Notes under the pieces: generated by a model
Databases searched by the model: none
The model's input: the letters and a program-made list of their open reading frames with translations, nothing else
Told to the model about the DNA's origin: nothing
Part shown: piece by piece, positions 1 through 64,000 of the stretch
Position numbering within the stretch: position 1 is the first letter of the stretch
How the letters are laid out: every line of letters starts with the position of its first letter
Translations under genes and position numbers: made by a program
Origin: an uncultured Planctomycetales bacterium
Lineage (GTDB): Bacteria > Omnitrophota > Gorgyraeia > Zapsychrales > CAYRXT01
Reading direction: 5' to 3'
Length of the DNA stretch: 64,000 nucleotides
NCBI GenBank assembly: GCA_964428315.1
Contig: CAYRXT010000005.1
Span: forward strand, 12,592 to 76,591

Positions 1-1871
<1,871 letters not shown>

Positions 1872-1965
1872 GAATGTCCGGATAGTTAAGTTGCCGTGTT
1901 AAGAAGCCCCATTCTAACACAGGAGCATTTTTTGAGTCAATGATTTCGTCGGCCCGACACGCAAA

Positions 1966-2000
1966 CAGGGGACAGGCCCCGGAGGGGCCTGTCCCCTGTT
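1966..2000 (-). terminator. Intrinsic terminator hairpin downstream of the speH-like gene
   Basis: Perfect 13-bp inverted repeat GGGGACAGGCCCC-GGAG-GGGGCCTGTCCCC ~30 nt after the minus-strand stop at 2029. On the minus-strand RNA it is followed by UGUUUGCGU, a modest U-tract. Confidence 0.55.
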
Positions 2001-2028
2001 CAACTCAACCCTGCGGATCAAGTCCCCC

Positions 2029-2514
2029 CTAGGAGACCATCTCCGTTTCTTTCCTTTTGATGTCCACCTTTACGGGTTTTGAACCGTCTTTCAGCACCGT
2101 CATGGTGTGGTAATTGGTGTCCGTCCTGTAATAATCAAGACCGCGCTCGATATACTGTTCGTCGATCCTCTCGGGGCTGAAGAACTCTGAGCATATTTTT
2201 TTGGCGAGCGCCAGATCGAAGGACTTGCAGCAGTAAACATCCACGGAAATATAGTTCTTGGGCGACAGGGTATGAATGACGACGGAACTTTCGATCAAAG
2301 GCGCCCAGCCGGAGAGGCCCGCCTTGTCGGGAAAACGCGCGGCGTCGCTCCGGAAGATGTTCGGCGGGGCCTGTTTTTCCATGCCCAACCTCCCGACGAT
2401 CTCATCGAGGAATTGATAACAAAGATTCAAATCGTCGCACACACCTTCCCGGCACTGGTAGAGATCAAGAAGAAGCTGAAAACCGAAAGCCTGATTGTTC
2501 TGCGGCGTCTGCAT
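2029..2514 (-). CDS. speH: Pyruvoyl-dependent S-adenosylmethionine decarboxylase proenzyme (SpeH/SpeD-like, small class 1b)
   Basis: 161 aa. LIESSVVIHTLSPKNYISVDVYCC resembles the E-S self-cleavage site and the ISIHTWPE...VDVFTC core of SpeH. GGGAGG SD lies upstream of the ATG at 2514 (the track starts at TTG 2517). Confidence 0.7.
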   Translation of the reverse strand: MQTPQNNQAFGFQLLLDLYQCREGVCDDLNLCYQFLDEIVGRLGMEKQAPPNIFRSDAARFPDKAGLSGWAPLIESSVVIHTLSPKNYISVDVYCCKSFDLALAKKICSEFFSPERIDEQYIERGLDYYRTDTNYHTMTVLKDGSKPVKVDIKRKETEMVS

Positions 2515-2601
2515 CAAAAGCCTCCCGGCCGTCCGGCCGATCCTTTTGTCATTGGAATGACTTATTTATACACTAATTGATGATTCTCTTGCAAGAAAAA
2601 A

Positions 2602-3051
2602 TTATTTTTTCTTTTCCCGTCGCAGGTAGGTGCGCCGGACCGCGTTGTCCGGCCACTCGTCGCGGAACAGGACGCACAGCCTCTTATAAAAGGGCGCGGC
2701 CCGGCCATTTTCCATGGGGAATTCCCTGCAGAAACGCGGTCTCACCGGATAAACGCGGCAGCGGTTCAAGCCGTCCTGGAACACGCACGTCCCGTTCCGG
2801 ATGACCGTCGCGAACGGGTAATCCTTGTCCGGATGTTCATCGGGCCGCACGAGACGGAACCACGGCTTGGGCACCGCCGGTCCGTATTTCAGAATGCGCC
2901 GCATCTGAGCGGCGGACAGCTCCACCCCTTCGTAACAGCAGGAACCCGAGGTGCATGTCCGGCACGCCCCCGGGTCAGGCCGCCGGCCCGTCTTTTTGAC
3001 GTCCGGTTTCACACAAACAGAAACGCTGTCTTCCCGATCCATTGTCACCAC
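2602..3051 (-). CDS. YkgJ-family Fe-S/zinc cysteine-cluster protein (UPF0153)
   Basis: CRTCTSGSCC (CxxCx5CC) plus downstream Cys residues; size ~150 aa is typical of YkgJ. Start is GTG at 3051 or ATG at 3042. Confidence 0.6.
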   Translation of the reverse strand: MVTMDREDSVSVCVKPDVKKTGRRPDPGACRTCTSGSCCYEGVELSAAQMRRILKYGPAVPKPWFRLVRPDEHPDKDYPFATVIRNGTCVFQDGLNRCRVYPVRPRFCREFPMENGRAAPFYKRLCVLFRDEWPDNAVRRTYLRREKKK

Positions 3052-3275
3052 AAAACAAGAAACACAAAACTGATAAGGACAAGAAAAAGCACAAAAAACC
3101 AGACCGCGCGGTTATTGGAATAGCGTACTCTTCCCAGGAAACCCTTACCCGCCCTTTCCAGGCTTTCCCCGCAGAAATGACAGAGCAGGGCGTCATCATC
3201 ATAGATAGGACGTTTGCAGTGCGGACAGATATATTCTCCCAAACCCTTCTCCTCCGCCAGGACATGTGCCGGCAA
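3045..3275 (-). CDS. Small zinc-ribbon protein with C-terminal transmembrane helix (hypothetical)
   Basis: CPHC...CHFC motif pair followed by the hydrophobic tail WFFVLFLVLISFVFLVLW. TTG start only and no clear SD, so low confidence. Confidence 0.3.
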   Translation of the reverse strand: MPAHVLAEEKGLGEYICPHCKRPIYDDDALLCHFCGESLERAGKGFLGRVRYSNNRAVWFFVLFLVLISFVFLVLW

Positions 3276-3358
3276 CAGAAACTTTTTTTTATATTATGCC
3301 ACCGCCCGCGGCCAAGTCAAATACTAACCCTTTTTCTTATCCCCCGGCCATATTTTAT

Positions 3359-3387
3359 TTGCAATTTCATTAAATGTGTTCTATTAT
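3359..3387 (+). promoter_or_regulatory. Sigma70-like promoter for the thiSGHF operon
   Basis: TTGCAA-N17-TATTAT about 40 nt upstream of the thiS ATG, sitting in an AT-rich stretch of a high-GC genome. Confidence 0.5.
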
Positions 3388-3428
3388 GGCGTATATTCCG
3401 GCACAGTTTTTCCCGTGGAGAACAGGCC

Positions 3429-3629
3429 ATGAGGATCAGGATTAACGGCACAGAAAAAGAACTCCCCGATTCCTTCAATCTGCGTGATACCGTCACCCGC
3501 TTCTGCAAAGACGCCCGGCATGTCATCGCCGAGCTCAACGGGACGATTATCCGGCAGGACAACTGGGATAACAGTCCTCTGCGTGAAGGCGATACCCTCG
3601 AACTGGTCAATTTCGTCGGCGGCGGATAA
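3429..3629 (+). CDS. thiS: Thiamine biosynthesis sulfur carrier protein ThiS
   Basis: 66 aa ending ...LVNFVGGG (C-terminal Gly-Gly). GGAGAA SD upstream. The upstream part of track ORF 3042..3629 is non-coding read-through. Confidence 0.85.
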
Positions 3630-3664
3630 GGCGGGCCTTCCGCAGTTGTTTCCTATCCCTCATC

Positions 3665-4480
3665 ATGGCAAGGATGAACGACATGTCCACACCATCGCTC
3701 AATTCGCACGACCAGCCCCTGGAGATCGGCGGCAAAACATTCTCCAACCGCTTCCTCCTGGGAACAGGAAAGTTCAAGGCCAAGGACGAGATGAAGGAGA
3801 GCATCCTGGCGGCCGGGGTCGAACTGGTCACCGTGGCCCTGAGGCGTGTCGACCTCGAACGGCACGAAGAGAACATCCTCGAATATCTTCCCGACGGGAT
3901 CACCCTCATGACCAACACCTCGGGGGCCCGTAACGCCAGGGAAGCCGTGCGGATCGCCCGTCTGGCCAGGGAATCCGGATGCGGGAACTGGGTGAAGATC
4001 GAGGTCATCAATGACAGCAAATATCTCCTGCCGGACAATGCCGAGACCATCAAGGCGACCGAAATACTGGCCGGTGAAGGGTTCGTTGTCATGCCCTACA
4101 TGTACCCCGACCTGTACGCGGCGAGAGAGCTCGTGAACGCGGGGGCCGCGACGGTCATGCCGCTGGGCTCTCTGATCGGCAGCAACCAGGGCCTCAAGGC
4201 CAGGGAGTTTATCAGGATCCTGATCGACGAGATTGACGTGCCTATCATCGTGGACGCGGGGATCGGGTCTCCTTCCCAGGCCTCCGAGGCGATGGAGATG
4301 GGGGCGGATGCCGTACTGGCCAACACCGCGGTGGCCACCGCCGGGAACCCGGTCCTCTTGGCCCGGGCCTTCTCTCTGGCTGTGCAGGCCGGGCGTTTAG
4401 CCTATGTCAGCGGCCTGCCGGGCAGGCAGGAGACGGCCGAGTCATCATCTCCCCTGACGGGTTTCTTATACGGGAAATAA
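3665..4480 (+). CDS. thiG: Thiazole synthase ThiG
   Basis: 271 aa; [12 protein letters not shown]...[14 protein letters not shown]...[13 protein letters not shown] is a full-length ThiG TIM-barrel signature. Confidence 0.95.
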
Positions 4481-4488
4481 CCCTTTCT

Positions 4489-5535
4489 TTGCCTTACCAA
4501 AGACCCATGATGGACAAAAGCCTTATCCGTGAAACGCTGTGTGATGAACGGCCCGAGAGCCTGGAGGCCCTGGCCCGGCGAGCCCGCCGTTTGACCGAAC
4601 AGCATTTCGGAAGAACCATAAGCCTGTACGCCCCGCTGTACCTGTCGAACTACTGTTCAAGCCACTGCACCTACTGCGGTTTCAGCGTCCATAACACAAT
4701 CCGCCGGAAGAAACTGGGGCCCGCGGAAATCGAGCAGGAGATGCGCTCCGTGGCCTCAAGCGGCATCCAGAACATCCTGCTCTTAACCGGCGAGTCCTAC
4801 AAGGCGACACCCCTGTCCTATCTGAAAGAGGCCGTCATGATCGCCCGGCGGTATTTTCCCAGTATCAGCCTCGAGGTCCACCCGATGGAGGGACCCGAAT
4901 ACCGGGAACTGTTTGTGTGCGGCGCGGATGGCGTCACCGTTTACCAGGAGACCTACGACCGTCAACGCTACGCGCAGGTCCATCTGCTGGGGAAAAAGAA
5001 GGATTACGATTTCCGTCTGGACGCCCCGCGGCGGGCCGCCGAGGCGGGCATGCGTTATCTTTCCCTGGGGGTTTTGCTGGGATTATCCGACGTTTGCGAA
5101 GACATCACGGCCCTCTACGAACATCTCCGCTTTCTGGAAAAACGTTATCCGGGCGTGGAATACAGCGTTTCTTTTCCGCGCCTGCGCCCCATCAAGGGCA
5201 TGGGCTTCGTTCCATGCCGTGTGGACGACCGCATGCTGATCCGCCTGATCTGCCTGACGCGCGTCCTCTTCCCGCGTGTGGGCATCAACCTGTCGACCAG
5301 GGAAAGCGCCTTTTTACGCGACCATGCCCTGGGCCTTGGGGTGACGCGCCTTTCCGCCGCTTCGCGCACGTCGGTAGGCGGTTATACGTTGCTGGACAAA
5401 GAAAGCCGGGAGCCCCAGTTCGATATCCAGGACGAACGCTCCGTCGCTCAGATCGTTCAACTCCTCAAGACCAGGCGTTACGACCCGGTGTTCACCGACT
5501 GGCGGCATATCTCCAACGGCGCGGCCGCCGCGTAA
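4489..5535 (+). CDS. thiH: 2-iminoacetate synthase ThiH (radical SAM tyrosine lyase)
   Basis: 348 aa with CSSHCTYC (CxxxCxxC) radical-SAM motif; ThiH/HydG-like length and context between thiG and thiF. Confidence 0.9.
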   Translation: MPYQRPMMDKSLIRETLCDERPESLEALARRARRLTEQHFGRTISLYAPLYLSNYCSSHCTYCGFSVHNTIRRKKLGPAEIEQEMRSVASSGIQNILLLTGESYKATPLSYLKEAVMIARRYFPSISLEVHPMEGPEYRELFVCGADGVTVYQETYDRQRYAQVHLLGKKKDYDFRLDAPRRAAEAGMRYLSLGVLLGLSDVCEDITALYEHLRFLEKRYPGVEYSVSFPRLRPIKGMGFVPCRVDDRMLIRLICLTRVLFPRVGINLSTRESAFLRDHALGLGVTRLSAASRTSVGGYTLLDKESREPQFDIQDERSVAQIVQLLKTRRYDPVFTDWRHISNGAAAA

Positions 5536-5547
5536 CGGAAACAATCC

Positions 5548-6147
5548 ATGAACGCCTTTGAACAGGGATTAAGACGCTATCTCAGCGAAAATGTCATCCG
5601 CGCCCTCGGAAGAGTGAAGGTGGGCATAGGCGGGGCCGGGGGGCTTGGTTCGAATATAGCCGTGATTCTCGTCCGCAGCGGCTTCAGGGATATTGAGATC
5701 GTCGACGAGGACCGGATCGAACCGTCCAACCTCAACCGGCAGCAGTACTTCCTTGCCGAGATCGGACAGCCGAAAGTCAAGATCCTCAAAGAACGGCTCC
5801 TCTCCATCAACCCCGACATCCGAGTCGTTGCCCGCCGCGAACGCTGGAGACCGGAGAACGGCGAACGCTATTTTCGCGGCGCGGACGTCGTTGTTGAGGC
5901 CTTCGACAAGGCGGAAGGAAAATTCCGTTTCGTCGAGTATTACCGGGGAAGGACCGGACTCGTGGTAAGCGGCAACGGGATGGCCGGCCTGAAAGACAAA
6001 CAGCCCATGGTCACCAAGAGACTCGGGAACGTCATTATCGTCGGGGATAACGCCACCGACACGCGCGCGGGCCACCCGCCTTTGGCGCCCCGGGTGACCG
6101 CCTGCGCGGCCATGATGGCCGAGGCCGTAATGGACGCGTTTTCCTGA
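5548..6147 (+). CDS. thiF: ThiS/MoaD adenylyltransferase ThiF (E1-like)
   Basis: VGIGGAGGLGSNIAVILVRSGF Rossmann motif plus EPSNLNRQ; E1-like ThiF/MoeB family; last gene of the operon. Confidence 0.85.
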   Translation: MNAFEQGLRRYLSENVIRALGRVKVGIGGAGGLGSNIAVILVRSGFRDIEIVDEDRIEPSNLNRQQYFLAEIGQPKVKILKERLLSINPDIRVVARRERWRPENGERYFRGADVVVEAFDKAEGKFRFVEYYRGRTGLVVSGNGMAGLKDKQPMVTKRLGNVIIVGDNATDTRAGHPPLAPRVTACAAMMAEAVMDAFS

Positions 6148-6224
6148 AATATAACGCCGCACAATTATTTAAACGCGGATGAGGATTCCACGGGGCTTAC
6201 CCGGTGGCGCCTCCCGCCTCTCCT

Positions 6225-6929
6225 TCATCTCCCGGGGCGTCCATCCCGCGATCTCAGCAAGATATCCTTTACCGGTCTCTTGACCGATTCGATGTCAACA
6301 TCAACAGCCCCCTGTATCCCCGATCCGGTCACGGCCTGGATCAGCATCAGTCGGCCCAGCTGCTCCACGCTTTGTATAATCTCGTAATTCTGAATGACAT
6401 TGATTGTCCATTCGTCCCGTCGGGGCGGTTCCCGGGTGAAGTCCCTGAAACGCACGTCTTCGATACGCAGCGTGCATTTCCGGACAAAAAGGTCTTTGTT
6501 CTTTTTTCCCGAAACACGGCGCAACATATCGGCGTTCGTCTTCTTTTTCCGGGACATAAACTTCAGAGAATCAACATTCAGCTCGTTCAATTCGTTCCGG
6601 ACGATTTCCATTTTCTTCAGGTGCACCCGCAGTTCATCGATTTCCTTAACCTTGTCAAACGCGGTCTGCGGGTTGTAACGGATGTACATCTCCGGAACAG
6701 TAAACATCACGCCGTCTTCAAAACCGGGCGGATGAAATATCCTGAGATCCGTGACATAAATCTCGTGGTCAAAAAACATCCGGAAATCGACATCTCCGAT
6801 ATCGGTCTTGAGGCCGGTCGCGAACTTGATCTTCTGTTCAAGGGCCACTTCCATAATGTAATTTTTGGTCAACACAAGCCCGGCGGCGATGACCGCCAGG
6901 ATGACCAGTAAGCTGATCCATCTTTTCAT
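6225..6929 (-). CDS. Hypothetical membrane-anchored protein (N-terminal signal/TM MKRWISLLVILAVIAAGLVL)
   Basis: ORF trimmed to the internal ATG at 6929, which has a GGAAGGA SD. Charged, K/E-rich body; no recognisable family. Confidence 0.55.
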   Translation of the reverse strand: MKRWISLLVILAVIAAGLVLTKNYIMEVALEQKIKFATGLKTDIGDVDFRMFFDHEIYVTDLRIFHPPGFEDGVMFTVPEMYIRYNPQTAFDKVKEIDELRVHLKKMEIVRNELNELNVDSLKFMSRKKKTNADMLRRVSGKKNKDLFVRKCTLRIEDVRFRDFTREPPRRDEWTINVIQNYEIIQSVEQLGRLMLIQAVTGSGIQGAVDVDIESVKRPVKDILLRSRDGRPGR

Positions 6930-7606
6930 GGCATCCTTCCTTTTCGTTTCAGCATGATAATGGCGGCGACGGCCGCAACACAATACATAAGGCTCCAGAC
7001 ATAAATAACGCGGTGGCGCATCATATATCCGACAACGACGGTGGGATCACTGAAAACAGCCTGGCCGACACCCGCCAGTATCAATTGTATCCAAAATATC
7101 CTCAAAGGCGAACCCAAAAATACAATAATGAAATAGTCCCTGAAGCGTATCGATGTCAGTCCGCAGAAAAGGTCCAGCAGGCGGTAAGGCACAAGGGGGA
7201 CGGCGCGCAGGACAAACAGTGTCCAGAGGCCTCTGCCGGCCAGGGCCTCCTGCCAGACGGCGTAATCCCACCCCAGTCTTTTCCCGACAAAGTCGCGGCC
7301 CAGGGCGCGGCTGAGATGAAACAGGACGGCCGCGTTGAATAGTTCAGCGATCCAAATATATAACGTGCTCAGGTAGGCGCCGAAGGACAGGGCCCCGACG
7401 ATTTTCAAAAGGTCTTTCGCGAACCAGGCGAAAAAGGTCAGCCCGACGTACAGAGCGATAAAGACCGCCCCCGCATATGCCGGAGGAAAGCGGGCGATCC
7501 AGGCGCGGTACGCCTCCGGATCGAACTGGACGAAACGGCCAAGTGCGAAAGCCGCCAACAGGATGCCGACGAGAACGCAGAAGCGGACCCGGCTGTTTTT
7601 CATCAT
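6926..7606 (-). CDS. DedA/TVP38/TMEM64-family membrane protein
   Basis: Polytopic hydrophobic protein with a conserved G-rich core (...YVGLTFFAWFAKDLLKIVGALSFGAYL...). Start is ambiguous: MMKNSRVRF at 7606, or 7627, 7690 or 7708. Confidence 0.7.
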   Translation of the reverse strand: MMKNSRVRFCVLVGILLAAFALGRFVQFDPEAYRAWIARFPPAYAGAVFIALYVGLTFFAWFAKDLLKIVGALSFGAYLSTLYIWIAELFNAAVLFHLSRALGRDFVGKRLGWDYAVWQEALAGRGLWTLFVLRAVPLVPYRLLDLFCGLTSIRFRDYFIIVFLGSPLRIFWIQLILAGVGQAVFSDPTVVVGYMMRHRVIYVWSLMYCVAAVAAIIMLKRKGRMP

Positions 7607-7721
7607 ATGATCGAACGACGCGTTCATCGCTGAAACGAAGCCCTTTCTTAAGACCGCACAACCCGCGGCCTTCCGGGAAACCAGAAACATATCACATTCC
7701 GCAGACAAAAGATATTATAGC

Positions 7722-7760
7722 AAAAAAATCCCCCGCCCGTTACATGGCGGGGGATTTTTC
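7722..7760. terminator. Bidirectional intrinsic terminator between cysK and the DedA-like gene
   Basis: AAAAAAATCCCCCGCC-cgttacat-GGCGGGGGATTTTTC: a 10-bp GC stem flanked by an A-tract and a T-tract, 22 nt downstream of the cysK stop at 7782. Confidence 0.7.
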
Positions 7761-7781
7761 AATTCTTCCTGTAAACGGTGA

Positions 7782-8714
7782 TCAACTCCGGTATTCGCTG
7801 AAGAGATCCGTGCTCAGGTACCGCTCGCCGGTACTCGGAAGGATCACCACGATCATCTTGCCTTTGTTTTCCGGTTTGGAGGCAATCTTCAAGGCGGCAC
7901 AGACCGCCGCGCCGGAGGAAATGCCGGCCAGGATGCCTTCTTCTTTGATCAGGCGCTTGGCGTAAGAGAAGGCCTCGTTATTGTCGACCTGGACGACCTC
8001 ATCCAAGAGATCCTTCTTCAGGACGCCGGGTACGAATCCTGCCCCGATGCCCTGAATCTTATGAGGACCGGGCTGTCCGCCGGAAAGGATCGGGGATCCG
8101 ATCGGCTCAACGCCCACCGCCCGAAACGAGGCTTTCTTCTCTTTAAGGGCTTCGGCCACACCGGTGATGGTGCCGCCCGTGCCGATCCCCGACACCAGGA
8201 TATCCGCCTTTCCGTCCGTATCCTTCCATATTTCCTCGGCGGTCGTCAGTCGGTGGATTTCGGGATTGGCCGGATTCTCGAACTGCTGAGGGATAAAATA
8301 CTTCTTGTCCGTCTGGGCCAGCTCTTTGGCCTTGGCGACGGCGCCCTTCATGCCTTCGGATCCGGGTGTCAAGACAAGATTCGCGCCCAGCGATTTCAAC
8401 AGGGCCCGTCTCTCAACGCTCATCGTCTCCGGCATGGTCAGGGTCAGTTTGTATCCCCGGACGGCGCAGACAAACGCCAGGGCGATCCCTGTATTGCCCG
8501 ATGTGGGTTCCAGGATCACCGTGTCTTCTTTTATCATTCCCTGATTTTCCGCGGCCTCGATCATGCTCAGGCCGATTCGATCCTTGACCGATCCCAGGGG
8601 GTTAAAAAACTCCAGTTTTGCAATAACCTCCGCCTGGCAGCCCTCGGCGATCTTGTTGAGCTTAACGAGAGGCGTGCGTCCGACCAGTTCCGTGATGTCT
8701 TTAGCTATCTTCAT
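7782..8714 (-). CDS. cysK: Cysteine synthase A (O-acetylserine sulfhydrylase)
   Basis: 310 aa; [10 protein letters not shown] (PLP-Lys), [20 protein letters not shown] motifs. AGGAAGGAGAA SD upstream. Confidence 0.95.
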
Positions 8715-10663
8715 AAGGGTTCTCCTTCCTTTGCATTTGGCTTGTTCATGGACATCTCATCATCCCTTTTGAGTCTATCCCCGTTTTTCTTTTCCATATG
8801 ATATTTTTTCAGGTAGACCATAAGAACGGCGATCGCGGACGGCGTCACGCCGGGAATGCGGTGCGCCTGACCGAGAGAAAGCGGCGCCCGTTTCTTGAGC
8901 TTTTCCCTTATTTCCGTCGATAGTCCCTGGACCTTCCCGTAATCGATATCCTCCGGGATGCAAATGCCCTCGATATGCCTGAAGCGTTCGATGTTTTTCA
9001 TCTGACGCTCGATGAAACCGTCATATTTGATCTCGTACTCCACCTGGTCGATAACCGGTTTGGGGTACTCTTTCAATTTCCCGTCAAAGGGAGCGATCAT
9101 GGCATAGGAAATCCCCGGCCGCTTGAGGATGTCGCTCAAGGGGGTAAGCCGGCGGACAGGGCCGCTGTTCCGGGAAACCAGGATGCCGTCCAACGATGTG
9201 CCGGGGCCGATCCGTGTCTTTCTGAGATGCGCGATCTCTTCCGCGATCAGGCGGCACTTCTCTTCCACGGCCTCCCACTCATTTTTCTCAATGAGCCCGA
9301 AACGGCGCCCGTATCTCATCAACCGCTTATCGGCGTTATCTTCCCTCACGACCAGCCGGTATTCCACGCGGGAGGTGAACATACGGTAAGGCTCATCCGT
9401 ACCCTTGGTTACCAGGTCGTCGATCAAAACACCGATATAGGATTCCGAACGGCCGAGGACAAAGGGCGCTTCTCCACGGAACATGAGCGCCGCGTTGATC
9501 CCCGCGAGAAGCCCCTGCGCCGCCGCCTCTTCGTAACCGGTGGTGCCGTTGATCTGGCCGGCCAGAAACAGTCCGCGCACGCGTTTCGTTTCAAGATGTG
9601 GCGTCAGCTCGACGGGATCCACAACGCCGTGTTCGATCGAGTAGCCGAAACGCAGGATCGCGGCTTTCTCCAGCCCCCTGATCGAGTGGACAACGGCCTC
9701 CTGGACCTCGGAGGGCAGTCCGGTCGATATGCCGTTGGGATAATAGACATCCGTATCCAGCCCCTCGGGTTCGAGGAACACCTGGTGGCTGGCCTTCCCG
9801 GAAAATTTGACGATCTTGTCTTCGATGGACGGGCAGTACCGCACGCCCGTCGAACGGATGACGCCCGAATACATGGGCGAAAGACGGAGGTTGGCGCAAA
9901 TGATCTGGTGAGTCTCGGTGTTAGTCTGAGTGATGTAACAGGGGCGAAACCTCCGGGGAAGCTGCCTGGTCCTGAAAGAAAACGGGATCGGATCGGGATC
10001 GGAATGCTGGATCTCCAGTCCGTCGAAATCAATAGTCTTTCCGTCCAGTCTCGGCGGCGTGCCCGTCTTAAAACTCATCATGGTGAAACCCAGCCCGGCC
10101 AGGTTGTCCGCCAGCCGGTTGGAGGCCTGTTCATTGATCCGGCCGCCCGGGACCGTCATCCGTCCTCTGTGGATCCGTCCCCGCAAAAACGTCCCGGCGG
10201 CAACAATCACGGCCGGGGACAAAATCCGCCGCCCCCCCGCCGTCTCGACGCCGCACACCCTGCTTTTATGAACGATAAGCCCACAGACTTTGTCGAGAAG
10301 AACCGTCAGATTAGCCTGCCGGCTAACGGCGTCCTGCATGTATTGTTTATACCTCTTCCTGTCCGACTGGCAGCGCGAGGAACGCACCGCCTGCCCCTTG
10401 GACGCGTTAAGCTGCCGGAACTGGATGCCCGTCTCGTCGGCCGCCCTCCCCATCTCGCCGCCCAGGACATCGATCTCCTTGACCAGCTGGCCCTTGCCGA
10501 CACCGCCGATGGCGGGATTACAGCTCATTTCGCCGATAGTCTCAAAGGCAAGGTTGACCATGAGCGTCCGTAAACCCATGCGGCTGGACGCCAGGGCCGC
10601 CTCAATTCCGGCGTGCCCCCCGCCGATGACAATACAGTCAAAATCAGAAGAATGCTTAACCAT
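8711..10663 (-). CDS. mnmG: tRNA uridine-5-carboxymethylaminomethyl modification enzyme MnmG (GidA)
   Basis: [20 protein letters not shown] motif; ~650 aa. The ATG at 10663 is preferred over the track TTG at 10681. A 4-bp ATGA overlap with cysK indicates translational coupling. Confidence 0.95.
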
Positions 10664-10677
10664 CACACGTCTTTCCT

Positions 10678-10845
10678 TCAACGCTTTTTCAGAACCAGAA
10701 AAGTGTTCAAGATCGTGAAAAGGACGAGGATGACAACGATAAGATTCAGATCCTCATACCGGAAGCTCGTAAAGGTGATGACCAAAAGGCCTATGAGCGA
10801 CATGCACCAGAGGATGTACATTATGGCCGTGATGAGCCTTTCCAA
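10678..10845 (-). CDS. Small (55 aa) two-helix membrane protein, hypothetical
   Basis: TTG start preceded by AGGAGA at 6-nt spacing (alternative ATG at 10821). Product MERLITAIMYILWCMSLIGLLVITFTSFRYEDLNLIVVILVLFTILNTFLVLKKR. Not in the ORF track (below length cutoff). Ends 14 nt before the mnmG start. Confidence 0.4.
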   Translation of the reverse strand: MERLITAIMYILWCMSLIGLLVITFTSFRYEDLNLIVVILVLFTILNTFLVLKKR

Positions 10846-11002
10846 TTTGGGTCTCCTTTATTATAAAAGGCCAATGGATATCTGCAGGCTCACGCCCGCA
10901 GGACCGCGAAGGTCTATTAAAATAACTGTAAATTGGCCATTTGTCAATTAATTCACTTTTGGATAGATTATTATTTTAATAATGTAAAAAGATTGCGGTA
11001 AT

Positions 11003-12004
11003 TCAGCGGATACTGCGGCAGGAATCGCGGGAAACAAGTTCCGGGGGCAGCAAGACCTTGACGCCGGTTTTTTTCTTCCCTGTTATAACACCGTTCAAAT
11101 AACGCACGGCGTCCTCGGCCATCTTGAACAACGGCTGGCGGATCGTCGTCAAACCGATCGCTCCGTAAATGGAAGCGGGATTATCATCAAAACCGATAAC
11201 CGATATATCCTTGGGCACCTTCAGACCCCGTTCCATGGCCACGGCAATGGCCTCCAGCGCCATGTCGTCGCTTGCCGCGAAGATGGCCGTCGGAGGCTCC
11301 TTCAGCGCAAAAAATTGATCGGCCGCCAGACGCGCGCATCGTCGGGAATAATCGCCCGTGTAAATATACTCTTCCCTCAGAGGGACCTTCGACTTCTTCA
11401 TCGTCTCCTTGAACCCTTCCAGCCGATGAAGTCCCGACTGCGTCTTCAAGGCACCGCTTATGGTGGCGATGCGCCTGTGGCCGAGATTGATGAGATAATC
11501 CGCAGCCATGCGCCCTCCCTTGCGGTTATCCACGGCAATGTAACTCACGTCCATATCCTCAACGACATTATTGATGACGACACAGTGCAGACTCTCTTCC
11601 ATGGCCGTTTCGATCTGGGAACGGTTCTCGATGATGTCGGCGAAGATGACACCGCCGACGTTGGAGGTGTTAAGCGAATTATAGCCGTTAGTGATGTGGA
11701 AGATAAGATCCAAACGGAGGGTTTCGCACGCGTGCCCAACGCCCCGGATGAGCTCCATGGCGTAATAGGAATGGAACACGCCCGGATAACCCGGCATGAC
11801 CAGTCCGATCGCGTTGTTGAAACCCCGGGCCAGACGCTGCGCCGTGACATTGGGCTTGTACTTTAAATAGGCGATAGCCTCTTCGACCTTGATGCGGTTG
11901 GATTTGGTAACAGTGGGAATGTTGTTGAGAACACGGGAAACGGTGGTAATGGAGACCCCGGCCCGCCGCGCCACATCTTCAATGCTGACTTTTTTTTCCG
12001 TCAC
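11003..12004 (-). CDS. LacI-family transcriptional regulator
   Basis: N-terminal HTH VSIEDVARRAGVSITTVSRVLNN and a periplasmic-binding-protein-like sugar-binding core; GTG start. Confidence 0.9.
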   Translation of the reverse strand: MTEKKVSIEDVARRAGVSITTVSRVLNNIPTVTKSNRIKVEEAIAYLKYKPNVTAQRLARGFNNAIGLVMPGYPGVFHSYYAMELIRGVGHACETLRLDLIFHITNGYNSLNTSNVGGVIFADIIENRSQIETAMEESLHCVVINNVVEDMDVSYIAVDNRKGGRMAADYLINLGHRRIATISGALKTQSGLHRLEGFKETMKKSKVPLREEYIYTGDYSRRCARLAADQFFALKEPPTAIFAASDDMALEAIAVAMERGLKVPKDISVIGFDDNPASIYGAIGLTTIRQPLFKMAEDAVRYLNGVITGKKKTGVKVLLPPELVSRDSCRSIR

Positions 12005-12013
12005 AGGGCCAAC

Positions 12014-13273
12014 CTACCTCACATTATCTCCGACCTGGATCCGCGCGCCTTTTTGTTTGATATCGGCGGCGGAGATGTCTTTTCTGACCTGAATGATTTC
12101 CAGGCCAGCGATATATTTGCCGTTACGATAGATGCTCAAGTTATCGCCGATACGGACCCCCGAATTCAAGCCAAGGTCCGTGATGACGAAGTTGTTCTCT
12201 TCGTTCACGCTTAACACATGTCCTTCGAAACCCGGCGCCATCCGGCTTTCCTGGGCGACAGCCGGGCCGCCCGCTTTAGGCGCGCTGACAACGATAGGCG
12301 GGAGTTCGACGGATTGCGTCCCCTCCTCTTCGATCGGCTCGCTCAGTTTTCTGTCCAGGGTTTCTTTGATGTCAAGGACCTCGTCGATGCGGTTCTGGAT
12401 GACGCTCTCGGTCTCTGCCAGTTTGCGTTCAACCTTGTCCTTGCTTTCCCTCAGCCGGGCGATGCTCTTTTCGAGAGCGATCTTTGTCGACGTCAGTTCC
12501 TTGACCTTTGAGCGAAGGTCGAGATTCTCTTCCTTGATCTTGTCCAGCCGCTGGTCTATGAACCTTTTGTCATTCTTTTCCCGGGCCAGTTCGATGGACA
12601 AGGTATTCGCCAGATCTTCGCTGTATTTGATCTGCCTCTGGATCTCCTCTTTCTGGTTGCGCAACTGGCTCAATTCCAGGTCAAGATCGGAATTCACTTT
12701 CTTCAATTCTTCGAGGCTCACTTCATACTGGCTCAATTGGGACTGCAGTTCGTTGATTTTCAGTTCGAGAGCGGCCTTGTCTTTCAAGACCCGCGCCCAG
12801 TAGCGCTCCTGGTCCTCGGTGGCCCCGGTGGCCATGACCGGAGGCTTCCCGGGCTGTTCTTCTTCCGGTTCCGGCTCGCGTTCTTTATAGATGACCTTCG
12901 GCTTCTCCTGCAGTTTGGTGATGAGCTCGTCCCGTTCGCGTCGCAGATCGTTCACGCGGTTGCGCCAGTTGTCGCGCTCGGATCTCAACGAATTGATCGT
13001 ATTTTCCAGACTGCTGATCTGGCCGTTGAGATCGGAGAGCTGCTGCTGAAGCCGCTCATTATTCTGCTTCGCCTCCTCGATTTTGCTCTCGGTATCCTTG
13101 ACCCTGGCAACCAGCTCCTGCTCGCGTTCGCCGGCCTGCGTCAACTCACCCTGCAATGTGGTCTTCTCGTTCTCCAAGGCGGTCTTTTGGCTCAAAGTCG
13201 AAAGAACCATAAACACGCTTCCACCCAGCAAGAGGAACAAAATGATAATAATGATCTTGCCGATTTTTGTCAT
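12014..13273 (-). CDS. Membrane-anchored coiled-coil protein with C-terminal small beta-barrel domain
   Basis: N-terminal TM IIIIILFLLLGGSVFMVL, ~300 aa of heptad-rich E/K/Q/L sequence, then a C-terminal region GHVLSVNEENNFVITDLGLNSGVRIGDNLSIYRNGKYIAGLEI. Ends 9 nt before the LacI gene. Plus-strand ORFs over it are low-complexity shadows. Confidence 0.65.
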   Translation of the reverse strand: MTKIGKIIIIILFLLLGGSVFMVLSTLSQKTALENEKTTLQGELTQAGEREQELVARVKDTESKIEEAKQNNERLQQQLSDLNGQISSLENTINSLRSERDNWRNRVNDLRRERDELITKLQEKPKVIYKEREPEPEEEQPGKPPVMATGATEDQERYWARVLKDKAALELKINELQSQLSQYEVSLEELKKVNSDLDLELSQLRNQKEEIQRQIKYSEDLANTLSIELAREKNDKRFIDQRLDKIKEENLDLRSKVKELTSTKIALEKSIARLRESKDKVERKLAETESVIQNRIDEVLDIKETLDRKLSEPIEEEGTQSVELPPIVVSAPKAGGPAVAQESRMAPGFEGHVLSVNEENNFVITDLGLNSGVRIGDNLSIYRNGKYIAGLEIIQVRKDISAADIKQKGARIQVGDNVR

Positions 13274-13427
13274 TATAATTTCTCCTTAAATAAAATAGAG
13301 ACTAATAATTAGGAAAAGATTTAATTAAACTATATCAAAGGATGATTATCAAAACAAGGAAAAACTCGACAATTTGAATTCTGGAAGGCACGAATATCTT
13401 TTTCAGGAAGGGACTTGAGAACGTGCT

Positions 13428-14675
13428 CTATGCCTGGGCGAGTATTTGACGGACCACCAGGCTGGCGGCCCCGACCGCAACGGCGTTATTCCCGAGACGT
13501 GAAGGGACAATCTTAACGGCCTGGGCCATCTCCGCGTAAGCGTGATTGGCGACAGACTCTTTAACAGCATTCAGGAAGACGTTGCCGCCCTCCTCCATCC
13601 CACCGCCGATAACGACGGCCTGAGGGTTGAGAAAATTCACCAGGAAGGCGACCTTGAGGCCGATCTTGAGTCCGGCCCGCCGCACAACATTGACCGCGAT
13701 GGGGTCGCCGTCTCTGGCGGCCTCAAAAACATGGCGCAGCGTGATGCTTGTCAGATTGCCGCCGGCTCTTAATAAAAGCTTATGGCTCCGGTTTTCCGGC
13801 CTCCGAAGGATTTCCCGCGTCTGCCGAACAATCCCCAAGTCGTCTTCCCAGGCTTCGAGAAAATGGATGTCCTTGGGGTTGAGGTCAAGGTATTCTCCCG
13901 CCGGGCAATCTCTCAGGGCCAGCTCGCCCGCGCATCCGCTGGCGCCCCGATAGACCTCCCCGTTCAAGATGAGTCCGCTCCCCACTCCGGAAAACATATA
14001 AATCAAATCACGTATCTCGGGATCGGAATTCATCCACTGCTCTCCGAAACACGAAACGGTGGCGTCGTTTTCCAGACAGCAGGGCAGGCCGAACCGTGAT
14101 TCCAGGTTTTCCTTGATGGGGGCGTAAATAGTGACGTACTCGCACCCTCCGGTCGGTCTTTTTTGCGGCCATCGGATCGTCCCGCTCTGATTGTCGACAA
14201 TACCCGCGATCCCGACGCCGATGCCGGCGAGTTTTTTGCGGTCATCGGACGGAAGCTGATCCCTCAGTTCGTTAATCATGCCGCTGGCATAGTCCAGGAT
14301 ATCGGTGGCATTTCGATAGGGGCTTTCCTTGACGACACGGGCGACGATATTGCCGTTAAGGTCGACGACCACCCCGACCATATCCAGCAGGTTGAGGCCG
14401 ATGCCGATAGCCAGATTTACCCGCCCGTTGATCTCCAGAAGGGCCGGCCGGCGCCCGCCGGCTGAAACGTCAAGTGCTTTGATATTAACGAGTTTTGCCC
14501 GTAAATAATGATCGATATAATTCGATATGGTAACAATATTGAGGCCGGACATCCGGGAGATATCCGCCTTGCTGACCGGGCCTACTCGCCGGATTGTCTC
14601 GAGGATGGCGAGATTCCGTCTGGATCTTTCGTTCAAGTTTTCTTCCTGAAGCTGAAGGGCTTTCACGGTTTTCAT
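13428..14675 (-). CDS. ROK-family transcriptional regulator (NagC/XylR-like)
   Basis: N-terminal wHTH followed by a ROK sugar-kinase-like fold with Gly-rich motifs (GIGVGIAGIVD) and Cys residues (CCLEND...C...C) consistent with the ROK zinc site. Confidence 0.9.
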   Translation of the reverse strand: MKTVKALQLQEENLNERSRRNLAILETIRRVGPVSKADISRMSGLNIVTISNYIDHYLRAKLVNIKALDVSAGGRRPALLEINGRVNLAIGIGLNLLDMVGVVVDLNGNIVARVVKESPYRNATDILDYASGMINELRDQLPSDDRKKLAGIGVGIAGIVDNQSGTIRWPQKRPTGGCEYVTIYAPIKENLESRFGLPCCLENDATVSCFGEQWMNSDPEIRDLIYMFSGVGSGLILNGEVYRGASGCAGELALRDCPAGEYLDLNPKDIHFLEAWEDDLGIVRQTREILRRPENRSHKLLLRAGGNLTSITLRHVFEAARDGDPIAVNVVRRAGLKIGLKVAFLVNFLNPQAVVIGGGMEEGGNVFLNAVKESVANHAYAEMAQAVKIVPSRLGNNAVAVGAASLVVRQILAQA

Positions 14676-14755
14676 TTTTTTTCGCTTTCTCCAGAAGGTC
14701 TTGGTCTATAGTACAGTATGGTTGCAGCGTTGTCTATCTTTTCCTGCCAAATTAC

Positions 14756-15385
14756 TCATTCATACTTGATCCCGTCCAGGTAAAAGGTGCACCCTTCAGA
14801 ATTGACATCCGCGTTGGTCGCCCAGGCAAACCCGCCGCTGATATAGGTCAGATCCTTGCCCCTCAGATCAATCGCATATTGCTTCCACTGCGTCGTCAAG
14901 AAGACCGGTCCGACCATCGCGCTGTCCGAATCTGGATAATCACCCGGTATGCCGCCCATTTTGAATTCTTCGATCCGTTCCCTTCCGGTTTCGCCCCTGG
15001 CCCAAAACGTCAGCTTGCTCGCGCCGGTAAGGTCAAAACCACCCTTACGGTTACCCCAATTATTCGCAGGGTTTTGCCAGTAGACCCCCGCCCATTGCTG
15101 ACCCTGCCTGGAGCATTCGACATCATAGACGATTTGGATGCAGGTATTGCCCGAATGACAATCTTTTTGCCAGGCCTCGTTAATCTTGATGCATCCGGCA
15201 TCACCCATAAAACCCGAAGGGATAAAATGATTGTCTCGCGACCCTTTGTCCTGATAGACGACAAAAGGCGCGAAATCGCTCTGTGCCTCCTGTTGCCCGG
15301 AAACCGACTGGCTCTGCGTTGTCCCTTTTTCACAACCGAACAAAACACAAAAAGACAACGCCCCTGCAAGCAATATCTTCCGCAT
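14756..15385 (-). CDS. Secreted lipoprotein, probable carbohydrate-binding beta-sandwich
   Basis: MRKILLAGALSFCVLFGC lipobox. Body GVYWQNPANNWGN...GFDLTGASKLTFWARGETG is aromatic and Gly rich with no catalytic motifs. The CBM-like call is inference. Confidence 0.6.
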   Translation of the reverse strand: MRKILLAGALSFCVLFGCEKGTTQSQSVSGQQEAQSDFAPFVVYQDKGSRDNHFIPSGFMGDAGCIKINEAWQKDCHSGNTCIQIVYDVECSRQGQQWAGVYWQNPANNWGNRKGGFDLTGASKLTFWARGETGRERIEEFKMGGIPGDYPDSDSAMVGPVFLTTQWKQYAIDLRGKDLTYISGGFAWATNADVNSEGCTFYLDGIKYE

Positions 15386-15448
15386 GGTCACAACCTTCCT
15401 TGTTTTCTTATTGCACTTGATGATAATACCGCCGGGTTAACTAACGGC

Positions 15449-16306
15449 TTAGCTCATTTCTTCCAGTTCATCCAGCTTCTGCTGCGCGGCTTCGGCCGGT
15501 TTCCAGAACCAGCCCTGCGGATCCCAGCTCTGGGCGAAGTAGTAGTCGTCGATAACCTTCTTATAGGCCTCTTTGGCCTTACCGTGCTGGCCGGCCTTGC
15601 GGTAGGCCTCGCCGCGTATGAAATAACAGGTCCCCACATCATTGAGGGCCCAGAAAGAAAATATCTTCTCATTGGATTCCCATGGATATTCGTTCAAGGA
15701 GGCCTGCATTTCCTGGGCCTTCTTCGCATACAGCTCGATGCATTTGTCCGTATAAGCCAGAACAGCCTCCAGATTGTCCTGAGACAGCGCCTGCCAAGCC
15801 TTGGCCGACAATGTGGAAGACGTGTAATCACCGAAATCGATGTTACTGCCGGATTCGAGATTGGCCAGCTTTTCCTTCGCGGCCTCGGCCGGTTTCCAAA
15901 ACCAGCCCTTCGTGTCCCAGCACTGGCCGTAGGTGTAGTCGTTGATCAGTTTCGTGTAAACTTCCTTGGCCTCGTCAATCATATTGGCCTTGCGATAGGC
16001 CTCCCCCTGAATAAACAGACAGGTGGCGACATCATTCAGCGCCCAGTATTTGAAGATCTCTTCATTGGTCCCCGATGGATATTCGTCCAAACCCGCCTGC
16101 ATCTCCCTGGCCTGCGCGGCGTAAAGTTCGACGCATTTGTTCGTGTAGGCCAGAACTCCTTCGATATCGCCTTTCTCCAGCGCATCCCAGGCCTTGGATG
16201 CCAGGGTTACCGAACGGTAATCGCCGAAATTGTAGGCGGCCGCCAGTGTAGGACACATCCAGGTAACGCCCAAAGCAATAACGAGTGTGACGATCCATTT
16301 TTTCAT
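15449..16306 (-). CDS. Secreted protein made of two tandem copies of a ~125-aa Trp/Tyr-rich helical domain (unassigned family)
   Basis: Signal peptide MKKWIVTLVIALGVTWMCPTLAAA; strong AAGGAGGAAG SD. The two halves align ~55% identical. Core motif: FWALNDVGTCYFIRGEAYRKA...AKEAYKKVIDDYYFAQSWDPQGWFWKPAEAA. Confidence 0.75.
   Translation of the reverse strand: MKKWIVTLVIALGVTWMCPTLAAAYNFGDYRSVTLASKAWDALEKGDIEGVLAYTNKCVELYAAQAREMQAGLDEYPSGTNEEIFKYWALNDVATCLFIQGEAYRKANMIDEAKEVYTKLINDYTYGQCWDTKGWFWKPAEAAKEKLANLESGSNIDFGDYTSSTLSAKAWQALSQDNLEAVLAYTDKCIELYAKKAQEMQASLNEYPWESNEKIFSFWALNDVGTCYFIRGEAYRKAGQHGKAKEAYKKVIDDYYFAQSWDPQGWFWKPAEAAQQKLDELEEMS
15470..16290. repeat. Tandem direct duplication (~405 bp x2, ~75% nt identity) inside gene 15449..16306
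   Basis: ccggtttccagaaccagccctgcggatcccagc...(15494-) re-occurs as ccggtttccaaaaccagcccttcgtgtcccagc...(15884-), and the similarity continues for ~400 bp. Confidence 0.8.
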
Positions 16307-16334
16307 GACTCTTCCTCCTTTTGTTGTTACCGTT

Positions 16335-18764
16335 TTACTTGTTCCACAATTCCTTGTACAGAAAATAACTCTCCCTCAACTGCCGCAGAAACGGGCTGTG
16401 TTTCCCGTTGCCCTGACCGATCAAGCCAAACCATTCCTCGTACATGTACCCGTCGGGGAAAGGTCCCTGGGCCCCGGCCGTTTTGTCGTGGTAAGCGGGT
16501 TCGTAATTTTTCCACCACTCATCCATCCATTCAAAGACAATGCCGCCGATCGCGTTGCCCGCTCCTTCCTTGGTCCCCGCGGCGTTTTTCTCGATATCCA
16601 TCCAGTTGCCCAGGTGGTAATCGGCCTGCGCCTCTTCCGCGTCTTCCCTCGAAAGGTGACCGGCATAGGCGGGACAACCGTATTCCGTAATGAATCCGGG
16701 TTTCCCTGTCGCATCTGAGACCTGCTCCCAGAAAGCGCCGAAGCCGTAATCCCCGCGGTAGGCGTTCGCGGCAAAGGCATCGACATTCGGACAGAACTTG
16801 GCAAAGATATCCAAGTATAATACATCACCGTTGCACATGGCAACCGGATGATCCGGATCGACGGATTTGATCCAGGCGGCCACTTCATCGACGAATGCGT
16901 AATAGGCTTCGGGTTTTGTGTCGGCGTTGCAGGCCACCCCGTAATTGTTTTCATTGCCCAAAAGCCACATGAGGATGTAAGGTTCGTCCTTGTATTCCAT
17001 GACGATTTTTTTGACGGAATCCAGCATGTTTTTCCGGTGCTCCGGATTTTCGTAATCCGTCCCCTCATACCAGCTGGCCCCCGAACCCAGGGCGTATTTA
17101 CCGAGAAAATCGCCCATAACCACCATAATGCCTGTCTCTTCGTACATCGCACGCAGAAGCTCCTTGTCGGGCTCGAAGGGCTGATGATAAACACGGATGA
17201 CGTTGGCGCCCAGCTCCTTGAGCAACCGGAAATCCCCAACGACGGGTTCATCTTCATCCTGTTGGTTGTTACGATTGGCGTCGACCCAGCTGTCATAAGG
17301 GCCGTCGGCCAGACCGTTCCCGTTCGTGTCCTCGGTCATCCAGTTGGTAAGCGTCCCTTTGTCCGGGCTCTGCCCCACCTTGGTCGCCACGTAGGTGATC
17401 CCTTTGATGATAAACGGTTTTCCTTCGACAAGGATCTGCCAGTGGTCGTTTTCGTACTGGACCAACTGCACCCGGCCTTCATTTAACCTGCGCTTGATCT
17501 CGCCGAGCTTCGCCCGCTTTTTCCCAAAACCGATCTGGTCTATGACCCTTGCGAACCTGCTTCGCACTTTGTCCCATAAAGACAAGCGCCGCACGCGTCC
17601 GGGATACGTGATAACCTGATCGTTCGAGACATCGTTGTCCGCCCCGTTGATCACCCTGATCTTCGCCCATTCAAACGTCAATCCAAGTTCCGGATGAATA
17701 CGGATCAGATGACGGATCTTGGCTATGGCCGCCTGCCCCGGGTACCAGGGCGTATTCCAGTACGTCCGTCCGGTCGAACGGGGAAAATGCACGACGATAG
17801 CATGATAGGCCTTGATGGCTTCATAATACATCCGGGCCTTTTCGAAGATCAAACCGATATAAAACAGCTTGACACCCCACGGCTCCGGGGCCAGCGCCCA
17901 CTTATACAGGGCCGCCTCCAAGTCATCAGTATGCACGAAATCCCAGTGGCTGCCTTCCAGCCGTCCCTCTTCTTTAGCTTTTTCGTAATTGGGATCTTTG
18001 CGGACAGCGCCGGTATTAGGATAGACGCCCTCTCCGACGGCAGCAGAAAGCCCGACGGGGTCGTTTACCTTGTATGAATACTGTTTGGTCCCCACGTTCA
18101 TGAAGGTGCCGTATTTGGTGTAATCAACGACCTGAACGCCGGGCTCGGCCAGACGCGGCATAGTCATTATCCCGCGGTCGACCTTCGGTGGCTCCTTATC
18201 CTTCTCTTCCGCGCGCCCTTCCAGCATGTCTATGCTGGCCTGACTTTTTTCCGCGATCGACCAGTACCATCCGCGGGGATCCCAGGCCTGAGCCCATCTG
18301 TAATCGTCTATGATCCTTTGGAAAATCTCTATCGCCTCCTCGGCCTGCCCGTTATTCATCAGTGTTTCCGCCCGGATAAACATGCACGTGCCCACGTCAT
18401 TCAGGACCTGGTACTGGACAACGGCATCCCGCGGGGGGAAATCTTCGAGCTGGGCGTTGAGTTCAAAGGCCTGCGCTCCATAAGTGTTGAAACACTGTTG
18501 TGTCAGCCTGAAAACTTCATCAACCTTATTGTTGCCGGAGGCCTCCCAGGACATGCGGACCAGTTCCCGTGAGCTGACTGCTTCTGCGACGGCCTCCTCC
18601 GTTTTTTCTGAACCGGAAGGGTCCACCCGCTCGCCGGTCTCATCACCGGTTTGATGAGCGCGGTTTGCCTCGGAAGTCTGGGCATGAGATACGGAGATAT
18701 GGAAATAGGAAACGATCCAGGCGAACAATACAATCAAAAAAATTTGACATATCTTATTATTCAT
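16335..18764 (-). CDS. Secreted clan GH-A (GH2/GH5-like TIM-barrel) glycoside hydrolase with N-terminal copies of the Trp-rich repeat domain
   Basis: Signal peptide. N-terminal region contains YQVLNDVGTCMFIRAE...IIDDYRWAQAWDPRGWYWSIAE, the same domain as gene 15449..16306; a degenerate second copy is KWALAPEPWGVKLFYIGLIFEKA...WYPGQAAIAKI. C-terminal barrel has NVIRVYH, LLGNENN (acid/base E) and FITEYG (nucleophile E). Confidence 0.8.
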   Translation of the reverse strand: MNNKICQIFLIVLFAWIVSYFHISVSHAQTSEANRAHQTGDETGERVDPSGSEKTEEAVAEAVSSRELVRMSWEASGNNKVDEVFRLTQQCFNTYGAQAFELNAQLEDFPPRDAVVQYQVLNDVGTCMFIRAETLMNNGQAEEAIEIFQRIIDDYRWAQAWDPRGWYWSIAEKSQASIDMLEGRAEEKDKEPPKVDRGIMTMPRLAEPGVQVVDYTKYGTFMNVGTKQYSYKVNDPVGLSAAVGEGVYPNTGAVRKDPNYEKAKEEGRLEGSHWDFVHTDDLEAALYKWALAPEPWGVKLFYIGLIFEKARMYYEAIKAYHAIVVHFPRSTGRTYWNTPWYPGQAAIAKIRHLIRIHPELGLTFEWAKIRVINGADNDVSNDQVITYPGRVRRLSLWDKVRSRFARVIDQIGFGKKRAKLGEIKRRLNEGRVQLVQYENDHWQILVEGKPFIIKGITYVATKVGQSPDKGTLTNWMTEDTNGNGLADGPYDSWVDANRNNQQDEDEPVVGDFRLLKELGANVIRVYHQPFEPDKELLRAMYEETGIMVVMGDFLGKYALGSGASWYEGTDYENPEHRKNMLDSVKKIVMEYKDEPYILMWLLGNENNYGVACNADTKPEAYYAFVDEVAAWIKSVDPDHPVAMCNGDVLYLDIFAKFCPNVDAFAANAYRGDYGFGAFWEQVSDATGKPGFITEYGCPAYAGHLSREDAEEAQADYHLGNWMDIEKNAAGTKEGAGNAIGGIVFEWMDEWWKNYEPAYHDKTAGAQGPFPDGYMYEEWFGLIGQGNGKHSPFLRQLRESYFLYKELWNK

Positions 18765-18887
18765 GCGGCATACCTTTATTAGGGGTCATCAATGAATTGT
18801 ATTTTAACATTTTACAATATTTTAAAAAGTATTTAAATGATTTTTTAATAATATAAGAAAACGCTTTCCTTAATTATAACATATATT

Positions 18888-19748
18888 TTAGTCTCCGACC
18901 GATCCAGTTGCAAGTCCTTTAACTATATGTCTTTGCATCAACACATAAACAAGAATAACGGGCACGGCCGTGATCGTCAATCCGGCCATAAGAAGAGGAT
19001 ATTCTACAATATGAATACCCTGGAATTCCATTAAACCCTTTTGCAGCGGCATCAGGGTTTCATCGTTTAACAAAAGATTGGCCAGTATATACTCATTCCA
19101 GACATTCAAAACGTTAAATATCACAATTACGGCAATCGCCGGTTTGGCCATGGGCAAAGCGACATGCCACCAGATGCCCCATTTGGAACACCCGTCCATC
19201 CGCGCAATATCTTCAAGGGCCGAAGGCATTTTGTCGAAAAACGTCTTGAGAAGGAAGATGCTCAGGGCCAGCCCCACATTGATCATACAAAGGATGTAAC
19301 CGATCCGCGTATTGATAAGATGCAGTTTATTCATCAGCACATACAAGGGGACAAAGCTCCCCGGCAAAGGGATCATCATTGCCGCCAGAAACATGAAAAA
19401 AAGAACACGCCGCCCCGGGAATCTTAACCGGGAAAAGGCATAGGCCGCCAAAGAAGCGACCAGAATAATCCCCGCGACAACGCAAACTGTATAAATCACG
19501 CTGTTGACAAAATAAAGGCCGAACTGTCCTTCGCTCCAGGCCTTAACGAAATTTTCCGGATGGAGCTCAGACGGCAAGAGGGCCTTTTCAACAAATATGG
19601 TCTCATTGTCCATCAGGGCCGAACGGACCATCCAGAGAAGAGGGAAAAGACACGTAACAGTCACCGCCAGGAGAAGGATATGAAGAAAAACATTGCGGAC
19701 ATGCAATCTGAAACGCGCTTGCGTCTGCGTCAAGGCTATGCCATTCAT
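18888..19748 (-). CDS. ABC sugar transporter permease (MalG/UgpE-like)
   Basis: Six-TM MalG-type topology; the EAA-like loop IARMDGCSKWGIWWHVALPMAKP. Confidence 0.9.
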   Translation of the reverse strand: MNGIALTQTQARFRLHVRNVFLHILLLAVTVTCLFPLLWMVRSALMDNETIFVEKALLPSELHPENFVKAWSEGQFGLYFVNSVIYTVCVVAGIILVASLAAYAFSRLRFPGRRVLFFMFLAAMMIPLPGSFVPLYVLMNKLHLINTRIGYILCMINVGLALSIFLLKTFFDKMPSALEDIARMDGCSKWGIWWHVALPMAKPAIAVIVIFNVLNVWNEYILANLLLNDETLMPLQKGLMEFQGIHIVEYPLLMAGLTITAVPVILVYVLMQRHIVKGLATGSVGD

Positions 19749-19751
19749 AGA

Positions 19752-20678
19752 CTAGGCCTGTCTCATCTTTTTGAATATGCCCATACTTATTAAAGAGACG
19801 ATAATCAAGATGAATCCGAAAAAGATGCTTTGGGCGCACGCATATCCAAAACGGTTCGTCTCCATCATGGAAGACAGGATGCGTGTTACCGGAACCGCCG
19901 TATGGTAGACCAGCCCCTGTCCGACCATCGATAAAACCAGCACAAAGACCTGCATGGACCCGAGCAGGGTCAAGATCATAACAACACCGATAACAGGCAC
20001 CATCATCGGGATAGTGACATGCCGGAAAACGTTCCAGCCTCCCGCTCCGTCAATCCTGGCGGCCTCATACAATTGGGGATCGATCGTCTGCAGGCCGGCG
20101 AGAAAAATAATGAATCCCCAGCCGAAACCTTTCCAGCTGTGCACGACGGCGATACAGGGCAGAGCCGTAGCGGGATCCGACAACCAGTTGTGCGCCAAAT
20201 GGGGCAGGCCGGTCCCGGCCAACATATGATTCAAAAACCCGATGTGTTCGCCCTGTTGTGTTCCAGAATAAAGGATCCAGGACCAGACCATCCCTACGAC
20301 GACCTCCGACAGAACGGGCGGGATGTAAAAAATAACCCGGTAAAATTTCCTCATCCGGATATCCTGATCACAAGCGAGGGCCAGGGCAAAAGCCAAGGCG
20401 TTCTGGAACGTCAGGGCAATCAGCGTAATGAAACCGGCGTTACGTAAAGAAATACCCCATGTCGCATCCTGCATCAGTTCCCTGAAATTCATCAACCCCA
20501 CGAATTCCCGATGCAGGCTGATGCCGTTCCATTCGTAAAACGACAAGCGGAAGATCTCAAAAAAGGGATAGACATAAAAAACGGCGAATATGGCCACTGC
20601 CGGCACAATAAACAGGATATTCTCGAAGTTTTCCCGAAAACGGTTTAAAGCGGCTGGCTGTATTCGGGCTATGGACAT
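19752..20678 (-). CDS. ABC sugar transporter permease (MalF/UgpA-like)
   Basis: MalF-type permease with the EAARIDGAGGWNVFRHVTIP EAA motif. Confidence 0.9.
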   Translation of the reverse strand: MSIARIQPAALNRFRENFENILFIVPAVAIFAVFYVYPFFEIFRLSFYEWNGISLHREFVGLMNFRELMQDATWGISLRNAGFITLIALTFQNALAFALALACDQDIRMRKFYRVIFYIPPVLSEVVVGMVWSWILYSGTQQGEHIGFLNHMLAGTGLPHLAHNWLSDPATALPCIAVVHSWKGFGWGFIIFLAGLQTIDPQLYEAARIDGAGGWNVFRHVTIPMMVPVIGVVMILTLLGSMQVFVLVLSMVGQGLVYHTAVPVTRILSSMMETNRFGYACAQSIFFGFILIIVSLISMGIFKKMRQA

Positions 20679-20740
20679 ATGGTCAACCTGTTATGGGTCA
20701 ATCGCGCGGTCCCGGTTCTGTGCGCGGACGGACGTTTCTG

Positions 20741-22027
20741 TCAACGCCGGATCTTTTGCATCTGCCGCTCTTTGACGTCCTGGATGTCCTTGGCTGCCTG
20801 CTCGGGCGTCTTTTGCCCGATAATGATAGTCTGTATCCCCCTGGCGAACGCCTCGGACACAACTTCATCTTCATTATAAGGCCAGATGCTGGGATGCGTG
20901 CTCTGATCCATAGCGCCGACAAACTGCGCCAAGAGCTCGGGCGCTTCCGATAAGGCGTGACGGTTGGCCGGAAGGTTGCGCGTCTTCTCCGCCAGGAACG
21001 CCTGCTGTTTCTTGGCCGTCAACCAGCGGAGAAAATCGACGGCCTTGTCCTTGAGGGGCGAAGAGTTGTTGACGACGAATGAGGATCCGGCGCCGCCCCA
21101 TATCTTCAAGGGATAATTTTTGCTGACGGGCGGCGGCCGCATAACGCCGTAATCCAGGTCGGGATTCATCTTATGATAAACGTTCACGCACCACGATCCG
21201 TTAAAGGCGAAGGCCGCCCTTTCGAGGGCAAAATCCTGTTCCGCGTATTTATTACCCTTGATCACGATGCCCTCCATCAGGGCCTTATGATCGACGAGGG
21301 CCTTAAAAATGTTGAATACCTCAATCCAGTCGGGATCCGTATACGGCACCTCTCCCTGAAAGGTGTCCATAATCTTGTCCTCTCCCATAATATTGAAAGC
21401 ATAGTTCATGGCATAACAGTTGATCAGCCACAACTCGCTCCAACCCGAAACAAAAGGCGCGATCCCCACCCTGTTCAGGGCATCTACGGCCTCCAGGTAC
21501 TCATCAAAAGTGGAAGGAGGACGTCTGACACCCGCCTTTTCCAGTAACCCCCTGTTGTAGACCATTTGGACGCTGGTAATGTCGATGGGCACGCCGTACA
21601 GGCCCGGCTCGACACCCTCGAGATTGCCTTTTTCAAAACGGTTCACCGCCAGGGCCTTATCAAGAAAGGTCTTATGCCACCGACCGTTTTCGTCTTCAAA
21701 GGCATCCGTCAGATCGGCGACAAAACCGCTCTTGATAAACGAGGCGAAAATCTTTTTCTTGTCCAAAACGCCGTAAATATCCGGCAGGACGCTTGCCTGG
21801 GCCGCCGCTACTATTTTTCGTGAATAATCTCCTGAAGGGGCGTAAAGCTTGAACCTGACCTTGATCCCGGTCTCATCTTCATAGTCACGGGCAAGTTCCC
21901 GGAAGGCATCATGCCGGTCGGTCATCCAGTGCCAGACGACGAGAGTGTCCGGATCCCGGCGCGGCTGGCCGCATCCCGCGAACAACAGCAACACAGCCAT
22001 AATAACTATTGGCAGAGATCTGTTCAT
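20741..22027 (-). CDS. ABC transporter extracellular solute-binding lipoprotein (family 1, oligosaccharide)
   Basis: Lipobox LLFAGC; ~430 aa SBP_bac_1-like. No ATPase gene in the cluster, so a shared MsiK-type ATPase encoded elsewhere is assumed. Confidence 0.85.
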   Translation of the reverse strand: MNRSLPIVIMAVLLLFAGCGQPRRDPDTLVVWHWMTDRHDAFRELARDYEDETGIKVRFKLYAPSGDYSRKIVAAAQASVLPDIYGVLDKKKIFASFIKSGFVADLTDAFEDENGRWHKTFLDKALAVNRFEKGNLEGVEPGLYGVPIDITSVQMVYNRGLLEKAGVRRPPSTFDEYLEAVDALNRVGIAPFVSGWSELWLINCYAMNYAFNIMGEDKIMDTFQGEVPYTDPDWIEVFNIFKALVDHKALMEGIVIKGNKYAEQDFALERAAFAFNGSWCVNVYHKMNPDLDYGVMRPPPVSKNYPLKIWGGAGSSFVVNNSSPLKDKAVDFLRWLTAKKQQAFLAEKTRNLPANRHALSEAPELLAQFVGAMDQSTHPSIWPYNEDEVVSEAFARGIQTIIIGQKTPEQAAKDIQDVKERQMQKIRR

Positions 22028-22036
22028 AGGGCTTTC

Positions 22037-24451
22037 TCACATCCAGACTTTGACCTGATGCAGTCTGCCGTCGCCGAACGGCCGGATGAGGTTGCCTTCG
22101 ATTTCCTGGTCGTCCACCAGGATTTGAGACACCCCGCTTTCACGGCCCTTAGGATTAAGGATCTCGATCTGGTATATATCGCCGCGGAAGGGCCGCTGGA
22201 CGCTACATTTCTTCCATCCTTTGGGGATACAGGGATCGATCCTTAGTCCTTCGAAGTCCCGGCGCACCCCCAGGATCCATTCCGTCGCGGTCATGAAGCA
22301 CCACCCCGATGAACCCGTAATCCAGGTGAACGCGCCTTCACCGTAACGGTAGGGATTCTTCGGCCCGACAAGATATTCCGCAAGAACATAGGGTTCCGTT
22401 TTATAAAGATCCATATCCTTCTGGGCGTTCGGCATGATCTTTCTGACGGCCTCATAGGCCTTGTCCCCGCAGCCGCACATCGCGTAAGCGACGGCCATAA
22501 AAGTCGCCGCGTGGCAGAACACCGCGGCATTCTCCTTTGTCCCTTCGGAAAACATGCTGACGCGACCAAGCCGTCCGACCCATGAACTGTAAGCCGGGGC
22601 AAAAAGAGCGAGCCCGTGCGGACCGTTCAGATACCTTTCCACCGAACGGAAAAGTTTCTGTTTCCTCTCATCGCTGACAACGCCGGCCAGGATACCCCAC
22701 GCCTGTGCTGTCAGGAAGATCTTCCCTTCTTTGTCGTTCTTGCTGCCGTAAACCTGTCCCTTGTCATCGAAACCGCGGACATACCAGGAGCCGTCCCATC
22801 CCACCGCGTTGATCCGTTCGTCCATCGTCCTGGACATTTGGAGATACTCTTCTCTCTTGTCCTGCTGGCCGAGGAGGTCAAAGAGATCCGCCAGCATCTT
22901 CATGGAACGGACAAGGGCCTGGGCCAGCCAGATGCTTTCCCCTCGGTGCCTGATGCCGGCCGCGTCGATGGCATCGTTCCAGTCCGCGTGCCCGATCCGG
23001 GGCAGGCCCTTTTCTCCCACATCGTTAAAACAGTATAAAAGATTTTTCTCGAGATGCTCTATGAGGGTCCCCTCACCGTCCGTTTGAGATCCTCCGGTCC
23101 AATGAAGGTCGATCTCCCACCCGTCTTTCCATTTATCCTTCAGATAAGGGACATACTCCAACAGCAGGCTTTTATCTCCCGTTTCCTTGATATAGGCGCT
23201 GACTGTGGCCGTGAGCCAGACCTGGTGGTCTTTGTTCGGACGGTATTTGTGGGGCCCGGTGGTATCGGACCATCCCGGCGCGCTGGTCCCGTCGCGGCGA
23301 ATCAGTGACGCCAGCTTGAGAATCTTGGCGCGCGTCAGGTCGTGATTGATCGACACGATCGCTTCCGAATCCTGGCAGGAATCCCGGTATCCCCGTCCTC
23401 CCGATCCTTCGTGATAATAACTGGGAGACCGCGACCAGAAATTGCAGATATAGATCTGGTATTTGAGCCAAATATTGACAAGGACATTGAGATCTTTATC
23501 CGGCGTCTCCACCGTGACATTATCCAGGATCCTGTTCCGCCAGATCTGCTTCGTCCTGGCCAGTTCCTTTTCGGCCGTTCTGACATCCCTGTATTTGGCC
23601 AGGATCCTGGGGATCCTTGTGATCGCGTCAGACTGGCCGAGGACAACCGTGAATGTTTTCGTCTGGCCCGGTTTCAGCTTAACCCTGTGCCTGAAGGCCC
23701 CGATGCCGTCCTCCCCCGAACACAGCGACGTATTCCTGGCCCTGGTTTCTCCAATAGCCTGCGGATTCTCTTCCGTGTTATAAGGGCCGACAAATTCATT
23801 CTTCCGGGTGAAATGTCCCGATATCCCTAAAGACGGGGAAAAGAAAATCTGTCCGCGGAACGGCTGAATGTTCATCCCTTTCCATTCGGCGGTTTTTTTG
23901 GCAAAGATGGCCTTGTGTTTCTTGTCGAACCAGACGCGGTTGTAAAGGTTCATGATGTTGCGGTACCGCAATTCTTCATGGTAGTCGCCGATGAGGAATT
24001 CGACGTAAGGATAGACCTCCAGATTCCTGTCCCGACGGGACTTGTTTGTCATCTTGACGATCCAGACCTCACAGGGATCGTCCTCGGGCACAAAGTATGT
24101 CACCTGGGAGGCTATCCCGCTGTTAACGGATTCGATGTCGGTATAGCCTAGTCCGTGCCGGCATTCATAGAACGACGGTTTGACGCGCAACGGCTGGTAG
24201 GTCGCCGCCCAGGCCTTTTTCCCTTCACGCACAAAGAGGTATTTGCCGGGACGGTCAAAATGCCAGCATTCGGGAAGCCATCGGGTGATGCGGTGGCTGC
24301 GGCAGTCTTTATAAAAACTGTATCCCCCCGCGCACTGCGAGATGATCGAACAATATTCTTTGTTTGTGAGATAATTGATCCAGGGGCGGGGAGGCTTACA
24401 GGTCGATAGGATGAACTCGGTCCCATCCGAAGAAAAATGCCCGTATTTCAT
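22037..24451 (-). CDS. GH94-family glycoside phosphorylase (cellobiose/cellodextrin/chitobiose phosphorylase-like)
   Basis: 804 aa, cytoplasmic (no signal peptide). Contains GSGGRGYRDSCQDSE and IGHADWNDAID motifs and the (alpha/alpha)6 catalytic region typical of GH94. Substrate specificity not assignable. Confidence 0.8.
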   Translation of the reverse strand: MKYGHFSSDGTEFILSTCKPPRPWINYLTNKEYCSIISQCAGGYSFYKDCRSHRITRWLPECWHFDRPGKYLFVREGKKAWAATYQPLRVKPSFYECRHGLGYTDIESVNSGIASQVTYFVPEDDPCEVWIVKMTNKSRRDRNLEVYPYVEFLIGDYHEELRYRNIMNLYNRVWFDKKHKAIFAKKTAEWKGMNIQPFRGQIFFSPSLGISGHFTRKNEFVGPYNTEENPQAIGETRARNTSLCSGEDGIGAFRHRVKLKPGQTKTFTVVLGQSDAITRIPRILAKYRDVRTAEKELARTKQIWRNRILDNVTVETPDKDLNVLVNIWLKYQIYICNFWSRSPSYYHEGSGGRGYRDSCQDSEAIVSINHDLTRAKILKLASLIRRDGTSAPGWSDTTGPHKYRPNKDHQVWLTATVSAYIKETGDKSLLLEYVPYLKDKWKDGWEIDLHWTGGSQTDGEGTLIEHLEKNLLYCFNDVGEKGLPRIGHADWNDAIDAAGIRHRGESIWLAQALVRSMKMLADLFDLLGQQDKREEYLQMSRTMDERINAVGWDGSWYVRGFDDKGQVYGSKNDKEGKIFLTAQAWGILAGVVSDERKQKLFRSVERYLNGPHGLALFAPAYSSWVGRLGRVSMFSEGTKENAAVFCHAATFMAVAYAMCGCGDKAYEAVRKIMPNAQKDMDLYKTEPYVLAEYLVGPKNPYRYGEGAFTWITGSSGWCFMTATEWILGVRRDFEGLRIDPCIPKGWKKCSVQRPFRGDIYQIEILNPKGRESGVSQILVDDQEIEGNLIRPFGDGRLHQVKVWM

Positions 24452-24588
24452 TTGACTTGACTCCTTTTATATTATTATTAAATACAGCAGGTAAGGAAAT
24501 ATGGGTCAGATTAACATAGGGGTAAAATCCGGTCAAGGCTTTTCCTGAATTTTGAGAATGTCTCGGGAGGGGAAATAAGCGGACGGCG

Positions 24589-24924
24589 CTACTGGCAGAA
24601 ACGCATCAGCCGATGCATGTTCATCAACTGAATTTCATTGAAGCGGATGCCTGCTTTTTGATCAGCGTCGGTCTTGTCGTTCTCTTCAATCCAGATGATT
24701 GAACCTTTCAGGATAACGGGATCATGGCCGTCAGGCAGGTTTACTACGAGGGAAACCGGCTCATTCATCGTGAAATCCTGCCGGGAGACAAGCTTCGCAC
24801 CTTCGGCGGAAAGGTCTTGAAGAATGCCGCTGTTACCTTCACTTTGGGACATCTCCCCAAAGCGGACCGGCAGATCGGCATTCAACCGGCCAAAAATCCT
24901 TCTGTCACCCGCACGCTCCATCAT
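24589..24924 (-). CDS. PilZ-domain protein (c-di-GMP receptor), single domain
   Basis: RRIFGRLNADLPVRF (RxxxR) and DLSAEGAKLVS (DxSxxG). Start trimmed to the ATGATG at 24924, which has a GAGAGAGG SD; the track start at 24993 would overlap the upstream gene. Confidence 0.7.
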   Translation of the reverse strand: MMERAGDRRIFGRLNADLPVRFGEMSQSEGNSGILQDLSAEGAKLVSRQDFTMNEPVSLVVNLPDGHDPVILKGSIIWIEENDKTDADQKAGIRFNEIQLMNMHRLMRFCQ

Positions 24925-24937
24925 CTTCTGACCTCTC

Positions 24938-25258
24938 TCAAACAAAGACCTTGCAACGCCGTATCTTGGACTTCGCACCATGGATAATCTCAATGAACTT
25001 CAGTCCAACGCGATACCGGGAACCATCCCCGATCTTGTTGATCCATTGCACAACGCCCAGGGCCAGCACCGGATCTTCATCCGGGTTAAGATCAATCTGA
25101 ACCATCATCCTGGTATTGACAGGGATATAACGATCGGAAACAAACCCCGCGCCCCCTTCGGAAATATCCACCGTCCGGCTGCCGTCAAAGGGAGCGCCGG
25201 ATTTGACATCAACGAGTACGCGGCAGTTTTTTCTTGGGTTTTTCCTTTGGTTTACCAT
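24938..25258 (-). CDS. PilZ-domain protein (c-di-GMP receptor), single domain
   Basis: QRKNPRKNCRVLV (RxxxR) and DISEGGAGFVS (DxSxGG); 106 aa. Confidence 0.7.
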   Translation of the reverse strand: MVNQRKNPRKNCRVLVDVKSGAPFDGSRTVDISEGGAGFVSDRYIPVNTRMMVQIDLNPDEDPVLALGVVQWINKIGDGSRYRVGLKFIEIIHGAKSKIRRCKVFV

Positions 25259-25433
25259 GATTTACGCCCAAATTTATTTTAGCAATGATAATTTAAATTA
25301 AAATCTTTTTTAATGTTTTCTGCGACCAGCTCTTTTTTTTCCATTTTTGAATCATCAGCTTCTCATAACATCCCGACGCGACGCCCTATTACTGATAAAG
25401 AAAACGCTTTCTTTCAGAGTATATCAGATTTTT

Positions 25434-26024
25434 TTATTTAGACAATAGCGGTTCAATATATTTTTTGATTTTTTTCGCGATCAGCTCCTGTCCCTCCGCG
25501 TTAGGATGGAACTGGTCAATTTTCAGCCCGGGATCAGCGAGGATGTTATCCAGGATGTCGGGAATATAGGCCGCCTTTCTCCGACGGGCAATCTCTTTTA
25601 ATCCCCTGCCGTAGACATCCTGCAAAAATCCGACGCGGACCTCAGCGATAGCGACGATGGCCCCCTGTTTTTGAATGCGCGAGACGATCCGGTCAAAATT
25701 CCTTAGCGTCTGTTCCTTGGGTAGACGCTGGAAAAAATCATTTCCACCGAACTCGATGACAACCAATTTGGGATCGTGTTGCAGGACATCTTCCCCTATC
25801 CGGTCTAAGGCCTCCCTCGTTGTATCGCCGCTGCGCCCCGCATTGATAACGGGCCATGTCAGTTCCCTCTCAAGGATCGCCGGAAAGGCCTCGTCGGGAT
25901 CAAGCCCGAATCCCGCCGTAATGCTGTCCCCGAAACACACGACGGTCGTGCCCGGGGAATCCAGGTTGGCGATGGACACCCCGCAACCGCATAACAGCAT
26001 GGCGCACAATAGGATTCGCGCCAA
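25434..26024 (-). CDS. SGNH/GDSL-family hydrolase (TesA/arylesterase-like), secreted or lipoprotein
   Basis: Block I GDSITAG, block III GGNDF, block V DQFHPN. Start uncertain: ATG 26000 or upstream TTG 26024 with AGGA. The track start 26252 would overlap the next gene. Confidence 0.8.
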   Translation of the reverse strand: MARILLCAMLLCGCGVSIANLDSPGTTVVCFGDSITAGFGLDPDEAFPAILERELTWPVINAGRSGDTTREALDRIGEDVLQHDPKLVVIEFGGNDFFQRLPKEQTLRNFDRIVSRIQKQGAIVAIAEVRVGFLQDVYGRGLKEIARRRKAAYIPDILDNILADPGLKIDQFHPNAEGQELIAKKIKKYIEPLLSK

Positions 26025-26073
26025 AAACAATGTCCTAATCTTCGGAGGGAACAACAAGCGCGGACGGTTCAGC

Positions 26074-26418
26074 TTATTTTGCCATAAGTTCACGCAAATC
26101 TTTGGCCAGATCATGACGTTCCATGTTTTCCAGCTTAAGGACTTGCCGGCGGACGTTGAGCAGATCTCCCTTGCTGTAATAGACGGTGCCCAGCTTCCAC
26201 TGCAGATTGGCATCGGAGGGATTTTTTTCCAGCAATTCTTTATAAAGGACAACGGCCTTATCCATGTTTCCCTGATTGTAGGCCGTCTCAGCCTTAAGAC
26301 TTTTCCAGTACCGCTGAATATTATGGCATGACATCAGCGTGAAGGCCGACACCCATACCGAGATAAAAAGACAAAGACGCCGCTTTCTCATTAAATTCTT
26401 CTGACCCTTCATCTGCAA
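26074..26418 (-). CDS. Small secreted TPR-like protein
   Basis: Signal peptide MRKRRLCLFISVWVSAFTLMSC, then one or two TPR-like helical hairpins (AETAYNQGNMDKAVVLYKELLEKNPSDANLQWKLGTVYY). Confidence 0.5.
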   Translation of the reverse strand: MQMKGQKNLMRKRRLCLFISVWVSAFTLMSCHNIQRYWKSLKAETAYNQGNMDKAVVLYKELLEKNPSDANLQWKLGTVYYSKGDLLNVRRQVLKLENMERHDLAKDLRELMAK

Positions 26419-26535
26419 AGTTTACAAACAAATAATTGAACTACCCGGCTACTCTCATTTACAATATTAATATACATATCGCAAAATTCAACAGGCTTTT
26501 CGCCATTGTAACAATTTGCCGAAAAAAGTTCGTTT

Positions 26536-27261
26536 ATGGTTTTCTTGTCAGACGCCCTTATTTTACTTGTCCCTGTCCTTTACGCCCTTCACGGATGGAA
26601 GAAAGGGACTCTCCGGGCCCTGGCGGGACCGTTCTCCCTATTGACCGGGCTTATCATCGGTTTTGTCTACCTCCATCAGTCCCATAATCTCTGGCGGGCA
26701 ACGCTCATTATGGTCCTCTGCCCTCTTATCCTGGGTGTCATCCTTAACGTCAGTCTCATCCTCTGGCATAAAAAGATCGATAAAGAACTGCCTTCGGGCG
26801 CGGGGAGCAAGCTGTGCGGGGCCTGTATCGGAACCCTGTGGGGTACGGCCATGACGGCCCTGGTTTTGATCCTTTTAGTCCTCCTGCCCGGCCCCTCATC
26901 TTCTGTCAACGCCCTGCAGGGCCATGTCCGCCGTTCTTATTTTTTCAAGATCGTCGAACACCAGATCATCAACCGGTGGCCGCTCTTCAAAAATATGGAG
27001 AAGACGCTGGAGGCGGCCCGCGATCCGCAGGGCCTTCAGCAGGTTCAAGCTCTTAAGGAAATACGGGCCCTGCAAAAGGACGAGAAATTCCAGGCCCTTC
27101 TCGCGGATCCAGGGATTCGTCGCCAGCTTGAAGAAAACGACATCGCCGGCCTGTTGCGGAACGAAAACTTCCGCGCAATGCTGCGGGACGAGGCCCTGGT
27201 CGAAAAATTCTTGGACCTGTATCGAAAGCTCAGCGAAGAAGGGCTCTGGCAGGGGCCGTGA
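26536..27261 (+). CDS. cvpA: CvpA-family membrane protein (colicin V production protein-like)
   Basis: Four N-terminal TM helices followed by a soluble helical tail; overall CvpA-like architecture. Family call from pattern only. Confidence 0.6.
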   Translation: MVFLSDALILLVPVLYALHGWKKGTLRALAGPFSLLTGLIIGFVYLHQSHNLWRATLIMVLCPLILGVILNVSLILWHKKIDKELPSGAGSKLCGACIGTLWGTAMTALVLILLVLLPGPSSSVNALQGHVRRSYFFKIVEHQIINRWPLFKNMEKTLEAARDPQGLQQVQALKEIRALQKDEKFQALLADPGIRRQLEENDIAGLLRNENFRAMLRDEALVEKFLDLYRKLSEEGLWQGP

Positions 27262-27306
27262 TCGGACGCTGACCGCGTCTTCCTTCCTCCCGTCTGTGAC
27301 GTCCCT

Positions 27307-28707
27307 TCATTTTCCAATACAAAATCGAGAAAAGATACTGTCGAGGAGATCCGCGCCGGCATTGCGCCCGGTTATCTGATCCAGTTCCTGGACAGTGGTC
27401 TTAATCTCTTCCGAAACGAACTCCGGAGAGGCCTCTTCCTCCAGCGCCCTGCGGGCCCGGAGCAAAGACTCCCGCGCCCGGTGCAGAGATTGAATGTGCC
27501 GGGCGTTGCTGACCATCAAAGTAAACGTGTGCACCGGACGGCCGTTCAGGACGCACCTGACAATGGCCTCTTCAAGCTCGTCGATTGCCCGGCGCTGTAT
27601 GACAGAAATTCTCACGGTTTCCCGGTCCCCGAAGAGCGCCCCGAGACGGTTCTCGTCGATCTTCTGGTCAAGATCGCATTTGTTCACGGCAATAAGAAGG
27701 TTTTTATCCTTGAGGCGGGTAAAGAGCGTTTCGTCCTCCTCGGTCAAGGGGCGGCCCGCATCCAGAACCAGAAGGACCAGGTCCGCGCTGTCGACGGCCC
27801 GGTGGCTCCGTTTAACGGCTTCCTCCTCGATCAGATCCCGCGGTTCAATAATCCCCGCGGTATCGACCAGCTGGAAAGGCACGCCGCGGAGCTGGGCGGC
27901 CTCTTCGAGCGTGTCGCGGGTCGTACCCGCGAACTCGGAAACGATGGCCCGCGGCTGCCGCAAAAGCAGATTGAGCAAAGAAGATTTGCCGACGTTCGCC
28001 TTGCCGCATATCGCGATCTTCATCCCATCGCGCAGGATCCTTCCCTGCTCGGATGAATCCAGAAGCCCTTCAATGCGCTGAATGGCCTTGCCGGCACGCT
28101 CGTCTAGCTGCCGGCGGTCCGCCGCATTGATTCCATCTTCCGGAAAATTGATAACGGCCTCCAGCTCCACGTAGACCGACATCAAGGCCTCCCTGATCTC
28201 TTCCAGCTCCCTGTTGAGCTCGCCTTTGAGCTGGCTGACACTCACCCTTTGGAAGGCCTCTGTCCGGGACTGGATGATGTCCAAAACGGCCTCGGCCTGG
28301 GTCAGGTCGACACGGCCGTTAAGAAAGGCCCTCCGGGTAAACTCTCCAGGTTCGGCCATCCGGGCGCCGAGCTCAATGGCCAGGTGAAGGATGGAACGCA
28401 CCACCACCAAACCTCCGTGACAGCTGAACTCGACCATATCCTCTTTCGTATAACTTCGGGGGGCGCGCATGACGGTCAAGAGGACTTCGTCGACGGGGTC
28501 TTCACCGCCGGGAGATTTTTTCACCACCCATCCATGATGAACGCTGTGGCTGCGGAACGCGGAGACCGGCTGTCCGTTGCCCGCGCGGAACATCCTTTCC
28601 GCAACAGCCACGGCCTCCGCCCCGCTCATACGGACGATGCCGATGCCACCCTGTCCGACGGGCGTGGATATGGCGGCTATCGTGTCATAGACGGATTCTT
28701 CCGACAT
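27307..28707 (-). CDS. mnmE: tRNA modification GTPase MnmE (TrmE)
   Basis: GKANVGKSSLLN (G1), DTAG (G3), NKCD (G4) and the C-terminal CIGK motif. Confidence 0.95.
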   Translation of the reverse strand: MSEESVYDTIAAISTPVGQGGIGIVRMSGAEAVAVAERMFRAGNGQPVSAFRSHSVHHGWVVKKSPGGEDPVDEVLLTVMRAPRSYTKEDMVEFSCHGGLVVVRSILHLAIELGARMAEPGEFTRRAFLNGRVDLTQAEAVLDIIQSRTEAFQRVSVSQLKGELNRELEEIREALMSVYVELEAVINFPEDGINAADRRQLDERAGKAIQRIEGLLDSSEQGRILRDGMKIAICGKANVGKSSLLNLLLRQPRAIVSEFAGTTRDTLEEAAQLRGVPFQLVDTAGIIEPRDLIEEEAVKRSHRAVDSADLVLLVLDAGRPLTEEDETLFTRLKDKNLLIAVNKCDLDQKIDENRLGALFGDRETVRISVIQRRAIDELEEAIVRCVLNGRPVHTFTLMVSNARHIQSLHRARESLLRARRALEEEASPEFVSEEIKTTVQELDQITGRNAGADLLDSIFSRFCIGK

Positions 28708-30059
28708 AGCACCTCCCTGATCTCCGCGACCACAAAAAGCGAACCACAGACAAGAATCAGATCATCGCGGCCGGCGAGGTCCAGGGCCCTTTCTAGGGCC
28801 TCCTCACTCTCTGCCGCACAAACGATCTCCTTCCCGCTGAAAAACGAAGCCGCCCTCTCCCGACGGTAATCCCAGCTGCGCGGGTGCCGGGTCCGCGTCA
28901 GGACGACCTTGCTGGCGAGGGCCGCCAGGCTCCGGCAAATGGCGGCGACGTTCTTGTCCGCCGAGATGCCCACGATTACAACAACGTCCTTACCGGGGAA
29001 GAGACGCCTGACGGCATCTACCAGCGATTCGACGGAAGCGGCATTGTGAGCCCCGTCGAGAACAACGGGAGGACTGCCGTCAAGGACCTCGAAACGTCCC
29101 GGCCACTGCGTTAAGGCCGCCCCCCGGACAAAGGCCCCGTCCGGGATATCAAGACCTTGCCGGCGCAGGGCACGGCAGAGGCCGGCCGCCACGGCGAGGT
29201 TGATCCTCTGGGGCCGTCCCGCAAGACGGGTCCGGACCTCGAGCGGTTCGGGAAAGATATCCCGCAGAACAACCGTTTGATGCCCGCCGTCTTCTTTCTT
29301 AAGCAGGACATGCCTCCTTTCATCGATAAAAAAGGCGTCGGCCCTGAAGGCCGCGCATCTTTCGCGGATGACATCCATGGCCTCTTTGTCCTGGGGCGCG
29401 ACGACGACGGCCTGGCCCTCTTCTTTAATGATGGCGGACTTTTCCGTTGAGATGGCCTTAAGGGTCGTCCCGAGCTGTCTGGTATGCTCGATGCTGATGG
29501 AGGTCAACGCGCAAGCCATCGACCGGACGGTGTTAGTCGCGTCCAGGCGGCCGCCGAGACCCGTTTCAAGAACAACGACTTCCGCATGACTTTTGGAAAA
29601 ATAGTACAGCGCCAGGGCAGTATAAACCTCGAAATAGGTCAAACGGCCAAGGTCTTGATTGCGTCGGGCCTCTTCGATGCGGGGCCGGATGGCCTCAAGG
29701 GTTGCGCAGAGCTCCGAAGGGCTGATCTGTCCGGCGAAGGGATCAGAAAGCGTCCGCGGATCGTCCTTCCACGCGGGATCGAACAGGCGAATGCGCTCGC
29801 GGAAATCATGCAGATGCGGAGAGGTGTAGAGCCCTGTTTTATAGCCGGCCTGCCAGAGGATGTAGGCCATAAAGGCGCAGGTGGAACCCTTGCCCTTGGT
29901 GCCGGCCACATGGATGAACCGCGTACCTTCCTGGGGGTCGCCGATCAGGGATAAAAGGCGGCGGACGCGTTCCAGGCGGAAAGGGATGAACTCCTGTCCG
30001 CTACGCAGTTCGAAATTAATGAAGGAATCGAGATACTCTTTGGCCTCTTGGAAGGTCAT
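28677..30059 (-). CDS. folC: Bifunctional folylpolyglutamate synthase / dihydrofolate synthase FolC
   Basis: HVAGTKGKGS P-loop and Mur-ligase-family middle and C domains. 31-nt overlap with the mnmE start. Confidence 0.9.
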   Translation of the reverse strand: MTFQEAKEYLDSFINFELRSGQEFIPFRLERVRRLLSLIGDPQEGTRFIHVAGTKGKGSTCAFMAYILWQAGYKTGLYTSPHLHDFRERIRLFDPAWKDDPRTLSDPFAGQISPSELCATLEAIRPRIEEARRNQDLGRLTYFEVYTALALYYFSKSHAEVVVLETGLGGRLDATNTVRSMACALTSISIEHTRQLGTTLKAISTEKSAIIKEEGQAVVVAPQDKEAMDVIRERCAAFRADAFFIDERRHVLLKKEDGGHQTVVLRDIFPEPLEVRTRLAGRPQRINLAVAAGLCRALRRQGLDIPDGAFVRGAALTQWPGRFEVLDGSPPVVLDGAHNAASVESLVDAVRRLFPGKDVVVIVGISADKNVAAICRSLAALASKVVLTRTRHPRSWDYRRERAASFFSGKEIVCAAESEEALERALDLAGRDDLILVCGSLFVVAEIREVLCRKNPSMTR

Positions 30060-30123
30060 ACTTTAAAGGGAAAGGTGCTATTTTATCATGAGAACAGGAC
30101 CCGCACCGTTGCCGGAATGAACT

Positions 30124-31680
30124 TCAATGCCTGAAATGACGCAAGCCTGTCATGATCATGGCTATCCCGGCCTTGTCGGCTGCCCACACCACTTTGGGAT
30201 CCGCGATGGAACCGCCGGTCTGAAGAATGGTCCTGACGCCCGCCCTGGCCGCCAGTTGAACCGTGTCGGGGTGGGGAAGAAAGGCGTCGGAAACCAGGAT
30301 GGAACCTTTGCTTCTTCTGCCGGCCTTTCCTATGGCAATGCGGGCACTGTCCACGCGGCTCGTCTGGCCGCATCCGATACCGACGGTCTTTTCCCCCTTG
30401 ACCAGGATGACGGCGTTGGATCGCACGAATTTCACGACCTTCCAGCCGAAGACCATGGCCTCCCTGTCTCTCGAAGGCGGCCGGCGCCTTGTGACGGCGC
30501 GCCATTCTTCGGGAGACGGACCTCTGTCGTCTTTGTCCTGTAAAAGCATCCCTCCCGAAACCTTCTTCATGTCAAACGACTTTTCCTTTATCTTGTTCAA
30601 GTCAAGCGCAATCAGACGCAGGGTTTTCTTTTGCTCGAGGATGCGTAAGGCCCCTTTGTCGAAGGCCGGAGCAAGCACGCATTCCATAAAACCGCTTTTC
30701 CGGATCGCCTCCGCGGCGACCTTGTCGACCCTGCGGTTGAGCCCGATGATGCCCCCGAAGGCCGACAATGTGTCGCAGGCGTGGGCCTTTGTAAAGGCGC
30801 CGGCCAGCGAGGCGTCCTGCGCCACACCGGTGGGATTGTTGTGTTTGATTACCGCCGCCGCCGGTTTATCGAAAGCACACACGATCGCGGCGGCGGCATG
30901 CAGGTCCAGGATATTGTTGAAAGACAGCTCTTTGCCGTGTAGCTGCTTCATGTCGGGCATGCCTGAAGGCCTGTCTTCGTCCCGGTAAAAGGCCGCGGCC
31001 TGATGAGGATTTTCGCCGTAACGCAGATCCTGGACCTTGGACAAACGCAGGACCAGATCCCTGGGAAGCGTGGAAAATTCACCCTTGCGGAGTTTCTTGT
31101 CGAGAAACTGCAAGATCGTATTGTCGTACTGCGCCGTCAGGCGGAATACATCCAGGGCCAGGCTCACCAGCACCGTGTCCGAGAGTATCCCGCTGTTGAC
31201 ATCCAGCTCGTCGAGAATCTCTTTGTAGCGCTTGGGCGTGCAGACGGCCGCAACGCTGGTGTAGTTCTTGGCCGCCGAACGGAGCATGGCAGGTCCGCCG
31301 ATATCGATATTCTCGATGGCTTCTTCAAGGGGCAGGTTCTTTTTCTGGATGACGCGCGCGAAGGGATACAGATTGACCACCACCATGTCAATAAGCTTGA
31401 TCCCGCTCTCCTCGACTTGCAGCATGTGCTGCGGCCGGTGTCTGAGCGCCAGAAGGCCGGCGTGGACAGCCGGGTGCAGCGTCTTGATGCGTCCATCGAG
31501 CATCTCAGGAAAACCCGTAAAGTCGGAAACCTCGGTCACCGGGACACCCGCGTTGCGGATAAGCCTTGAGGTGCCGCCGGTGGAGATAATCTCGACCCCG
31601 AAACGGTGCAGGCCGCGGACAAAATCTGCCAGACCAGCCTTGTCCGAAACGCTGATGAGGGCGCGCTTGACTTTAATCAT
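30124..31680 (-). CDS. purH: Bifunctional purine biosynthesis protein PurH (AICAR transformylase / IMP cyclohydrolase)
   Basis: N-terminal MGS-like domain (ALISVSDKAG...STGGT) followed by an AICARFT domain; 518 aa. Confidence 0.95.
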   Translation of the reverse strand: MIKVKRALISVSDKAGLADFVRGLHRFGVEIISTGGTSRLIRNAGVPVTEVSDFTGFPEMLDGRIKTLHPAVHAGLLALRHRPQHMLQVEESGIKLIDMVVVNLYPFARVIQKKNLPLEEAIENIDIGGPAMLRSAAKNYTSVAAVCTPKRYKEILDELDVNSGILSDTVLVSLALDVFRLTAQYDNTILQFLDKKLRKGEFSTLPRDLVLRLSKVQDLRYGENPHQAAAFYRDEDRPSGMPDMKQLHGKELSFNNILDLHAAAAIVCAFDKPAAAVIKHNNPTGVAQDASLAGAFTKAHACDTLSAFGGIIGLNRRVDKVAAEAIRKSGFMECVLAPAFDKGALRILEQKKTLRLIALDLNKIKEKSFDMKKVSGGMLLQDKDDRGPSPEEWRAVTRRRPPSRDREAMVFGWKVVKFVRSNAVILVKGEKTVGIGCGQTSRVDSARIAIGKAGRRSKGSILVSDAFLPHPDTVQLAARAGVRTILQTGGSIADPKVVWAADKAGIAMIMTGLRHFRH

Positions 31681-31689
31681 GGGCTTTCG

Positions 31690-32214
31690 TCATCCCTTGG
31701 CGATAAGGCGGATGATCTCGCGGCAAAAGGCTGGGAGATCTTCCGGCTTCCGTGATGTGATAAGGTTTTGATCGACAACCACCTCGCGGTCGACATATTT
31801 CGCCCCCGCGGCGATAAGATCGTCCTTGATGGCGAAAAAACACGTGGCGGTGTGATCCCGCAGGACACCTGCCGAGACAAGCATCCACCCTCCGTGGCAG
31901 ATCGCGGCGGTCACACGGCCGTCAATGTACAGGCGTTTGACGAAGTTGACCACTTTGTCATATCTGCGCAGGATATCCGGCGCGTAACCTCCGGGGATAA
32001 TCACCCCGTCATAATCGCTAACCTTGGCCTGGGTGATAGATTTGTCGACCCTGCAGGGATAGCCTTCCTTGCTGCCGTAGACTTCCTTGGCGCCCGTCCC
32101 TATGGTTTCGACCCTGATCCCCTCTTCACTGAGCCGCAGGAGCGGATACCAGACTTCCAACACCTGGTAAAGGTCTTCAACGAGAATGGCGACCGTTTTC
32201 TTTCGTTTCGGCAT
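31690..32214 (-). CDS. DJ-1/PfpI-family protein (intracellular protease/amidase-like)
   Basis: Nucleophile elbow AICHGGWMLVSAG. Start trimmed to the ATG at 32214, which has a GGAGG SD. Confidence 0.8.
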   Translation of the reverse strand: MPKRKKTVAILVEDLYQVLEVWYPLLRLSEEGIRVETIGTGAKEVYGSKEGYPCRVDKSITQAKVSDYDGVIIPGGYAPDILRRYDKVVNFVKRLYIDGRVTAAICHGGWMLVSAGVLRDHTATCFFAIKDDLIAAGAKYVDREVVVDQNLITSRKPEDLPAFCREIIRLIAKG

Positions 32215-32371
32215 GGGGGGCCTCCGTCGGGTTGTTCGTTTGAGGTGTGCTGAACAAGGATATTGCCCGGGACTTGGGGCAACGCAGAGAGCGATGTCTC
32301 CGAAAATCGCCTGACACGCCTTCAATCCGTCGCGCCGGCAAAGGGGCGGCCGGGACAAGGCATCTCCGATT

Positions 32372-32530
32372 TTAGCGTCTCTTTCCTTTCTTGCGGCGGC
32401 GTTCTGAAGGCTTCGAGTAATAGCGTTTTTCTTTTATCAGCATGAGAAAGCCGTCCTTCTGGCACTGCTTCTTAAAGATGCGCAGGGCCTTCTCAAAACT
32501 TGTTTTGTCGTTTACTTTCACTTCCACCAT
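32372..32530 (-). CDS. rpsU: 30S ribosomal protein S21
   Basis: MVEVKVNDKTSFEKALRIFKKQCQKDGFLMLIKEKRYYSKPSERRRKKGKRR matches the S21 consensus; AAGGAAGGAAG SD upstream. Confidence 0.9.
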   Translation of the reverse strand: MVEVKVNDKTSFEKALRIFKKQCQKDGFLMLIKEKRYYSKPSERRRKKGKRR

Positions 32531-32635
32531 GACAGATATCACTTCCTTCCTTATCAACCGGGGTTGTATTCTTGGAAAGCCTATTATAAGCGATTTTCTT
32601 TTCTTGTAAACTTTTTTCCTTGGCGCGAACCGTCC

Positions 32636-32938
32636 TCAGACGGCGCCGGGGCCCTCTTCCCCTGTCCGGATCTTAAACAAATTGTCCATCTGGAGGACCG
32701 CGATCTTCCCGTCACCGGTCACGCCTGTCCGGGCGGCGCGCGCGATCATCTCAACGGTCTTCTCCACCTGGAATTCGTCGACATAAATCTCGACCTTAAC
32801 CTTGTCCTGCAGGCCGTTTCGGTGGTGGCCGAACCCGCGCGCCTCAGTGACCGTGATCCCGCCGATACCGGAACGCTCCAGCTCTCTAAAGACCTCTTCG
32901 GACCTCTCTTTGCGGACAATGGCCTCGATTTTTTTCAT
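32636..32938 (-). CDS. P-II (GlnB-like) family signal-transduction protein with shortened T-loop
   Basis: MKKIEAIVR...GIGGITVTEARGFG...TGVTGDGKIAVLQMDNLFKIRTGEEG aligns to GlnB/GlnK, but the T-loop region is ~10 aa shorter and lacks the uridylylated Tyr. Confidence 0.75.
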   Translation of the reverse strand: MKKIEAIVRKERSEEVFRELERSGIGGITVTEARGFGHHRNGLQDKVKVEIYVDEFQVEKTVEMIARAARTGVTGDGKIAVLQMDNLFKIRTGEEGPGAV

Positions 32939-33068
32939 CGGATAACTCCCATCCTGCCCTACGGCGACAACAACCTCTCGCCTCAGCCGGAAGGACAGGC
33001 TATATTAGCATAGGCCATCACCCCCGTCAATTTCATTCACGGGAAGGGACGGGAAAAGACCGGGGCGA

Positions 33069-34262
33069 TTATTCGGGATCGATGTAGGTGTAGGTATTGC
33101 CGGCGTAATTTCTCAGGACAAGCCGGCCTTGTTCCTTTGATACGACGTAATCCGGGCCGATGGGGATCTTGCCCCCGCCTCCGGGGCCGTCGATGACATA
33201 AGTGGGGACAGCGTAACCCGTGGTATGGCCGCGCAGTTTTTCCATGACATTGATCCCGGCCGCGACGGACGTGCGGAAATGACGGGATCCCGATATCGGG
33301 TCGCACTGGTAAATGTAATACGGCCTGACCCGGATCTTCAGGAGCTCATGCATCAGTTTTTTCATGACGGCGGGCTTGTCGTTGATCCCCTTCAGGAGGA
33401 CCGTCTGGCTGCCCATGGGTATGCCGTGATCGGCGATCAGATCGCAGGCGAATTTGACGCGCTTGGTGATCTCCTTGGGATGGTTAAAATGAATGCTCAT
33501 CCAGACGGGGCCGTTTCTCCGCAGGAGCCTGACGAGGTCTTCGGTGATGCGCTGAGGCAGCGTCACGGGGACCCGGGTTCCGATACGGATGAATTCGACA
33601 TGGGGAATGGCCTTGATATTCCTGAGGATATCTTCGAGCATGTGGTCGCTCAGGGTCAAAGGATCCCCTCCTGATATCAGGACATCGCGGATCTTCTTGT
33701 TGGAACGGATGTAGTCATAGGCGGCCTCATAGGTGGACGGCCTCAGCGTCCTTCGCCCTTCGCCGACCATGCGCGAACGCGTGCAGTACCGGCAGTACAT
33801 GGCGCACATCTCGTTGACCAGAAAAAGGACGCGGTCGGGATACCGATGGACGAGCCCGTGCACGGGAGAATCCTTTTCTTCCCCGCAGGGGTCATCGAGC
33901 TCCTCGGGTGAACGCACCAGTTCATCCGCCTGTGGGATGCACTGCTTGCGAACCGGACAGTTCGGATCTTCGGTGTCCATAAGACTGGCGAAATACGGCG
34001 GGATCGACATAGTCAGCTTTTTGCCGCACCCCTCCACACCCTTCTCCTCCTCGGGGGTCAGCGTGACGAGCCTGGCCAGGATATCTTTTGTGCGGATACG
34101 GTTACGCAGCTGCCAGCGCCAGTCCTCCCAGTCCATGGGCGTCGCGTCCTTATAAAAATTGATGACCCGGTGCTCCTTGGACGTCAGGTGGATTGCCGGC
34201 TGGACCTGCTGTTCAGGCGCGATGTCTACGCCGGTTTTTACCAGATTTTCCGATGGATTCAT
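33069..34262 (-). CDS. kamA: Lysine 2,3-aminomutase (KamA family radical SAM)
   Basis: CAMYCRYCTRS (CxxxCxxC), PLP-binding region, 397 aa (KamA length rather than EpmB/YjeK). Confidence 0.85.
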   Translation of the reverse strand: MNPSENLVKTGVDIAPEQQVQPAIHLTSKEHRVINFYKDATPMDWEDWRWQLRNRIRTKDILARLVTLTPEEEKGVEGCGKKLTMSIPPYFASLMDTEDPNCPVRKQCIPQADELVRSPEELDDPCGEEKDSPVHGLVHRYPDRVLFLVNEMCAMYCRYCTRSRMVGEGRRTLRPSTYEAAYDYIRSNKKIRDVLISGGDPLTLSDHMLEDILRNIKAIPHVEFIRIGTRVPVTLPQRITEDLVRLLRRNGPVWMSIHFNHPKEITKRVKFACDLIADHGIPMGSQTVLLKGINDKPAVMKKLMHELLKIRVRPYYIYQCDPISGSRHFRTSVAAGINVMEKLRGHTTGYAVPTYVIDGPGGGGKIPIGPDYVVSKEQGRLVLRNYAGNTYTYIDPE

Positions 34263-35284
34263 TGGCCTTTCTCCTTTTGCTGACCGTTGTGCAAACCGTT
34301 GCGCTCAAGTCCGCAATGAATAATCCGGTGGATCATCTGTTCATAGGTCTGCCCCATGCAGCGGGGAATGTAGCTGAAAACATCTTCGAGGGCCAGGCAC
34401 GGCAGGGGGTTGATCTCCAGGACATAGGGCCGCCCATCCTCGTCGACCCGGAAATCCACCCGGCCGAAGTCACGGCACTCCACGCTGCGGTAGACCCTGA
34501 GTGCCAGTTCCTGCAGTCTCCGGGCCATATCGTCCGGGATCCCGGCCGGACAGACATAACGAAGGTTATCCGATGAAATCCTCTCAAACGTATAAAAATC
34601 GTCGCCCAGGTCAGTCTTCCCGTCGATCTGCACCTGCACAACGGGAAGGGCCTCGGGCGGCTCGTTGCCCACCACCGCAACCGTGAACTCCGTTCCGCGG
34701 ATGAACTCCTCGACCAGGGCGGACTGCTTATAGACGCGGGTGATCAGCTCGACCTGCCGGAGGAGTTCTTCGTGGTTCGTTACCCGGGAACGCGCGGACA
34801 ATCCTTTGGACGAACCTTCGGCACGGCATTTCACGATCAGGGGAAATCCAATCGTGTTCAGGTCTTCCAGCCCCCTCGTGCTTCCCGCTTCAAAAAAACG
34901 GGGCGTCGGAATGCCTTCGGCCAAAAAAAACTTTTTGGCCATCACTTTATCCAGGGTGATCCCCAGGGTCAAGGCGTCGGATCCTATGTACGGGATGCCG
35001 CGCATTTCCAGGATCAGCGGCACCTGGGATTCCCGGTTGCGCCCCCCGGCACCCTCGGCGAGGTTAAAGACAATATCCACGTCCAGCCCGTCGATCTGCT
35101 GGATCAGGTTCTTCACGTTCCCTATGCGTTTGACGAGAAAACCGTTGGTTTCAATGGCGGCGGCGAGGTCATCGATGACTCTAGGCGGGTCGAATTCGGC
35201 GTTGATGTCGCAGGGATCGCCCGGACGGGGATTCCAGTCGGTCTTAAGATCGTATGTCAGGCCAATGATTCTCTTTCTTTCCAT
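34259..35284 (-). CDS. ATP-grasp ligase, D-alanine--D-alanine ligase (Ddl)-like
   Basis: Ddl-like N domain (RIIGLTYDL...), central ATP-grasp (FPLIVKCRAEGSSKG...EEFIRGTEFTVAVV) and C-terminal Mg/ATP site (DFGRVDFRVDEDGRPYVLEINPLP). ATGA overlap with kamA. Confidence 0.8.
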   Translation of the reverse strand: MERKRIIGLTYDLKTDWNPRPGDPCDINAEFDPPRVIDDLAAAIETNGFLVKRIGNVKNLIQQIDGLDVDIVFNLAEGAGGRNRESQVPLILEMRGIPYIGSDALTLGITLDKVMAKKFFLAEGIPTPRFFEAGSTRGLEDLNTIGFPLIVKCRAEGSSKGLSARSRVTNHEELLRQVELITRVYKQSALVEEFIRGTEFTVAVVGNEPPEALPVVQVQIDGKTDLGDDFYTFERISSDNLRYVCPAGIPDDMARRLQELALRVYRSVECRDFGRVDFRVDEDGRPYVLEINPLPCLALEDVFSYIPRCMGQTYEQMIHRIIHCGLERNGLHNGQQKEKGQ

Positions 35285-35297
35285 GGACAAAAAAACA

Positions 35298-35320
35298 GGA
35301 ACCTCTCTTTCAGCGGTTCC
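35298..35320 (-). promoter_or_regulatory. Leader hairpin plus U7 tract immediately 5' of the ATP-grasp/kamA start codon
   Basis: Minus-strand RNA reads GGAACC-GCUGAAAGAGA-GGUUCC-UGUUUUUUUGUCC-AUG. The stem-loop and U-tract occupy the position where an SD would be. Confidence 0.45.
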
Positions 35321-35524
35321 CGGATATAGATAGACCTTTCAATAGAAACGTCCCCACTTGTTTAAACAGCCTTAATAAAAGCCTTCGCCGAACCAGGCTC
35401 GTATCTTTTCTGTCTCATCTTCCGTCGACATAGTCATCACCAAATCGTAAATTTTCACAATTTTTTTATCATATACCTTTCGGGTTGTCAAGACATTACG
35501 GAACTAATCTTTCCGCGCGTATTC

Positions 35525-36781
35525 TCACATCTTCGCCGGAAAGAACGCCATGAAGGCCACCATCATCATTGTCAGGCCGATGACGGCAACGACAGTGAAC
35601 CACGCGATGAAATTAAATAGCCGGCTGTTGACGTATTCCCCCATGATCTCCCTGTTATTGATCAGCCAAAGCATGATAATGAGGATAAACGGCAGCAGGA
35701 TGCCGTTGCCGACCTGAGAGAGGAACATGATCTCGAGGAGCGGGAAACGCGGGATCAAAACGACGCCGGCCCCTATGACGATGATCGCCGTGTAAAGCCC
35801 GAAAAACTGCGGGGCCTCTTCAAAGCGCCTGTCGACGCCCGCGTCCCATCCCATCCCCTCGCATATGCTGTAGGCCGTCGACAAGGGAAGCACGGAGGCC
35901 GCGAAGATCGAGGCGTTAAACAGGCCGAAGGCAAAAAGGAGGCTGGCGTAATTGCCCGCGAGGGGCCTGAGGGCGATGGCCGCGTCCTTGGCCGTCTGGA
36001 TATCGACGCCGGCCTTGAACATCGTAGCGGCGCAAGCCACGACGATAAAAAAAGCCACCGCCGGGGCCAGGATGCATCCCCCGACCACATCCAGCCGGAC
36101 ATGTCTGTATTCCTCGAGGCTCACGCCCTTTTCCACGATGGAGGACTGCAGATAAAATTGCATCCACGGGGCAATGGTCGTGCCAACCAGACCGACGAGC
36201 ATGACCGAATAATCCAGGTTCCACCGGAACCGGGGATGGATCGTGGCCTCGAGCACCCGGGGCCAGTCGGGACCGGCCAGAAAACCCGAAACCACATAAG
36301 CGACATAAAAAAAACACGCCCATAAAAATATCTTTTCCACGGACTTATAGGTGCCCTTGACGACCAGGGTCCAGACGGCCAGCGCCGCCGCCGGCACCGC
36401 AAACCACTTGCTGACAAAGAAGATCTCCATGGCCGCGGCCACGCCGGCGAACTCGGCCATGGTATTGAGGAGGTTGATGACAAGCAGCGCGACCATCAGA
36501 TAGAAGGTCACCTTGACGCCGAAATTCTCCCGGATCAGGTCCGCCAGGCCTTTGCCGGTCGCCACGGCCATGCGCGCGCACATTTCCTGAACGACGATAA
36601 GGGATAACGTAATAGGAATCAGCGACCACAGAAGGGCGTACCCGAAACGCGCCCCGGCCAGGGAATAGGTGGCAATGCCACCGGCATCGTTATCGACGTT
36701 GGCCGTAATAATTCCCGGCCCCATGACGGCCAGGAACAGGAGCATGTTGCGCACGAGCCGGATGTCGCGGAAATTTTTCAT
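35525..36781 (-). CDS. mntH: NRAMP-family divalent metal (Mn2+/Fe2+) transporter
   Basis: 11-12 TM helices with Nramp consensus regions (DPGNIATYS-like NVDNDAGGIATYS, MPH-like region); 418 aa. Confidence 0.9.
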   Translation of the reverse strand: MKNFRDIRLVRNMLLFLAVMGPGIITANVDNDAGGIATYSLAGARFGYALLWSLIPITLSLIVVQEMCARMAVATGKGLADLIRENFGVKVTFYLMVALLVINLLNTMAEFAGVAAAMEIFFVSKWFAVPAAALAVWTLVVKGTYKSVEKIFLWACFFYVAYVVSGFLAGPDWPRVLEATIHPRFRWNLDYSVMLVGLVGTTIAPWMQFYLQSSIVEKGVSLEEYRHVRLDVVGGCILAPAVAFFIVVACAATMFKAGVDIQTAKDAAIALRPLAGNYASLLFAFGLFNASIFAASVLPLSTAYSICEGMGWDAGVDRRFEEAPQFFGLYTAIIVIGAGVVLIPRFPLLEIMFLSQVGNGILLPFILIIMLWLINNREIMGEYVNSRLFNFIAWFTVVAVIGLTMMMVAFMAFFPAKM

Positions 36782-36782
36782 C

Positions 36783-38084
36783 TTAAAGTCTCTCTTTATA
36801 TTTGCTCCACGCCAGGGAGATCAGCTCCTCCATGACATCGTCGATGGTCACCACGCCCTGCAGCACGTCATCCTCATCCAGGACGGGAATTGAAGAGAAT
36901 TTGTAGCGCTCGAGCAGCAGGGCGATCTCTTCCATCCCGTCGTCGGTGCGCACGAATATCTTCTTGGGAAAACATGTCCTGACGATCGGCGTCCGGGGGT
37001 CGGCATCGATAAAACGCCGGATCGAGGTCGACCCGAGAAGGTGATCATTTTCGTCGACGATATAGACATGGTAGACATTCCCTGGAAAGTTGACGTGTTC
37101 TTTGATCAACTGGATCGCGTCGGCGACCAGGGCGTCTTTCGGCAATGAAAGGTATTCGGTCGCCATCAACCCGCCGGCGGAATCCTGCGAGAAGCCGAGC
37201 AATTTGCGCAGCCGCTTGGACGTCTTGGTCTCCATGGATTTCATCAGCTGGCGTGTCTTCTCCTTGGGCAGGCGCAGGAGCAGGTCGGCGGCCTCGTCGG
37301 AAGGGATGTTTTCCAAAAGATGGCTCGCCTCCTTAAGCGTCATCCGGTCCAGGACCTCTTCCTGTTCCGCCGTGGAGAGGTCGGCGAAAACCTTCTTCTG
37401 GAGCTCGAAATCAAAGGCCTTGAAAAGCGAGTATTTCTCAAAGACGTCGAGGTCCTCCATGATTTCGGCGAGCTTGGTCGGCGGGATCTGCGAAAGTTTC
37501 TGCCGGGAGACATCCAGCCTCAAGACATTGCGCGAGCGTCCCAGGGTCAGGACCTGCGTATTTTTCCAGGGGATAAATTCCTCGCTCCTTAAATACGGCG
37601 AGTCCGGGACATAAAAACGCAGAACGGCGTCGATAAACCCGTCCCATTCCAGGCGCCGGACCAGGGCGCGCAGCCCGACATCCACATGGGCGAGGTAGAG
37701 CTGGTTATCGACCTTGAGAAGATGGATATCGTTGACCCTCACGACCTTCTGGTTGTCCGTGTCGACCACCTGCTGGTCAAGGACGTCGCGGCACAAAGAA
37801 AATTCCAGACGGGGTGCCGCCCTGACGAACTCGAGCTCCTCCTGCCCGGCGCTTATGCCGATGTCATCCTCAATCCGCTCGACCCGGGACCAGTCAAGAT
37901 GCGCGTAGACCCGGCCGATGCCCCCCCGGCGGATGACAAGCTTGGTCGCGCGCGGATGCACCTCGTCGCCGATGCGCATGATGATGTCGTGCAGACGGCC
38001 CACGGTCCTTCCCTGCGCGTCCAGGACTGGCCTGTTGAGAATCTCCGAAAAGAACACAAAGAGTGTGGAATGGGTTGTCTTCAT
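36783..38084 (-). CDS. Cytoplasmic PRC-barrel x2 + MgtE N-domain + CBS-pair protein (MgtE regulatory half without pore)
   Basis: MgtE_N helical bundle (SQIPPTKLAEIMEDLDVFEKYSLF...LENIPSDEAADLLLRL) and CBS pair (GGLMATEYLSL...IPVLDEDDVLQGVVTIDDVMEEL). No transmembrane segment. Stop is 2 nt before the NRAMP start. Confidence 0.8.
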   Translation of the reverse strand: MKTTHSTLFVFFSEILNRPVLDAQGRTVGRLHDIIMRIGDEVHPRATKLVIRRGGIGRVYAHLDWSRVERIEDDIGISAGQEELEFVRAAPRLEFSLCRDVLDQQVVDTDNQKVVRVNDIHLLKVDNQLYLAHVDVGLRALVRRLEWDGFIDAVLRFYVPDSPYLRSEEFIPWKNTQVLTLGRSRNVLRLDVSRQKLSQIPPTKLAEIMEDLDVFEKYSLFKAFDFELQKKVFADLSTAEQEEVLDRMTLKEASHLLENIPSDEAADLLLRLPKEKTRQLMKSMETKTSKRLRKLLGFSQDSAGGLMATEYLSLPKDALVADAIQLIKEHVNFPGNVYHVYIVDENDHLLGSTSIRRFIDADPRTPIVRTCFPKKIFVRTDDGMEEIALLLERYKFSSIPVLDEDDVLQGVVTIDDVMEELISLAWSKYKERL

Positions 38085-38097
38085 GACAATGTTCCCC

Positions 38098-38760
38098 TTA
38101 ACGGGACAAGCTCACACCCCGCCTTTCGCAATAAGGCCGGATCCGGCAGCGCGAACAAAACGGGGAAACCGGTTTGCACACATTTTGTCCCCAAAGCACG
38201 AGCAAGTAATTATAGGCCATCCAGTACCGTTTGGGCAATTTTTTTCGCAGGGCCGTCTCGGTCTCGTCGGGGCTCCGCGTGCTGACAAGACCCAGCCTGT
38301 TGGAAATCCGGTGGACATGCGTATCCACGCAGATCCCCGGCTTGCCGAAACCCTCAATGAGGACAAGATTCGCCGTCTTGCGTCCGACACCCGGCAGTGA
38401 GAGAAGCGTCTCCAGATTGTCCGGGACCCGCCCGCCGAAATCGCGCAGAATCCCGCGGCAGACGGCGTGGATGGTCCGGGCCTTGTTCCGGTAAAATCCG
38501 ACGGGATAGATCGCCTTTTCTATGCGCCTTCGGGGCAGCTTCAGCATCTGCGCCGGATGACCGGCCAGCCGGAATAACCTCTCCGAAGCGGGAAGCGTCG
38601 TCTCATCCTTAGTGCGCAGGCTCAGCAAACAGGATATTAGGACCAGAAACGGATCCTTCCACCGCTTGCCGACCATGGTCACGGCCGGGTCCCGCAGGCC
38701 CTTGATTTCGGCCTTCAAAAGGCGGACGACTGTCCCGATATCTTTTCTCGAATTGGCCAT
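38098..38760 (-). CDS. nth: Endonuclease III (DNA glycosylase/AP lyase)
   Basis: HhH-GPD (LLSLPGVGRKTANLVL) and C-terminal 4Fe-4S cluster CxxxxxxCxxCxxxxxC (CKPVSPFCSRCRIRPYC). Start trimmed to the ATG at 38760. Confidence 0.9.
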   Translation of the reverse strand: MANSRKDIGTVVRLLKAEIKGLRDPAVTMVGKRWKDPFLVLISCLLSLRTKDETTLPASERLFRLAGHPAQMLKLPRRRIEKAIYPVGFYRNKARTIHAVCRGILRDFGGRVPDNLETLLSLPGVGRKTANLVLIEGFGKPGICVDTHVHRISNRLGLVSTRSPDETETALRKKLPKRYWMAYNYLLVLWGQNVCKPVSPFCSRCRIRPYCERRGVSLSR

Positions 38761-38806
38761 CGGTCTGTTCTTGACAACGATTATTCTACTGAAAGGAAAG
38801 CGGCGC

Positions 38807-39478
38807 TTATATCCGGGCGATGAGCCTCTTGGGAATGCCGATGTCCGCCGTGACGAGCCGGCCGACGCAGCGGGGGCCCTCTCCTTTAAGAAATCCGCGC
38901 TTAATAAGACAAAAGGTGACGGTAACGAAGGCCTTGACGCAGGAACCGTACGTTCTTCCGGTATCGGCGTCGAGTCCCGAGGGAACATCCACCGCGATAA
39001 TCTTTTTCCGGGAGGCATTCATGGCCTCGATCACACTGAGGAAGGGCTCTTCCACCGGCCGGTTCAGCCCCACGCCGAAAACGGCGTCGATGATGACGTC
39101 CGCGACCTCCAGGGCGCCGGCCATTTCTTTGTCCAGCCTTTTCTTAATGACAGGCGGACAACGCAGTTTTCGCAGGATCGAATAATTCCGGGCCGCGTCC
39201 TCCTTAAGGGTCCCGGGACGACCGAGGCAAAACACGTTCGTTGGGATCCCGTTGTCGATCAGATGCCGGGCCGCGACAAAACCGTCTCCGGCGTTATTGC
39301 CCACACCGCAAACGACGACGGCCCTTTTCGTCTTCTTCCTGGAAAGCATCCGGACGGCCTCCCGGGCCACCGCGCTGCCGGCATTCTCCATCAATATGCA
39401 CGAAGGTATGCCGATCTTTTCGATGGTCTCCTGATCCAACCGTTGTGTCTGTTTGACGGAAGCTACCCGGCGGGTCAT
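38807..39478 (-). CDS. NAD(P)H-hydrate epimerase (YjeF N-terminal domain family)
   Basis: YjeF_N Rossmann-like core (VVVCGVGNNAGDGFVAARHL); no C-terminal dehydratase domain. Confidence 0.7.
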   Translation of the reverse strand: MTRRVASVKQTQRLDQETIEKIGIPSCILMENAGSAVAREAVRMLSRKKTKRAVVVCGVGNNAGDGFVAARHLIDNGIPTNVFCLGRPGTLKEDAARNYSILRKLRCPPVIKKRLDKEMAGALEVADVIIDAVFGVGLNRPVEEPFLSVIEAMNASRKKIIAVDVPSGLDADTGRTYGSCVKAFVTVTFCLIKRGFLKGEGPRCVGRLVTADIGIPKRLIARI

Positions 39479-40449
39479 GGCCGATTGTCGCTGTCTTTCC
39501 TGAACAGTTGAAGGAACCTGTCTTCGTACTCGTGGTAGACATGCCATTCGTCGAGTTTCTTTTTCAGCTCTACGGCGGCCTTGGGTTCCTCCTGGGCCCG
39601 GGTGAAGAGATCCTCGATGACGCTTTTGGCCGAATTGGGAAGACGATTTTGAGACGCCAGCGATTTCTTGAACCGTTCGATATCATCCGTATCGATAGGG
39701 TCGTCACCGTCCTCGGACTCAAAGGGCTTCTTGATAAAGTCCATGAGTTTATCGACTTCCTCTTCGAAAATCTCTTCCGCGATGGACAATTCGTCGTAAT
39801 GGCCCTTCTTCATTCCCAGGAGCGATTCGCAAACGCGCAAGACGGCCAGGGATGCCCGCGGATTCTCGATCTGGGAGGCGTAGAACGGAATCTCGCTGAG
39901 CAGGCACAGTCCGTTCATGCCTTTCTCTTTGGCGAGGCCCAGAATCAAACCGTTCATACCGCTGATGTGGCAGGAATCGATCCTTCGCATTTTGCAAACC
40001 GGAAACGACTCCGGGACGGACAGATCGGTACAGGCGTACCAGACCTGGGGGATAATCATATGATCAACCGTCGAGAGAATGGCCGCGAAGCTGAACACCG
40101 TCCTGACGCCGAGCGCCGACGTAAAGTTCAAGAGGGGTGCCGCATAGGCCGCATAGCGTTCGGGAGAAGGCTGCTGGCTGCTGATAAAGAAGATGATGTC
40201 GCGCCCGCCCTTCGGATTGGTCCAGTGGTAGAATTTGCCCCGGGGCAGTTTCGGCAGGCTGACCACGCCCTTTTCCACCCGGATGTCGGTCTGATAAAAA
40301 CAGTCATCAGGGTCAAAACCGGCGAAGAACCTGGCGCGCAGGCGCTTCTTCATCTGCTCCGCCGAGCGCAGGGCCACCTGGCCCATGCCCGGCCACGCCG
40401 CGACCAGTATGGGGTCCCTGGGATGAATTGTCCGGAATGTCTTGATCAT
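39475..40449 (-). CDS. PAC2-family (proteasome-assembly-chaperone-like, COG1938) protein with acidic C-terminal tail
   Basis: N-terminal PILVAAWPGMGQVA is typical of bacterial/archaeal PAC2-family proteins. Family call is moderate confidence. Confidence 0.5.
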   Translation of the reverse strand: MIKTFRTIHPRDPILVAAWPGMGQVALRSAEQMKKRLRARFFAGFDPDDCFYQTDIRVEKGVVSLPKLPRGKFYHWTNPKGGRDIIFFISSQQPSPERYAAYAAPLLNFTSALGVRTVFSFAAILSTVDHMIIPQVWYACTDLSVPESFPVCKMRRIDSCHISGMNGLILGLAKEKGMNGLCLLSEIPFYASQIENPRASLAVLRVCESLLGMKKGHYDELSIAEEIFEEEVDKLMDFIKKPFESEDGDDPIDTDDIERFKKSLASQNRLPNSAKSVIEDLFTRAQEEPKAAVELKKKLDEWHVYHEYEDRFLQLFRKDSDNRP

Positions 40450-40569
40450 CGTTCTTGTGTTCCAATGTTGCGGGAATGAGCCGTTTTTCTCGCGCGATCC
40501 CCGCATAGTATAAGTTCAAATGTCCCGCCCTGTAAAGTCAAAAAATGATTAATCCTCCTCCTCGGGCTT

Positions 40570-41526
40570 CTAAAGGCTGTAACCGAGCTCCTGGAGGAGG
40601 GACAGACTGTCCCTCCAGTTCTTCTTCGATTTGACATGGAGGTCGAGGAATATCTTCTTATCCAGCAGCAGTTCCAATTCCTGTCGGGCCGCCTGGCCGG
40701 CCTTCTTCAGCATTTGGCCGTGCCTGCCGATGACGATCTCTTTTTGTGACGCACGCTCGACGAGAATGGCGGCCTGGATAAAAAGCACCTGCCTGCGCTT
40801 GGGAACAAGACTCTCTATGTGCACGGCCAGCGAATGAGGGATCTCCTGGCGCAGGGCCTCGAAGAGTTTTTCGCGGATGATGTCCGCGATGGCCAGCCGC
40901 TGGGGCCGGTCGGTCTTGGTTTCAACCGGATAAAGCATCGGCCCAGGCGGAAGCCGCTCAAAAAGACAGTCGACCAGCTTGTCGCAATGCAGACCCGTCT
41001 TGGCCGAAACCGGCAGCATCAGGAATCTGCGCGCATCGTGAAAGGCCTCGCCCAAGACCTCCTGCCAGCGCATAATATACCTGTCCATGTGCGCGTCGCC
41101 CTGGTCAACCTTGTTCAACGCGAGGATAATCGGGAGGCGGGACCGGCACACTTTTTCAACGACCATGTTCTCTTCCGGGCCGACGACGCGTGTCACATCG
41201 ACGACGTGAACCAGGCAGTCCGCGCCCTCTATGGCCTGGACGCTGGAGGAGTTCATGAATTTGTCCAGCTCATCCTTCTGGCGGTGCATTCCCGGCGTGT
41301 CCAAAAAGACAATCTGTCCGCGCTCTTCGGTATAGATGCCGCGGATCGCGTGGCGCGTGGTCTGCGGCGTGCGCGAGACGATGGCCACCTTCTGCCCGAC
41401 AATGCGGTTGAGAAGAGTCGATTTGCCGACATTCGGCCTGCCCACAATAGAGGCAAATCCGCAGCGTGTCGCCTCCTCTTTCTCCGGCGTAAACGACATT
41501 TTTTGTGCTCTTTTCTTCCCCGGCAT
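40570..41526 (-). CDS. era: GTPase Era
   Basis: GRPNVGKST (G1), DTPG (G3), NKVD (G4) and C-terminal KH domain; start at 41526 or 41499. Confidence 0.95.
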   Translation of the reverse strand: MPGKKRAQKMSFTPEKEEATRCGFASIVGRPNVGKSTLLNRIVGQKVAIVSRTPQTTRHAIRGIYTEERGQIVFLDTPGMHRQKDELDKFMNSSSVQAIEGADCLVHVVDVTRVVGPEENMVVEKVCRSRLPIILALNKVDQGDAHMDRYIMRWQEVLGEAFHDARRFLMLPVSAKTGLHCDKLVDCLFERLPPGPMLYPVETKTDRPQRLAIADIIREKLFEALRQEIPHSLAVHIESLVPKRRQVLFIQAAILVERASQKEIVIGRHGQMLKKAGQAARQELELLLDKKIFLDLHVKSKKNWRDSLSLLQELGYSL

Positions 41527-41529
41527 GAT

Positions 41530-42432
41530 TCAGACGGAAACGTATTGAACGAGTCTTTTCATCCTGTGGTCGATATCGGATCTGGTCAGTTTTGCGGTCC
41601 GGCTCATGCCGAACCCCTCGACGTTAAAGCAAGCGACCGTGGTGGCATACAAGACCGCCTTTTTCAATGCCTTCGGCGTGCACCGCCCCCCCGATGCCAG
41701 AAACCCCATCAACCCGCCGGCAAACGTATCGCCGGCGCCCGTGGGATCCACGACCTCTTCCACCGGATAGGCGGGGATGGAAAAAAGGATATCGTCGCCG
41801 TAAAAGATGACGCCGTGCTCTCCCTTTTTGATGACAATCAGTTCCGGCCCCATCCTGCGCAGCTTCTTGGCGGCCTTGATGAGATTGTCCTCGCCGGTGA
41901 GCATCCTGGATTCCATGTCGTTGGCGACAAAGAGATCGATCCTCTTCATCAGCCGCAACAGGGATTTCTTTTTATGCATGATCCACAGATTCATGGAGTC
42001 CAGGCCGATCAGTTTCGGCCTCTCCATGAGCTCCAACAGCCGTATCTGCACGTCAGGATCATAATTGGCCAGAAAGACATGCGGGATCTTCTTCTGGCGC
42101 GGCGTGAGTTTCGGCACGAACCCCATCAAGACGCCCAGCTCGGTCTTGATGGTCACGGCGACATTCATGTCCTCTTTCTTGTATTCTCCGTCCCACTGAA
42201 AGGTTTTTCCATCGGAAAGGACCAGGGCTTCCAGGTTGATATTCTTTTCCCTGAGGACCTTCAGGTGCCTTTTCGGGAAATCCTTTCCCACCACCGCCGA
42301 CAATTCCACTTGCGTGAAAAGGCGCGCGCTCATGGCGAAATGCGCCGCCGAACCGCCCAGCATGCATTTGCGGATGCCGGCCGGCGTTTTCACGTTGTCC
42401 AGGGCAACTGTTCCCAATACGATCAGACTCAT
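41530..42432 (-). CDS. PfkB-family carbohydrate/nucleoside kinase (ribokinase-like)
   Basis: GG motif (KCMLGGSAAHFA) and the C-terminal DPTGAGDTFAGG anion hole of PfkB kinases. Start MSLIVLG at 42432; the track start 42483 runs into a purine-rich leader. Confidence 0.8.
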   Translation of the reverse strand: MSLIVLGTVALDNVKTPAGIRKCMLGGSAAHFAMSARLFTQVELSAVVGKDFPKRHLKVLREKNINLEALVLSDGKTFQWDGEYKKEDMNVAVTIKTELGVLMGFVPKLTPRQKKIPHVFLANYDPDVQIRLLELMERPKLIGLDSMNLWIMHKKKSLLRLMKRIDLFVANDMESRMLTGEDNLIKAAKKLRRMGPELIVIKKGEHGVIFYGDDILFSIPAYPVEEVVDPTGAGDTFAGGLMGFLASGGRCTPKALKKAVLYATTVACFNVEGFGMSRTAKLTRSDIDHRMKRLVQYVSV

Positions 42433-42528
42433 GTTGGCTTTCCCTTCTGTTCGTGATGAACGACGAACCTCCTGATCGCCCATCGTCCTTTGCCTCTCGT
42501 CCTTCGTCCCTCGTTCCTTATCCCTCAG

Positions 42529-42945
42529 TCAGTCTCCAATCACTTTGATTAAGGCGCGCTTGCGCCGGCGCCCGTCGAATTCGCCGTAAAATATCTGTTC
42601 CCACGGCCCGAAATCCAGCCGGCCCTTGGTGATGGCGACAACGACTTCCCTCCCCATGACCTGCCGTTTCATGTGCGCGTCGGCATTGTCCTCGCCGACG
42701 TTATGGCGGTATTGGGATACCGGCTCGTGGGGGGCAAGCCTCTCCAGCCAATCGTCGTAATCCTGGATAAGGCCGCTCTCGTCGTCATTAATGTAGACAC
42801 TCGCGGTAATATGCATGGCGTTCACAAGGACAAAACCCTCTTTCACACCGCTTTTGTCAACGGCCTCCTGGACTTTCCCGGTAACGTTGATGTAATCCCT
42901 TCTTGTCTTTGAATTAAACCAAAGCTCTTCGCGGTAGCTTTTCAT
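42529..42945 (-). CDS. YjbQ-family protein (UPF0047; secondary thiamine-phosphate synthase)
   Basis: 138 aa; YjbQ fold consensus ([25 protein letters not shown]...[15 protein letters not shown]). Confidence 0.75.
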
Positions 42946-43023
42946 GACCGACCTCCTCCCGGGGCGTTCACACTTTCTTCTCGGGGCTCTCCCCTATCAT
43001 ACGGATTTATTTCCATTTGCCAA

Positions 43024-44772
43024 TCATTTTTCCGCATCTCTCCACTTTTTTTCCAAAGAACGCCGCGCATCGATGAAAACAGGGTGTCCCGGAAAGGCCT
43101 CAAGACTTCTGCGAAGCGCACCGCGGATTTTGTCCCTTTCCCCTGACAAGACGGCGCTTTGGAGATACCGTTCCAGCGTCGGTCTATCCGGCTCAATGAG
43201 CCCGAGAACGTCCTCATAGCATGCCGCGGCCCGGGCATGTTCTCCACGGCGGGCATAGGCCCAGCAGAGATCTTTGCGGGCGTTGACATAATCCGGCCGC
43301 AGGGCCAAGGCCTTCCTTAAAAGCGCGATAGTCTTGTCCGGGTCGTGAATATGCGAAACCGCCAGATCACGTAAATAGACGGGATGTTCCGGATCCAGAC
43401 GAAGACTTTTTTGAAAATGTTCCCTCGCCTCGGCGTAAAGGCCAAGACGCGCGTAACAGACGCCCAGACGGTGATGCGGCCTCGGATACGAGGGATAGTG
43501 CTCCGCCAGAAAGGAGGCCTGCGCGAACTCGTCTCTCCACAAACCAATCAAGGACAATGAAGAGACAAACACGACACTCACTAATCCCAGCCTGACGGTG
43601 TACCGCAGACCCTGCCGCGTCGTGAACATCTTTCTGGAAAAAACACTATCCTCAAGCCAGAGGACCAAAGCGGCCATCATCCCGGCGAGGGGTATATACA
43701 AGAAACGCCAGGCCATGGGATTGATCAAGGGAATGATATTGGACGCCGGGACAAGCCCCAGGGCAAACCACAGGAGAAAAAAGAGCCGCCTCCTGTCTTG
43801 TCGGAAACTCCGAAACAGGATCCACACGCTGGCCGCGCACACCGTTACCGATACAAGGTTTTGGAGATCCCATAGAGGAAGAACATCGGGCCGGAAAACC
43901 GCAGGCAGAGGTTTGACCATGACCGGGAACAGGACAGCCAGCACATAACCGGCCAGGATATCGACGACCGTGAGGACATGGACAAAGAGGCTGTTCTCAA
44001 AAAGCGTCAATCCCGAAAGGCTCTGGGCCGGGAAAACAACCGCATAAACAACGGCATAAAAGGAAAAGACGCACAGAAAGCCAAGGTAATCGGTCCTCAA
44101 CCTCCGCCGGAAAGGCGCGACGCCGCGATGGCCGGGAAAACAATGATCGCAGGCCGGAAGGAGCCCCAGGAGAACAACCGCCGTTTCTTTGCTGAACAGT
44201 GCCAGTCCAAACAGCGCCACCGAGAGCGCTGTCCTCCGGCGCACATAAGCCAAGAGCGAAGTCGCGACAAAGAAAAAAGCCGCGATATCCGACCGGAATC
44301 CGATATTCACCACGGCCTCAGTGCCCGCGGGATGCAGGGCAAACAGGAGCGCGCTGAAAAAGGCCGTCTCTTTCCGGGAAAGAAGGGCGAAGATCAAAAA
44401 ATAGAAAACGACCGCGTTGGCGAGGTGAAGTAGGATATTCGTCAGATGATAGCCGAAAGGCCGGCCCCGCCAGAGATAATAATCCCAGAAAAATGTCGCG
44501 CTGACAACCGGCCGGTAGGTGACCGACCCGGACCCCAGATCCCCGCGGCCTTTGAGAAAGGCCTCGTCGCTGACCGTAAAATAGCTCTCGTCGAACAGAC
44601 GGACAACATTCTCCGGACGGGAATAGAACGTGTTGTTGACGATGATCAGGTAATCGTCACCGACAAAGTCATGTCCCAGGCTGGGCGCATAGAGCGTGCC
44701 AGCCAGCAACACAATCATAAGGATGTTGCGCCAATGTCCCGCCGGCGTTTTAACTAACGGGCTAGAAGGCAT
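43024..44772 (-). CDS. Polytopic GT-C-fold (PMT/ArnT/TMTC-like) membrane protein with C-terminal TPR repeats
   Basis: N-terminal HDFVGDDYLII motif and ~10 TM helices like DUF1736/PMT_2 glycosyltransferases. C-terminal ~180 aa are TPR-like (HHRLGVCYARLGLYAEAREHFQKSLRLDPEHP...). Start chosen at the ATG at 44772, an 11-nt overlap with the upstream gene. Confidence 0.6.
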   Translation of the reverse strand: MPSSPLVKTPAGHWRNILMIVLLAGTLYAPSLGHDFVGDDYLIIVNNTFYSRPENVVRLFDESYFTVSDEAFLKGRGDLGSGSVTYRPVVSATFFWDYYLWRGRPFGYHLTNILLHLANAVVFYFLIFALLSRKETAFFSALLFALHPAGTEAVVNIGFRSDIAAFFFVATSLLAYVRRRTALSVALFGLALFSKETAVVLLGLLPACDHCFPGHRGVAPFRRRLRTDYLGFLCVFSFYAVVYAVVFPAQSLSGLTLFENSLFVHVLTVVDILAGYVLAVLFPVMVKPLPAVFRPDVLPLWDLQNLVSVTVCAASVWILFRSFRQDRRRLFFLLWFALGLVPASNIIPLINPMAWRFLYIPLAGMMAALVLWLEDSVFSRKMFTTRQGLRYTVRLGLVSVVFVSSLSLIGLWRDEFAQASFLAEHYPSYPRPHHRLGVCYARLGLYAEAREHFQKSLRLDPEHPVYLRDLAVSHIHDPDKTIALLRKALALRPDYVNARKDLCWAYARRGEHARAAACYEDVLGLIEPDRPTLERYLQSAVLSGERDKIRGALRRSLEAFPGHPVFIDARRSLEKKWRDAEK

Positions 44773-47566
44773 GGTTGACACCGAACCAGAAACGCGTGTC
44801 TTTTTTCGGGTCGCGGATCGCCTGCGCCGCGTCGACACGCACGATGATCTTCTCGAGAAAAGAACCCAGGGAGACGTGGAAGCGCAGCCCCACACCGGCG
44901 TCTTTTTTCAGGTCGGAATCGTTGAAGGCTTTGAACCAGTTGTGTCCCGCCTCGGCGAAGACGACCCCGTCCACGGCCTCGAAGCCTATAATGTTATCGA
45001 AAATCTTGACATCCATTCTGGGGATGATCGGGAACCGGTATTCCAGGCTCCCCAGCGCGATGTTCGCCCCCCGCAACGTCTTCCGGTCATAGCCCCTCAG
45101 CCCGTCCGGCCCGCCGAGTTCAAAGAGACTGCGGTCGTTGGGATAGCCTCCGGCGAATTTCAGGCGCAGGGCCGCCTGGGAATGAACCGTGACCGGCCGG
45201 TACAGGGACACATCGATCCCGCCGCGGTTGAAAGACTGCGTGGCGCCCAGGAAATGCCCTGAATGTTCAAAAAAGGTGCTCACGCGGTAACCCTGCGAGG
45301 GGTCGAGCACAGGTTCACTGCGGTCGAAAAACAGGGCCGCCCCTGCAACCGCTTCGTTTTTGCGCAGGTAGGAGATATTGCGGTCGTCCTCCGCAGGCTC
45401 GAGCACCGTCCCGCGGTTGATCTCACGGTTGCGGATTAGATAAAACGTGACATGATCGTTGATCTGGGAAAGGCCGTAGGCCATAGGCCACAGCTCCTTA
45501 CGTAAATATATTTTCCCTCCGACGAGATCCCGGTCCCCGTTCTCGAGATCGGTCGTGTTGAACAGTTCGAATCCCGCCGTGGCCAGCGTGTGAAAAACAT
45601 TCTTCACCTGATAACCCACCCGCGTCTTGTGCAGCTGCTCCCCGAACTCGTAGCCGGTCGCCGCATAAAAATTCTGGTCGAACGGTTTCTGCAAAGAGGC
45701 CTTCATCCCCAGCCCGTTCGCGATGATCTCCGGCCCGACGACAAGGTTATACGCGTCCTCGGGCAGGAAAAGCGACATGTCATACAGCGAAAGATAGAGC
45801 GGAACCGGCTCGACGTTCAGCCGGCGGGGCCAGTAATTGTTCGTCCGGTCGATATCCAAAAGGGCCTTTTGGGGATCGACGATCACCTCGCGAATCCGCC
45901 CTCCATCTCCGGCCAAAAGCACATCCCGCTCTTTGTCCCCGCCCCACACAAGGTCCTGGGTCCGGCCGTCTTCAAAGACGACGAGCACATCCGCATCCAC
46001 CGCGATACCGCCGCGGTTTTCCACATGGATCGCATTGTGTTCGACGGCGTTGACGGCATAGTCAAAATATTCGGCCGTCCTCAGCCACTGCCTGAAAAAC
46101 TCCCCCAGGTCCTTCCCACTCTCTTCTTCAGCGATGCGGACAAAGTCCTTCGTGCTGAGATTTCCGAAACGGTATTCCCGGAAGATCCTCCGGAACACAG
46201 CCCGGAAGGCCTCCTCCCCCACTGTATAACGCAGCATGGCCATAATCGCCGAACCTTTACCGTAGGTAATGGAAAAAATGCTGCTCGGCTCCTCGTAACT
46301 GGAGAGCTCGCTCTGCACCGGGTAATCCCAGTTGGTCCGGGCGATGATCTTATAGCGGTAGTCGCGCGCCTTGCGGAAAGAGGTATTGGGGAGGAGCCAG
46401 TCTATCCATTCCGGCCATTCGACGACCTCGGCGTTTTCGCCGTATTTGGCCTCAAGATACTGAAGGATAAAATAGGAATTCACCCCCTCCTCCAGCCACA
46501 TCTCGGAGAATTCATCCATGCCGACGAGATTATAAAACCACTGGTGGCCCGTCTCGTGCGCGATCAGAAAATCGAAATGCCGTTTCAGGATCCGCGGCTC
46601 GTCGAAAACGCGCGTATCCATAAAGACCATATTGGACATCTGTTCCCCGCCATAAGCCAGATGAACCGGTGCAATGCTGAACTGTTCATAGGGATATTCC
46701 CCGAACAGCTGTGTATAGAACTCCATCAAATCCCCGGCGCTGTCCAGGGCCATGGCGGCGTGCTCCTCGTCGCCGGGGAGATAATAACAGCGGAGCTCGG
46801 CCTCCGCTCTCCTGGTGCTCATGACCCGGTACCGCGGACTTAAGGCTAGGGTGAATTCCCTTACCGGGAGCCGCGTGGAGATCTTCAGGGTCTTCTTGCC
46901 CTCGCCGGTCGCACGCTCTTCGTCCAAGGTGCCCGTATGGATCACGCACATGTCTTCCGCCACCGTCAGCTCAACATCATAAATCGCGGCGTCGCTGAAG
47001 AACGGCCTATGGAAAGGATAGAACGGGGGATTGTTCCAGCCCCTTTCATCATGAACCGACAGAACGGGATACCAACGCGAGAGGGCAAATATGTCGTCAA
47101 TCCACCCGAAGCGGCCGTAGGAATGGGGTATCCGGAGGGTGAATCCCATGGACACGACGGCCTCCTCGCCTGGCATGAGAGGCTGTTCGAGGAGGACCTT
47201 CAATAAGGTGTCGTCCTCTCCCATTATCTCAAAGGCTCCCGGAATGTCGTTGACCCTGACATCGGAGAAGTGCATGTCCGGCACGGGGAAGCCGTCGGGA
47301 AAGGCATCAACATTAAAATAGCCTGCGTAGCGCATCATGAAGCTTTTTTCCTCATCGGAATACCGCCGGTTCGGATAGATATGGAAAAAGATTTCATGAA
47401 GGGGAGCCTCGCTCCTGTTTTGGTAGGTCACGCGCTGTTGGGCTGAGATTGTTTTTTCGTCCGTATCGACCGACGCCCGGATCTCGTACCGAGGCTGCGC
47501 GCCCGCCGCGGCCACCCATACCAGCGGGATCGCCAGCAAACCGATTCTCCAGAATATTTTTCTCAT
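44762..47566 (-). CDS. Secreted M1-family zinc aminopeptidase fused to a C-terminal Omp85/BamA-like outer-membrane beta-barrel
   Basis: Signal peptide MRKIFWRIGLLAIPLVWVAAAGA. HETGHQWF-x18-WLEEG gluzincin motif. The last ~330 aa are alternating amphipathic strands with GPDGLRGYD, GVGLRFHVSLGS and a terminal RFWFGVNHAF aromatic beta-signal. GGAGGTG SD upstream. Confidence 0.75.
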   Translation of the reverse strand: MRKIFWRIGLLAIPLVWVAAAGAQPRYEIRASVDTDEKTISAQQRVTYQNRSEAPLHEIFFHIYPNRRYSDEEKSFMMRYAGYFNVDAFPDGFPVPDMHFSDVRVNDIPGAFEIMGEDDTLLKVLLEQPLMPGEEAVVSMGFTLRIPHSYGRFGWIDDIFALSRWYPVLSVHDERGWNNPPFYPFHRPFFSDAAIYDVELTVAEDMCVIHTGTLDEERATGEGKKTLKISTRLPVREFTLALSPRYRVMSTRRAEAELRCYYLPGDEEHAAMALDSAGDLMEFYTQLFGEYPYEQFSIAPVHLAYGGEQMSNMVFMDTRVFDEPRILKRHFDFLIAHETGHQWFYNLVGMDEFSEMWLEEGVNSYFILQYLEAKYGENAEVVEWPEWIDWLLPNTSFRKARDYRYKIIARTNWDYPVQSELSSYEEPSSIFSITYGKGSAIMAMLRYTVGEEAFRAVFRRIFREYRFGNLSTKDFVRIAEEESGKDLGEFFRQWLRTAEYFDYAVNAVEHNAIHVENRGGIAVDADVLVVFEDGRTQDLVWGGDKERDVLLAGDGGRIREVIVDPQKALLDIDRTNNYWPRRLNVEPVPLYLSLYDMSLFLPEDAYNLVVGPEIIANGLGMKASLQKPFDQNFYAATGYEFGEQLHKTRVGYQVKNVFHTLATAGFELFNTTDLENGDRDLVGGKIYLRKELWPMAYGLSQINDHVTFYLIRNREINRGTVLEPAEDDRNISYLRKNEAVAGAALFFDRSEPVLDPSQGYRVSTFFEHSGHFLGATQSFNRGGIDVSLYRPVTVHSQAALRLKFAGGYPNDRSLFELGGPDGLRGYDRKTLRGANIALGSLEYRFPIIPRMDVKIFDNIIGFEAVDGVVFAEAGHNWFKAFNDSDLKKDAGVGLRFHVSLGSFLEKIIVRVDAAQAIRDPKKDTRFWFGVNHAF

Positions 47567-47597
47567 CCCCCACCTCCGTCGGATTATTTTGCGGCCT

Positions 47598-49595
47598 TCA
47601 TTCCTTCAGGCTCAATGGATTGAAATTCTCGATGGCCATCATCATGTACGCCGTCCCCGCCACCGAACCGGTCCGGTCGCCGTAAGGTGTTCGCCAGCCA
47701 TGACCGGTATCGGCGTATTCCAGAGTCGCGTAAGGCAAGCATCCTTCCCCCTGGCCCAGAGGCGAGGGGCTGGAAATGATCAGCTTGTTGAGCTCGTCCA
47801 GATAACGCGAGGCCTTCCGCCGGTAATACACCGCCTTCATATCGTTGCCTCCGGCGGAAAAATAGTCGGCGAGGATCTGGAAAGAGATTGCCATCTGCGA
47901 CGTCCATTCCGGTGAGACCATGCCGCCCCGCGGCATGTGCTTGTGCCTGGCGAAATCAAAACCCGTGACCTCGACCTCGACGCCGCTCGGACGGGGATAC
48001 ATCACCGTCACGCCGCAGTGTTCTTCGGCAAAATTCATGATCCGTTCGGGATCCATCCCCAACGATTCAAGCATCTCCGGACCCAGGGCCGCCAGAGACC
48101 AGGCGAAGGTATCGGTGGCGATGGTAGCATCACCCCGGCCCCTGTTTACCGGCGGCCTCCGGTAATCCCCGCTGTGTTTCACCATGGCGTAGGTCTTGAG
48201 CCAGCTTGCGGTCTTTCGGCGGGCCACATCGTATTTGTCCTTGTTCGTTAGCCGGTGGAGCATATCAAAGAAGGCGTAGGCGTCCAGGTTGTGCTCGGTG
48301 GCGAACCAGTCGAAATCGGGTCCACCGCGCAGTCCGCCGGCCGGGTCCTGGTCCTGGAGCGCAATCAGCCATCCGGCGATGGCTTCGGCCAGCGGAAGAT
48401 AAGAAGAATCCCCCGTTTTATGTTGATACTGCATAGCGGCGATGCCTGCCCATATGTTGGGACCGCAGTGGACGGTATACTCGGCGACTTCGCCGGAATC
48501 AAAGAAGTACGCGTTGTAAAAACCGGCATATCCTTGTGACATCATTCTCGAAAAGAAATTGAGGATCTTCTTCGCCCGCGGGACGTCTTCCGCCAGCAGA
48601 AAACAGTTGACGGCCAGGGCCTGATCGTAGATGAAGGCCCAGTCCTCGATGACGCCGACCTCTCCTTCAAAACTTTTCACGAGGCCCGTCGTCGAGCTCT
48701 GATGCCGGGCAAGCCACGCGTGCATCTGTTTCCAGACGGAATCTCTGAGGCCCTTTTTCTGTCGCTCGAGCATCTCCCTCTCGTCCTCCATCATCCTCTC
48801 CCGGCGCACCAGAAGATCATACTCGTCTTCCAAAGGCCCACGCCTTTCCTTCATTTCACGGAGTGTTTTTTTCAGGTCCATGATCGTTTTTTCCGACAGT
48901 TTCAACTCCCGGGCCATGGCGTCTTCCTGCTGTGTCCGCACGCGCAGGCCCTCCTGCGCCTCCTCAAGCCGGGCCGTCAAAGTCCGGATTTCGCGTGAAT
49001 ATTCGGCTATATCTTCCGCCAGCCTTGCTTTCCGGGATTCGATAGTCTCCAGGAGGCCGCCCAGGCGCGCCTCTTTCTGCTGAACCGTCACCAGGGCATC
49101 GACAAGCGCCGCGTTTCTTTCCTGCAGGCGCAGGTTATCCCTAAGACTGACAAGAAAAAGGGCAAAAAAGACACACACGGCCGCTGTCGCCAGGCGGGGG
49201 GCCCATACACTCCAGCGCGCATAACGGGTGAGCCGTTCCCGGTCAGATTCCGCTATTTCAACAAACCGCAGACCCGCCTGGAAATCAGCGGGAATGCGTT
49301 CCCCGGCCCGTTCCGTCCAGACCACCTCGCCCAAGGCCTCCACCGGAGGGCCGGACAAAGGAACGCGTATACGCAACCGGAGACGCGGCGGCCGGTTGTC
49401 CCGAGGCTTAAGCCAGTCCTCAAACTGATTGATGCCAAGACAAATGCCTCCGCGGCTGATATTGCAGGTGTAGCCCTGCTTCCAGACCGTTCCGTCCTCC
49501 TCCGGCGCCGCGCCGGGAGCGCGGTACTCCACGGGAAAGACGCTCTGCAAACGAATAAATTCTCTCTTATCGAGATGTAGAGTCTTTTTCTTCAT
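47598..49595 (-). CDS. PilZ domain - TM helix - long coiled coil - C-terminal ~340-aa globular (possibly alpha/alpha-toroid) domain protein
   Basis: N-terminal KREFIRLQSVFPV...YTCNISRGGICLGIN (PilZ), TM WAPRLATAAVCVFFALFLVSL, ~170 aa heptad E/R/L region, then an aromatic/Gly-rich domain (HCGPNIWAGIAAMQYQ...AEAIAGWLIALQDQDPAGGLRGG). Start at the ATG at 49595. Confidence 0.65.
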   Translation of the reverse strand: MKKKTLHLDKREFIRLQSVFPVEYRAPGAAPEEDGTVWKQGYTCNISRGGICLGINQFEDWLKPRDNRPPRLRLRIRVPLSGPPVEALGEVVWTERAGERIPADFQAGLRFVEIAESDRERLTRYARWSVWAPRLATAAVCVFFALFLVSLRDNLRLQERNAALVDALVTVQQKEARLGGLLETIESRKARLAEDIAEYSREIRTLTARLEEAQEGLRVRTQQEDAMARELKLSEKTIMDLKKTLREMKERRGPLEDEYDLLVRRERMMEDEREMLERQKKGLRDSVWKQMHAWLARHQSSTTGLVKSFEGEVGVIEDWAFIYDQALAVNCFLLAEDVPRAKKILNFFSRMMSQGYAGFYNAYFFDSGEVAEYTVHCGPNIWAGIAAMQYQHKTGDSSYLPLAEAIAGWLIALQDQDPAGGLRGGPDFDWFATEHNLDAYAFFDMLHRLTNKDKYDVARRKTASWLKTYAMVKHSGDYRRPPVNRGRGDATIATDTFAWSLAALGPEMLESLGMDPERIMNFAEEHCGVTVMYPRPSGVEVEVTGFDFARHKHMPRGGMVSPEWTSQMAISFQILADYFSAGGNDMKAVYYRRKASRYLDELNKLIISSPSPLGQGEGCLPYATLEYADTGHGWRTPYGDRTGSVAGTAYMMMAIENFNPLSLKE

Positions 49596-49607
49596 GGCTC
49601 CCAAGGT

Positions 49608-50723
49608 TTACTCGGTCCCGGCATGCTCCTCGGCCAGACGGATACGTCTGGCAACCGGGGGATGATCATAGAAAAGGATCACATCCAACCTGCGGGGATC
49701 CCATTCGGCCAGATTCCGTTCGGCCAGCTTTCGCATCATGGAAATGAAATCATCCGTCTTTCCCGTCAGGGTGATCGCGAAACGGTCGGCCCGGACCTCC
49801 AGGTGCCGGCTGAAGGCGTTCATTAGGGGAGTCAGGACCAGCCCGACGAGCGAAAAGGCCAGCAGGATCACCGGCAGAAACGCGATATCATCAAGTCGTT
49901 CAAAACCGAACCAGGGCAGAGCCGCGGAAAGGAAGAGGTGGACCAGAAAGAAACTCCCCGCCGCGGCCAGCGTCTGCGCGAGAGCCATCCAAACGATGTC
50001 ATGATGTTTATAATGGCTCATCTCATGCGCCACGACGGTCTCGATTTCCTCGCGGGTAAAACCTTTGACAAGCGTATCGCTCAGGACCACGCGCCGCGAA
50101 GAGCCCAGGCCGCAGATAAAGGCATTGGCCTTTGAGGATTTGCGCGAAAGGTCTATCGTATAGACATCCTTAAGAAGTACGCCGCAGCGGTCAAATAAAC
50201 GCGCGATCCGCCGGCGGAGCTCTTCATCTTCAACCGGTGTATACCTGAAAAAAAGCGGGACGATGACGCGTGGGGTGATGTGGGCCAGGAACAGCGAAAA
50301 CAACAGCCAGAAACCCGTCGCGGCCATCCACCATGTCCGAGGCCAGAGGCCGAGGAAAACACAGATGACGTGCGCGAGGGTAAAAAATACGAGAAATCCG
50401 ACAGCGGCCTTTTTCGCTTCGTCCCGACACCATGCCCAGAACGACTGCGCGGAAAGACCGAAACGGTGTTCCAGATAAAAGGTCCCGTACATGTTGAAGG
50501 GCAGATGAAGCAATAAAAGGAAGGTCCCGAAAAGGACAAGAAACAGCGAGCGCGCAAAAAACGCCCCTTCCGCCACACTCCATGACCATTCACGCAGTCC
50601 GGCGGACCACCCGGCAAAGGACCACACACACAGAGCCGCAAGGTCAAAGGTAAGCGAGAGGAAAAAAAGCCGCCTCTTGATCCAATGGTAATGTTTCGCT
50701 CTGCCGTGAGTTCCGTTATTCAC
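49608..50723 (-). CDS. M48-family (Ste24/HtpX-like) integral-membrane zinc metalloprotease
   Basis: HEMSHY (HExxH) after several TM helices; C-terminal helical region; GTG start. Confidence 0.85.
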   Translation of the reverse strand: MNNGTHGRAKHYHWIKRRLFFLSLTFDLAALCVWSFAGWSAGLREWSWSVAEGAFFARSLFLVLFGTFLLLLHLPFNMYGTFYLEHRFGLSAQSFWAWCRDEAKKAAVGFLVFFTLAHVICVFLGLWPRTWWMAATGFWLLFSLFLAHITPRVIVPLFFRYTPVEDEELRRRIARLFDRCGVLLKDVYTIDLSRKSSKANAFICGLGSSRRVVLSDTLVKGFTREEIETVVAHEMSHYKHHDIVWMALAQTLAAAGSFFLVHLFLSAALPWFGFERLDDIAFLPVILLAFSLVGLVLTPLMNAFSRHLEVRADRFAITLTGKTDDFISMMRKLAERNLAEWDPRRLDVILFYDHPPVARRIRLAEEHAGTE

Positions 50724-50733
50724 GTCCGTCTCG

Positions 50734-51126
50734 TCAGGGGTTGCGCCGGGATTTCAAATCCTCGATAAAGGTGAAGAAGCGGTCATCGTCCCTCAGGTTG
50801 TTGAGATCACCGTCATTCATGATATGATCAAGATCCCGGTATCCGCATTCCACGGCCGTCCGGAGCGACGCCAGGGCGTTTTCTATGTCGCCGGTGAGCG
50901 AATAACTGCAGGCCAGATTGTACAGAACAACGGGATCACGGGGCTTCAGCGCCAGGAGTTTCTGATCGACACAGAGCCCCTTATCGAAAAGTCCTCTCTT
51001 GGTATAAAGATCCCCTAGGGCCATCAGGGCTTCGATGAAGTCCGGCCGTTTGGCCAACACACCCTCATAAAAACAGATCTCATAGTCCAGGTCTTTAAAC
51101 GAAGGACGTCCCAATGAGCTCCCCAT
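50734..51126 (-). CDS. TPR-repeat protein
   Basis: Three TPR-like hairpins (ALMALGDLYTKRGLFDKGLCVDQKLLALKPRDPVVLYNLACSYSLTGDIENALASL). Confidence 0.6.
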   Translation of the reverse strand: MGSSLGRPSFKDLDYEICFYEGVLAKRPDFIEALMALGDLYTKRGLFDKGLCVDQKLLALKPRDPVVLYNLACSYSLTGDIENALASLRTAVECGYRDLDHIMNDGDLNNLRDDDRFFTFIEDLKSRRNP

Positions 51127-51136
51127 CTTTTACGCG

Positions 51137-52303
51137 TTATGTCTTGATTTTCCGGACAAAATCGCCCATCCGGACCAGGGCCTCTTTGATGCTTTCATAG
51201 CTGGAGGCATAGGATATCCGCACGTGACCGTCCATCGAAGGCCCGAAGGCCACGCCCGGGACAACGGCAACCTTCTTTTTCTTCAGCAATTGCTGGGCGA
51301 ATTCCATAGAGGACAGTCCTGTCGAACGGATCGAGGGGAAAACGTAAAACGCCCCTTCCGGCATGGGGCAACTCAGGCCCATGGCGTTGAGCCCCTGAAC
51401 GATGTACCGTCTGCGCCGGTTATATTCCTTCTTCATCTCTATCACCGACGGATATCCTGTCTTGAGGGCATCGACAGCGGCCATCTGAGAGACAATGGAA
51501 GCGCAGAGCATCGTATACTGATGGATCTTCGTCATGGCTGCTATGATCCTCGCCGGGCCGCAGGCGTACCCCAGACGGAATCCCGTCATGGCGTAACTCT
51601 TGGAGAACCCGTTTAGATAGATATGCCGCTTCTTCATCCCCTTGAGAACGCCAAAGGGCGTATGGCTGAAGTCGTAGGTCAGCTCGTCATAAACCTCGTC
51701 GGTAATCACGAGCAGATCGTTCTTCTCGGCCACGCGCGCGATGGCGCGCAATTCCTGGCGGGTATACGAGGCCCCGGTGGGATTGGCCGGGTAGTTGATC
51801 ATCAAGGCCTTGACGCCTCTGCGGCATGCCCGCTCGATCTGTCCGGGGCTCAGCTTGAAGCCTTCCCGCGAACCGGTTTTCAGAAAAACGGGCCGCCCCC
51901 CGGCGAGATCGACCGTCGGACCGTAGGAGACATAGGCCGGCTCGGGAATCAGGACCCGGTCCCGCGGGTTCATGATGGCCCGCATGGCCAGGTCAACGCC
52001 CTCGCTGACACCGACGGTAATCAGGATCTCCTCCTGGGGGTCGTACACCAGGCCGTAACGGCGCTTGAGAAAATGGGCGATCTCCCGCCGCAGCTCCAGC
52101 ATGCCCTTGTTGGACGTGTAGGAGGTGAATCCCTGTTCAAGGACATAGATGGCCGTTTCCCTGATGGGCCAGGGCGAAGAAAAATCCGGTTCACCCACAC
52201 CCAGCGATATGACCTCCTTCATGTTCAGAACCAAGTCAAAGAAGGCCCGGATGCCCGACGGCGGAAGCCGTTCGACTTTCTGTGATATCATCGGCTTGTT
52301 CAT
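51137..52303 (-). CDS. Class I/II PLP-dependent aminotransferase (aspartate/aromatic aminotransferase-like)
   Basis: Fold-type I signatures NYPANPTG and the PLP-Lys region YLNGFSKSYAMTGFRLGY; 388 aa. Confidence 0.9.
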   Translation of the reverse strand: MNKPMISQKVERLPPSGIRAFFDLVLNMKEVISLGVGEPDFSSPWPIRETAIYVLEQGFTSYTSNKGMLELRREIAHFLKRRYGLVYDPQEEILITVGVSEGVDLAMRAIMNPRDRVLIPEPAYVSYGPTVDLAGGRPVFLKTGSREGFKLSPGQIERACRRGVKALMINYPANPTGASYTRQELRAIARVAEKNDLLVITDEVYDELTYDFSHTPFGVLKGMKKRHIYLNGFSKSYAMTGFRLGYACGPARIIAAMTKIHQYTMLCASIVSQMAAVDALKTGYPSVIEMKKEYNRRRRYIVQGLNAMGLSCPMPEGAFYVFPSIRSTGLSSMEFAQQLLKKKKVAVVPGVAFGPSMDGHVRISYASSYESIKEALVRMGDFVRKIKT

Positions 52304-52322
52304 AGCGGTTTAGTGTCCGGTC

Positions 52323-52814
52323 TTAAAAAGAAATGTTCAGACGTCTCCGGCGGCGGGTCTTCTTGAGGATCTGCCCGTCTTCCTTGTATTTCTTCAGCAA
52401 GAAGTGCGTGGCCGTGCTGCGGACATTTTCCATCGGAGCGAGTTTTGAGGCCACAAAGCTCGCCACGGTCTGGATATCCGGCCCTTCCACGATAAGCAGA
52501 AGGTCGTAAGCGCCCGAAACAAGATAGCAGCTCACTACCTCCGGAAAACTGTAAATGCGCTCGGCCAGATAATCAAACCCCACGTTCTTCTGCGGCGTGA
52601 TTCCCACCTCAATCAGCGCCCGGACCAGCCCTTTTTGGCTTTCCAGGAGTTCCGGATTGACCACAGTCTTATAACCGACAATGACCCCGGACCGCTCATA
52701 CCGTCTGATGGTTTTTTTCACGGTATCAACCGATTTCCCGGTCAATTTGGCGATTTCCGAAGCGCTCAGCCGGGCGTCCTTAGAGAGAATATCCAGTATT
52801 TCATCCATGATCAT
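52323..52814 (-). CDS. Lrp/AsnC-family transcriptional regulator
   Basis: N-terminal HTH (LDILSKDARLSASEIAKLTGKSVDTVKKTIRR) and C-terminal RAM domain. Trimmed to ATGATCATG at 52814; the upstream part of the track ORF is read-through. Confidence 0.85.
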   Translation of the reverse strand: MIMDEILDILSKDARLSASEIAKLTGKSVDTVKKTIRRYERSGVIVGYKTVVNPELLESQKGLVRALIEVGITPQKNVGFDYLAERIYSFPEVVSCYLVSGAYDLLLIVEGPDIQTVASFVASKLAPMENVRSTATHFLLKKYKEDGQILKKTRRRRRLNISF

Positions 52815-53095
52815 CCGCTCCTCTTTAAACGTTTGTGACTTAAGAAAGGCCGCCGTATCATCCGTCTCCGACGGACTATTGCCCCCCCGGCGTGATTGAC
52901 ATTCTATACCATTTCCGCGGGCAGCGCAAACAAAACGGGGAAAATGAAACTCTTCGGACTCACGGCCATAGTCTCCTGATATTCTTCGGCGAAATCCGCC
53001 GAAGCCAACCCCGCTTCGCTCCAAAATTTCGCTTCGCTTCATTCGAGGGGTTCGCGGGGTTGATCCGCGGAAAGCGTCCGGACAGGAAGAGGCCT

Positions 53096-54160
53096 CTACC
53101 TGTGCCTCTTCAGGTCAATAAGGTCCTTGATCATGGCCATGTCCTTTTTCAGATCCTGAACCACCTGCCGGAGATCCCTGACCCTCTCCTTAAGATGGAC
53201 GTTGGTCTCTTCAAGCTCTTTGATCTGAAGGGTCAGGGCCTCCACGGGGAGCGGAACGGCCAGTTCGGTTTCTAGTCCGGCAATCGCCGTTTCCACCTGC
53301 CCGATCTCGCCCTCCAAGGCTTGCCTTTCTTCTTCCAGGCGATCCTTCTTCTCGCGCGCCTCCTCGAGCGGCCGCTCCTTACGTTCGACACCTCTCTGTA
53401 TCTCCTCCTTGAGCTTCTCAACTCTTCGGCTCAATCGCGCATTGTCTTTACGTACCCGGCTTATCTGTCTCGCGAGCTTTCGATTCTCGTTCTCCAGCTT
53501 TCTCAAATCCTCATCCGATAAAACCCCCTGCCGGATATCCGCAAGGAGGTCCTGTCCAGCCGCCGCCTGGACGGCATCCGTCTCCAGGATCCTGTTTTGA
53601 ATCTTCGCGATCTCTTCCTGCGTCTTTCCGAGAGCCTGTTGTTTTTCCGACAGCAACCGGCTATGCTGTTCCTCGAGAGCGGCATGCTTTTTTTCCAAGG
53701 TCTCCACCTGTGTGCTCAACGGCAGGAGTGTCTTTTTCTCGTGATCGACCTTATCGCGAAGCCGGCCGACCTCTTTCTCAAGGACTCTCCTTTTGAGTTT
53801 GAGTTCATGAACCGTCGCATTGTGCGTCTGCCGGGAATCCGGTTCGGGTGAAGACGGCAGCACGGGCTTCCTGATCTGCGGCATAAGAAGATCAATCTCC
53901 ATTTCAAGCGCAAGGACCTGCTGTCTCAAGCGGTTGTGCTCATCCGTCAGCCTCTCGTTCTCATTGACCAGCTGAAGGGCCAGCTCTCTCAGCTCTCTGA
54001 CATTCATCCGGAGGATATTGGCGACCCATTCCGAGGGAAGGGCGAATTCTTCCTGAACCTCTGCGCCTTCGGGTGAACCCGAAGGCGCGGTCTGCGCCGA
54101 AACGGCGGCGGAAAAACATAAAAACAGGCCGCACAGCGTGAGGATACGGTGTCTCTTCAT
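53096..54160 (-). CDS. Secreted coiled-coil protein (hypothetical)
   Basis: Signal peptide MKRHRILTLCGLFLCFSAAVSAQTA followed by ~300 aa of continuous E/K/R/L/Q heptad-like sequence. Confidence 0.55.
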   Translation of the reverse strand: MKRHRILTLCGLFLCFSAAVSAQTAPSGSPEGAEVQEEFALPSEWVANILRMNVRELRELALQLVNENERLTDEHNRLRQQVLALEMEIDLLMPQIRKPVLPSSPEPDSRQTHNATVHELKLKRRVLEKEVGRLRDKVDHEKKTLLPLSTQVETLEKKHAALEEQHSRLLSEKQQALGKTQEEIAKIQNRILETDAVQAAAGQDLLADIRQGVLSDEDLRKLENENRKLARQISRVRKDNARLSRRVEKLKEEIQRGVERKERPLEEAREKKDRLEEERQALEGEIGQVETAIAGLETELAVPLPVEALTLQIKELEETNVHLKERVRDLRQVVQDLKKDMAMIKDLIDLKRHR

Positions 54161-54217
54161 TGTGCCCTCATTATAGTGAGAATTCCTGGGGACGGCAACG
54201 GAAAAACAAAGACGTTG

Positions 54218-55066
54218 TCATCGGCGATCTGATCTGAGCGCGTTTCGAACCAGGCGCCGGTAGTCTCCCGCCAGGGCGCGCGTATATTGTCCCGCGCGCC
54301 CCTTTCCGACGGCAAAACCCTGCACGCGGGTCAAGGGCATCACCTCGATCAGGGCATTCGTCAAAAAGGCCTCATCCGCGTCAAAAAGCTCTTCCGGCCT
54401 CATACGCTTCTGCCGGACGCGAAGGCCCCTCTCGCGGGCGAGCCTGATAACCAACCGGCGCGTTATACCGTCCAGACACCCGCTCGACAAAGAGGGCGTC
54501 ATGAGAATTCCGCTCTTAAGAACAAAAATATTGCTCCGGCTGGCCTCCGCCAGAAAACCCTTGCGGTTGAGCACAAGGGCCTCGTCCTGTCCCCGCTGAC
54601 GGGCCTTTCGCCAGGCCTGCAATAGAGGGAGGTACCGGATGGACTTGATCCGGACCAGCGGAGAATCCTCGTCGCGCCGGATATCGGAAAAGACCGCACG
54701 GTAACCGCGCTTATAAACCGCCGGGGACGGCGGCTGATAAGATGCGGACATAACCGCCAGTCGCGCCCGCTTGCCTTCCTGCCAAACCGTCAAACGGACG
54801 CGGGCGTCTCCCCGAGCGTGCTTCCCGAGGATCTCTCCCAAGAATTCCCTGATCTTCCGGCGGGGATAAGGACACGGCAGTCCAATGACTTCAAGTCCCT
54901 TCATCATCCGGGCAAGGTGTTGTTCCAGCGCAAAGGGCATACTCCGGTAAACCCGCAGCGTCTCAAAAACCCCCTTGCCGCGCAAGATTCCCGGCGTGAG
55001 CCTCCGGACAAGAGACGGCGCGGGGCGCATCATCAGCCCGTCAATCAACAAAGATTTTTTCGCCAT
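54218..55066 (-). CDS. pabC: Aminodeoxychorismate lyase (PLP fold-type IV, PabC-like)
   Basis: Fold-type IV aminotransferase core (GVFETLRV...SNIFVLKSGILMTP...GITR); positioned directly after pabB with a 26-nt overlap. Confidence 0.75.
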   Translation of the reverse strand: MAKKSLLIDGLMMRPAPSLVRRLTPGILRGKGVFETLRVYRSMPFALEQHLARMMKGLEVIGLPCPYPRRKIREFLGEILGKHARGDARVRLTVWQEGKRARLAVMSASYQPPSPAVYKRGYRAVFSDIRRDEDSPLVRIKSIRYLPLLQAWRKARQRGQDEALVLNRKGFLAEASRSNIFVLKSGILMTPSLSSGCLDGITRRLVIRLARERGLRVRQKRMRPEELFDADEAFLTNALIEVMPLTRVQGFAVGKGRAGQYTRALAGDYRRLVRNALRSDRR

Positions 55067-56495
55067 GGTCCGTTATGGGAAGGGCGTTCTTATAAACCTC
55101 CTGCAGACACAAAAACAGGGCCCGGGCCTTGATCAGTGTCTCCTCGTATTCCAGCTCGGGGTCCGAATCCGCGACGATGCCCCCGCCGACGTGAAATGTG
55201 GCCCGCCGGTTCTGAACGGCCAGCGAACGGATGAGGATGTTGAGGTCCATCGAACCGGTAAAACTGATGTAGCCCATCGAACCCGTATAAAACCGCCGGG
55301 GCGCGGGTTCGAGTTCCTGGATGATCTGCATCGCGCGGACCTTCGGACACCCGGTTATCGATCCCCCCGGTGAACAGGCCGCGATCAGGTCAAAGCAGTC
55401 TTTATGCGCTCCGAGCCGCCCCTCGATCTGGGACGTCGTCTGAAAGACCGTGGCGTATCTCTCCAATGTGCGCAGGTTTTTTACCCTCACCGAACCGTAT
55501 TCACAGATCCGTCCCAGGTCGTTACGTTCAAGATCGGTGATCATCAGAAGTTCGGCCTTGTCTTTCAAGCTCTCCCATAACTCCCGGCGCAGTCTTTCGT
55601 CCTCGGACCGCCGCGCGTCCCGGCGGCGCGTCCCTTTCATGGGCCGGGTATGGATCCGCCGGCCGCGCAATCTTAAAAACCGTTCGGGAGAGGCGCTCAG
55701 AAGCTGAAAATCGCCGCCGTGAAAATATCCGGCGAAACAGGAAGGCGACACTTTCCTTAACTGCCGATAAAACATGAAGGCATCCGTGTATTCCGTCGAG
55801 GAGGGCAGCGAAATGGTGAACTCCCTGGCCAGGTTGACCTGATAGACATCGCCCCGTCCGATGTGTTCCAGGGCCCTTCCCACTGATTCCATGTATTGCG
55901 CCTTGCTCATGCCGGCCCGCCAGGAAAGCTGGCGGCAGTCCGTATGAAACGCTTCTCGGCCGGATGCGTCAAACGGGGCATCCCTCCTTTGCGTTGCCTC
56001 TCTGACGACAGCCTCCGCCTCTTCAAGACGCCTCCGGGCCCGCACACCGGCGAGCATATGGTCTTTCTCAGGCAGACCCGTGGAGTAGATGACAAGTTCT
56101 CCTGTCATATGATCGATCATGATCACTCGGTCGTAGAACCCGAAGGCCAGCGCGGGGATTAAAAACCCCGGGTCGCGGCGCGGCCTCAGTCCCTCAAGCT
56201 GGATCCCGAAATCGTAACCGAAAAATCCCGCGATCCCCGCCGGAAATAACGGACCAGCCTTCCTGAAGTGCCCGCGGTACTCCGCAAAATGTCCTCGGAG
56301 TTCATCGAAGACGCCCAGGGCATCACCCCTCACCGTCAAAAAGGGATCAAATCCGATAAAAGAATAGCGCCCAAGCCCCGACCGGCGGAGACTGCTCTCA
56401 AAAAAGAACGCGTAAGGCTTGTCCTTCAGGGATTCAAACAGCTTTATACCGTCAACCGGACACCGGAATCTTTTTTCAAAGACGCGCAGGGACAT
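55041..56495 (-). CDS. pabB: Aminodeoxychorismate synthase component I (chorismate-binding enzyme, PabB/TrpE family)
   Basis: Chorismate-binding C-terminal domain (PGGSITGCPKVRAMQIIQELE...RFYTGSMGYISFTGSMDLNILIR...HVGGGIVADSDPE); start at MSLRVFEK 56495. Confidence 0.85.
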   Translation of the reverse strand: MSLRVFEKRFRCPVDGIKLFESLKDKPYAFFFESSLRRSGLGRYSFIGFDPFLTVRGDALGVFDELRGHFAEYRGHFRKAGPLFPAGIAGFFGYDFGIQLEGLRPRRDPGFLIPALAFGFYDRVIMIDHMTGELVIYSTGLPEKDHMLAGVRARRRLEEAEAVVREATQRRDAPFDASGREAFHTDCRQLSWRAGMSKAQYMESVGRALEHIGRGDVYQVNLAREFTISLPSSTEYTDAFMFYRQLRKVSPSCFAGYFHGGDFQLLSASPERFLRLRGRRIHTRPMKGTRRRDARRSEDERLRRELWESLKDKAELLMITDLERNDLGRICEYGSVRVKNLRTLERYATVFQTTSQIEGRLGAHKDCFDLIAACSPGGSITGCPKVRAMQIIQELEPAPRRFYTGSMGYISFTGSMDLNILIRSLAVQNRRATFHVGGGIVADSDPELEYEETLIKARALFLCLQEVYKNALPITDHGEKIFVD

Positions 56496-56496
56496 T

Positions 56497-57315
56497 TTAT
56501 TCCTCCAAATGCACAATGCGGTCGACGCGGAATTCCCGTTCCTCACGCCGAAGATGACAGAACCCGACCAGTACGGTCCGGCGTCTTTCCCGGACGATCC
56601 TTATGGGCGATACGCGCCGCACCGTCCGCGACCCGTAATACGGAGAGAAATACGTCATGTTGACCGGTCTGTCTTCACGGATGGCGCGGTTCAATATGTC
56701 CATCGTCAACTTTTCTTTCTGCGCGGTGTGAGACGTATAGCCGAAATGCGCCGCGAGGTCCTGGATGTCGTTGATCTTTCTCTCCCCCGCCAGGCTCAGC
56801 AGGGGCGCAAAGATCTCATATGTCAACATGACATCGGACATCGCCCTGTGTGTCTGCTGTTGCACGGCCCCGAAAAAACGGGCGACCACCGCCAGGGAGT
56901 AACGCCCCAGTCCTGGGAGCAGGAGCCGGGCCATCTTCAGCGTATCGATCACGGGGGCCTCCAGATCAAGGCGGCCGCCCGTCAGCGACAGCTCGCTGTT
57001 CAAAAAGCCCACGTCGAACCGCGCGTTATGCGCCACCAGGCACGCCCCTCGGGCGAACGCCAGAAACCGCGGCAGGACTTCATCCGCCGCCGGGGCCCCG
57101 TCCACCATATCCTGGGATATGCCGTTGACGGCCATGGCGCCGGGAGAAATCAGCCGCCGTGGATTGACCAGGCTCTCAAATCGCCCGACGGGTTTCATCT
57201 TCTTCAGGCGCAGCCCCGCGATCTCGATGAGCCTGTCGCCCCATCTTGGCGATAGCCCGGTCGTCTCCACGTCAAAGATCACGAACTCGGTGTTATGGAT
57301 GGGATCCCCTTTCAT
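56497..57315 (-). CDS. DnaQ-like 3'-5' exonuclease (DEDDh) fused to a C-terminal WYL domain
   Basis: Exo I FVIFDVETTGL, Exo II LVAHNARFDVGFL, Exo III HRAMSDVMLT. C-terminal RRVSPIRIVRERRRTVLVGFCHLRREEREFRVDRIVHLE matches the WYL consensus (R-V-P...WYL-GYCHLR...R-FRLDRI). Confidence 0.75.
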   Translation of the reverse strand: MKGDPIHNTEFVIFDVETTGLSPRWGDRLIEIAGLRLKKMKPVGRFESLVNPRRLISPGAMAVNGISQDMVDGAPAADEVLPRFLAFARGACLVAHNARFDVGFLNSELSLTGGRLDLEAPVIDTLKMARLLLPGLGRYSLAVVARFFGAVQQQTHRAMSDVMLTYEIFAPLLSLAGERKINDIQDLAAHFGYTSHTAQKEKLTMDILNRAIREDRPVNMTYFSPYYGSRTVRRVSPIRIVRERRRTVLVGFCHLRREEREFRVDRIVHLEE

Positions 57316-58217
57316 GAGTCGACCCGGCTTACGGCATAAACGGGTTCCAGATGCGTGGGGCAAAACGACAGTTTGGCCCGGCTGACCGCGGGCATGGCAA
57401 AATCGTCCATGGCGTTAATGAAACAGAAATCCCTCAAAACCGGATCGTCACAGAATTCCCGGAAGATGAACGTCGCCGCCCCTTTAAGCGACGGATCGGC
57501 GATCTCGAAGAGCACGCAGAATGTCGTGCTGTTGAGGGGGAAACCGAAGGTGTAGGCCCTGATGTCGCCCCCGACGGAAACCGTCCGGCCCTCAAGCCCC
57601 AGTTCCCGGCAAGACGTCATGGCCAGTTCGTGCACGCGGCGATTTTCGTCCAGCATGGCCCGAAAAACCGGATCCGCGATGCGCTGACGCTTAACGTCCG
57701 CCCACCGGTCATAGAGCGCCAGGCATTCCTCCTTCCGGCCGCCGTCGAACACGGCGTACGCGATATCTTCCTGCCTGGCGAAAACATTATAGTCGCCGCG
57801 TCTTGACTTGAAGGCGTTGCCCCGGAGTCCGGCGACATCCCGCCTGTAATAAACGAATTCATATCCCCTTTTATAAATCCGGAACTCTCCCCCGTTGCAA
57901 CACGCCAGCATGCCGCGCGGGACGTTCTCAATGCGCCCCGCGGAAGAGAGCGGGGCCATCGCCTTTAACCGCATGAGGCCCGCCGCCAGGACGCGCGGAC
58001 TCACCTCACGGCCGAGGGGCGGGAGGTAAAGAAAGACGCCCCCGTCGCTCTCGGCCATAAGACATAAACATCCCTCAATCATCTCCAGCCCGTAAGAAAA
58101 GAAATCTTTCCAGAGAAAGATGTTCGCGAAAGAATAGCCCGAAAGCGGCCGTCCGGTTGCGTCGAGAAACTCTTCGATATCTTCTCTGGCCTCCCAGAGA
58201 TCCGCTTCCGCGATCAC
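57312..58217 (-). CDS. DUF2156 / LPG_synthase_C-like protein (GNAT-fold, aminoacyl-tRNA-dependent transferase-like)
   Basis: FANIFLWKDFFSYG and LMAESDGGVFLYLP resemble the C-terminal aa-PG synthase domain of MprF/LysX. GTG start with a 4-nt overlap with YkgJ; ATGA overlap with the exonuclease gene. Confidence 0.5.
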   Translation of the reverse strand: MIAEADLWEAREDIEEFLDATGRPLSGYSFANIFLWKDFFSYGLEMIEGCLCLMAESDGGVFLYLPPLGREVSPRVLAAGLMRLKAMAPLSSAGRIENVPRGMLACCNGGEFRIYKRGYEFVYYRRDVAGLRGNAFKSRRGDYNVFARQEDIAYAVFDGGRKEECLALYDRWADVKRQRIADPVFRAMLDENRRVHELAMTSCRELGLEGRTVSVGGDIRAYTFGFPLNSTTFCVLFEIADPSLKGAATFIFREFCDDPVLRDFCFINAMDDFAMPAVSRAKLSFCPTHLEPVYAVSRVDS

Positions 58218-58759
58218 GCTTCACCCGCAATCCGAATCCCTTCAATCTTGAAGAGATATTCCAGTTCGTCTTCATATGCGGCATAGTCCCCGGCCAGCGA
58301 CCTGTTATCTCTAAGATAGGCGAGGATGTCTTCACCGCAAAAATATTTCCGCAGATATTCGACGTGGCCCATGAATTTCGGAGACTGCCGGAAATCCCGG
58401 ACATAAGGACAGTGCCGGTGCACGGCGACCTCAAAATCACCTCCATGGCGCACCAGAAGAAAAGGATAGAAGCGGCATTCGAAAGGCCGCGTCCTGTAGA
58501 TCTGGCAGAGGTTATCCTCCGGCGAAAGAAAACCGCAGAGACAGCCTCCCCCGGCACAGCCGCGGGCGCGGACCCTCTCATCCGGTCCGGCCGCGGATGA
58601 TCCCTTGAACATCTCGCGGGCCAAAGGGTTCTGCTCGAGGATTCTCTTTTCCGACGGTGTCAACCGCGGGCGCCAGACAGAATCGGCCTCCTTGAAACGG
58701 CAGCACCCTTCGCATGAAAGGCAATACGCCTCTTCTACAAACTGTCTGAGTTCATCCAT
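58214..58759 (-). CDS. YkgJ-family Fe-S/zinc cysteine-cluster protein (second copy in window)
   Basis: CLSCEGCC (CxxCxxCC) plus CRFKE, CAGGGCLCG and HCPY Cys/His ligands. Start at MDELRQ ~58759; the track start is further upstream. Confidence 0.6.
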   Translation of the reverse strand: MDELRQFVEEAYCLSCEGCCRFKEADSVWRPRLTPSEKRILEQNPLAREMFKGSSAAGPDERVRARGCAGGGCLCGFLSPEDNLCQIYRTRPFECRFYPFLLVRHGGDFEVAVHRHCPYVRDFRQSPKFMGHVEYLRKYFCGEDILAYLRDNRSLAGDYAAYEDELEYLFKIEGIRIAGEA

Positions 58760-58760
58760 T

Positions 58761-59177
58761 TTATTGTCCGATATACTGGACGGCCATCCTGCGCCGGCGG
58801 GAACGGTTGTCGAAATCGACGAAGACGATCTGCTGCCACGTGCCCAGGACAAGATCTCCCCCGCTAACCGGAATGGTGATTGAAGGCCCGACCACGGATG
58901 AGCGCAGATGCGAATGTCCGTTGCCGTCATGCCATGTCTGGTCGTGATGGTAGCGCCCCGGAGGGATCAGCTTGTCGAAGAGTTCGGGGATATCCTTGAT
59001 GAGACCCGGTTCAAACTCGCAGGTCGTGACAGCCGCGGTGGACCCGATCGCGCTGACGGTCACGATCCCCTCCCGGATCTTCGCCTGCTGGACGATTTCC
59101 CGGACGTCGGCTGTCACGTCCCTGACATCACCGCGGCCTTTGGTGTCGAATTCGATATATTCTGTTTGACTCTTCAT
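58761..59177 (-). CDS. YjbQ-family protein (UPF0047), second copy
   Basis: 138 aa; IVTVSAIGSTAAVTTCEFEPGLIKD...LVLGTWQQIVFVDFDN. ~35% identical to the copy at 42529..42945. Confidence 0.75.
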   Translation of the reverse strand: MKSQTEYIEFDTKGRGDVRDVTADVREIVQQAKIREGIVTVSAIGSTAAVTTCEFEPGLIKDIPELFDKLIPPGRYHHDQTWHDGNGHSHLRSSVVGPSITIPVSGGDLVLGTWQQIVFVDFDNRSRRRRMAVQYIGQ

Positions 59178-59190
59178 GAGTATATGCCCC

Positions 59191-59511
59191 TCACCTGACC
59201 GGACTCCCCGTCTTGACGTCCGCGTCCGGCTGAAGGACGCGGATCCCCGTGTCGTCCTGGGCCGCCAGCAGCATGCCCTGGGACACCTCGCCTCGGATCG
59301 TGGCCTCTTCCAGATTATTGATAACGACGATCTTGCGTCCGGTCAGCTCTTCCTTCGTGTAATTCTGCCGGATGCCGGCCACCAGCTGTTTGTCTTCTTT
59401 TCCCGTATTGACCTTGAGGACATAGAGTTTATCCGCGTTGGGATGGTCCTTCACCTCCGTGATCTCGGCCACAACAAGTTCCATCTTTTTAAAATCGTCA
59501 AGAGTGACCAT
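59191..59511 (-). CDS. csaA: CsaA/Trbp111-like tRNA-binding protein (EMAP/Myf OB-fold domain)
   Basis: LDDFKKMELVVAEITEVKDHPNADKLYVLKVNTGKEDKQLVAGIRQNY...KIVVINNLEEATIRGEVSQGMLLAA is the tRNA-binding OB-fold of MetRS C-terminus/CsaA. AAAGGGG SD; the upstream part of the track ORF is read-through. Confidence 0.75.
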   Translation of the reverse strand: MVTLDDFKKMELVVAEITEVKDHPNADKLYVLKVNTGKEDKQLVAGIRQNYTKEELTGRKIVVINNLEEATIRGEVSQGMLLAAQDDTGIRVLQPDADVKTGSPVR

Positions 59512-59629
59512 GGGGGCCCCTTTCTTTGGCGCGTTGTTGTTCAGACCGTTTCTTCCAGAAACGTATTTTAACATAGCGCCGCCGCAAATGAAAACACTTC
59601 TCCAGTACGAAAATCCCCGCGGACAATCG

Positions 59630-59658
59630 TTGTCAAAGTTTCCGGCCTCGGATATAAT
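59630..59658 (+). promoter_or_regulatory. Near-consensus sigma70 promoter TTGTCA-N17-TATAAT
   Basis: The -10 box ends ~6 nt before the GTG start of gene 59665..61266. The same AT-rich 140-bp region also serves the divergent csaA operon. Coordinates +/-1. Confidence 0.5.
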
Positions 59659-59664
59659 GGGCCC

Positions 59665-61266
59665 GTGATCCGAAACAGGATAATCTTCCGCCCTGAACTG
59701 CGCGTTTGGTGCCTGGTGCTCCTGGCGGGCATTCTCATCCTCGGGCCATGGCTCTTTTTCCAGGGCGAACTCTCGCAGGGCGATCACGGGCGCGACCTGT
59801 ACGCCTTCGAGCGGACGCTCAATGGCGAAAGACCTTACCGGGATTACTGGTGGGTTTATGGCCCCCTCATGCCCTATGTCTTTGCTGGCTTCTTCGGCCT
59901 TTTCGGGATCCATGTCTCCAGTGTCCTGCTGGCGCAGTACCTCTTCACGCTTGCGGCCGGCCTGCTTTTCTACGCCTGCGCTTCACGGCTGACGCGGCGC
60001 CCGACGGCCGTCATCGCGACCTTATGGTTCTGGGTCACGCCGTCCTATTTTTTCCACACATACAACCACACGGCGGGGCTCGCCTTCCTATTTGCCGTAC
60101 TGCTGGCCGCGCTTCGCTTCCGGCAAAGCGGCGGCAGGGCGGATATCCTCTTAGGCTTCCTTGGCGTGTTCGGGCTGTGCCTGGTCAAACTCAACATCGG
60201 GCTCGGGGTCTTCCTTGCCTACGGTATCGCCTTGTCTCTTCTCCGGCCGAAGGGTGCTCCCTTTCCGGCCAAAACGTTTTTTTCTGCCGGACTTTTAACG
60301 CTCGCAGTGACGGCCGGGATTTACGCCTTTTTTTTAAAGGACCTGCCGCTCTACGCGGTCAGGCAATGCATGCCGTTCTTCCCCTCCGACCGGCCGTTCA
60401 ACACATCACTGGTCGAATCGATTCTTGGATACCTGAAGGTCTTTGTCCTAGGCGGAACCTTCGCCGATATCCCGCACCTGCTCTTCCGGTTCATCCTCAT
60501 GGCGGCCATCGTCCGTTTAGGCCTCCTGTTTCTTCGAAAACGGTCCCACCCCTCCACCAGCGGGGTCATTCGAACAAGCGCGGCCCTTCTCGTCTTCGCC
60601 CTGGTCAATATGCACGAATTCTTTGCCAGCGGGGTCTTTTACAGGACATACTGGGCGGGGGGATCTCTCACGCTCCTGGGGTTTTTTCTTATAGACCGGG
60701 CCATGGCCGGTGCTCCCCGCAGACTCATGGCCGCCGTCACCCTTATCCTTCTCTGTCTCATCGGATGGCAGGCCAAAGACGTCTTCCTTTTCACCGGGCG
60801 TTTTATAGGGAAGAGAGAGCATTCTTTCGGATTTCGGCGTGCCGGGATTTATGTCGGCAATTCTCCGCTGTGGATCCGCACGGTCGGCCGCACGGCGCAC
60901 TTCCTTGAGGAAAACCTGCGGCCGGGGGAAACCTTCTTCGCGCTTCCCTATGATCCCCTCTACTATTATCTCCTGAGCCGGAAAAGTCCGACCCGCCAGC
61001 TCATATTCTTCGAACACATCAATATCACGCCAAAGCAGGAACGCGAGATCATCCGAGAGCTCCGGAGAAAAGAGATCCGCTTCATCCTCCTTTCCAGTCT
61101 GGCGTTTTCCGACCAAAGGGGGAACGGCCTCTTCGGGAGAGACTACTGCCCGCTTCTGGCGCAGTACATACAAGACAATTTTATTCTGACAAAGCGATTC
61201 GGCGAATGGCGAAGACAGCCCCGTTGGGCCTGGCCTCACGGGACAATGATTCTGGAGAGAAAATAA
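59665..61266 (+). CDS. Polytopic membrane protein, GT-C-like (ArnT/PMT-type glycosyltransferase-like)
   Basis: ~12 predicted TM helices with an N-terminal acidic loop (ELSQGDHGRDLYAFE) and a C-terminal soluble region. GTG start directly after the -10 box (possibly leaderless or starting later). Confidence 0.5.
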   Translation: MIRNRIIFRPELRVWCLVLLAGILILGPWLFFQGELSQGDHGRDLYAFERTLNGERPYRDYWWVYGPLMPYVFAGFFGLFGIHVSSVLLAQYLFTLAAGLLFYACASRLTRRPTAVIATLWFWVTPSYFFHTYNHTAGLAFLFAVLLAALRFRQSGGRADILLGFLGVFGLCLVKLNIGLGVFLAYGIALSLLRPKGAPFPAKTFFSAGLLTLAVTAGIYAFFLKDLPLYAVRQCMPFFPSDRPFNTSLVESILGYLKVFVLGGTFADIPHLLFRFILMAAIVRLGLLFLRKRSHPSTSGVIRTSAALLVFALVNMHEFFASGVFYRTYWAGGSLTLLGFFLIDRAMAGAPRRLMAAVTLILLCLIGWQAKDVFLFTGRFIGKREHSFGFRRAGIYVGNSPLWIRTVGRTAHFLEENLRPGETFFALPYDPLYYYLLSRKSPTRQLIFFEHINITPKQEREIIRELRRKEIRFILLSSLAFSDQRGNGLFGRDYCPLLAQYIQDNFILTKRFGEWRRQPRWAWPHGTMILERK

Positions 61267-61287
61267 ACAGGGCCTGGCCTTATTAAT

Positions 61288-61704
61288 CTACAGACAGCCG
61301 CACGAGCCGTCATAGGAGGGATTATTGATGCACCGCCCGAGCGTGCCGTCCTCCTTGACGCAGGTGACCGTTCCCGGCATGGGCACACCGCCTTCAAAGA
61401 CCAGCGGCCGGGTCACCTGAACCCAGTCATACTCGTCTTCATCCAGCTTTGTGCAGATATAGAGGCCGGCGCGTTTTTCATCGCTGCCGTCGTCGTAATA
61501 CATCAACCCGACGTCTTTGACCGAGGCACAGAATTCCTCGGCGGAAAGACTGGCTCGCGGCGTCAGCCTTAACCGGTCGTAAACGCCAAAAGGTGACGGG
61601 TAATAGGTCGTCAGGGTCAACTTCTCCTGGCCGAAAGACGGACCGGCCGGGATAATGGCGATCAGCATCCCCAGGATGGCGCCGAAGACAAAAGTGTTTT
61701 TCAT
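61288..61704 (-). CDS. Small secreted Cys-rich protein (hypothetical)
   Basis: Signal peptide MKNTFVFGAILGMLIAIIPAGPSFG; mature ~110 aa with 6 Cys including C-terminal CINNPSYDGSCGCL. Confidence 0.5.
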   Translation of the reverse strand: MKNTFVFGAILGMLIAIIPAGPSFGQEKLTLTTYYPSPFGVYDRLRLTPRASLSAEEFCASVKDVGLMYYDDGSDEKRAGLYICTKLDEDEYDWVQVTRPLVFEGGVPMPGTVTCVKEDGTLGRCINNPSYDGSCGCL

Positions 61705-61955
61705 TCATCTCTCCTGTTTTTCAACCCGGTTCTCGCCGGGATCATTTATCTCCAACCGCTTATTTCTATCCGCTGGAAATCCGGCCGACTGCCTGACAGC
61801 CATCGGGGACCCAGAAACAAGAAACCCAAAATCCATTTTTGTCTCTTGTCGCCTGTCGCCGGTTACCCGGCCAAATGTTATCGTAGCTCCCCTAAAGATA
61901 TCTGTCAACGCGATTGTCCCCTTTTGTGGCCGCAGAAAGGCCGACTATGATACCC

Positions 61956-61984
61956 TTCGCAAACGGCCCCAAACACGTTATAAT
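61956..61984 (+). promoter_or_regulatory. Candidate promoter TTCGCA-N17-TATAAT for the MMPL/RND gene
   Basis: -10 TATAAT sits 20 nt upstream of a GGAGAA SD and the ATG at 62005; the -35 hexamer is weak. Confidence 0.35.
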
Positions 61985-62004
61985 TAGTATGGAGAAAACG
62001 CGTC

Positions 62005-64000
62005 ATGATCCAGCTGTCCACAAAAATTTCACGCAGTCCAGGTGAAAGGTTTTATTTTTCACCCGAGGCATGGGTTTTCCTGTGCCTCAGCGTCCTCACC
62101 CTCTTTGTCTTTCTGCGCTTTGTTGACCTGACGCCGCACGTGGGACGGGATTTCTTTTTTTCCACGGATGACCCTCTCCTCCAGGCCGAGAGCGAGCTTT
62201 CCCGTCAGTTTGACCGTAAAGACCAGCAACTAATCATCAATATCCGCGGAGACATTCTTTCCAAAGACTACCTTGATAAAGTCCGGCACCTCGGGACACT
62301 CCTGTCGACTTTGGAGGGGGTCAAAAGCGTTATCAGCCTGACAGACGGCCCGCGTTCGCCCCGTTACGCCCTCGAAAGCCCCTTCTGGAGAGGCGCCCTG
62401 ATCTCCCGGGATCAACAGTCCTCAAACATCGCCGTCTTCATCGATTACGCCATAGAGCGGGAGACAATCCGGCAGATCGAACTTCTCATCGAAGTCTTCC
62501 ACGAACAAGAATTTCACATCCGCATGTCGGGATTCCCCTACGTGACGGAACTGATCCGCCGTTATCTTCTCAATGATATGAAAACCTTCAGCCTCGCGGC
62601 GATGTTGATCTTCGGCGTCATCACAGTCCTGATTTTCCGGTCCGCGCGCATCCTTCTGGGCATGTTCATCTCCTGCGTGAACGCCGGCATGATCACCCTA
62701 ATGATGACCAGCCTGCTGGATATCAGGATCGGCATCCTCACGGCCAACCTGGCGACTATTGTCTTCGTCCTGACGCTTTCCCATATCATCTTTGTGACGT
62801 TCAACTGGCGCAAACTCAACCGTCCCGAACTCAGCGCGCGCCAGGCTGCCAGCGAGGCCGCGGCCATGACAGGCACCGCCTCCTTCTGGTGCATGCTGAC
62901 AACCTTCCTGGGATTCATCAGTCTTCTTTTTGTGCCGGCCAAGCCCCTGCGGGAACTGGGGATATCGGGCGCGGCCGGAACCGTCATCGCCTTTATCGTC
63001 GCCTACGGGGTCTATCCGGCCTTTCTTCGGTCCAAAGATGTGTCGCGTCTCCGTACCGGACGGCTCTTCACAGTATACCTGCCTTCGGTGTCCGGATGGC
63101 TCAACCGCCGCCGGGCGATCGTCATTGCCGTCATCGCGGGATTTGTCCTCATCAGCCTCCCGGCATTGAAAAGGCTCAGCACGGATCCCAGCCTTCTTTC
63201 CTATTTCTCCCAAGACTCGGAGATTTACAAAGGCCTTGAACGTATCGACAGGGAAGGCGGAAGCAGCCCGCTGGTGGTCGTGGTCAGGGACCGGCAGGGC
63301 AAGACATTCAATTCGAACCGCGCCTTTGAACAGTTATGGGACCTCCAGGAGGATCTGGAACGTCACCCGGAAACCGGCACCGTCGTTTCCCTGGCCACGC
63401 TCATGGCACAAGGCAAACGTACGCCCTTTTTCTTCCTGTTAGGCTGGAACCGGTTCTTCAACCGCGTGGAATCCCCGCAATTCGACGAGATCGGAAGGAG
63501 TTTTGTCACCCCCGACCACAAGGAGGCCCTTTATTTGATCCGGATGCATGAGGAGGGCCGGAGCCAGTCGCGCCTGAAGGTCATCGAAGAGATCCGAAAT
63601 ATTGTTCTCAGGAACGGGTTTGTCCCGACCATCGTGGCCGGGATCTACGCCCTGCAGGGACGGCTGGCCGACCTGGTGGCCTCCAGCCTGATTTTCGGCC
63701 TGCTGCGTCTTATCGGCATCTTCGCCTTGATCGGCCTCATCGTTTCATTTTCGCCGTGGACAGCCTTTGCGGTTACGCTCAGCATCGGCATCATCCCCTT
63801 ATGTATCTTAGGAGGATTCGGGATATGGGATATTCCTCTGGATATCATCTGCGCCCCCGCGGCCAATGTCGCCCTGGGCATGGGGATCGACGCGATGATC
63901 CACATGATCGCCGCCTATCGCCGGTTAAAAGAGAACGGCCTGACACGCGCGGACCGCTGGGACAAGGTCCGCTCGACGATGGCGGAACCCATCATGACGT
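62005..64000 (+). CDS. RND-superfamily / MMPL-type exporter (sterol-sensing-domain membrane protein), N-terminal ~665 aa (3' end off window)
   Basis: 12-TM pseudo-duplicated RND topology with two large periplasmic loops. Translation MIQLSTKISRSPGERFYFSPEAWVFLCLSVLTLFVF... stays open to the window edge; not in the track because it has no stop. Confidence 0.75.
   Translation, partial: MIQLSTKISRSPGERFYFSPEAWVFLCLSVLTLFVFLRFVDLTPHVGRDFFFSTDDPLLQAESELSRQFDRKDQQLIINIRGDILSKDYLDKVRHLGTLLSTLEGVKSVISLTDGPRSPRYALESPFWRGALISRDQQSSNIAVFIDYAIERETIRQIELLIEVFHEQEFHIRMSGFPYVTELIRRYLLNDMKTFSLAAMLIFGVITVLIFRSARILLGMFISCVNAGMITLMMTSLLDIRIGILTANLATIVFVLTLSHIIFVTFNWRKLNRPELSARQAASEAAAMTGTASFWCMLTTFLGFISLLFVPAKPLRELGISGAAGTVIAFIVAYGVYPAFLRSKDVSRLRTGRLFTVYLPSVSGWLNRRRAIVIAVIAGFVLISLPALKRLSTDPSLLSYFSQDSEIYKGLERIDREGGSSPLVVVVRDRQGKTFNSNRAFEQLWDLQEDLERHPETGTVVSLATLMAQGKRTPFFFLLGWNRFFNRVESPQFDEIGRSFVTPDHKEALYLIRMHEEGRSQSRLKVIEEIRNIVLRNGFVPTIVAGIYALQGRLADLVASSLIFGLLRLIGIFALIGLIVSFSPWTAFAVTLSIGIIPLCILGGFGIWDIPLDIICAPAANVALGMGIDAMIHMIAAYRRLKENGLTRADRWDKVRSTMAEPIMT

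Follow-up and report, generated by a model that had tools for sequence, protein, structure and literature searches.

A conserved seven-gene operon of Omnitrophota in which a predicted aminoacyl-tRNA transferase core may be co-transcribed with genes for para-aminobenzoate synthesis

Seven consecutive minus-strand genes at positions 54218-59511 of the analysed DNA stretch (64,000 nucleotides; the window), identified from open reading frames and sequence, are a real, translationally coupled operon, and their order is conserved across the candidate phylum Omnitrophota. In transcription order, the genes encode a tRNA_bind protein, YjbQ, YkgJ, a DUF2156 protein, a DEDDh exonuclease with a WYL domain, PabB, and PabC. 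With modest confidence, the operon is read as a composite of modules and not as one pathway. Only three of the genes (tRNA_bind, YkgJ, and DUF2156) look like a functional unit, and this transferase core would be co-transcribed with ordinary para-aminobenzoate (PABA) synthesis.

All seven families passed their Pfam gathering scores. The original prediction of seven tightly coupled genes with overlaps or gaps of 1-14 nt was borne out, the junctions in transcription order being +13, +1, -4 (GTGA), -4 (ATGA), +1, and -26 nt. The contig has 42 further co-directional junctions, for which the median gap is 38.5 nt and 36% are <=13 nt; the run of six junctions <=13 nt (P ~0.002) is tighter than this local norm. 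The same genes were called independently on a public contig that is identical, with the tRNA_bind start placed 21 codons further upstream (127 versus 106 aa). A sigma-70-like promoter candidate is located upstream of the first gene at 59565-59594 on the minus strand (TTTTCA-18-TAAAAT with an upstream TG; 9/12 positions), and a second promoter-like site (54198-54170) lies inside the 57-nt gap following pabC. Since the count of such consensus matches does not exceed the shuffled expectation, both sites are taken as suggestive.

The gene order was found in about 80 Omnitrophota species-level genomes, confirming the expectation that the synteny extends beyond this genome, with DUF2156 identities of 36-47% and proteins that are roughly 40% identical. 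Genes that are not co-transcribed normally lose their order by the time their proteins have diverged to about 40% identity. All 80 syntenic genomes come from one phylum, and inheritance therefore contributes to the conservation. Median junctions across species were -7 nt for YkgJ to DUF2156, -6 nt for DUF2156 to the exonuclease, +3 nt for the exonuclease to PabB, -2 nt for DUF2156 to PabB, and -1 nt for PabB to PabC. DUF2156 was immediately preceded by YkgJ in 72/75 loci, and tRNA_bind was present within 4 kb upstream of this pair in 64/75 loci (85%), above the background synteny of 64-72% obtained for downstream genes that are plainly unrelated (Lrp, 36/50; aminotransferase, 35/50; TPR, 32/50). 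At the cluster, the exonuclease was present in 39 of 56 loci, the WYL tail in 10/56, YjbQ in 16/75, and pabBC in 45/56 (80%); all four are conserved about as much as the unrelated downstream genes and appear to be optional neighbours. The DUF2156-exonuclease-CsaA triad proposed as a conserved core did not hold up, the exonuclease being absent from about 30% of the species loci and the invariable partner being YkgJ. The surroundings of divergent YkgJ::DUF2156 fusions were inspected at the 80 best metagenome loci, and at 76 of these no tRNA_bind, exonuclease, PabB, or PabC was found nearby (within ~8 kb for PabB and PabC).

The first gene (59191-59511, minus strand; 106 aa; Pfam tRNA_bind 99.4 bits, 1.2e-28) is, judged by its matches, a free-standing tRNA-binding OB-fold protein of the Trbp111/MetRS C-terminal-domain type. 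The tRNA-binding OB fold of the original prediction was thus retained and its CsaA label was not. NCBIfam scored metG_C_term at 108.4 bits versus 54.5 bits for the CsaA chaperone model, and the PDB matches were 1MKH (MetRS C-terminal domain) at 2.2e-30, Trbp111 at 1.3e-20, and CsaA at 5e-8; the CsaA chaperone identity was rejected. The orthologs are 53-70% identical across the species loci. No other gene of the set is conserved as strongly, and none has a looser junction (median +48 nt). Given this and its absence at the 76 divergent fusion loci, the protein may be a translation factor of general function (e.g., a MetRS beta-like subunit) whose gene simply heads the operon.

The YkgJ-family cysteine-cluster protein (58214-58759, minus strand; 181 aa; Pfam CxxCxxCC 29.9 bits, cut-off 23) has eight Cys and one His that are invariant in 26 orthologs and serves as the obligate partner of DUF2156; it is probably an Fe-S (or Zn) protein. 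In-frame YkgJ::DUF2156 fusions were found in 10/80 species loci, at about seven separate places on the DUF2156 tree, and account for 63 of the top 150 representative clusters and for 72/75 divergent metagenome loci. The domain content of every longer relative tested was YkgJ plus DUF2156 only, and because many relatives carry both in a single chain, the two behave as one enzyme. No match to the YkgJ fold was found among solved structures, and the domain is not of the radical-SAM (CxxxCxxC) type. A [4Fe-4S] cluster is bound by FliB, whose Cys motif is related (PMC8598068), and ATE1 binds an Fe-S cluster through its N-terminal CxxC...CC domain (PMC9884297). The combination of a cysteine-cluster partner with a soluble DUF2156 tandem-GNAT core is undescribed. 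YkgJ had been taken as a bystander in the original prediction, yet it is often fused to DUF2156.

The assignment of the fourth gene (57312-58217, minus strand; 301 aa; GTG start) to DUF2156/LPG_synthase_C holds by HMM (Pfam 69.3 bits, cut-off 27.5). The profile matched PDB entry 2HQY (4.5e-37), a protein of unknown function, and gave no sequence-level match to MprF structures (E > 1), so that the relation to MprF is visible by fold and shared Pfam membership only. Foldseek, run with a model of a fusion relative that is 41% identical to the window protein, returned 2HQY (TM 0.85), then the aminoacyl-tRNA-dependent synthase domains of MprF (E ~1e-10 to 1e-12), Sba18/Sbb17, and FemX; the MprF domains came ahead of any acetyl-CoA enzyme. 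Among the fold neighbours whose function is known, most are aminoacyl-tRNA transferases (MprF, Sba18/Sbb17, and FemX), and one neighbour, the tandem GNAT Orf14 (2WPW), binds acetyl-CoA. The most conserved motif of the family is a basic inter-GNAT helix in which K137 and R140 are invariant; R140, E238, and K282 are kept even in Bacteroides homologs. No transmembrane segment was found in the DUF2156 protein. Aminoacyl-tRNA is used by every characterised PF09924 member (PMC7334510, PMC8913301, PMC9379638), and its use by soluble enzymes of this family has been shown experimentally for ErgS, acting on a sterol (PMC8913301), and VlmA, acting on a small molecule (PMC9379638). The window protein is predicted from fold and family to be a soluble, free-standing aminoacyl-tRNA transferase.

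The DEDDh exonuclease with a C-terminal WYL domain (56497-57315, minus strand; 272 aa) matched RNase_T at 128.5 bits (4.7e-37) and WYL at 60.1 bits (2.1e-16), in agreement with the WYL assignment made earlier. The catalytic residues D15, E17, D101, H156, and D161 are all present and invariant on the alignment of 52 orthologs, with one alignment gap at H156/D161. Its best PDB matches were the PolC exonuclease 2P1J (1.6e-27) and E. coli epsilon (1.8e-18), the WYL part matched PafBC, and no RNase T or Orn (oligoribonuclease) match was obtained at E <= 0.001. By sequence, it is a member of the DnaQ/PolC DNA-proofreading group and not the RNase T/Orn-like trimmer of tRNA 3' ends that had been proposed.

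The sixth gene (55041-56495, minus strand; 484 aa; Chorismate_bind 295.7 bits, 4e-88; Anth_synt_I_N 1e-18) is, on similarity, a PabB-like aminodeoxychorismate synthase component I. Its TIGR00553 (pabB) score of 314.8 bits is slightly below the cut-off of 328.4, and 60/60 orthologs carry an unchanged PMKGT motif, which includes the PabB-type lysine. The class IV PLP enzyme PabC (54218-55066, minus strand; 282 aa; Aminotran_4 197.5 bits, 3.7e-58; 26-nt overlap with pabB) reached no NCBIfam equivalog cut-off, and its PDB matches were BCAT (8e-34), D-amino-acid aminotransferase (1e-24), and ADC lyase (7.5e-22). It is most likely an aminodeoxychorismate lyase, given its coupling to PabB (median -1 nt) and the PabB::PabC fusions in three species.

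In the composite reading, the core module would be the YkgJ-type cysteine-cluster protein together with the soluble DUF2156 tandem-GNAT protein, joined within Omnitrophota by the Trbp111-like tRNA-binding protein encoded in front. With a charged tRNA as donor, its acceptor arm held on the conserved basic helix between the two GNAT halves, the DUF2156 protein would transfer the aminoacyl group to a hydroxyl or amine of an acceptor that is soluble or lies at the membrane surface. The Trbp111-like protein may aid tRNA capture in trans, a role that is filled in the fungal ErdS by a fused AspRS and would here fall to a separate protein. The Fe-S (or zinc) centre of YkgJ may either shape the acceptor site or make the activity sensitive to redox state or oxygen, an effect that ATE1, an arginyl-tRNA transferase, owes to its N-terminal Fe-S domain. 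PabB and PabC would supply PABA for folate, and the DnaQ/PolC-type exonuclease, with its nucleic-acid- or ligand-binding WYL tail, and the YjbQ paralog would be optional passengers. The exonuclease, YjbQ, and pabBC share the transcript, and a link from them to the transferase is not supported.

A single pathway, in which PabB and PabC make aminodeoxychorismate or PABA, YkgJ-DUF2156 aminoacylates the aryl or allylic amine of that compound, and the Trbp111-like protein delivers the aminoacyl-tRNA, is improbable; it would yield a modified folate precursor or a metabolite of the N-aminoacyl-PABA type. Of the tRNA link proposed originally, the persistent association of tRNA_bind with a DUF2156 protein that has aminoacyl-tRNA-transferase fold neighbours stood, and the single pathway found only partial support. 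The proposed tie to PABA synthesis was not supported, the link of pabBC being no stronger than for Lrp, aminotransferase, and TPR, which are clearly unrelated; pabBC is missing from 11/56 loci that retain tRNA_bind-YkgJ-DUF2156(-Exo), as well as from the surroundings of the 76 divergent fusion loci. FolC and PurH are encoded elsewhere in the window, and ordinary folate use therefore explains pabBC. The frequency of pabBC at the cluster nevertheless speaks for one pathway, and the tight junction into pabB in most species (median +3 nt after the exonuclease or -2 nt after DUF2156) leaves room for a functional tie beyond presence/absence counts. Sba18/Sbb17 are among the fold neighbours, and tandem-GNAT aminoacyl-tRNA transferases with small-molecule amine or hydroxylamine acceptors include VlmA (PMC9379638) and Orf11, DhpH, and PacB (PMC12945691). 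It is unlikely that DUF2156 is instead an acyl-CoA-dependent (or otherwise supplied) tandem-GNAT acyltransferase with a redox-active YkgJ, tRNA_bind being an unrelated translation factor. Against such an enzyme stand the rank of the MprF synthase domains over acetyl-CoA enzymes, the conservation of a basic inter-GNAT helix typical of aminoacyl-tRNA transferases, the substrate common to the characterised PF09924 members, and the absence of the canonical acetyl-CoA motif Q/R-x-x-G-x-G/A (CoA pyrophosphate) from the window protein and 61/81 orthologs. It would fit a profile that finds 2HQY alone and not MprF by sequence, the presence of 2WPW and other acetyltransferases among the fold matches, the divergent fusions without a tRNA_bind neighbour, and the Bacteroides homolog, which has no tRNA-related neighbour but adjoins an ordinary Acetyltransf_9 GNAT, at times as a fusion.

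A module acting on tRNA itself, with base modification by the Fe-S and GNAT proteins after the model of Elp3, whose Fe-S and GNAT domains modify a tRNA base, presentation by the Trbp111-like protein, and 3'-end trimming or repair by the DEDDh exonuclease, is very improbable. One tightly coupled block does bring a 3'-5' exonuclease together with a GNAT fold, an Fe-S-type domain, and a protein that binds tRNA. The exonuclease overlaps DUF2156 by a median of 6 nt where it occurs (39/56 loci), and in some relatives the WYL domain binds single-stranded nucleic acid. The exonuclease, however, groups with PolC and epsilon and is missing from many Omnitrophota loci and from around the 76 divergent fusions, YkgJ is neither radical-SAM nor matched to a solved fold, and no tRNA genes or RNA motifs were found within the window. 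It is rather unlikely that, beyond YkgJ-DUF2156, there is no functional unit but a vertically inherited, co-directional housekeeping string with overlaps due to genome compaction. In many species, the same order does run on downstream through unrelated genes (a coiled-coil protein, Lrp, aminotransferase, TPR, a second YjbQ, PfkB, and Era), and about one third of the other junctions of the contig are also <=13 nt. Six such junctions in succession are nevertheless unusual for the contig, tRNA_bind is kept above the background, and gene order has been retained at about 40% identity.

The YjbQ/UPF0047 paralog (58761-59177, minus strand; 138 aa; Pfam UPF0047 119.8 bits, 9e-35) scored 96.7 bits with TIGR00149, above the cut-off of 67.75, and a second YjbQ paralog is located ~16 kb downstream in the same genome.

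The seven genes at positions 54218-59511 of the window all lie on the minus strand and encode, in gene order, a tRNA-binding protein (59191-59511, 106 aa), YjbQ (58761-59177, 138 aa), the cysteine-cluster protein YkgJ (58214-58759, 181 aa), a DUF2156 protein (57312-58217, 301 aa, GTG start), a DEDDh exonuclease-WYL protein (56497-57315, 272 aa), PabB (55041-56495, 484 aa), and PabC (54218-55066, 282 aa). All seven Pfam assignments were above the gathering score. Junctions of +13, +1, -4 (GTGA), -4 (ATGA), +1, and -26 nt were found, the same gaps and overlaps as in the original prediction. For the 42 other co-directional junctions on the same contig, the median gap was 38.5 nt, with 36% at 13 nt or shorter, so that six tight junctions in succession are unusual (P ~0.002). 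Gene calls for the public identical contig were the same, except that the first gene starts earlier. Promoter-like sites were located before the first gene and within the 57-nt gap after pabC, with no enrichment over shuffled sequence. No transmembrane segments were predicted in any of the seven proteins. Rfam was searched for a riboswitch or T-box able to link the operon with folate or tRNA; nothing was matched in the whole window, nor in the leader region (59400-59750) when it was searched permissively, and no tRNA genes lie within the window.

Homologs of the DUF2156 protein at 40-48% identity came almost exclusively from Omnitrophota metagenome-assembled genomes, and a one-genome-per-species scan gave 80 loci. 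Using tblastn with the seven window proteins, order and strand were found to be constant, with the tRNA-binding gene followed by YjbQ (optional), YkgJ, DUF2156, the exonuclease (optional, with or without WYL), PabB, and PabC; the synteny is thus clearly not unique to this genome. Counting only loci with enough flanking sequence, YkgJ lies immediately upstream of DUF2156 in 72 of 75 (96%) and the tRNA-binding gene within 4 kb upstream in 64 of 75 (85%), while YjbQ is in the operon in 16 of 75. The exonuclease was present in 39 of 56 loci (70%), the WYL tail in 10 of 56, and PabB and PabC in 45 of 56 each (80%). The tight junctions are conserved across species, with medians of -7 nt for YkgJ to DUF2156, -6 nt for DUF2156 to the exonuclease, +3 nt for the exonuclease to PabB, -2 nt for DUF2156 to PabB, -1 nt for PabB to PabC, and +48 nt after the tRNA-binding gene. 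The conserved order runs on downstream through a secreted coiled-coil protein, an Lrp/AsnC regulator, a class I/II aminotransferase, a TPR protein, a second YjbQ, PfkB, and Era. Many of the loci, including L001, L003, and L005, carry the record label "uncultured Planctomycetales bacterium"; in gene order and protein identities they agree with the Omnitrophota loci, and the label may be imprecise.

The unrelated downstream genes provide a background for these frequencies, as they are kept at 64-72% (Lrp 36/50, aminotransferase 35/50, TPR 32/50). The exonuclease and pabBC match this background, and only YkgJ and the tRNA-binding gene exceed it. Eleven loci keep the tRNA-binding gene, YkgJ, and DUF2156, with or without the exonuclease, in the absence of pabBC, and gains and losses of the exonuclease, WYL, YjbQ, and pabBC are scattered over the DUF2156 tree. 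The best-supported reading is a composite operon, in which a core of YkgJ and a soluble DUF2156 protein, joined in Omnitrophota by a Trbp111-like tRNA-binding protein, is co-transcribed with genes that are all optional, those of a DnaQ-type exonuclease, a YjbQ paralog, and para-aminobenzoate (PABA) synthesis.

The DUF2156 assignment (LPG_synthase_C, PF09924) was borne out by a Pfam score of 69.3 bits against a gathering score of 27.5, with the match spanning positions 9-297 of the 298-position profile. The family profile matched the Bacteroides structure 2HQY in the PDB (E 4.5e-37); at the sequence level it did not reach MprF structures. The fold was tested on a model of a 41%-identical fusion relative of the window protein (pLDDT 91.8, pTM 0.72), for which Foldseek indicated a tandem GNAT fold, with 2HQY the best match (TM 0.85), followed by MprF synthase domains (E ~1e-10 to 1e-12), the acetyl-CoA-binding tandem GNAT Orf14, the aa-tRNA-dependent peptide synthases Sba18/Sbb17, and FemX. 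The most conserved motif is a basic helix between GNAT I and GNAT II, LRGNAFKSRRGDYNVFARQ (residues 131-149 of the window protein), in which K137 is K in 78 of 81 sequences, R140 is R in all 81, and positions 132, 139, and 148 are mostly K or R; the matching segment of the fusion-relative model is helix 306-321. In characterised DUF2156 enzymes, the basic helix is needed for aa-tRNA use (PMC8913301), and a proposed role of the positively charged inter-GNAT helix is binding of the tRNA acceptor arm. The window protein has no canonical acetyl-CoA pyrophosphate motif and no MprF-type N-terminal multi-pass membrane (flippase) domain (maximum 19-residue Kyte-Doolittle hydropathy, 1.19). The protein is predicted to be a soluble aa-tRNA transferase; its aa-tRNA dependence and its acceptor are inferred, as is the metal centre of its YkgJ partner. 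Two points bear indirectly on aa-tRNA as the predicted acyl donor, the missing acetyl-CoA motif and the neighbouring tRNA-binding gene.

The closest solved structure, the soluble DUF2156 protein 2HQY of B. thetaiotaomicron, has R140, E238, and K282 in common with the window protein, and these residues are conserved even among the Bacteroides proteins. Four cysteines (C52, C165, C234, and C256) are invariant in a 27-sequence alignment of close Omnitrophota homologs; 2HQY and the Bacteroides proteins lack three of these four. The four were considered as metal ligands shared with YkgJ and rejected: they are only 67-87% conserved among the fusions, some of which lack three, and so are probably not essential metal ligands. 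In Bacteroides, the 2HQY gene has no YkgJ, tRNA-binding, exonuclease, or pab neighbour and adjoins an Acetyltransf_9 GNAT gene. The Bacteroides homolog of 2HQY is always followed by such an Acetyltransf_9 (Eis-like) gene, as at locus L082 (6001-7948), and the database protein P0206 (478 aa) carries the DUF2156 and Acetyltransf_9 domain sets in one chain.

YkgJ has the N-terminal CxxCxxCC motif and matched the Pfam family of that name (PF03692) at 29.9 bits against a cut-off of 23. Eight cysteines (C13, C16, C19, C20, C75, C85, C95, and C117) and H114 are invariant across 26 orthologs, and by analogy the protein probably carries an Fe-S (or zinc) centre. The structure model is confident (pLDDT 90.3), and no match was found for it among solved folds. 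A word-index search with YkgJ gave only 26 relatives, too few for mapping the family. A second, stand-alone YkgJ/CxxCxxCC protein of 148 aa is encoded at 2602-3048 (minus strand), adjoining an AdoMet decarboxylase-like gene (2029-2514, minus strand) and a ThiS, ThiG, ThiH, and ThiF cluster (~3429-6147, plus strand); the genome thus has at least two YkgJ paralogs, only one of which is tied to DUF2156.

In 10 of the 80 species loci, YkgJ and DUF2156 are fused in-frame, with no intervening stop; these fusions map to about seven distinct positions in the DUF2156 tree. A profile of fusion proteins searched against 1.84 billion representatives gave 6078 matches, and the top 150 clusters of these, defined at 50% identity, included 63 full-length CxxCxxCC+DUF2156 fusions, which is a lower bound. 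Ten longer relatives were tested, and eight were YkgJ::DUF2156 proteins while two had LPG_synthase_C as the sole significant family; none of the ten had an alternative N-terminal partner domain. With the most divergent fusions as seeds, a metagenome scan gave more than 538 relatives. Among the best 80 of these loci, 76 came from a different lineage set (median GC 0.59), and both halves were detected in 75, of which 72 had an uninterrupted fusion. Counting at least 63 fusion clusters (50% identity) and over 500 metagenome loci, the YkgJ-DUF2156 pair is widespread in uncultured bacteria. None of the 76 divergent loci among the best 80 had a tRNA-binding, exonuclease, PabB, or PabC gene within ~8 kb; their neighbours are a hybrid histidine kinase, a lysine-aminomutase-like radical SAM enzyme, a dCTP deaminase, and a CbbQ ATPase. 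One fusion labelled Nitrospirota likewise stands alone. The predicted YkgJ-DUF2156 enzyme accordingly works independently of pabBC and the exonuclease, and the tRNA-binding gene is an Omnitrophota-specific partner of the core.

The first gene had been called csaA. It scored 99.4 bits against Pfam tRNA_bind (PF01588; cut-off 27), fell just under the cut-off of TIGR00399 (metG_C_term) at 108.4 against 116.65 bits, and matched in the PDB the MetRS C-terminal domain (1MKH, 2.2e-30), Trbp111 (1.3e-20), and YgjH (3.3e-20). A CsaA chaperone was rejected, since the CsaA model TIGR02222 (54.5 bits, cut-off 119.65) and the best PRK10089 model (83.6, cut-off 150) were both below cut-off and CsaA structures were matched at only 5e-8 and 1e-6. 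Trbp111, the MetRS C-terminal domain, and E. coli YgjH are stand-alone OB-fold tRNA-binding proteins of ~106-111 aa, as the first gene product is predicted to be. The latter is genomically tied to a DUF2156 enzyme in Omnitrophota, and we know of no such link described for Trbp111 or YgjH.

The exonuclease carries the DEDDh motifs FDVETTG (Exo I, DxE), HNARFD (Exo II, D), and HRAMSD (Exo III, Hx4D), and all five catalytic residues (D15, E17, D101, H156, and D161) were present on alignment and invariant in 52 orthologs, one of which has an alignment gap at H156/D161. Its top NCBIfam matches were DEDD exonuclease, PolC, DnaQ, and DinG models, and its PDB matches were the PolC exonuclease, epsilon, ExoX, and DinG, with no RNase T or Orn chain at E <= 0.001. 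It groups with the PolC and epsilon proofreading domains, and the suggestion of an RNase T/Orn-type tRNA trimmer was rejected. The WYL domain was confirmed (PF13280, 60.1 bits, cut-off 21.8) at residues 221-287 of the long ORF, with PafBC and PafC as PDB matches. YjbQ scored 96.7 bits against TIGR00149 (cut-off 67.75) and 119.8 against Pfam (cut-off 27). A second YjbQ/UPF0047 paralog lies at 42529-42945 (minus strand), ahead of PfkB and Era. This downstream copy, with ~28-38% identity to the one in the operon, is the sole YjbQ of the region in most Omnitrophota, and the in-operon copy is found in only ~21% of species.

PabB scored 295.7 bits against Chorismate_bind and 314.8 against TIGR00553, narrowly under the equivalog cut-off of 328.4. 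PabB enzymes have a nucleophilic lysine in a P-I/M-K-G-T motif where TrpE has Ala, and PMKGT (residues 285-289), with the PabB-type lysine, is invariant in 60 of 60 orthologs. PabC is ambiguous by score, with 148.3 bits against the ADC-lyase model PRK07650 (cut-off 308), 154-162 bits against BCAT models, likewise under their cut-offs, and PDB matches to BCAT (8e-34) and ADC lyase (7.5e-22). Its assignment rests on the overlap and coupling with PabB and on in-frame PabB::PabC fusions in three Omnitrophota species (loci L019, L036, and L044). Known PabB-PabC systems, fusions included, combine a chorismate-binding enzyme with the PabB-type lysine and an overlapping class IV PLP enzyme, as here; unlike them, the window operon lacks pabA (glutaminase).

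An aminoacyl-tRNA-dependent or tRNA-end-processing pathway tied to PABA synthesis had been proposed for this operon. The operon is real and conserved and the family calls made earlier were right, but the proposed pathway has only partial support: the tie of pabBC and the exonuclease to the transferase is weak, given their background-level retention in Omnitrophota and their absence at the 76 divergent fusion loci. Packing and phylum-wide synteny alone would have tied both to the DUF2156 enzyme. Ordinary PABA synthesis explains pabBC, since the organism uses folate, as is shown by FolC and PurH at another site of the window. There, a minus-strand row at 27307-31680 consists of PurH (30124-31680), a FolC-like folylpolyglutamate/dihydrofolate synthase (28677-30059), and MnmE (27307-28707); MnmG is at 8711-10681. 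MnmE is a folate-dependent tRNA-modification GTPase and its gene is overlapped by the FolC-like gene by 31 nt, which is a coupling of folate and tRNA genes elsewhere in the same window.

To our knowledge, characterised DUF2156 enzymes are all membrane-anchored (MprF), tRNA-synthetase-fused (ErdS), or stand-alone (ErgS, VlmA). The C-terminal domain of MprF (PDB 4V34-4V36, 5VRV, 6LV0) has the Pfam family, the tandem-GNAT fold, and the basic helix between the GNAT halves in common with the window protein, whereas identity is just 12-15%, the flippase/membrane domain is found in MprF only, and MprF has no YkgJ cysteine-cluster partner. Fungal ErgS (ergosteryl-glycine synthase) and Streptomyces VlmA are soluble proteins of ~300-400 aa of the same Pfam family, and both draw aa-tRNA from the cellular pool and acylate an acceptor that is not a glycerolipid, namely a sterol for ErgS (PMC8913301) and isobutylhydroxylamine, a small hydroxylamine that receives a seryl group, for VlmA (PMC9379638). 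Unlike the window operon, neither has a Cys-cluster partner or an adjoining tRNA-binding protein. The layout of YkgJ::DUF2156 is analogous to that of ATE1, a GNAT-fold aa-tRNA transferase behind a small N-terminal Cys-rich domain (CxxC...CC); the oxygen-sensitive Fe-S cluster bound by this domain modulates arginylation (PMC9884297). The likeness is architectural only, as ATE1 is eukaryotic, acts on protein N-termini, and has no detectable sequence or family relation. Among characterised proteins, a PF03692-like cysteine motif at the N-terminus is found only in the flagellin lysine N-methyltransferase FliB, which has eight conserved Cys and a [4Fe-4S] cluster essential for activity (PMC8598068). 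FliB is likened to YkgJ by motif; unlike YkgJ, it is SAM-dependent, much longer, and has CX4CX3CC spacing. The pairing is apparently undescribed; no account of a DUF2156 enzyme obligately paired or fused with YkgJ or another cysteine-cluster domain was found in literature mentioning DUF2156 or its Pfam family.

By diverting charged tRNA away from translation, aa-tRNA transferases make cell-envelope lipids, peptidoglycan bridges, degradation signals, and antibiotics. A speculative possibility, to which we give rather low confidence, is that YkgJ::DUF2156 proteins are a new class of these enzymes that would be regulated by or dependent on Fe-S, a bacterial counterpart of the ATE1 layout for which Omnitrophota would have recruited a dedicated Trbp111-like tRNA-handling subunit, with an aminoacylated lipid, metabolite, or protein as the product. 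At its boldest, this reading would have as the Omnitrophota acceptor the amine of PABA or aminodeoxychorismate supplied by the downstream genes. If active, the family would add a redox- or metal-linked branch to tRNA-dependent chemistry, open a first functional route into the YkgJ family, which is large and uncharacterised, and point to a new aminoacylated product in Omnitrophota, few members of which are in culture.

Several neighbouring genes were noted. On L089 (4395-10184), a metagenome contig of non-Omnitrophota type, the fusion is part of a tight string, flanked on one side by a PIG-L-family deacetylase followed by an MFS transporter (3-nt gap) and on the other by a LarA-like protein (overlap). 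At this single locus, an aminoacylated glycoconjugate or glycolipid would be a fitting product for a transporter and a deacetylase that exposes a sugar amine. The divergent fusions often have a lysine-aminomutase-like radical SAM neighbour on the opposite strand (43 loci), and at 33069-35290 (minus strand) of the window, a lysine-2,3-aminomutase-like radical SAM gene and a D-Ala-D-Ala-ligase-like ATP-grasp gene share a 4-nt overlap. Downstream of the operon, 53096-54160 (minus strand) encodes a 354-aa protein of no Pfam family, whose N-terminus is signal-peptide-like and which contains a long coiled coil. The gene has a promoter-like site of its own, and in at least 26 species it is conserved directly behind pabC or the exonuclease. 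Upstream, at 59665-61266 (plus strand), a divergently transcribed gene encodes a 533-aa multi-pass membrane protein with only a weak PMT_2 (GT-C glycosyltransferase) match, and its homologs are in the same divergent position in 36 of the 57 Omnitrophota loci with enough upstream sequence.

Follow-up and report, generated by a model that had tools for sequence, protein, structure and literature searches.

A single gene in the 64,000-nucleotide stretch of Omnitrophota DNA analysed here (the window) joins a DEDDh 3'-5' exonuclease domain to a C-terminal WYL domain, and this fusion (Exo-WYL) is widespread in Omnitrophota and Anaerolineae as a housekeeping gene passed on vertically. The architecture itself is already known: it is abundant, had been listed by 2014, and its members receive the automatic name 'Pol III epsilon'; a search of the literature on exonuclease-WYL fusions found no experimental study and only one mention, a one-line listing (Makarova et al., 2014). 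What is new here is that in some Omnitrophota a WYL domain and a clamp-motif-like tail alternate on orthologues of the exonuclease that occupy one syntenic slot. The protein is, in a reading that we hold with moderate confidence, a non-canonical DnaQ-like DNA exonuclease of replication or repair in which the WYL domain would serve as an ssDNA-tethering or gating module. Replication or repair of DNA is preferred as its field of action because of the closeness of the exonuclease domain to DNA exonucleases, the clamp-motif-like tails of its orthologues, and an operon linkage that is not universal.

The fusion is encoded by one intact gene

The first-pass annotation had described one DnaQ-type exonuclease fused to a WYL domain and had named the misjoining of two adjacent ORFs as a way in which this could be wrong. 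The ORF is uninterrupted, with no in-frame stop codon between its RNase_T and WYL parts, and both Pfam domains score well above their cutoffs, with E-values that chance would not give, so that the fusion stands. Misjoined ORFs or a frameshift were rejected because there is a single ORF and because almost every one of some 70 full-length homologues measures 266-294 aa, one having 310 aa. A protein identical to that of the window (P0001) occurs in public assemblies. The other possible start of the ORF, a TTG at position 57363, would add 16 residues. In Exo-WYL homologues the FDVETTG motif begins 5-8 residues after the N-terminus, and the ATG shares bases with the stop codon of the preceding LPG_synthase_C gene (ATGA); homologue N-termini and overlap together support the ATG start given initially over the TTG. 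Scans of the window for tRNA and Rfam families found no RNA genes, and a scan for promoters and terminators gave a result near chance level. The features of the gene and its neighbours are collected in Table 1.

Table 1. Features of the Exo-WYL gene, its product and the adjoining genes (positions within the window; residues are those of the Exo-WYL protein).
Feature	Position	Strand	Basis or remark
Downstream partner, PabB (aminodeoxychorismate synthase I)	55041..56495	(-)	ATG 1 nt after the TAA of the exonuclease gene
Exo-WYL gene	56497..57315	(-)	single ORF, 272 codons + TAA
WYL domain (Sm/SH3-like five-stranded barrel), residues 205-271	56503..56703	(-)	Pfam PF13280, Foldseek
Basic ligand face of WYL: R233, R256, R260, R263, R266	56518..56619	(-)	aligned to DdPif1 R464, R491, R495, R498, R501
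Helical linker, residues 170-204	56704..56808	(-)	AlphaFold secondary structure, alignments
DEDDh (DnaQ/RNase_T) 3'-5' exonuclease domain, residues 12-169	56809..57282	(-)	Pfam PF00929, TIGR00573, PDB and Foldseek matches
Exo III motif H156-R-A-M-S-D161 ('h' of DEDDh)	56833..56850	(-)	H156, R157, A158 and D161 invariant
Exo II motif H96-N-A-R-F-D101	57013..57030	(-)	F100 and D101 invariant, N97 at least 90%
Exo I motif D15-V-E17 (FDVETTG)	57265..57273	(-)	D15 and E17 invariant, 42 homologues
Upstream partner, stand-alone LPG_synthase_C/DUF2156 protein	57312..58217	(-)	stop overlaps start of the exonuclease gene (ATGA)

The exonuclease domain is closest to DNA exonucleases

Profile searches and catalytic residues place the window protein in the DEDDh/DnaQ-like exonuclease superfamily. 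RNase_T (PF00929) matches with E=4e-37 and 128.7 bits (cutoff 24), and the dnaq family model TIGR00573 is exceeded with 101.2 bits against a cutoff of 71.5. The residues D15, E17, D101, H156 and D161 are unchanged across 42 aligned homologues, which bears out the intact Exo I, II and III motifs noticed at first reading. When the exonuclease domain was compared by sequence with proteins in the PDB, the PolC exonuclease (2p1j) matched with E=1.6e-27, E. coli epsilon with 1.8e-18, the DnaQ domain of S. thermophilus (8h18) with 2e-13, ExoX with 1.6e-9 and DinG with 6e-9, whereas RNase T chains reached only 1.4e-3 to 3.3e-3; a specific similarity to the RNase T family was therefore not found (about 1e-3 versus 1.6e-27 for PolC). 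The top Foldseek matches of the protein model include the same set of DNA exonucleases, and the best PHROGs match is 'DNA polymerase exonuclease subunit' (4.9e-46). In sequence and structure alike, the domain thus stands nearest to the DNA exonucleases of PolC, epsilon, DinG and ExoX.

The C-terminal domain is a true WYL domain

By profile, fold and basic residues the C-terminal domain is a true member of the WYL family. WYL had been assigned to the C-terminal 45 aa; the domain is genuine, but it extends over about 67 residues (205-271) and is preceded by a helical linker. PF13280 matches this region with E=1.9e-16 and 60.2 bits, well over the cutoff of 21.8, so that the WYL HMM threshold proposed as a check is passed, and the protein ends 1 residue beyond the match. 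Neither HTH nor WCX was found in the window protein by Pfam. AlphaFold models the whole protein with pLDDT 92.9 and pTM 0.81, and the C-terminal 100 residues, modelled separately, form five strands (pLDDT 89.6). Superposition of this C-terminal model by Foldseek on solved WYL domains (PafBC, BrxR, CapW, DriD) gives an rmsd of 0.8-2.0 Å over about 69 residues. The top 30 PDB matches are all WYL-domain proteins, including 6sj9, 7qfz, 7tb5, 9c5g and 7tzv, and the best 19 have an rmsd of 0.8-2 Å, save one long alignment of 99 columns; 6oaw is also among the matches. The suggested comparison with characterised WYL proteins thus came out in favour of the assignment, as the fold agrees within this range and the Pif1 WYL domain aligns.

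On the basic ligand face of the WYL domain, R233 is invariant and R256 and R260 are conserved in at least 90% of 42 homologues; R263 and R266 are present in the window protein. The five arginines to which they align in the Pif1 helicase of Deferribacter desulfuricans (DdPif1; Table 1) are modelled ssDNA contacts, and three of these are also predicted in Thermotoga Pif1 (PMC9964779). In an exhaustive phmmer search the WYL part behaves as a generic member of its family. Its relatives include proteins of about 650-740 aa with two WYL matches, whose layout would be PafBC-like, proteins of about 300-340 aa that carry WYL centrally, Helicase_C_3 proteins that carry it at the C-terminus, and many short proteins.

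In the AlphaFold model the linker comprises the end of one helix (158-178), a second helix (184-191) and the start of a third (197-213), and an 'F/L-x-x-[LF]-F-G' segment of the linker is common to Exo-WYL proteins and to orthologues that consist of the exonuclease only. The '..LFG..' of this segment was rejected as a clamp motif, as it is modelled as helical and is shared with exo-only forms that bear a terminal motif of their own.

The gene occupies a conserved housekeeping position

The GGAGGA Shine-Dalgarno sequence of pabB sits within the 3' end of the exonuclease gene, and the surrounding genes form a conserved string, tRNA_bind–CxxCxxCC–LPG_synthase_C–[exo]–PabB–PabC, in which AsnC and an aminotransferase are also found. 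The order tRNA_bind–CxxCxxCC–LPG_synthase_C–exo, with LPG_synthase_C directly upstream, is kept in 20 of the 22 Omnitrophota lineages, at identities down to 38%. The Omnitrophota clade L008-L010 and the two Anaerolineae loci that were inspected keep the fusion just as well but lack the tRNA_bind/LPG_synthase_C linkage. Throughout the Omnitrophota lineages surveyed, the exonuclease gene has one conserved housekeeping position, and GC content around it is homogeneous. A survey of homologues for association with defence islands, which the first-pass annotation had suggested, covered about 25 loci in two phyla (22 Omnitrophota and two Anaerolineae lineages) and returned housekeeping genes as neighbours. 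In some lineages DNA-repair genes lie near the exonuclease gene, with DinB two genes off and PolX and UvrA close by. In lineage L010 an unrelated PhdYeFM/ParE pair, the sole exception to the absence of defence genes, lies 5 kb off.

Exo-only orthologues in the same slot carry clamp-motif-like tails

Exo-only orthologues of about 206-209 aa are found in the tRNA_bind–CxxCxxCC–LPG_synthase_C–exo–PabB–PabC slot, and their C-termini read QESLF (L022), QASLF (L093/L094) and QGVFNW (L091). Among 51 short relatives, Q-x-[SD]-[LM]-F tails occur in 17, although the members of the QxSLF group are so closely related (one clade, at least 80% identity) that they amount to one or two independent observations, and [QE]xxFxW tails occur in 6; a random tail would match with a probability of about 3e-5. 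PolC loci from the same scan have the C-terminus NQLSLF. By their sequence, the QxSLF and [QE]xxFxW tails resemble β-clamp-binding motifs. A strict Q-x-[SD]-[LM]-F was found nowhere in 192 Exo-WYL proteins (72 from Omnitrophota and 120 from Anaerolineae). The C-terminus of DinB was set aside as a phylum-specific clamp-motif reference, being ambiguous, with an internal 'APDSLF'.

That the exo-only proteins are truncated or split fusions was rejected, as tblastn with six WYL queries detected no adjoining remnant and pabB follows 0-157 nt on. In a crude neighbour-joining tree the exo-only clades lie nested among clades that bear WYL; the clade that holds all QxSLF tails has the window protein as its sister.

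Comparison with known systems

The mycobacterial DnaQ, an 'additional proofreader' composed of an exonuclease and a BRCT domain, binds the clamp via a C-terminal Q[Y/L]ALF (PMC11348249). Like the window protein it is the product of a housekeeping gene and consists of a DEDDh exonuclease followed by a small C-terminal module, with no alpha-binding segment, and its clamp motif closely resembles the terminal QxSLF of the Omnitrophota exo-only orthologues. However, the module is BRCT there and WYL here, and the window protein has neither BRCT (by Pfam) nor Q-x-[SD]-[LM]-F. Since the model of the mycobacterial type (NF004719) gives 101.6 against a cutoff of 389, the two proteins are not orthologous.

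In the Pif1 helicases of Thermotoga elfii and D. desulfuricans (8BNV) the WYL domain likewise forms the very C-terminus of an enzyme of DNA metabolism, with neither HTH nor WCX, and the WYL domain of TePif1 is an accessory ssDNA-binding module (10.1101/163188; PMC9964779). The similarity extends to sequence (GFCTMRNDERVFRIDRILEIKE versus GFCHLRREEREFRVDRIVHLEE, E=1.4e-5), and all five arginines modelled as ssDNA contacts in DdPif1 are present in the window WYL. The partner in Pif1 is, however, an SF1B helicase and not an exonuclease, and the polarity of any ssDNA hand-off would have to differ. PafBC, DriD, BrxR and CapW have the same WYL fold (rmsd 0.8-2 Å), and ssDNA is a documented WYL ligand in DriD, PafBC and CapW, for which a CapW-ssDNA structure exists (9c5g); but these are HTH–WYL–WCX regulators, whereas the window protein lacks HTH and WCX and its output is a nuclease and not transcription.

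On the exonuclease side, the DEDDh chemistry on DNA 3' ends is common to the PolC exonuclease, E. coli epsilon, the N-terminal exonuclease of DinG, and ExoX. WYL is absent from all of these; epsilon bears a tail that binds alpha, and in PolC and DinG the exonuclease domain lies within, or is joined to, a polymerase or helicase. E. coli exonuclease I (ExoI) combines a DEDDh exonuclease with an SH3-like barrel, as does the window protein, and its Foldseek alignment is longer (271-320 columns versus 164-198 for epsilon and the PolC exonuclease), which hints that the barrel may be co-aligned in the model. At 15-18% identity and an rmsd of 6.5-8 Å, and with ExoI having one more C-terminal domain as well as a site for SSB binding, the likeness of the barrels is one of analogy and not homology; the SH3-like domain of ExoI may be another accessory ssDNA-binding module.

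Discussion

If the tails are taken as β-clamp-binding, the orthologous group would work at primer-template junctions in replication or repair. The QxSLF and [QE]xxFxW peptides would bind the β sliding clamp, as their resemblance to known motifs suggests, and the exonuclease would then resemble mycobacterial DnaQ, the 'additional proofreader' that is bound to the clamp. Where WYL is present, it would take over targeting from the clamp by holding single-stranded DNA, be it a template overhang, a gap or a resected end, and once bound it would keep the exonuclease at the neighbouring 3' end or license it for that end. A nuclease targeted or gated by its WYL domain had been suggested at the outset and this is plausible, as the five arginines match modelled ssDNA contacts of Pif1, which would suit a tether as well as a gate.

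A stronger formulation, which we put forward only tentatively, regards WYL and the β-clamp-binding peptide as 'address labels' that evolution could interchange on one orthologous DnaQ-like exonuclease; Exo-WYL would then serve Omnitrophota and Anaerolineae as a (co-)proofreader, or as an exonuclease of gap repair, that does not depend on the clamp. Exo-WYL would in that case locate primer termini through the adjacent single-stranded template bound by WYL, a form of ssDNA-licensed proofreading. A survey of polymerases from 2026 did not find proofreaders in some lineages, and an exonuclease of this kind, if real, could fill such a 'missing non-canonical proofreader' gap of some bacteria (PMC12926913).

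The main rival, by virtue of the conserved operon, is an RNA or tRNA 3'-end exonuclease that cooperates with the upstream operon genes, its WYL domain binding ssRNA such as the acceptor end of tRNA; we regard this as unlikely. The upstream genes concerned encode a tRNA-binding protein, a YkgJ-like CxxCxxCC protein and a DUF2156 protein resembling aminoacyl-tRNA transferases. The persistence of this gene order across Omnitrophota lineages speaks for such a role, as do the start/stop overlap, which implies translational coupling with the DUF2156 gene, and the membership of RNase T and oligoribonuclease in the DEDDh family. The WYL1 protein of Cas13d systems binds ssRNA. Makarova et al. (2014), in addition, label the fused nuclease a 3'-5' 'exoRNase'. 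Against the exonuclease domain, however, DNases outscore RNase T by about 20 orders of magnitude, and orthologues in the same slot bear tails resembling clamp motifs. The presence of pabB, pabC, AsnC and the aminotransferase in the same string makes it look like a frozen operon of mixed function and not a pathway, the upstream linkage is missing from the L008-L010 clade and the two Anaerolineae loci although the fusion is just as conserved there, and the window holds no tRNA or Rfam RNA gene.

Likewise improbable in our view is a ligand-gated nuclease, in which the WYL domain would sense ssDNA arising from damage or a nucleotide messenger and allosterically activate an otherwise idle exonuclease, making a damage-response effector of one protein. 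Binding of ssDNA to WYL is the activating signal in PafBC and DriD, c-di-GMP is known to be sensed by one WYL regulator (PMC11880434), conservation extends to the residues of the basic pocket, and the pTM of 0.81 suggests a fixed arrangement of the domains that could pass on a signal. The protein nevertheless lacks a WCX or dimerisation extension such as WYL regulators employ to transmit their signal, and the replacement of WYL by a clamp-docking-like peptide in orthologues argues for recruitment over allostery.

The automatic annotations imply a canonical Pol III epsilon stably bound to the DnaE alpha subunit, which we consider very unlikely. Both JGI and NCBI name the protein 'DNA polymerase III epsilon subunit', it exceeds the TIGR00573 cutoff, and its single conserved housekeeping position would suit such a subunit. 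The equivalog models, though, remain far under their cutoffs (TIGR01406, 115.6 versus 222.7; NF004316, 114.6 versus 196), and the PolC exonuclease is nearer to the domain than epsilon is. The match with E. coli epsilon ends at residue ~172, with nothing beyond it like the alpha(PHP)-binding C-terminal segment; the C-terminus is WYL, and a scan for the Q-x-[SD]-[LM]-F class of pentapeptides found none after the exonuclease domain.

An anti-phage nuclease, CRISPR-associated or stand-alone, sent by its WYL domain to foreign nucleic acid, is essentially excluded by the genomic context: WYL domains are enriched in defence loci, and PADLOC returned generic Cas-associated 'DEDDh' and 'WYL' profiles and an N-terminus like the candidate PDC-S48, but these matches are at domain level (PDC-S48 aligned over profile positions 3-195 of 411), no related cas, restriction-modification, toxin-antitoxin or other defence genes occur at the roughly 25 loci, synteny is conserved and inheritance vertical in a region of homogeneous GC content, and there is no full-length viral counterpart, the BFVD viral fold search having matched the exonuclease domain only. 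The first-pass annotation had held a tRNA/RNA role to be as likely as a defence role; with defence essentially excluded by context, the closeness of the domain to DNA exonucleases and the clamp-motif-like tails favour replication or repair over both.

In the study of replication fidelity in bacteria, non-canonical DnaQ exonucleases are a topic of current interest, and the role of mycobacterial DnaQ as a clamp-bound second proofreader was shown only in 2024 (PMC11348249). The Omnitrophota provide a natural experiment in which orthologous exonucleases that share one operon slot bear WYL or, in its place, a tail resembling a clamp motif. Should the protein prove to be ordinary, it would still warn clearly against inferring immunity from the pairing of WYL with a nuclease. 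If WYL stands in for clamp docking, the function of WYL domains would reach beyond transcription control and defence, thousands of 'Pol III epsilon' annotations would be flagged as imprecise, and two poorly studied phyla would gain a testable model for exonuclease recruitment.

Reading frame, domains and predicted structure of Exo-WYL

The first-pass annotation had read the Exo-WYL gene as a fusion of a DnaQ-type (DEDDh) 3'-5' exonuclease with a WYL domain, and its coordinates proved exact, delimiting a single open reading frame of 272 codons that ends with TAA and contains no internal stop. An alternative TTG start lies 48 nt upstream; the ATG is preferred because nearly all homologues have 266-294 aa (one has 310 aa) and because it overlaps the stop codon of the upstream LPG_synthase_C gene (ATGA). 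The exonuclease motifs D15-x-E17, H96-N-A-R-F-D101 and H156-x4-D161 are present as described, and their catalytic residues show no variation across 42 aligned homologues. The C-terminal domain exceeds its Pfam gathering score and is a real WYL domain, whose length of about 67 residues had been underestimated as 45. As neither an in-frame stop nor a sub-threshold WYL score was found, the fusion stands. Plus-strand ORFs of 131, 278, 92 and 88 aa overlapping the gene (window 56268-57385) were rejected as antisense shadow ORFs arising from GC-rich coding sequence; no family supports them, and they are best left unannotated.

Features of the Exo-WYL region and C-termini of orthologues that lack the WYL domain
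Feature	Position	Strand	Remarks
tRNA_bind	59191-59574	-	upstream block
YjbQ/UPF0047	58761-59177	-	upstream block; often missing in other lineages
YkgJ-like CxxCxxCC	58214-58759	-	upstream block
stand-alone LPG_synthase_C/DUF2156	57312-58217	-	upstream block, directly before Exo-WYL
Exo-WYL	56497-57315	-	
RNase_T (DEDDh) domain	residues 12-169	-	Pfam E=4e-37, 128.7 bits
WYL domain	residues 205-271	-	Pfam E=1.9e-16, 60.2 bits; gathering score 21.8
exo-only orthologue, locus L022	7983-8603		...QESLF*, putative beta-clamp-binding pentapeptide
exo-only orthologue P0101 (L093/L094)	L093 8001-8621		...QASLF*, putative beta-clamp-binding pentapeptide
exo-only orthologue P0084 (L091)	L091 8001-8630		...QGVFNW*, putative beta-clamp-binding hexapeptide

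In the AlphaFold2 model obtained with the 42-homologue alignment (pLDDT 92.9, pTM 0.81), a helical linker connects the alpha/beta exonuclease domain to a barrel of five strands. When the last 100 residues were modelled separately (pLDDT 89.6), significant PDB matches were WYL domains only, namely PafBC (6sj9), BrxR (7qfz), CapW (7tb5 and 9c5g) and DriD (7tzv), with rmsd values of 0.8-2.0 Å over about 69 residues.

Relationships of the two domains

In a PDB sequence search, the exonuclease domain matched the PolC exonuclease domain of T. maritima (2p1j, 1.6e-27), full-length PolC (9qpc, 1.9e-27), E. coli epsilon (1.8e-18), the DnaQ domain of S. thermophilus (8h18, 2.1e-13), ExoX (1.6e-9), the DinG exonuclease of S. 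aureus (6.2e-9) and RNase T (~1e-3), and Foldseek returned the same set of DNA exonucleases among its top matches. Foldseek alignments extended over 271-320 columns with ExoI as against 164-198 with epsilon and the PolC exonuclease, the co-aligned barrel being putative; the SH3-like domain of ExoI may be a loose structural parallel to the WYL barrel.

Within its family the WYL domain is a generic one; 1.8 billion representatives contain 487 relatives of it at E<=1e-3. These include proteins of ~650-740 aa with two WYL matches and a putatively PafBC-like architecture, proteins of ~300-340 aa with a central WYL, and Helicase_C_3 proteins with a C-terminal one. Among solved structures, the best sequence matches were PafBC and the WYL at the C-terminus of Deferribacter Pif1 (8bnv). 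Residues R233, R256, R260, R263 and R266 of Exo-WYL align with DdPif1 R464, R491, R495, R498 and R501, which are likely ssDNA-backbone contacts in the DdPif1 model (PMC9964779); within the family, R233 never varies, and conservation reaches at least 90% at R256 and R260. In TePif1, the WYL has been shown to act as an accessory module that binds ssDNA (10.1101/163188). In Exo-WYL, an intact DEDDh exonuclease of DNA type and a WYL barrel whose basic face is conserved are covalently joined.

Distribution

A word-indexed search returned 1764 relatives, and the architecture is not rare. The best full-length relatives among them (41-54% identity) are all RNase_T+WYL, and those with a source name are Candidatus Omnitrophota. 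A scan of GTDB species representatives detected the fusion in further Omnitrophota MAGs, some deposited as 'uncultured Planctomycetales', and in a MAG deposited as 'uncultured Chloroflexia'. With the latter protein as query, the best 120 matches (68-100% identity) were all RNase_T+WYL; the few with an NCBI name are labelled Anaerolineae, and many bear the automatic name 'DNA polymerase III subunit epsilon'. MAGs deposited as 'uncultured Planctomycetales bacterium' (loci L011, L013, L016, L018, L020, L021) have the Omnitrophota-type syntenic block with Exo-WYL or exo-only orthologues of 38-50% identity, and their taxonomic labels are probably imprecise.

Orthologues with short C-terminal tails in place of WYL

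Many relatives of ~200 aa without WYL (exo-only) are 50-59% identical to the exonuclease domain of Exo-WYL. All three exo-only genes located on long contigs occupy the slot tRNA_bind–CxxCxxCC–LPG_synthase_C–exo–PabB–PabC, with pabB starting 0-157 nt after them. These genes are complete, and tblastn with six WYL queries found no WYL remnant beside them; the positional orthologues bear short C-terminal peptides in place of WYL. The C-terminus reads Q-x-[SD]-[LM]-F in 17 and [QE]-x-x-F-x-W in 6 of 51 short relatives; a random tail of the same composition would match either pattern with a probability of ~3e-5. The first pattern agrees with QL[SD]LF, the consensus pentapeptide for beta-clamp binding in bacteria (Dalrymple et al. 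2001, as quoted in PMC11348249), and mycobacterial non-canonical DnaQ binds the clamp via a C-terminal Q[Y/L]ALF (PMC11348249). PolC genes from the scan that found the exo-only relatives end in NQLSLF. The second pattern fits the hexapeptide class of clamp-binding motifs, of which QTSMAF of epsilon is typical. From these resemblances, both tails are predicted to bind the clamp. Q-x-[SD]-[LM]-F occurs nowhere in the Exo-WYL proteins of Omnitrophota (0/72) or Anaerolineae (0/120).

In a crude neighbour-joining tree of exonuclease domains, exo-only clades are nested among WYL-bearing ones, and every QxSLF tail falls in the clade that is sister to the window protein. Members of this QxSLF group are at least 80% identical to one another, so their tails represent few independent events. 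Two 214-aa exonucleases (P0051 and P0060) retain only the '...HLEKF' typical of the very end of Exo-WYL proteins, suggesting that they derive from deletion of the WYL barrel.

Genomic neighbourhood

On the minus strand of the window, the gene order is tRNA_bind – YjbQ/UPF0047 – CxxCxxCC – LPG_synthase_C (DUF2156) – Exo-WYL – PabB – PabC, the pabB ATG lying one base past the Exo-WYL TAA and its GGAGGA Shine-Dalgarno sequence within the exonuclease gene. When the window neighbours were compared by tblastn with all fetched loci and with Pfam-labelled contigs, the order tRNA_bind–CxxCxxCC–LPG_synthase_C–exo was found in 20 of 22 distinct Omnitrophota lineages, at exonuclease identities down to 38%, and was followed by PabB–PabC in about half of the lineages that have it. 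The tRNA_bind protein and the adjoining aminoacyl-tRNA-transferase-like DUF2156 protein may form a functional module of their own. One Omnitrophota clade has a different order, HMGL–KDPG aldolase–Exo-WYL–ACT–(DinB)–glycogen phosphorylase, and the two Anaerolineae loci lie in different housekeeping surroundings, one adjoining NIF3, PolX and UvrA. The Exo-WYL gene is a vertically inherited housekeeping gene.

In that Anaerolineae locus (L097 4303-7837), Exo-WYL is divergently oriented beside NIF3 and a polymerase of the PolX family, and UvrA lies at a distance of 3 kb; in an Omnitrophota locus (L008 8001-10502), the second gene downstream is DinB (Pol IV). Such DNA-repair neighbours form a loose association that is not conserved. 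Elsewhere in the window, a minus-strand gene downstream of pabC (53096-54160), behind a promoter-like site (54198-54170), encodes 354 aa that comprise a signal-like segment at the N-terminus and a long coiled coil; its Pfam matches are all sub-threshold. Another minus-strand gene (61288-61704) encodes a protein of 138 aa, hydrophobic at its N-terminus and rich in Cys at its C-terminus, that belongs to no Pfam family.

Proposed mode of action

The reading we favour, with somewhat better than even confidence, is that a clamp-docked exo-only form and a WYL form recruited to ssDNA both act on DNA 3' ends. If the tail peptides dock on the sliding clamp, as their motifs suggest, the orthologous group would serve repair or proofreading in trans, working on the DNA 3' ends found at gaps or primer-template junctions. 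Exo-WYL would instead be recruited through ssDNA binding by its WYL, either as a simple tether or with allosteric gating by ssDNA as in DriD and PafBC; the WYL might grip single-stranded template or gap DNA and so bring the active site to a neighbouring 3' end, or permit processive ssDNA degradation.

A role in RNA or tRNA metabolism, which the first-pass annotation had thought as likely as defence, draws on the strongly conserved, translationally coupled operon with tRNA-binding and DUF2156 proteins; however, that frozen operon also holds folate genes, the linkage is missing in another Omnitrophota clade and at both Anaerolineae loci examined, and the exonuclease affinities and clamp-like tails both favour DNA, so that we regard this role as unlikely. 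Also improbable is a ligand-gated effector, a variant of the DNA 3'-end model. A canonical alpha-bound epsilon is more doubtful still, as the alpha-binding tail is missing and Exo-WYL, although above the NCBIfam cutoff for the dnaq family (TIGR00573), falls far below those of all equivalogs, including epsilon, PolC, DinG and the mycobacterial type. A defence nuclease is scarcely credible and was rejected, because no cas genes, restriction systems or other defence genes adjoin the exonuclease gene at the examined loci, GC content is uniform (0.54-0.61), PADLOC hits were limited to generic 'DEDDh' and 'WYL' domain profiles and to candidate PDC-S48, matched at the N-terminus only, and matches to BFVD viral structures are confined to the exonuclease domain.

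Exo-WYL belongs to both the DnaQ/DEDDh superfamily and the WYL domain family, showing every feature tested for either. It lies outside canonical epsilon, the mycobacterial DnaQ type, RNase T, HTH-WYL-WCX regulators and any PADLOC system, since it lacks their tested defining features. Nearest in working mode is non-canonical DnaQ with an accessory targeting module, and the nearest likeness to its WYL is the accessory ssDNA-binding WYL of Pif1. A literature search found no experimental work on an exonuclease-WYL fusion protein; Makarova et al. 2014 already listed '3'->5' exoRNase' among WYL-fused domains (PMC4012209), and the gene itself is not new, because its architecture is catalogued and abundant. 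What appears to be new to the literature is that orthologues exchange WYL and clamp-motif-like tails, together with the housekeeping role in DNA replication or repair to which this swap would point.
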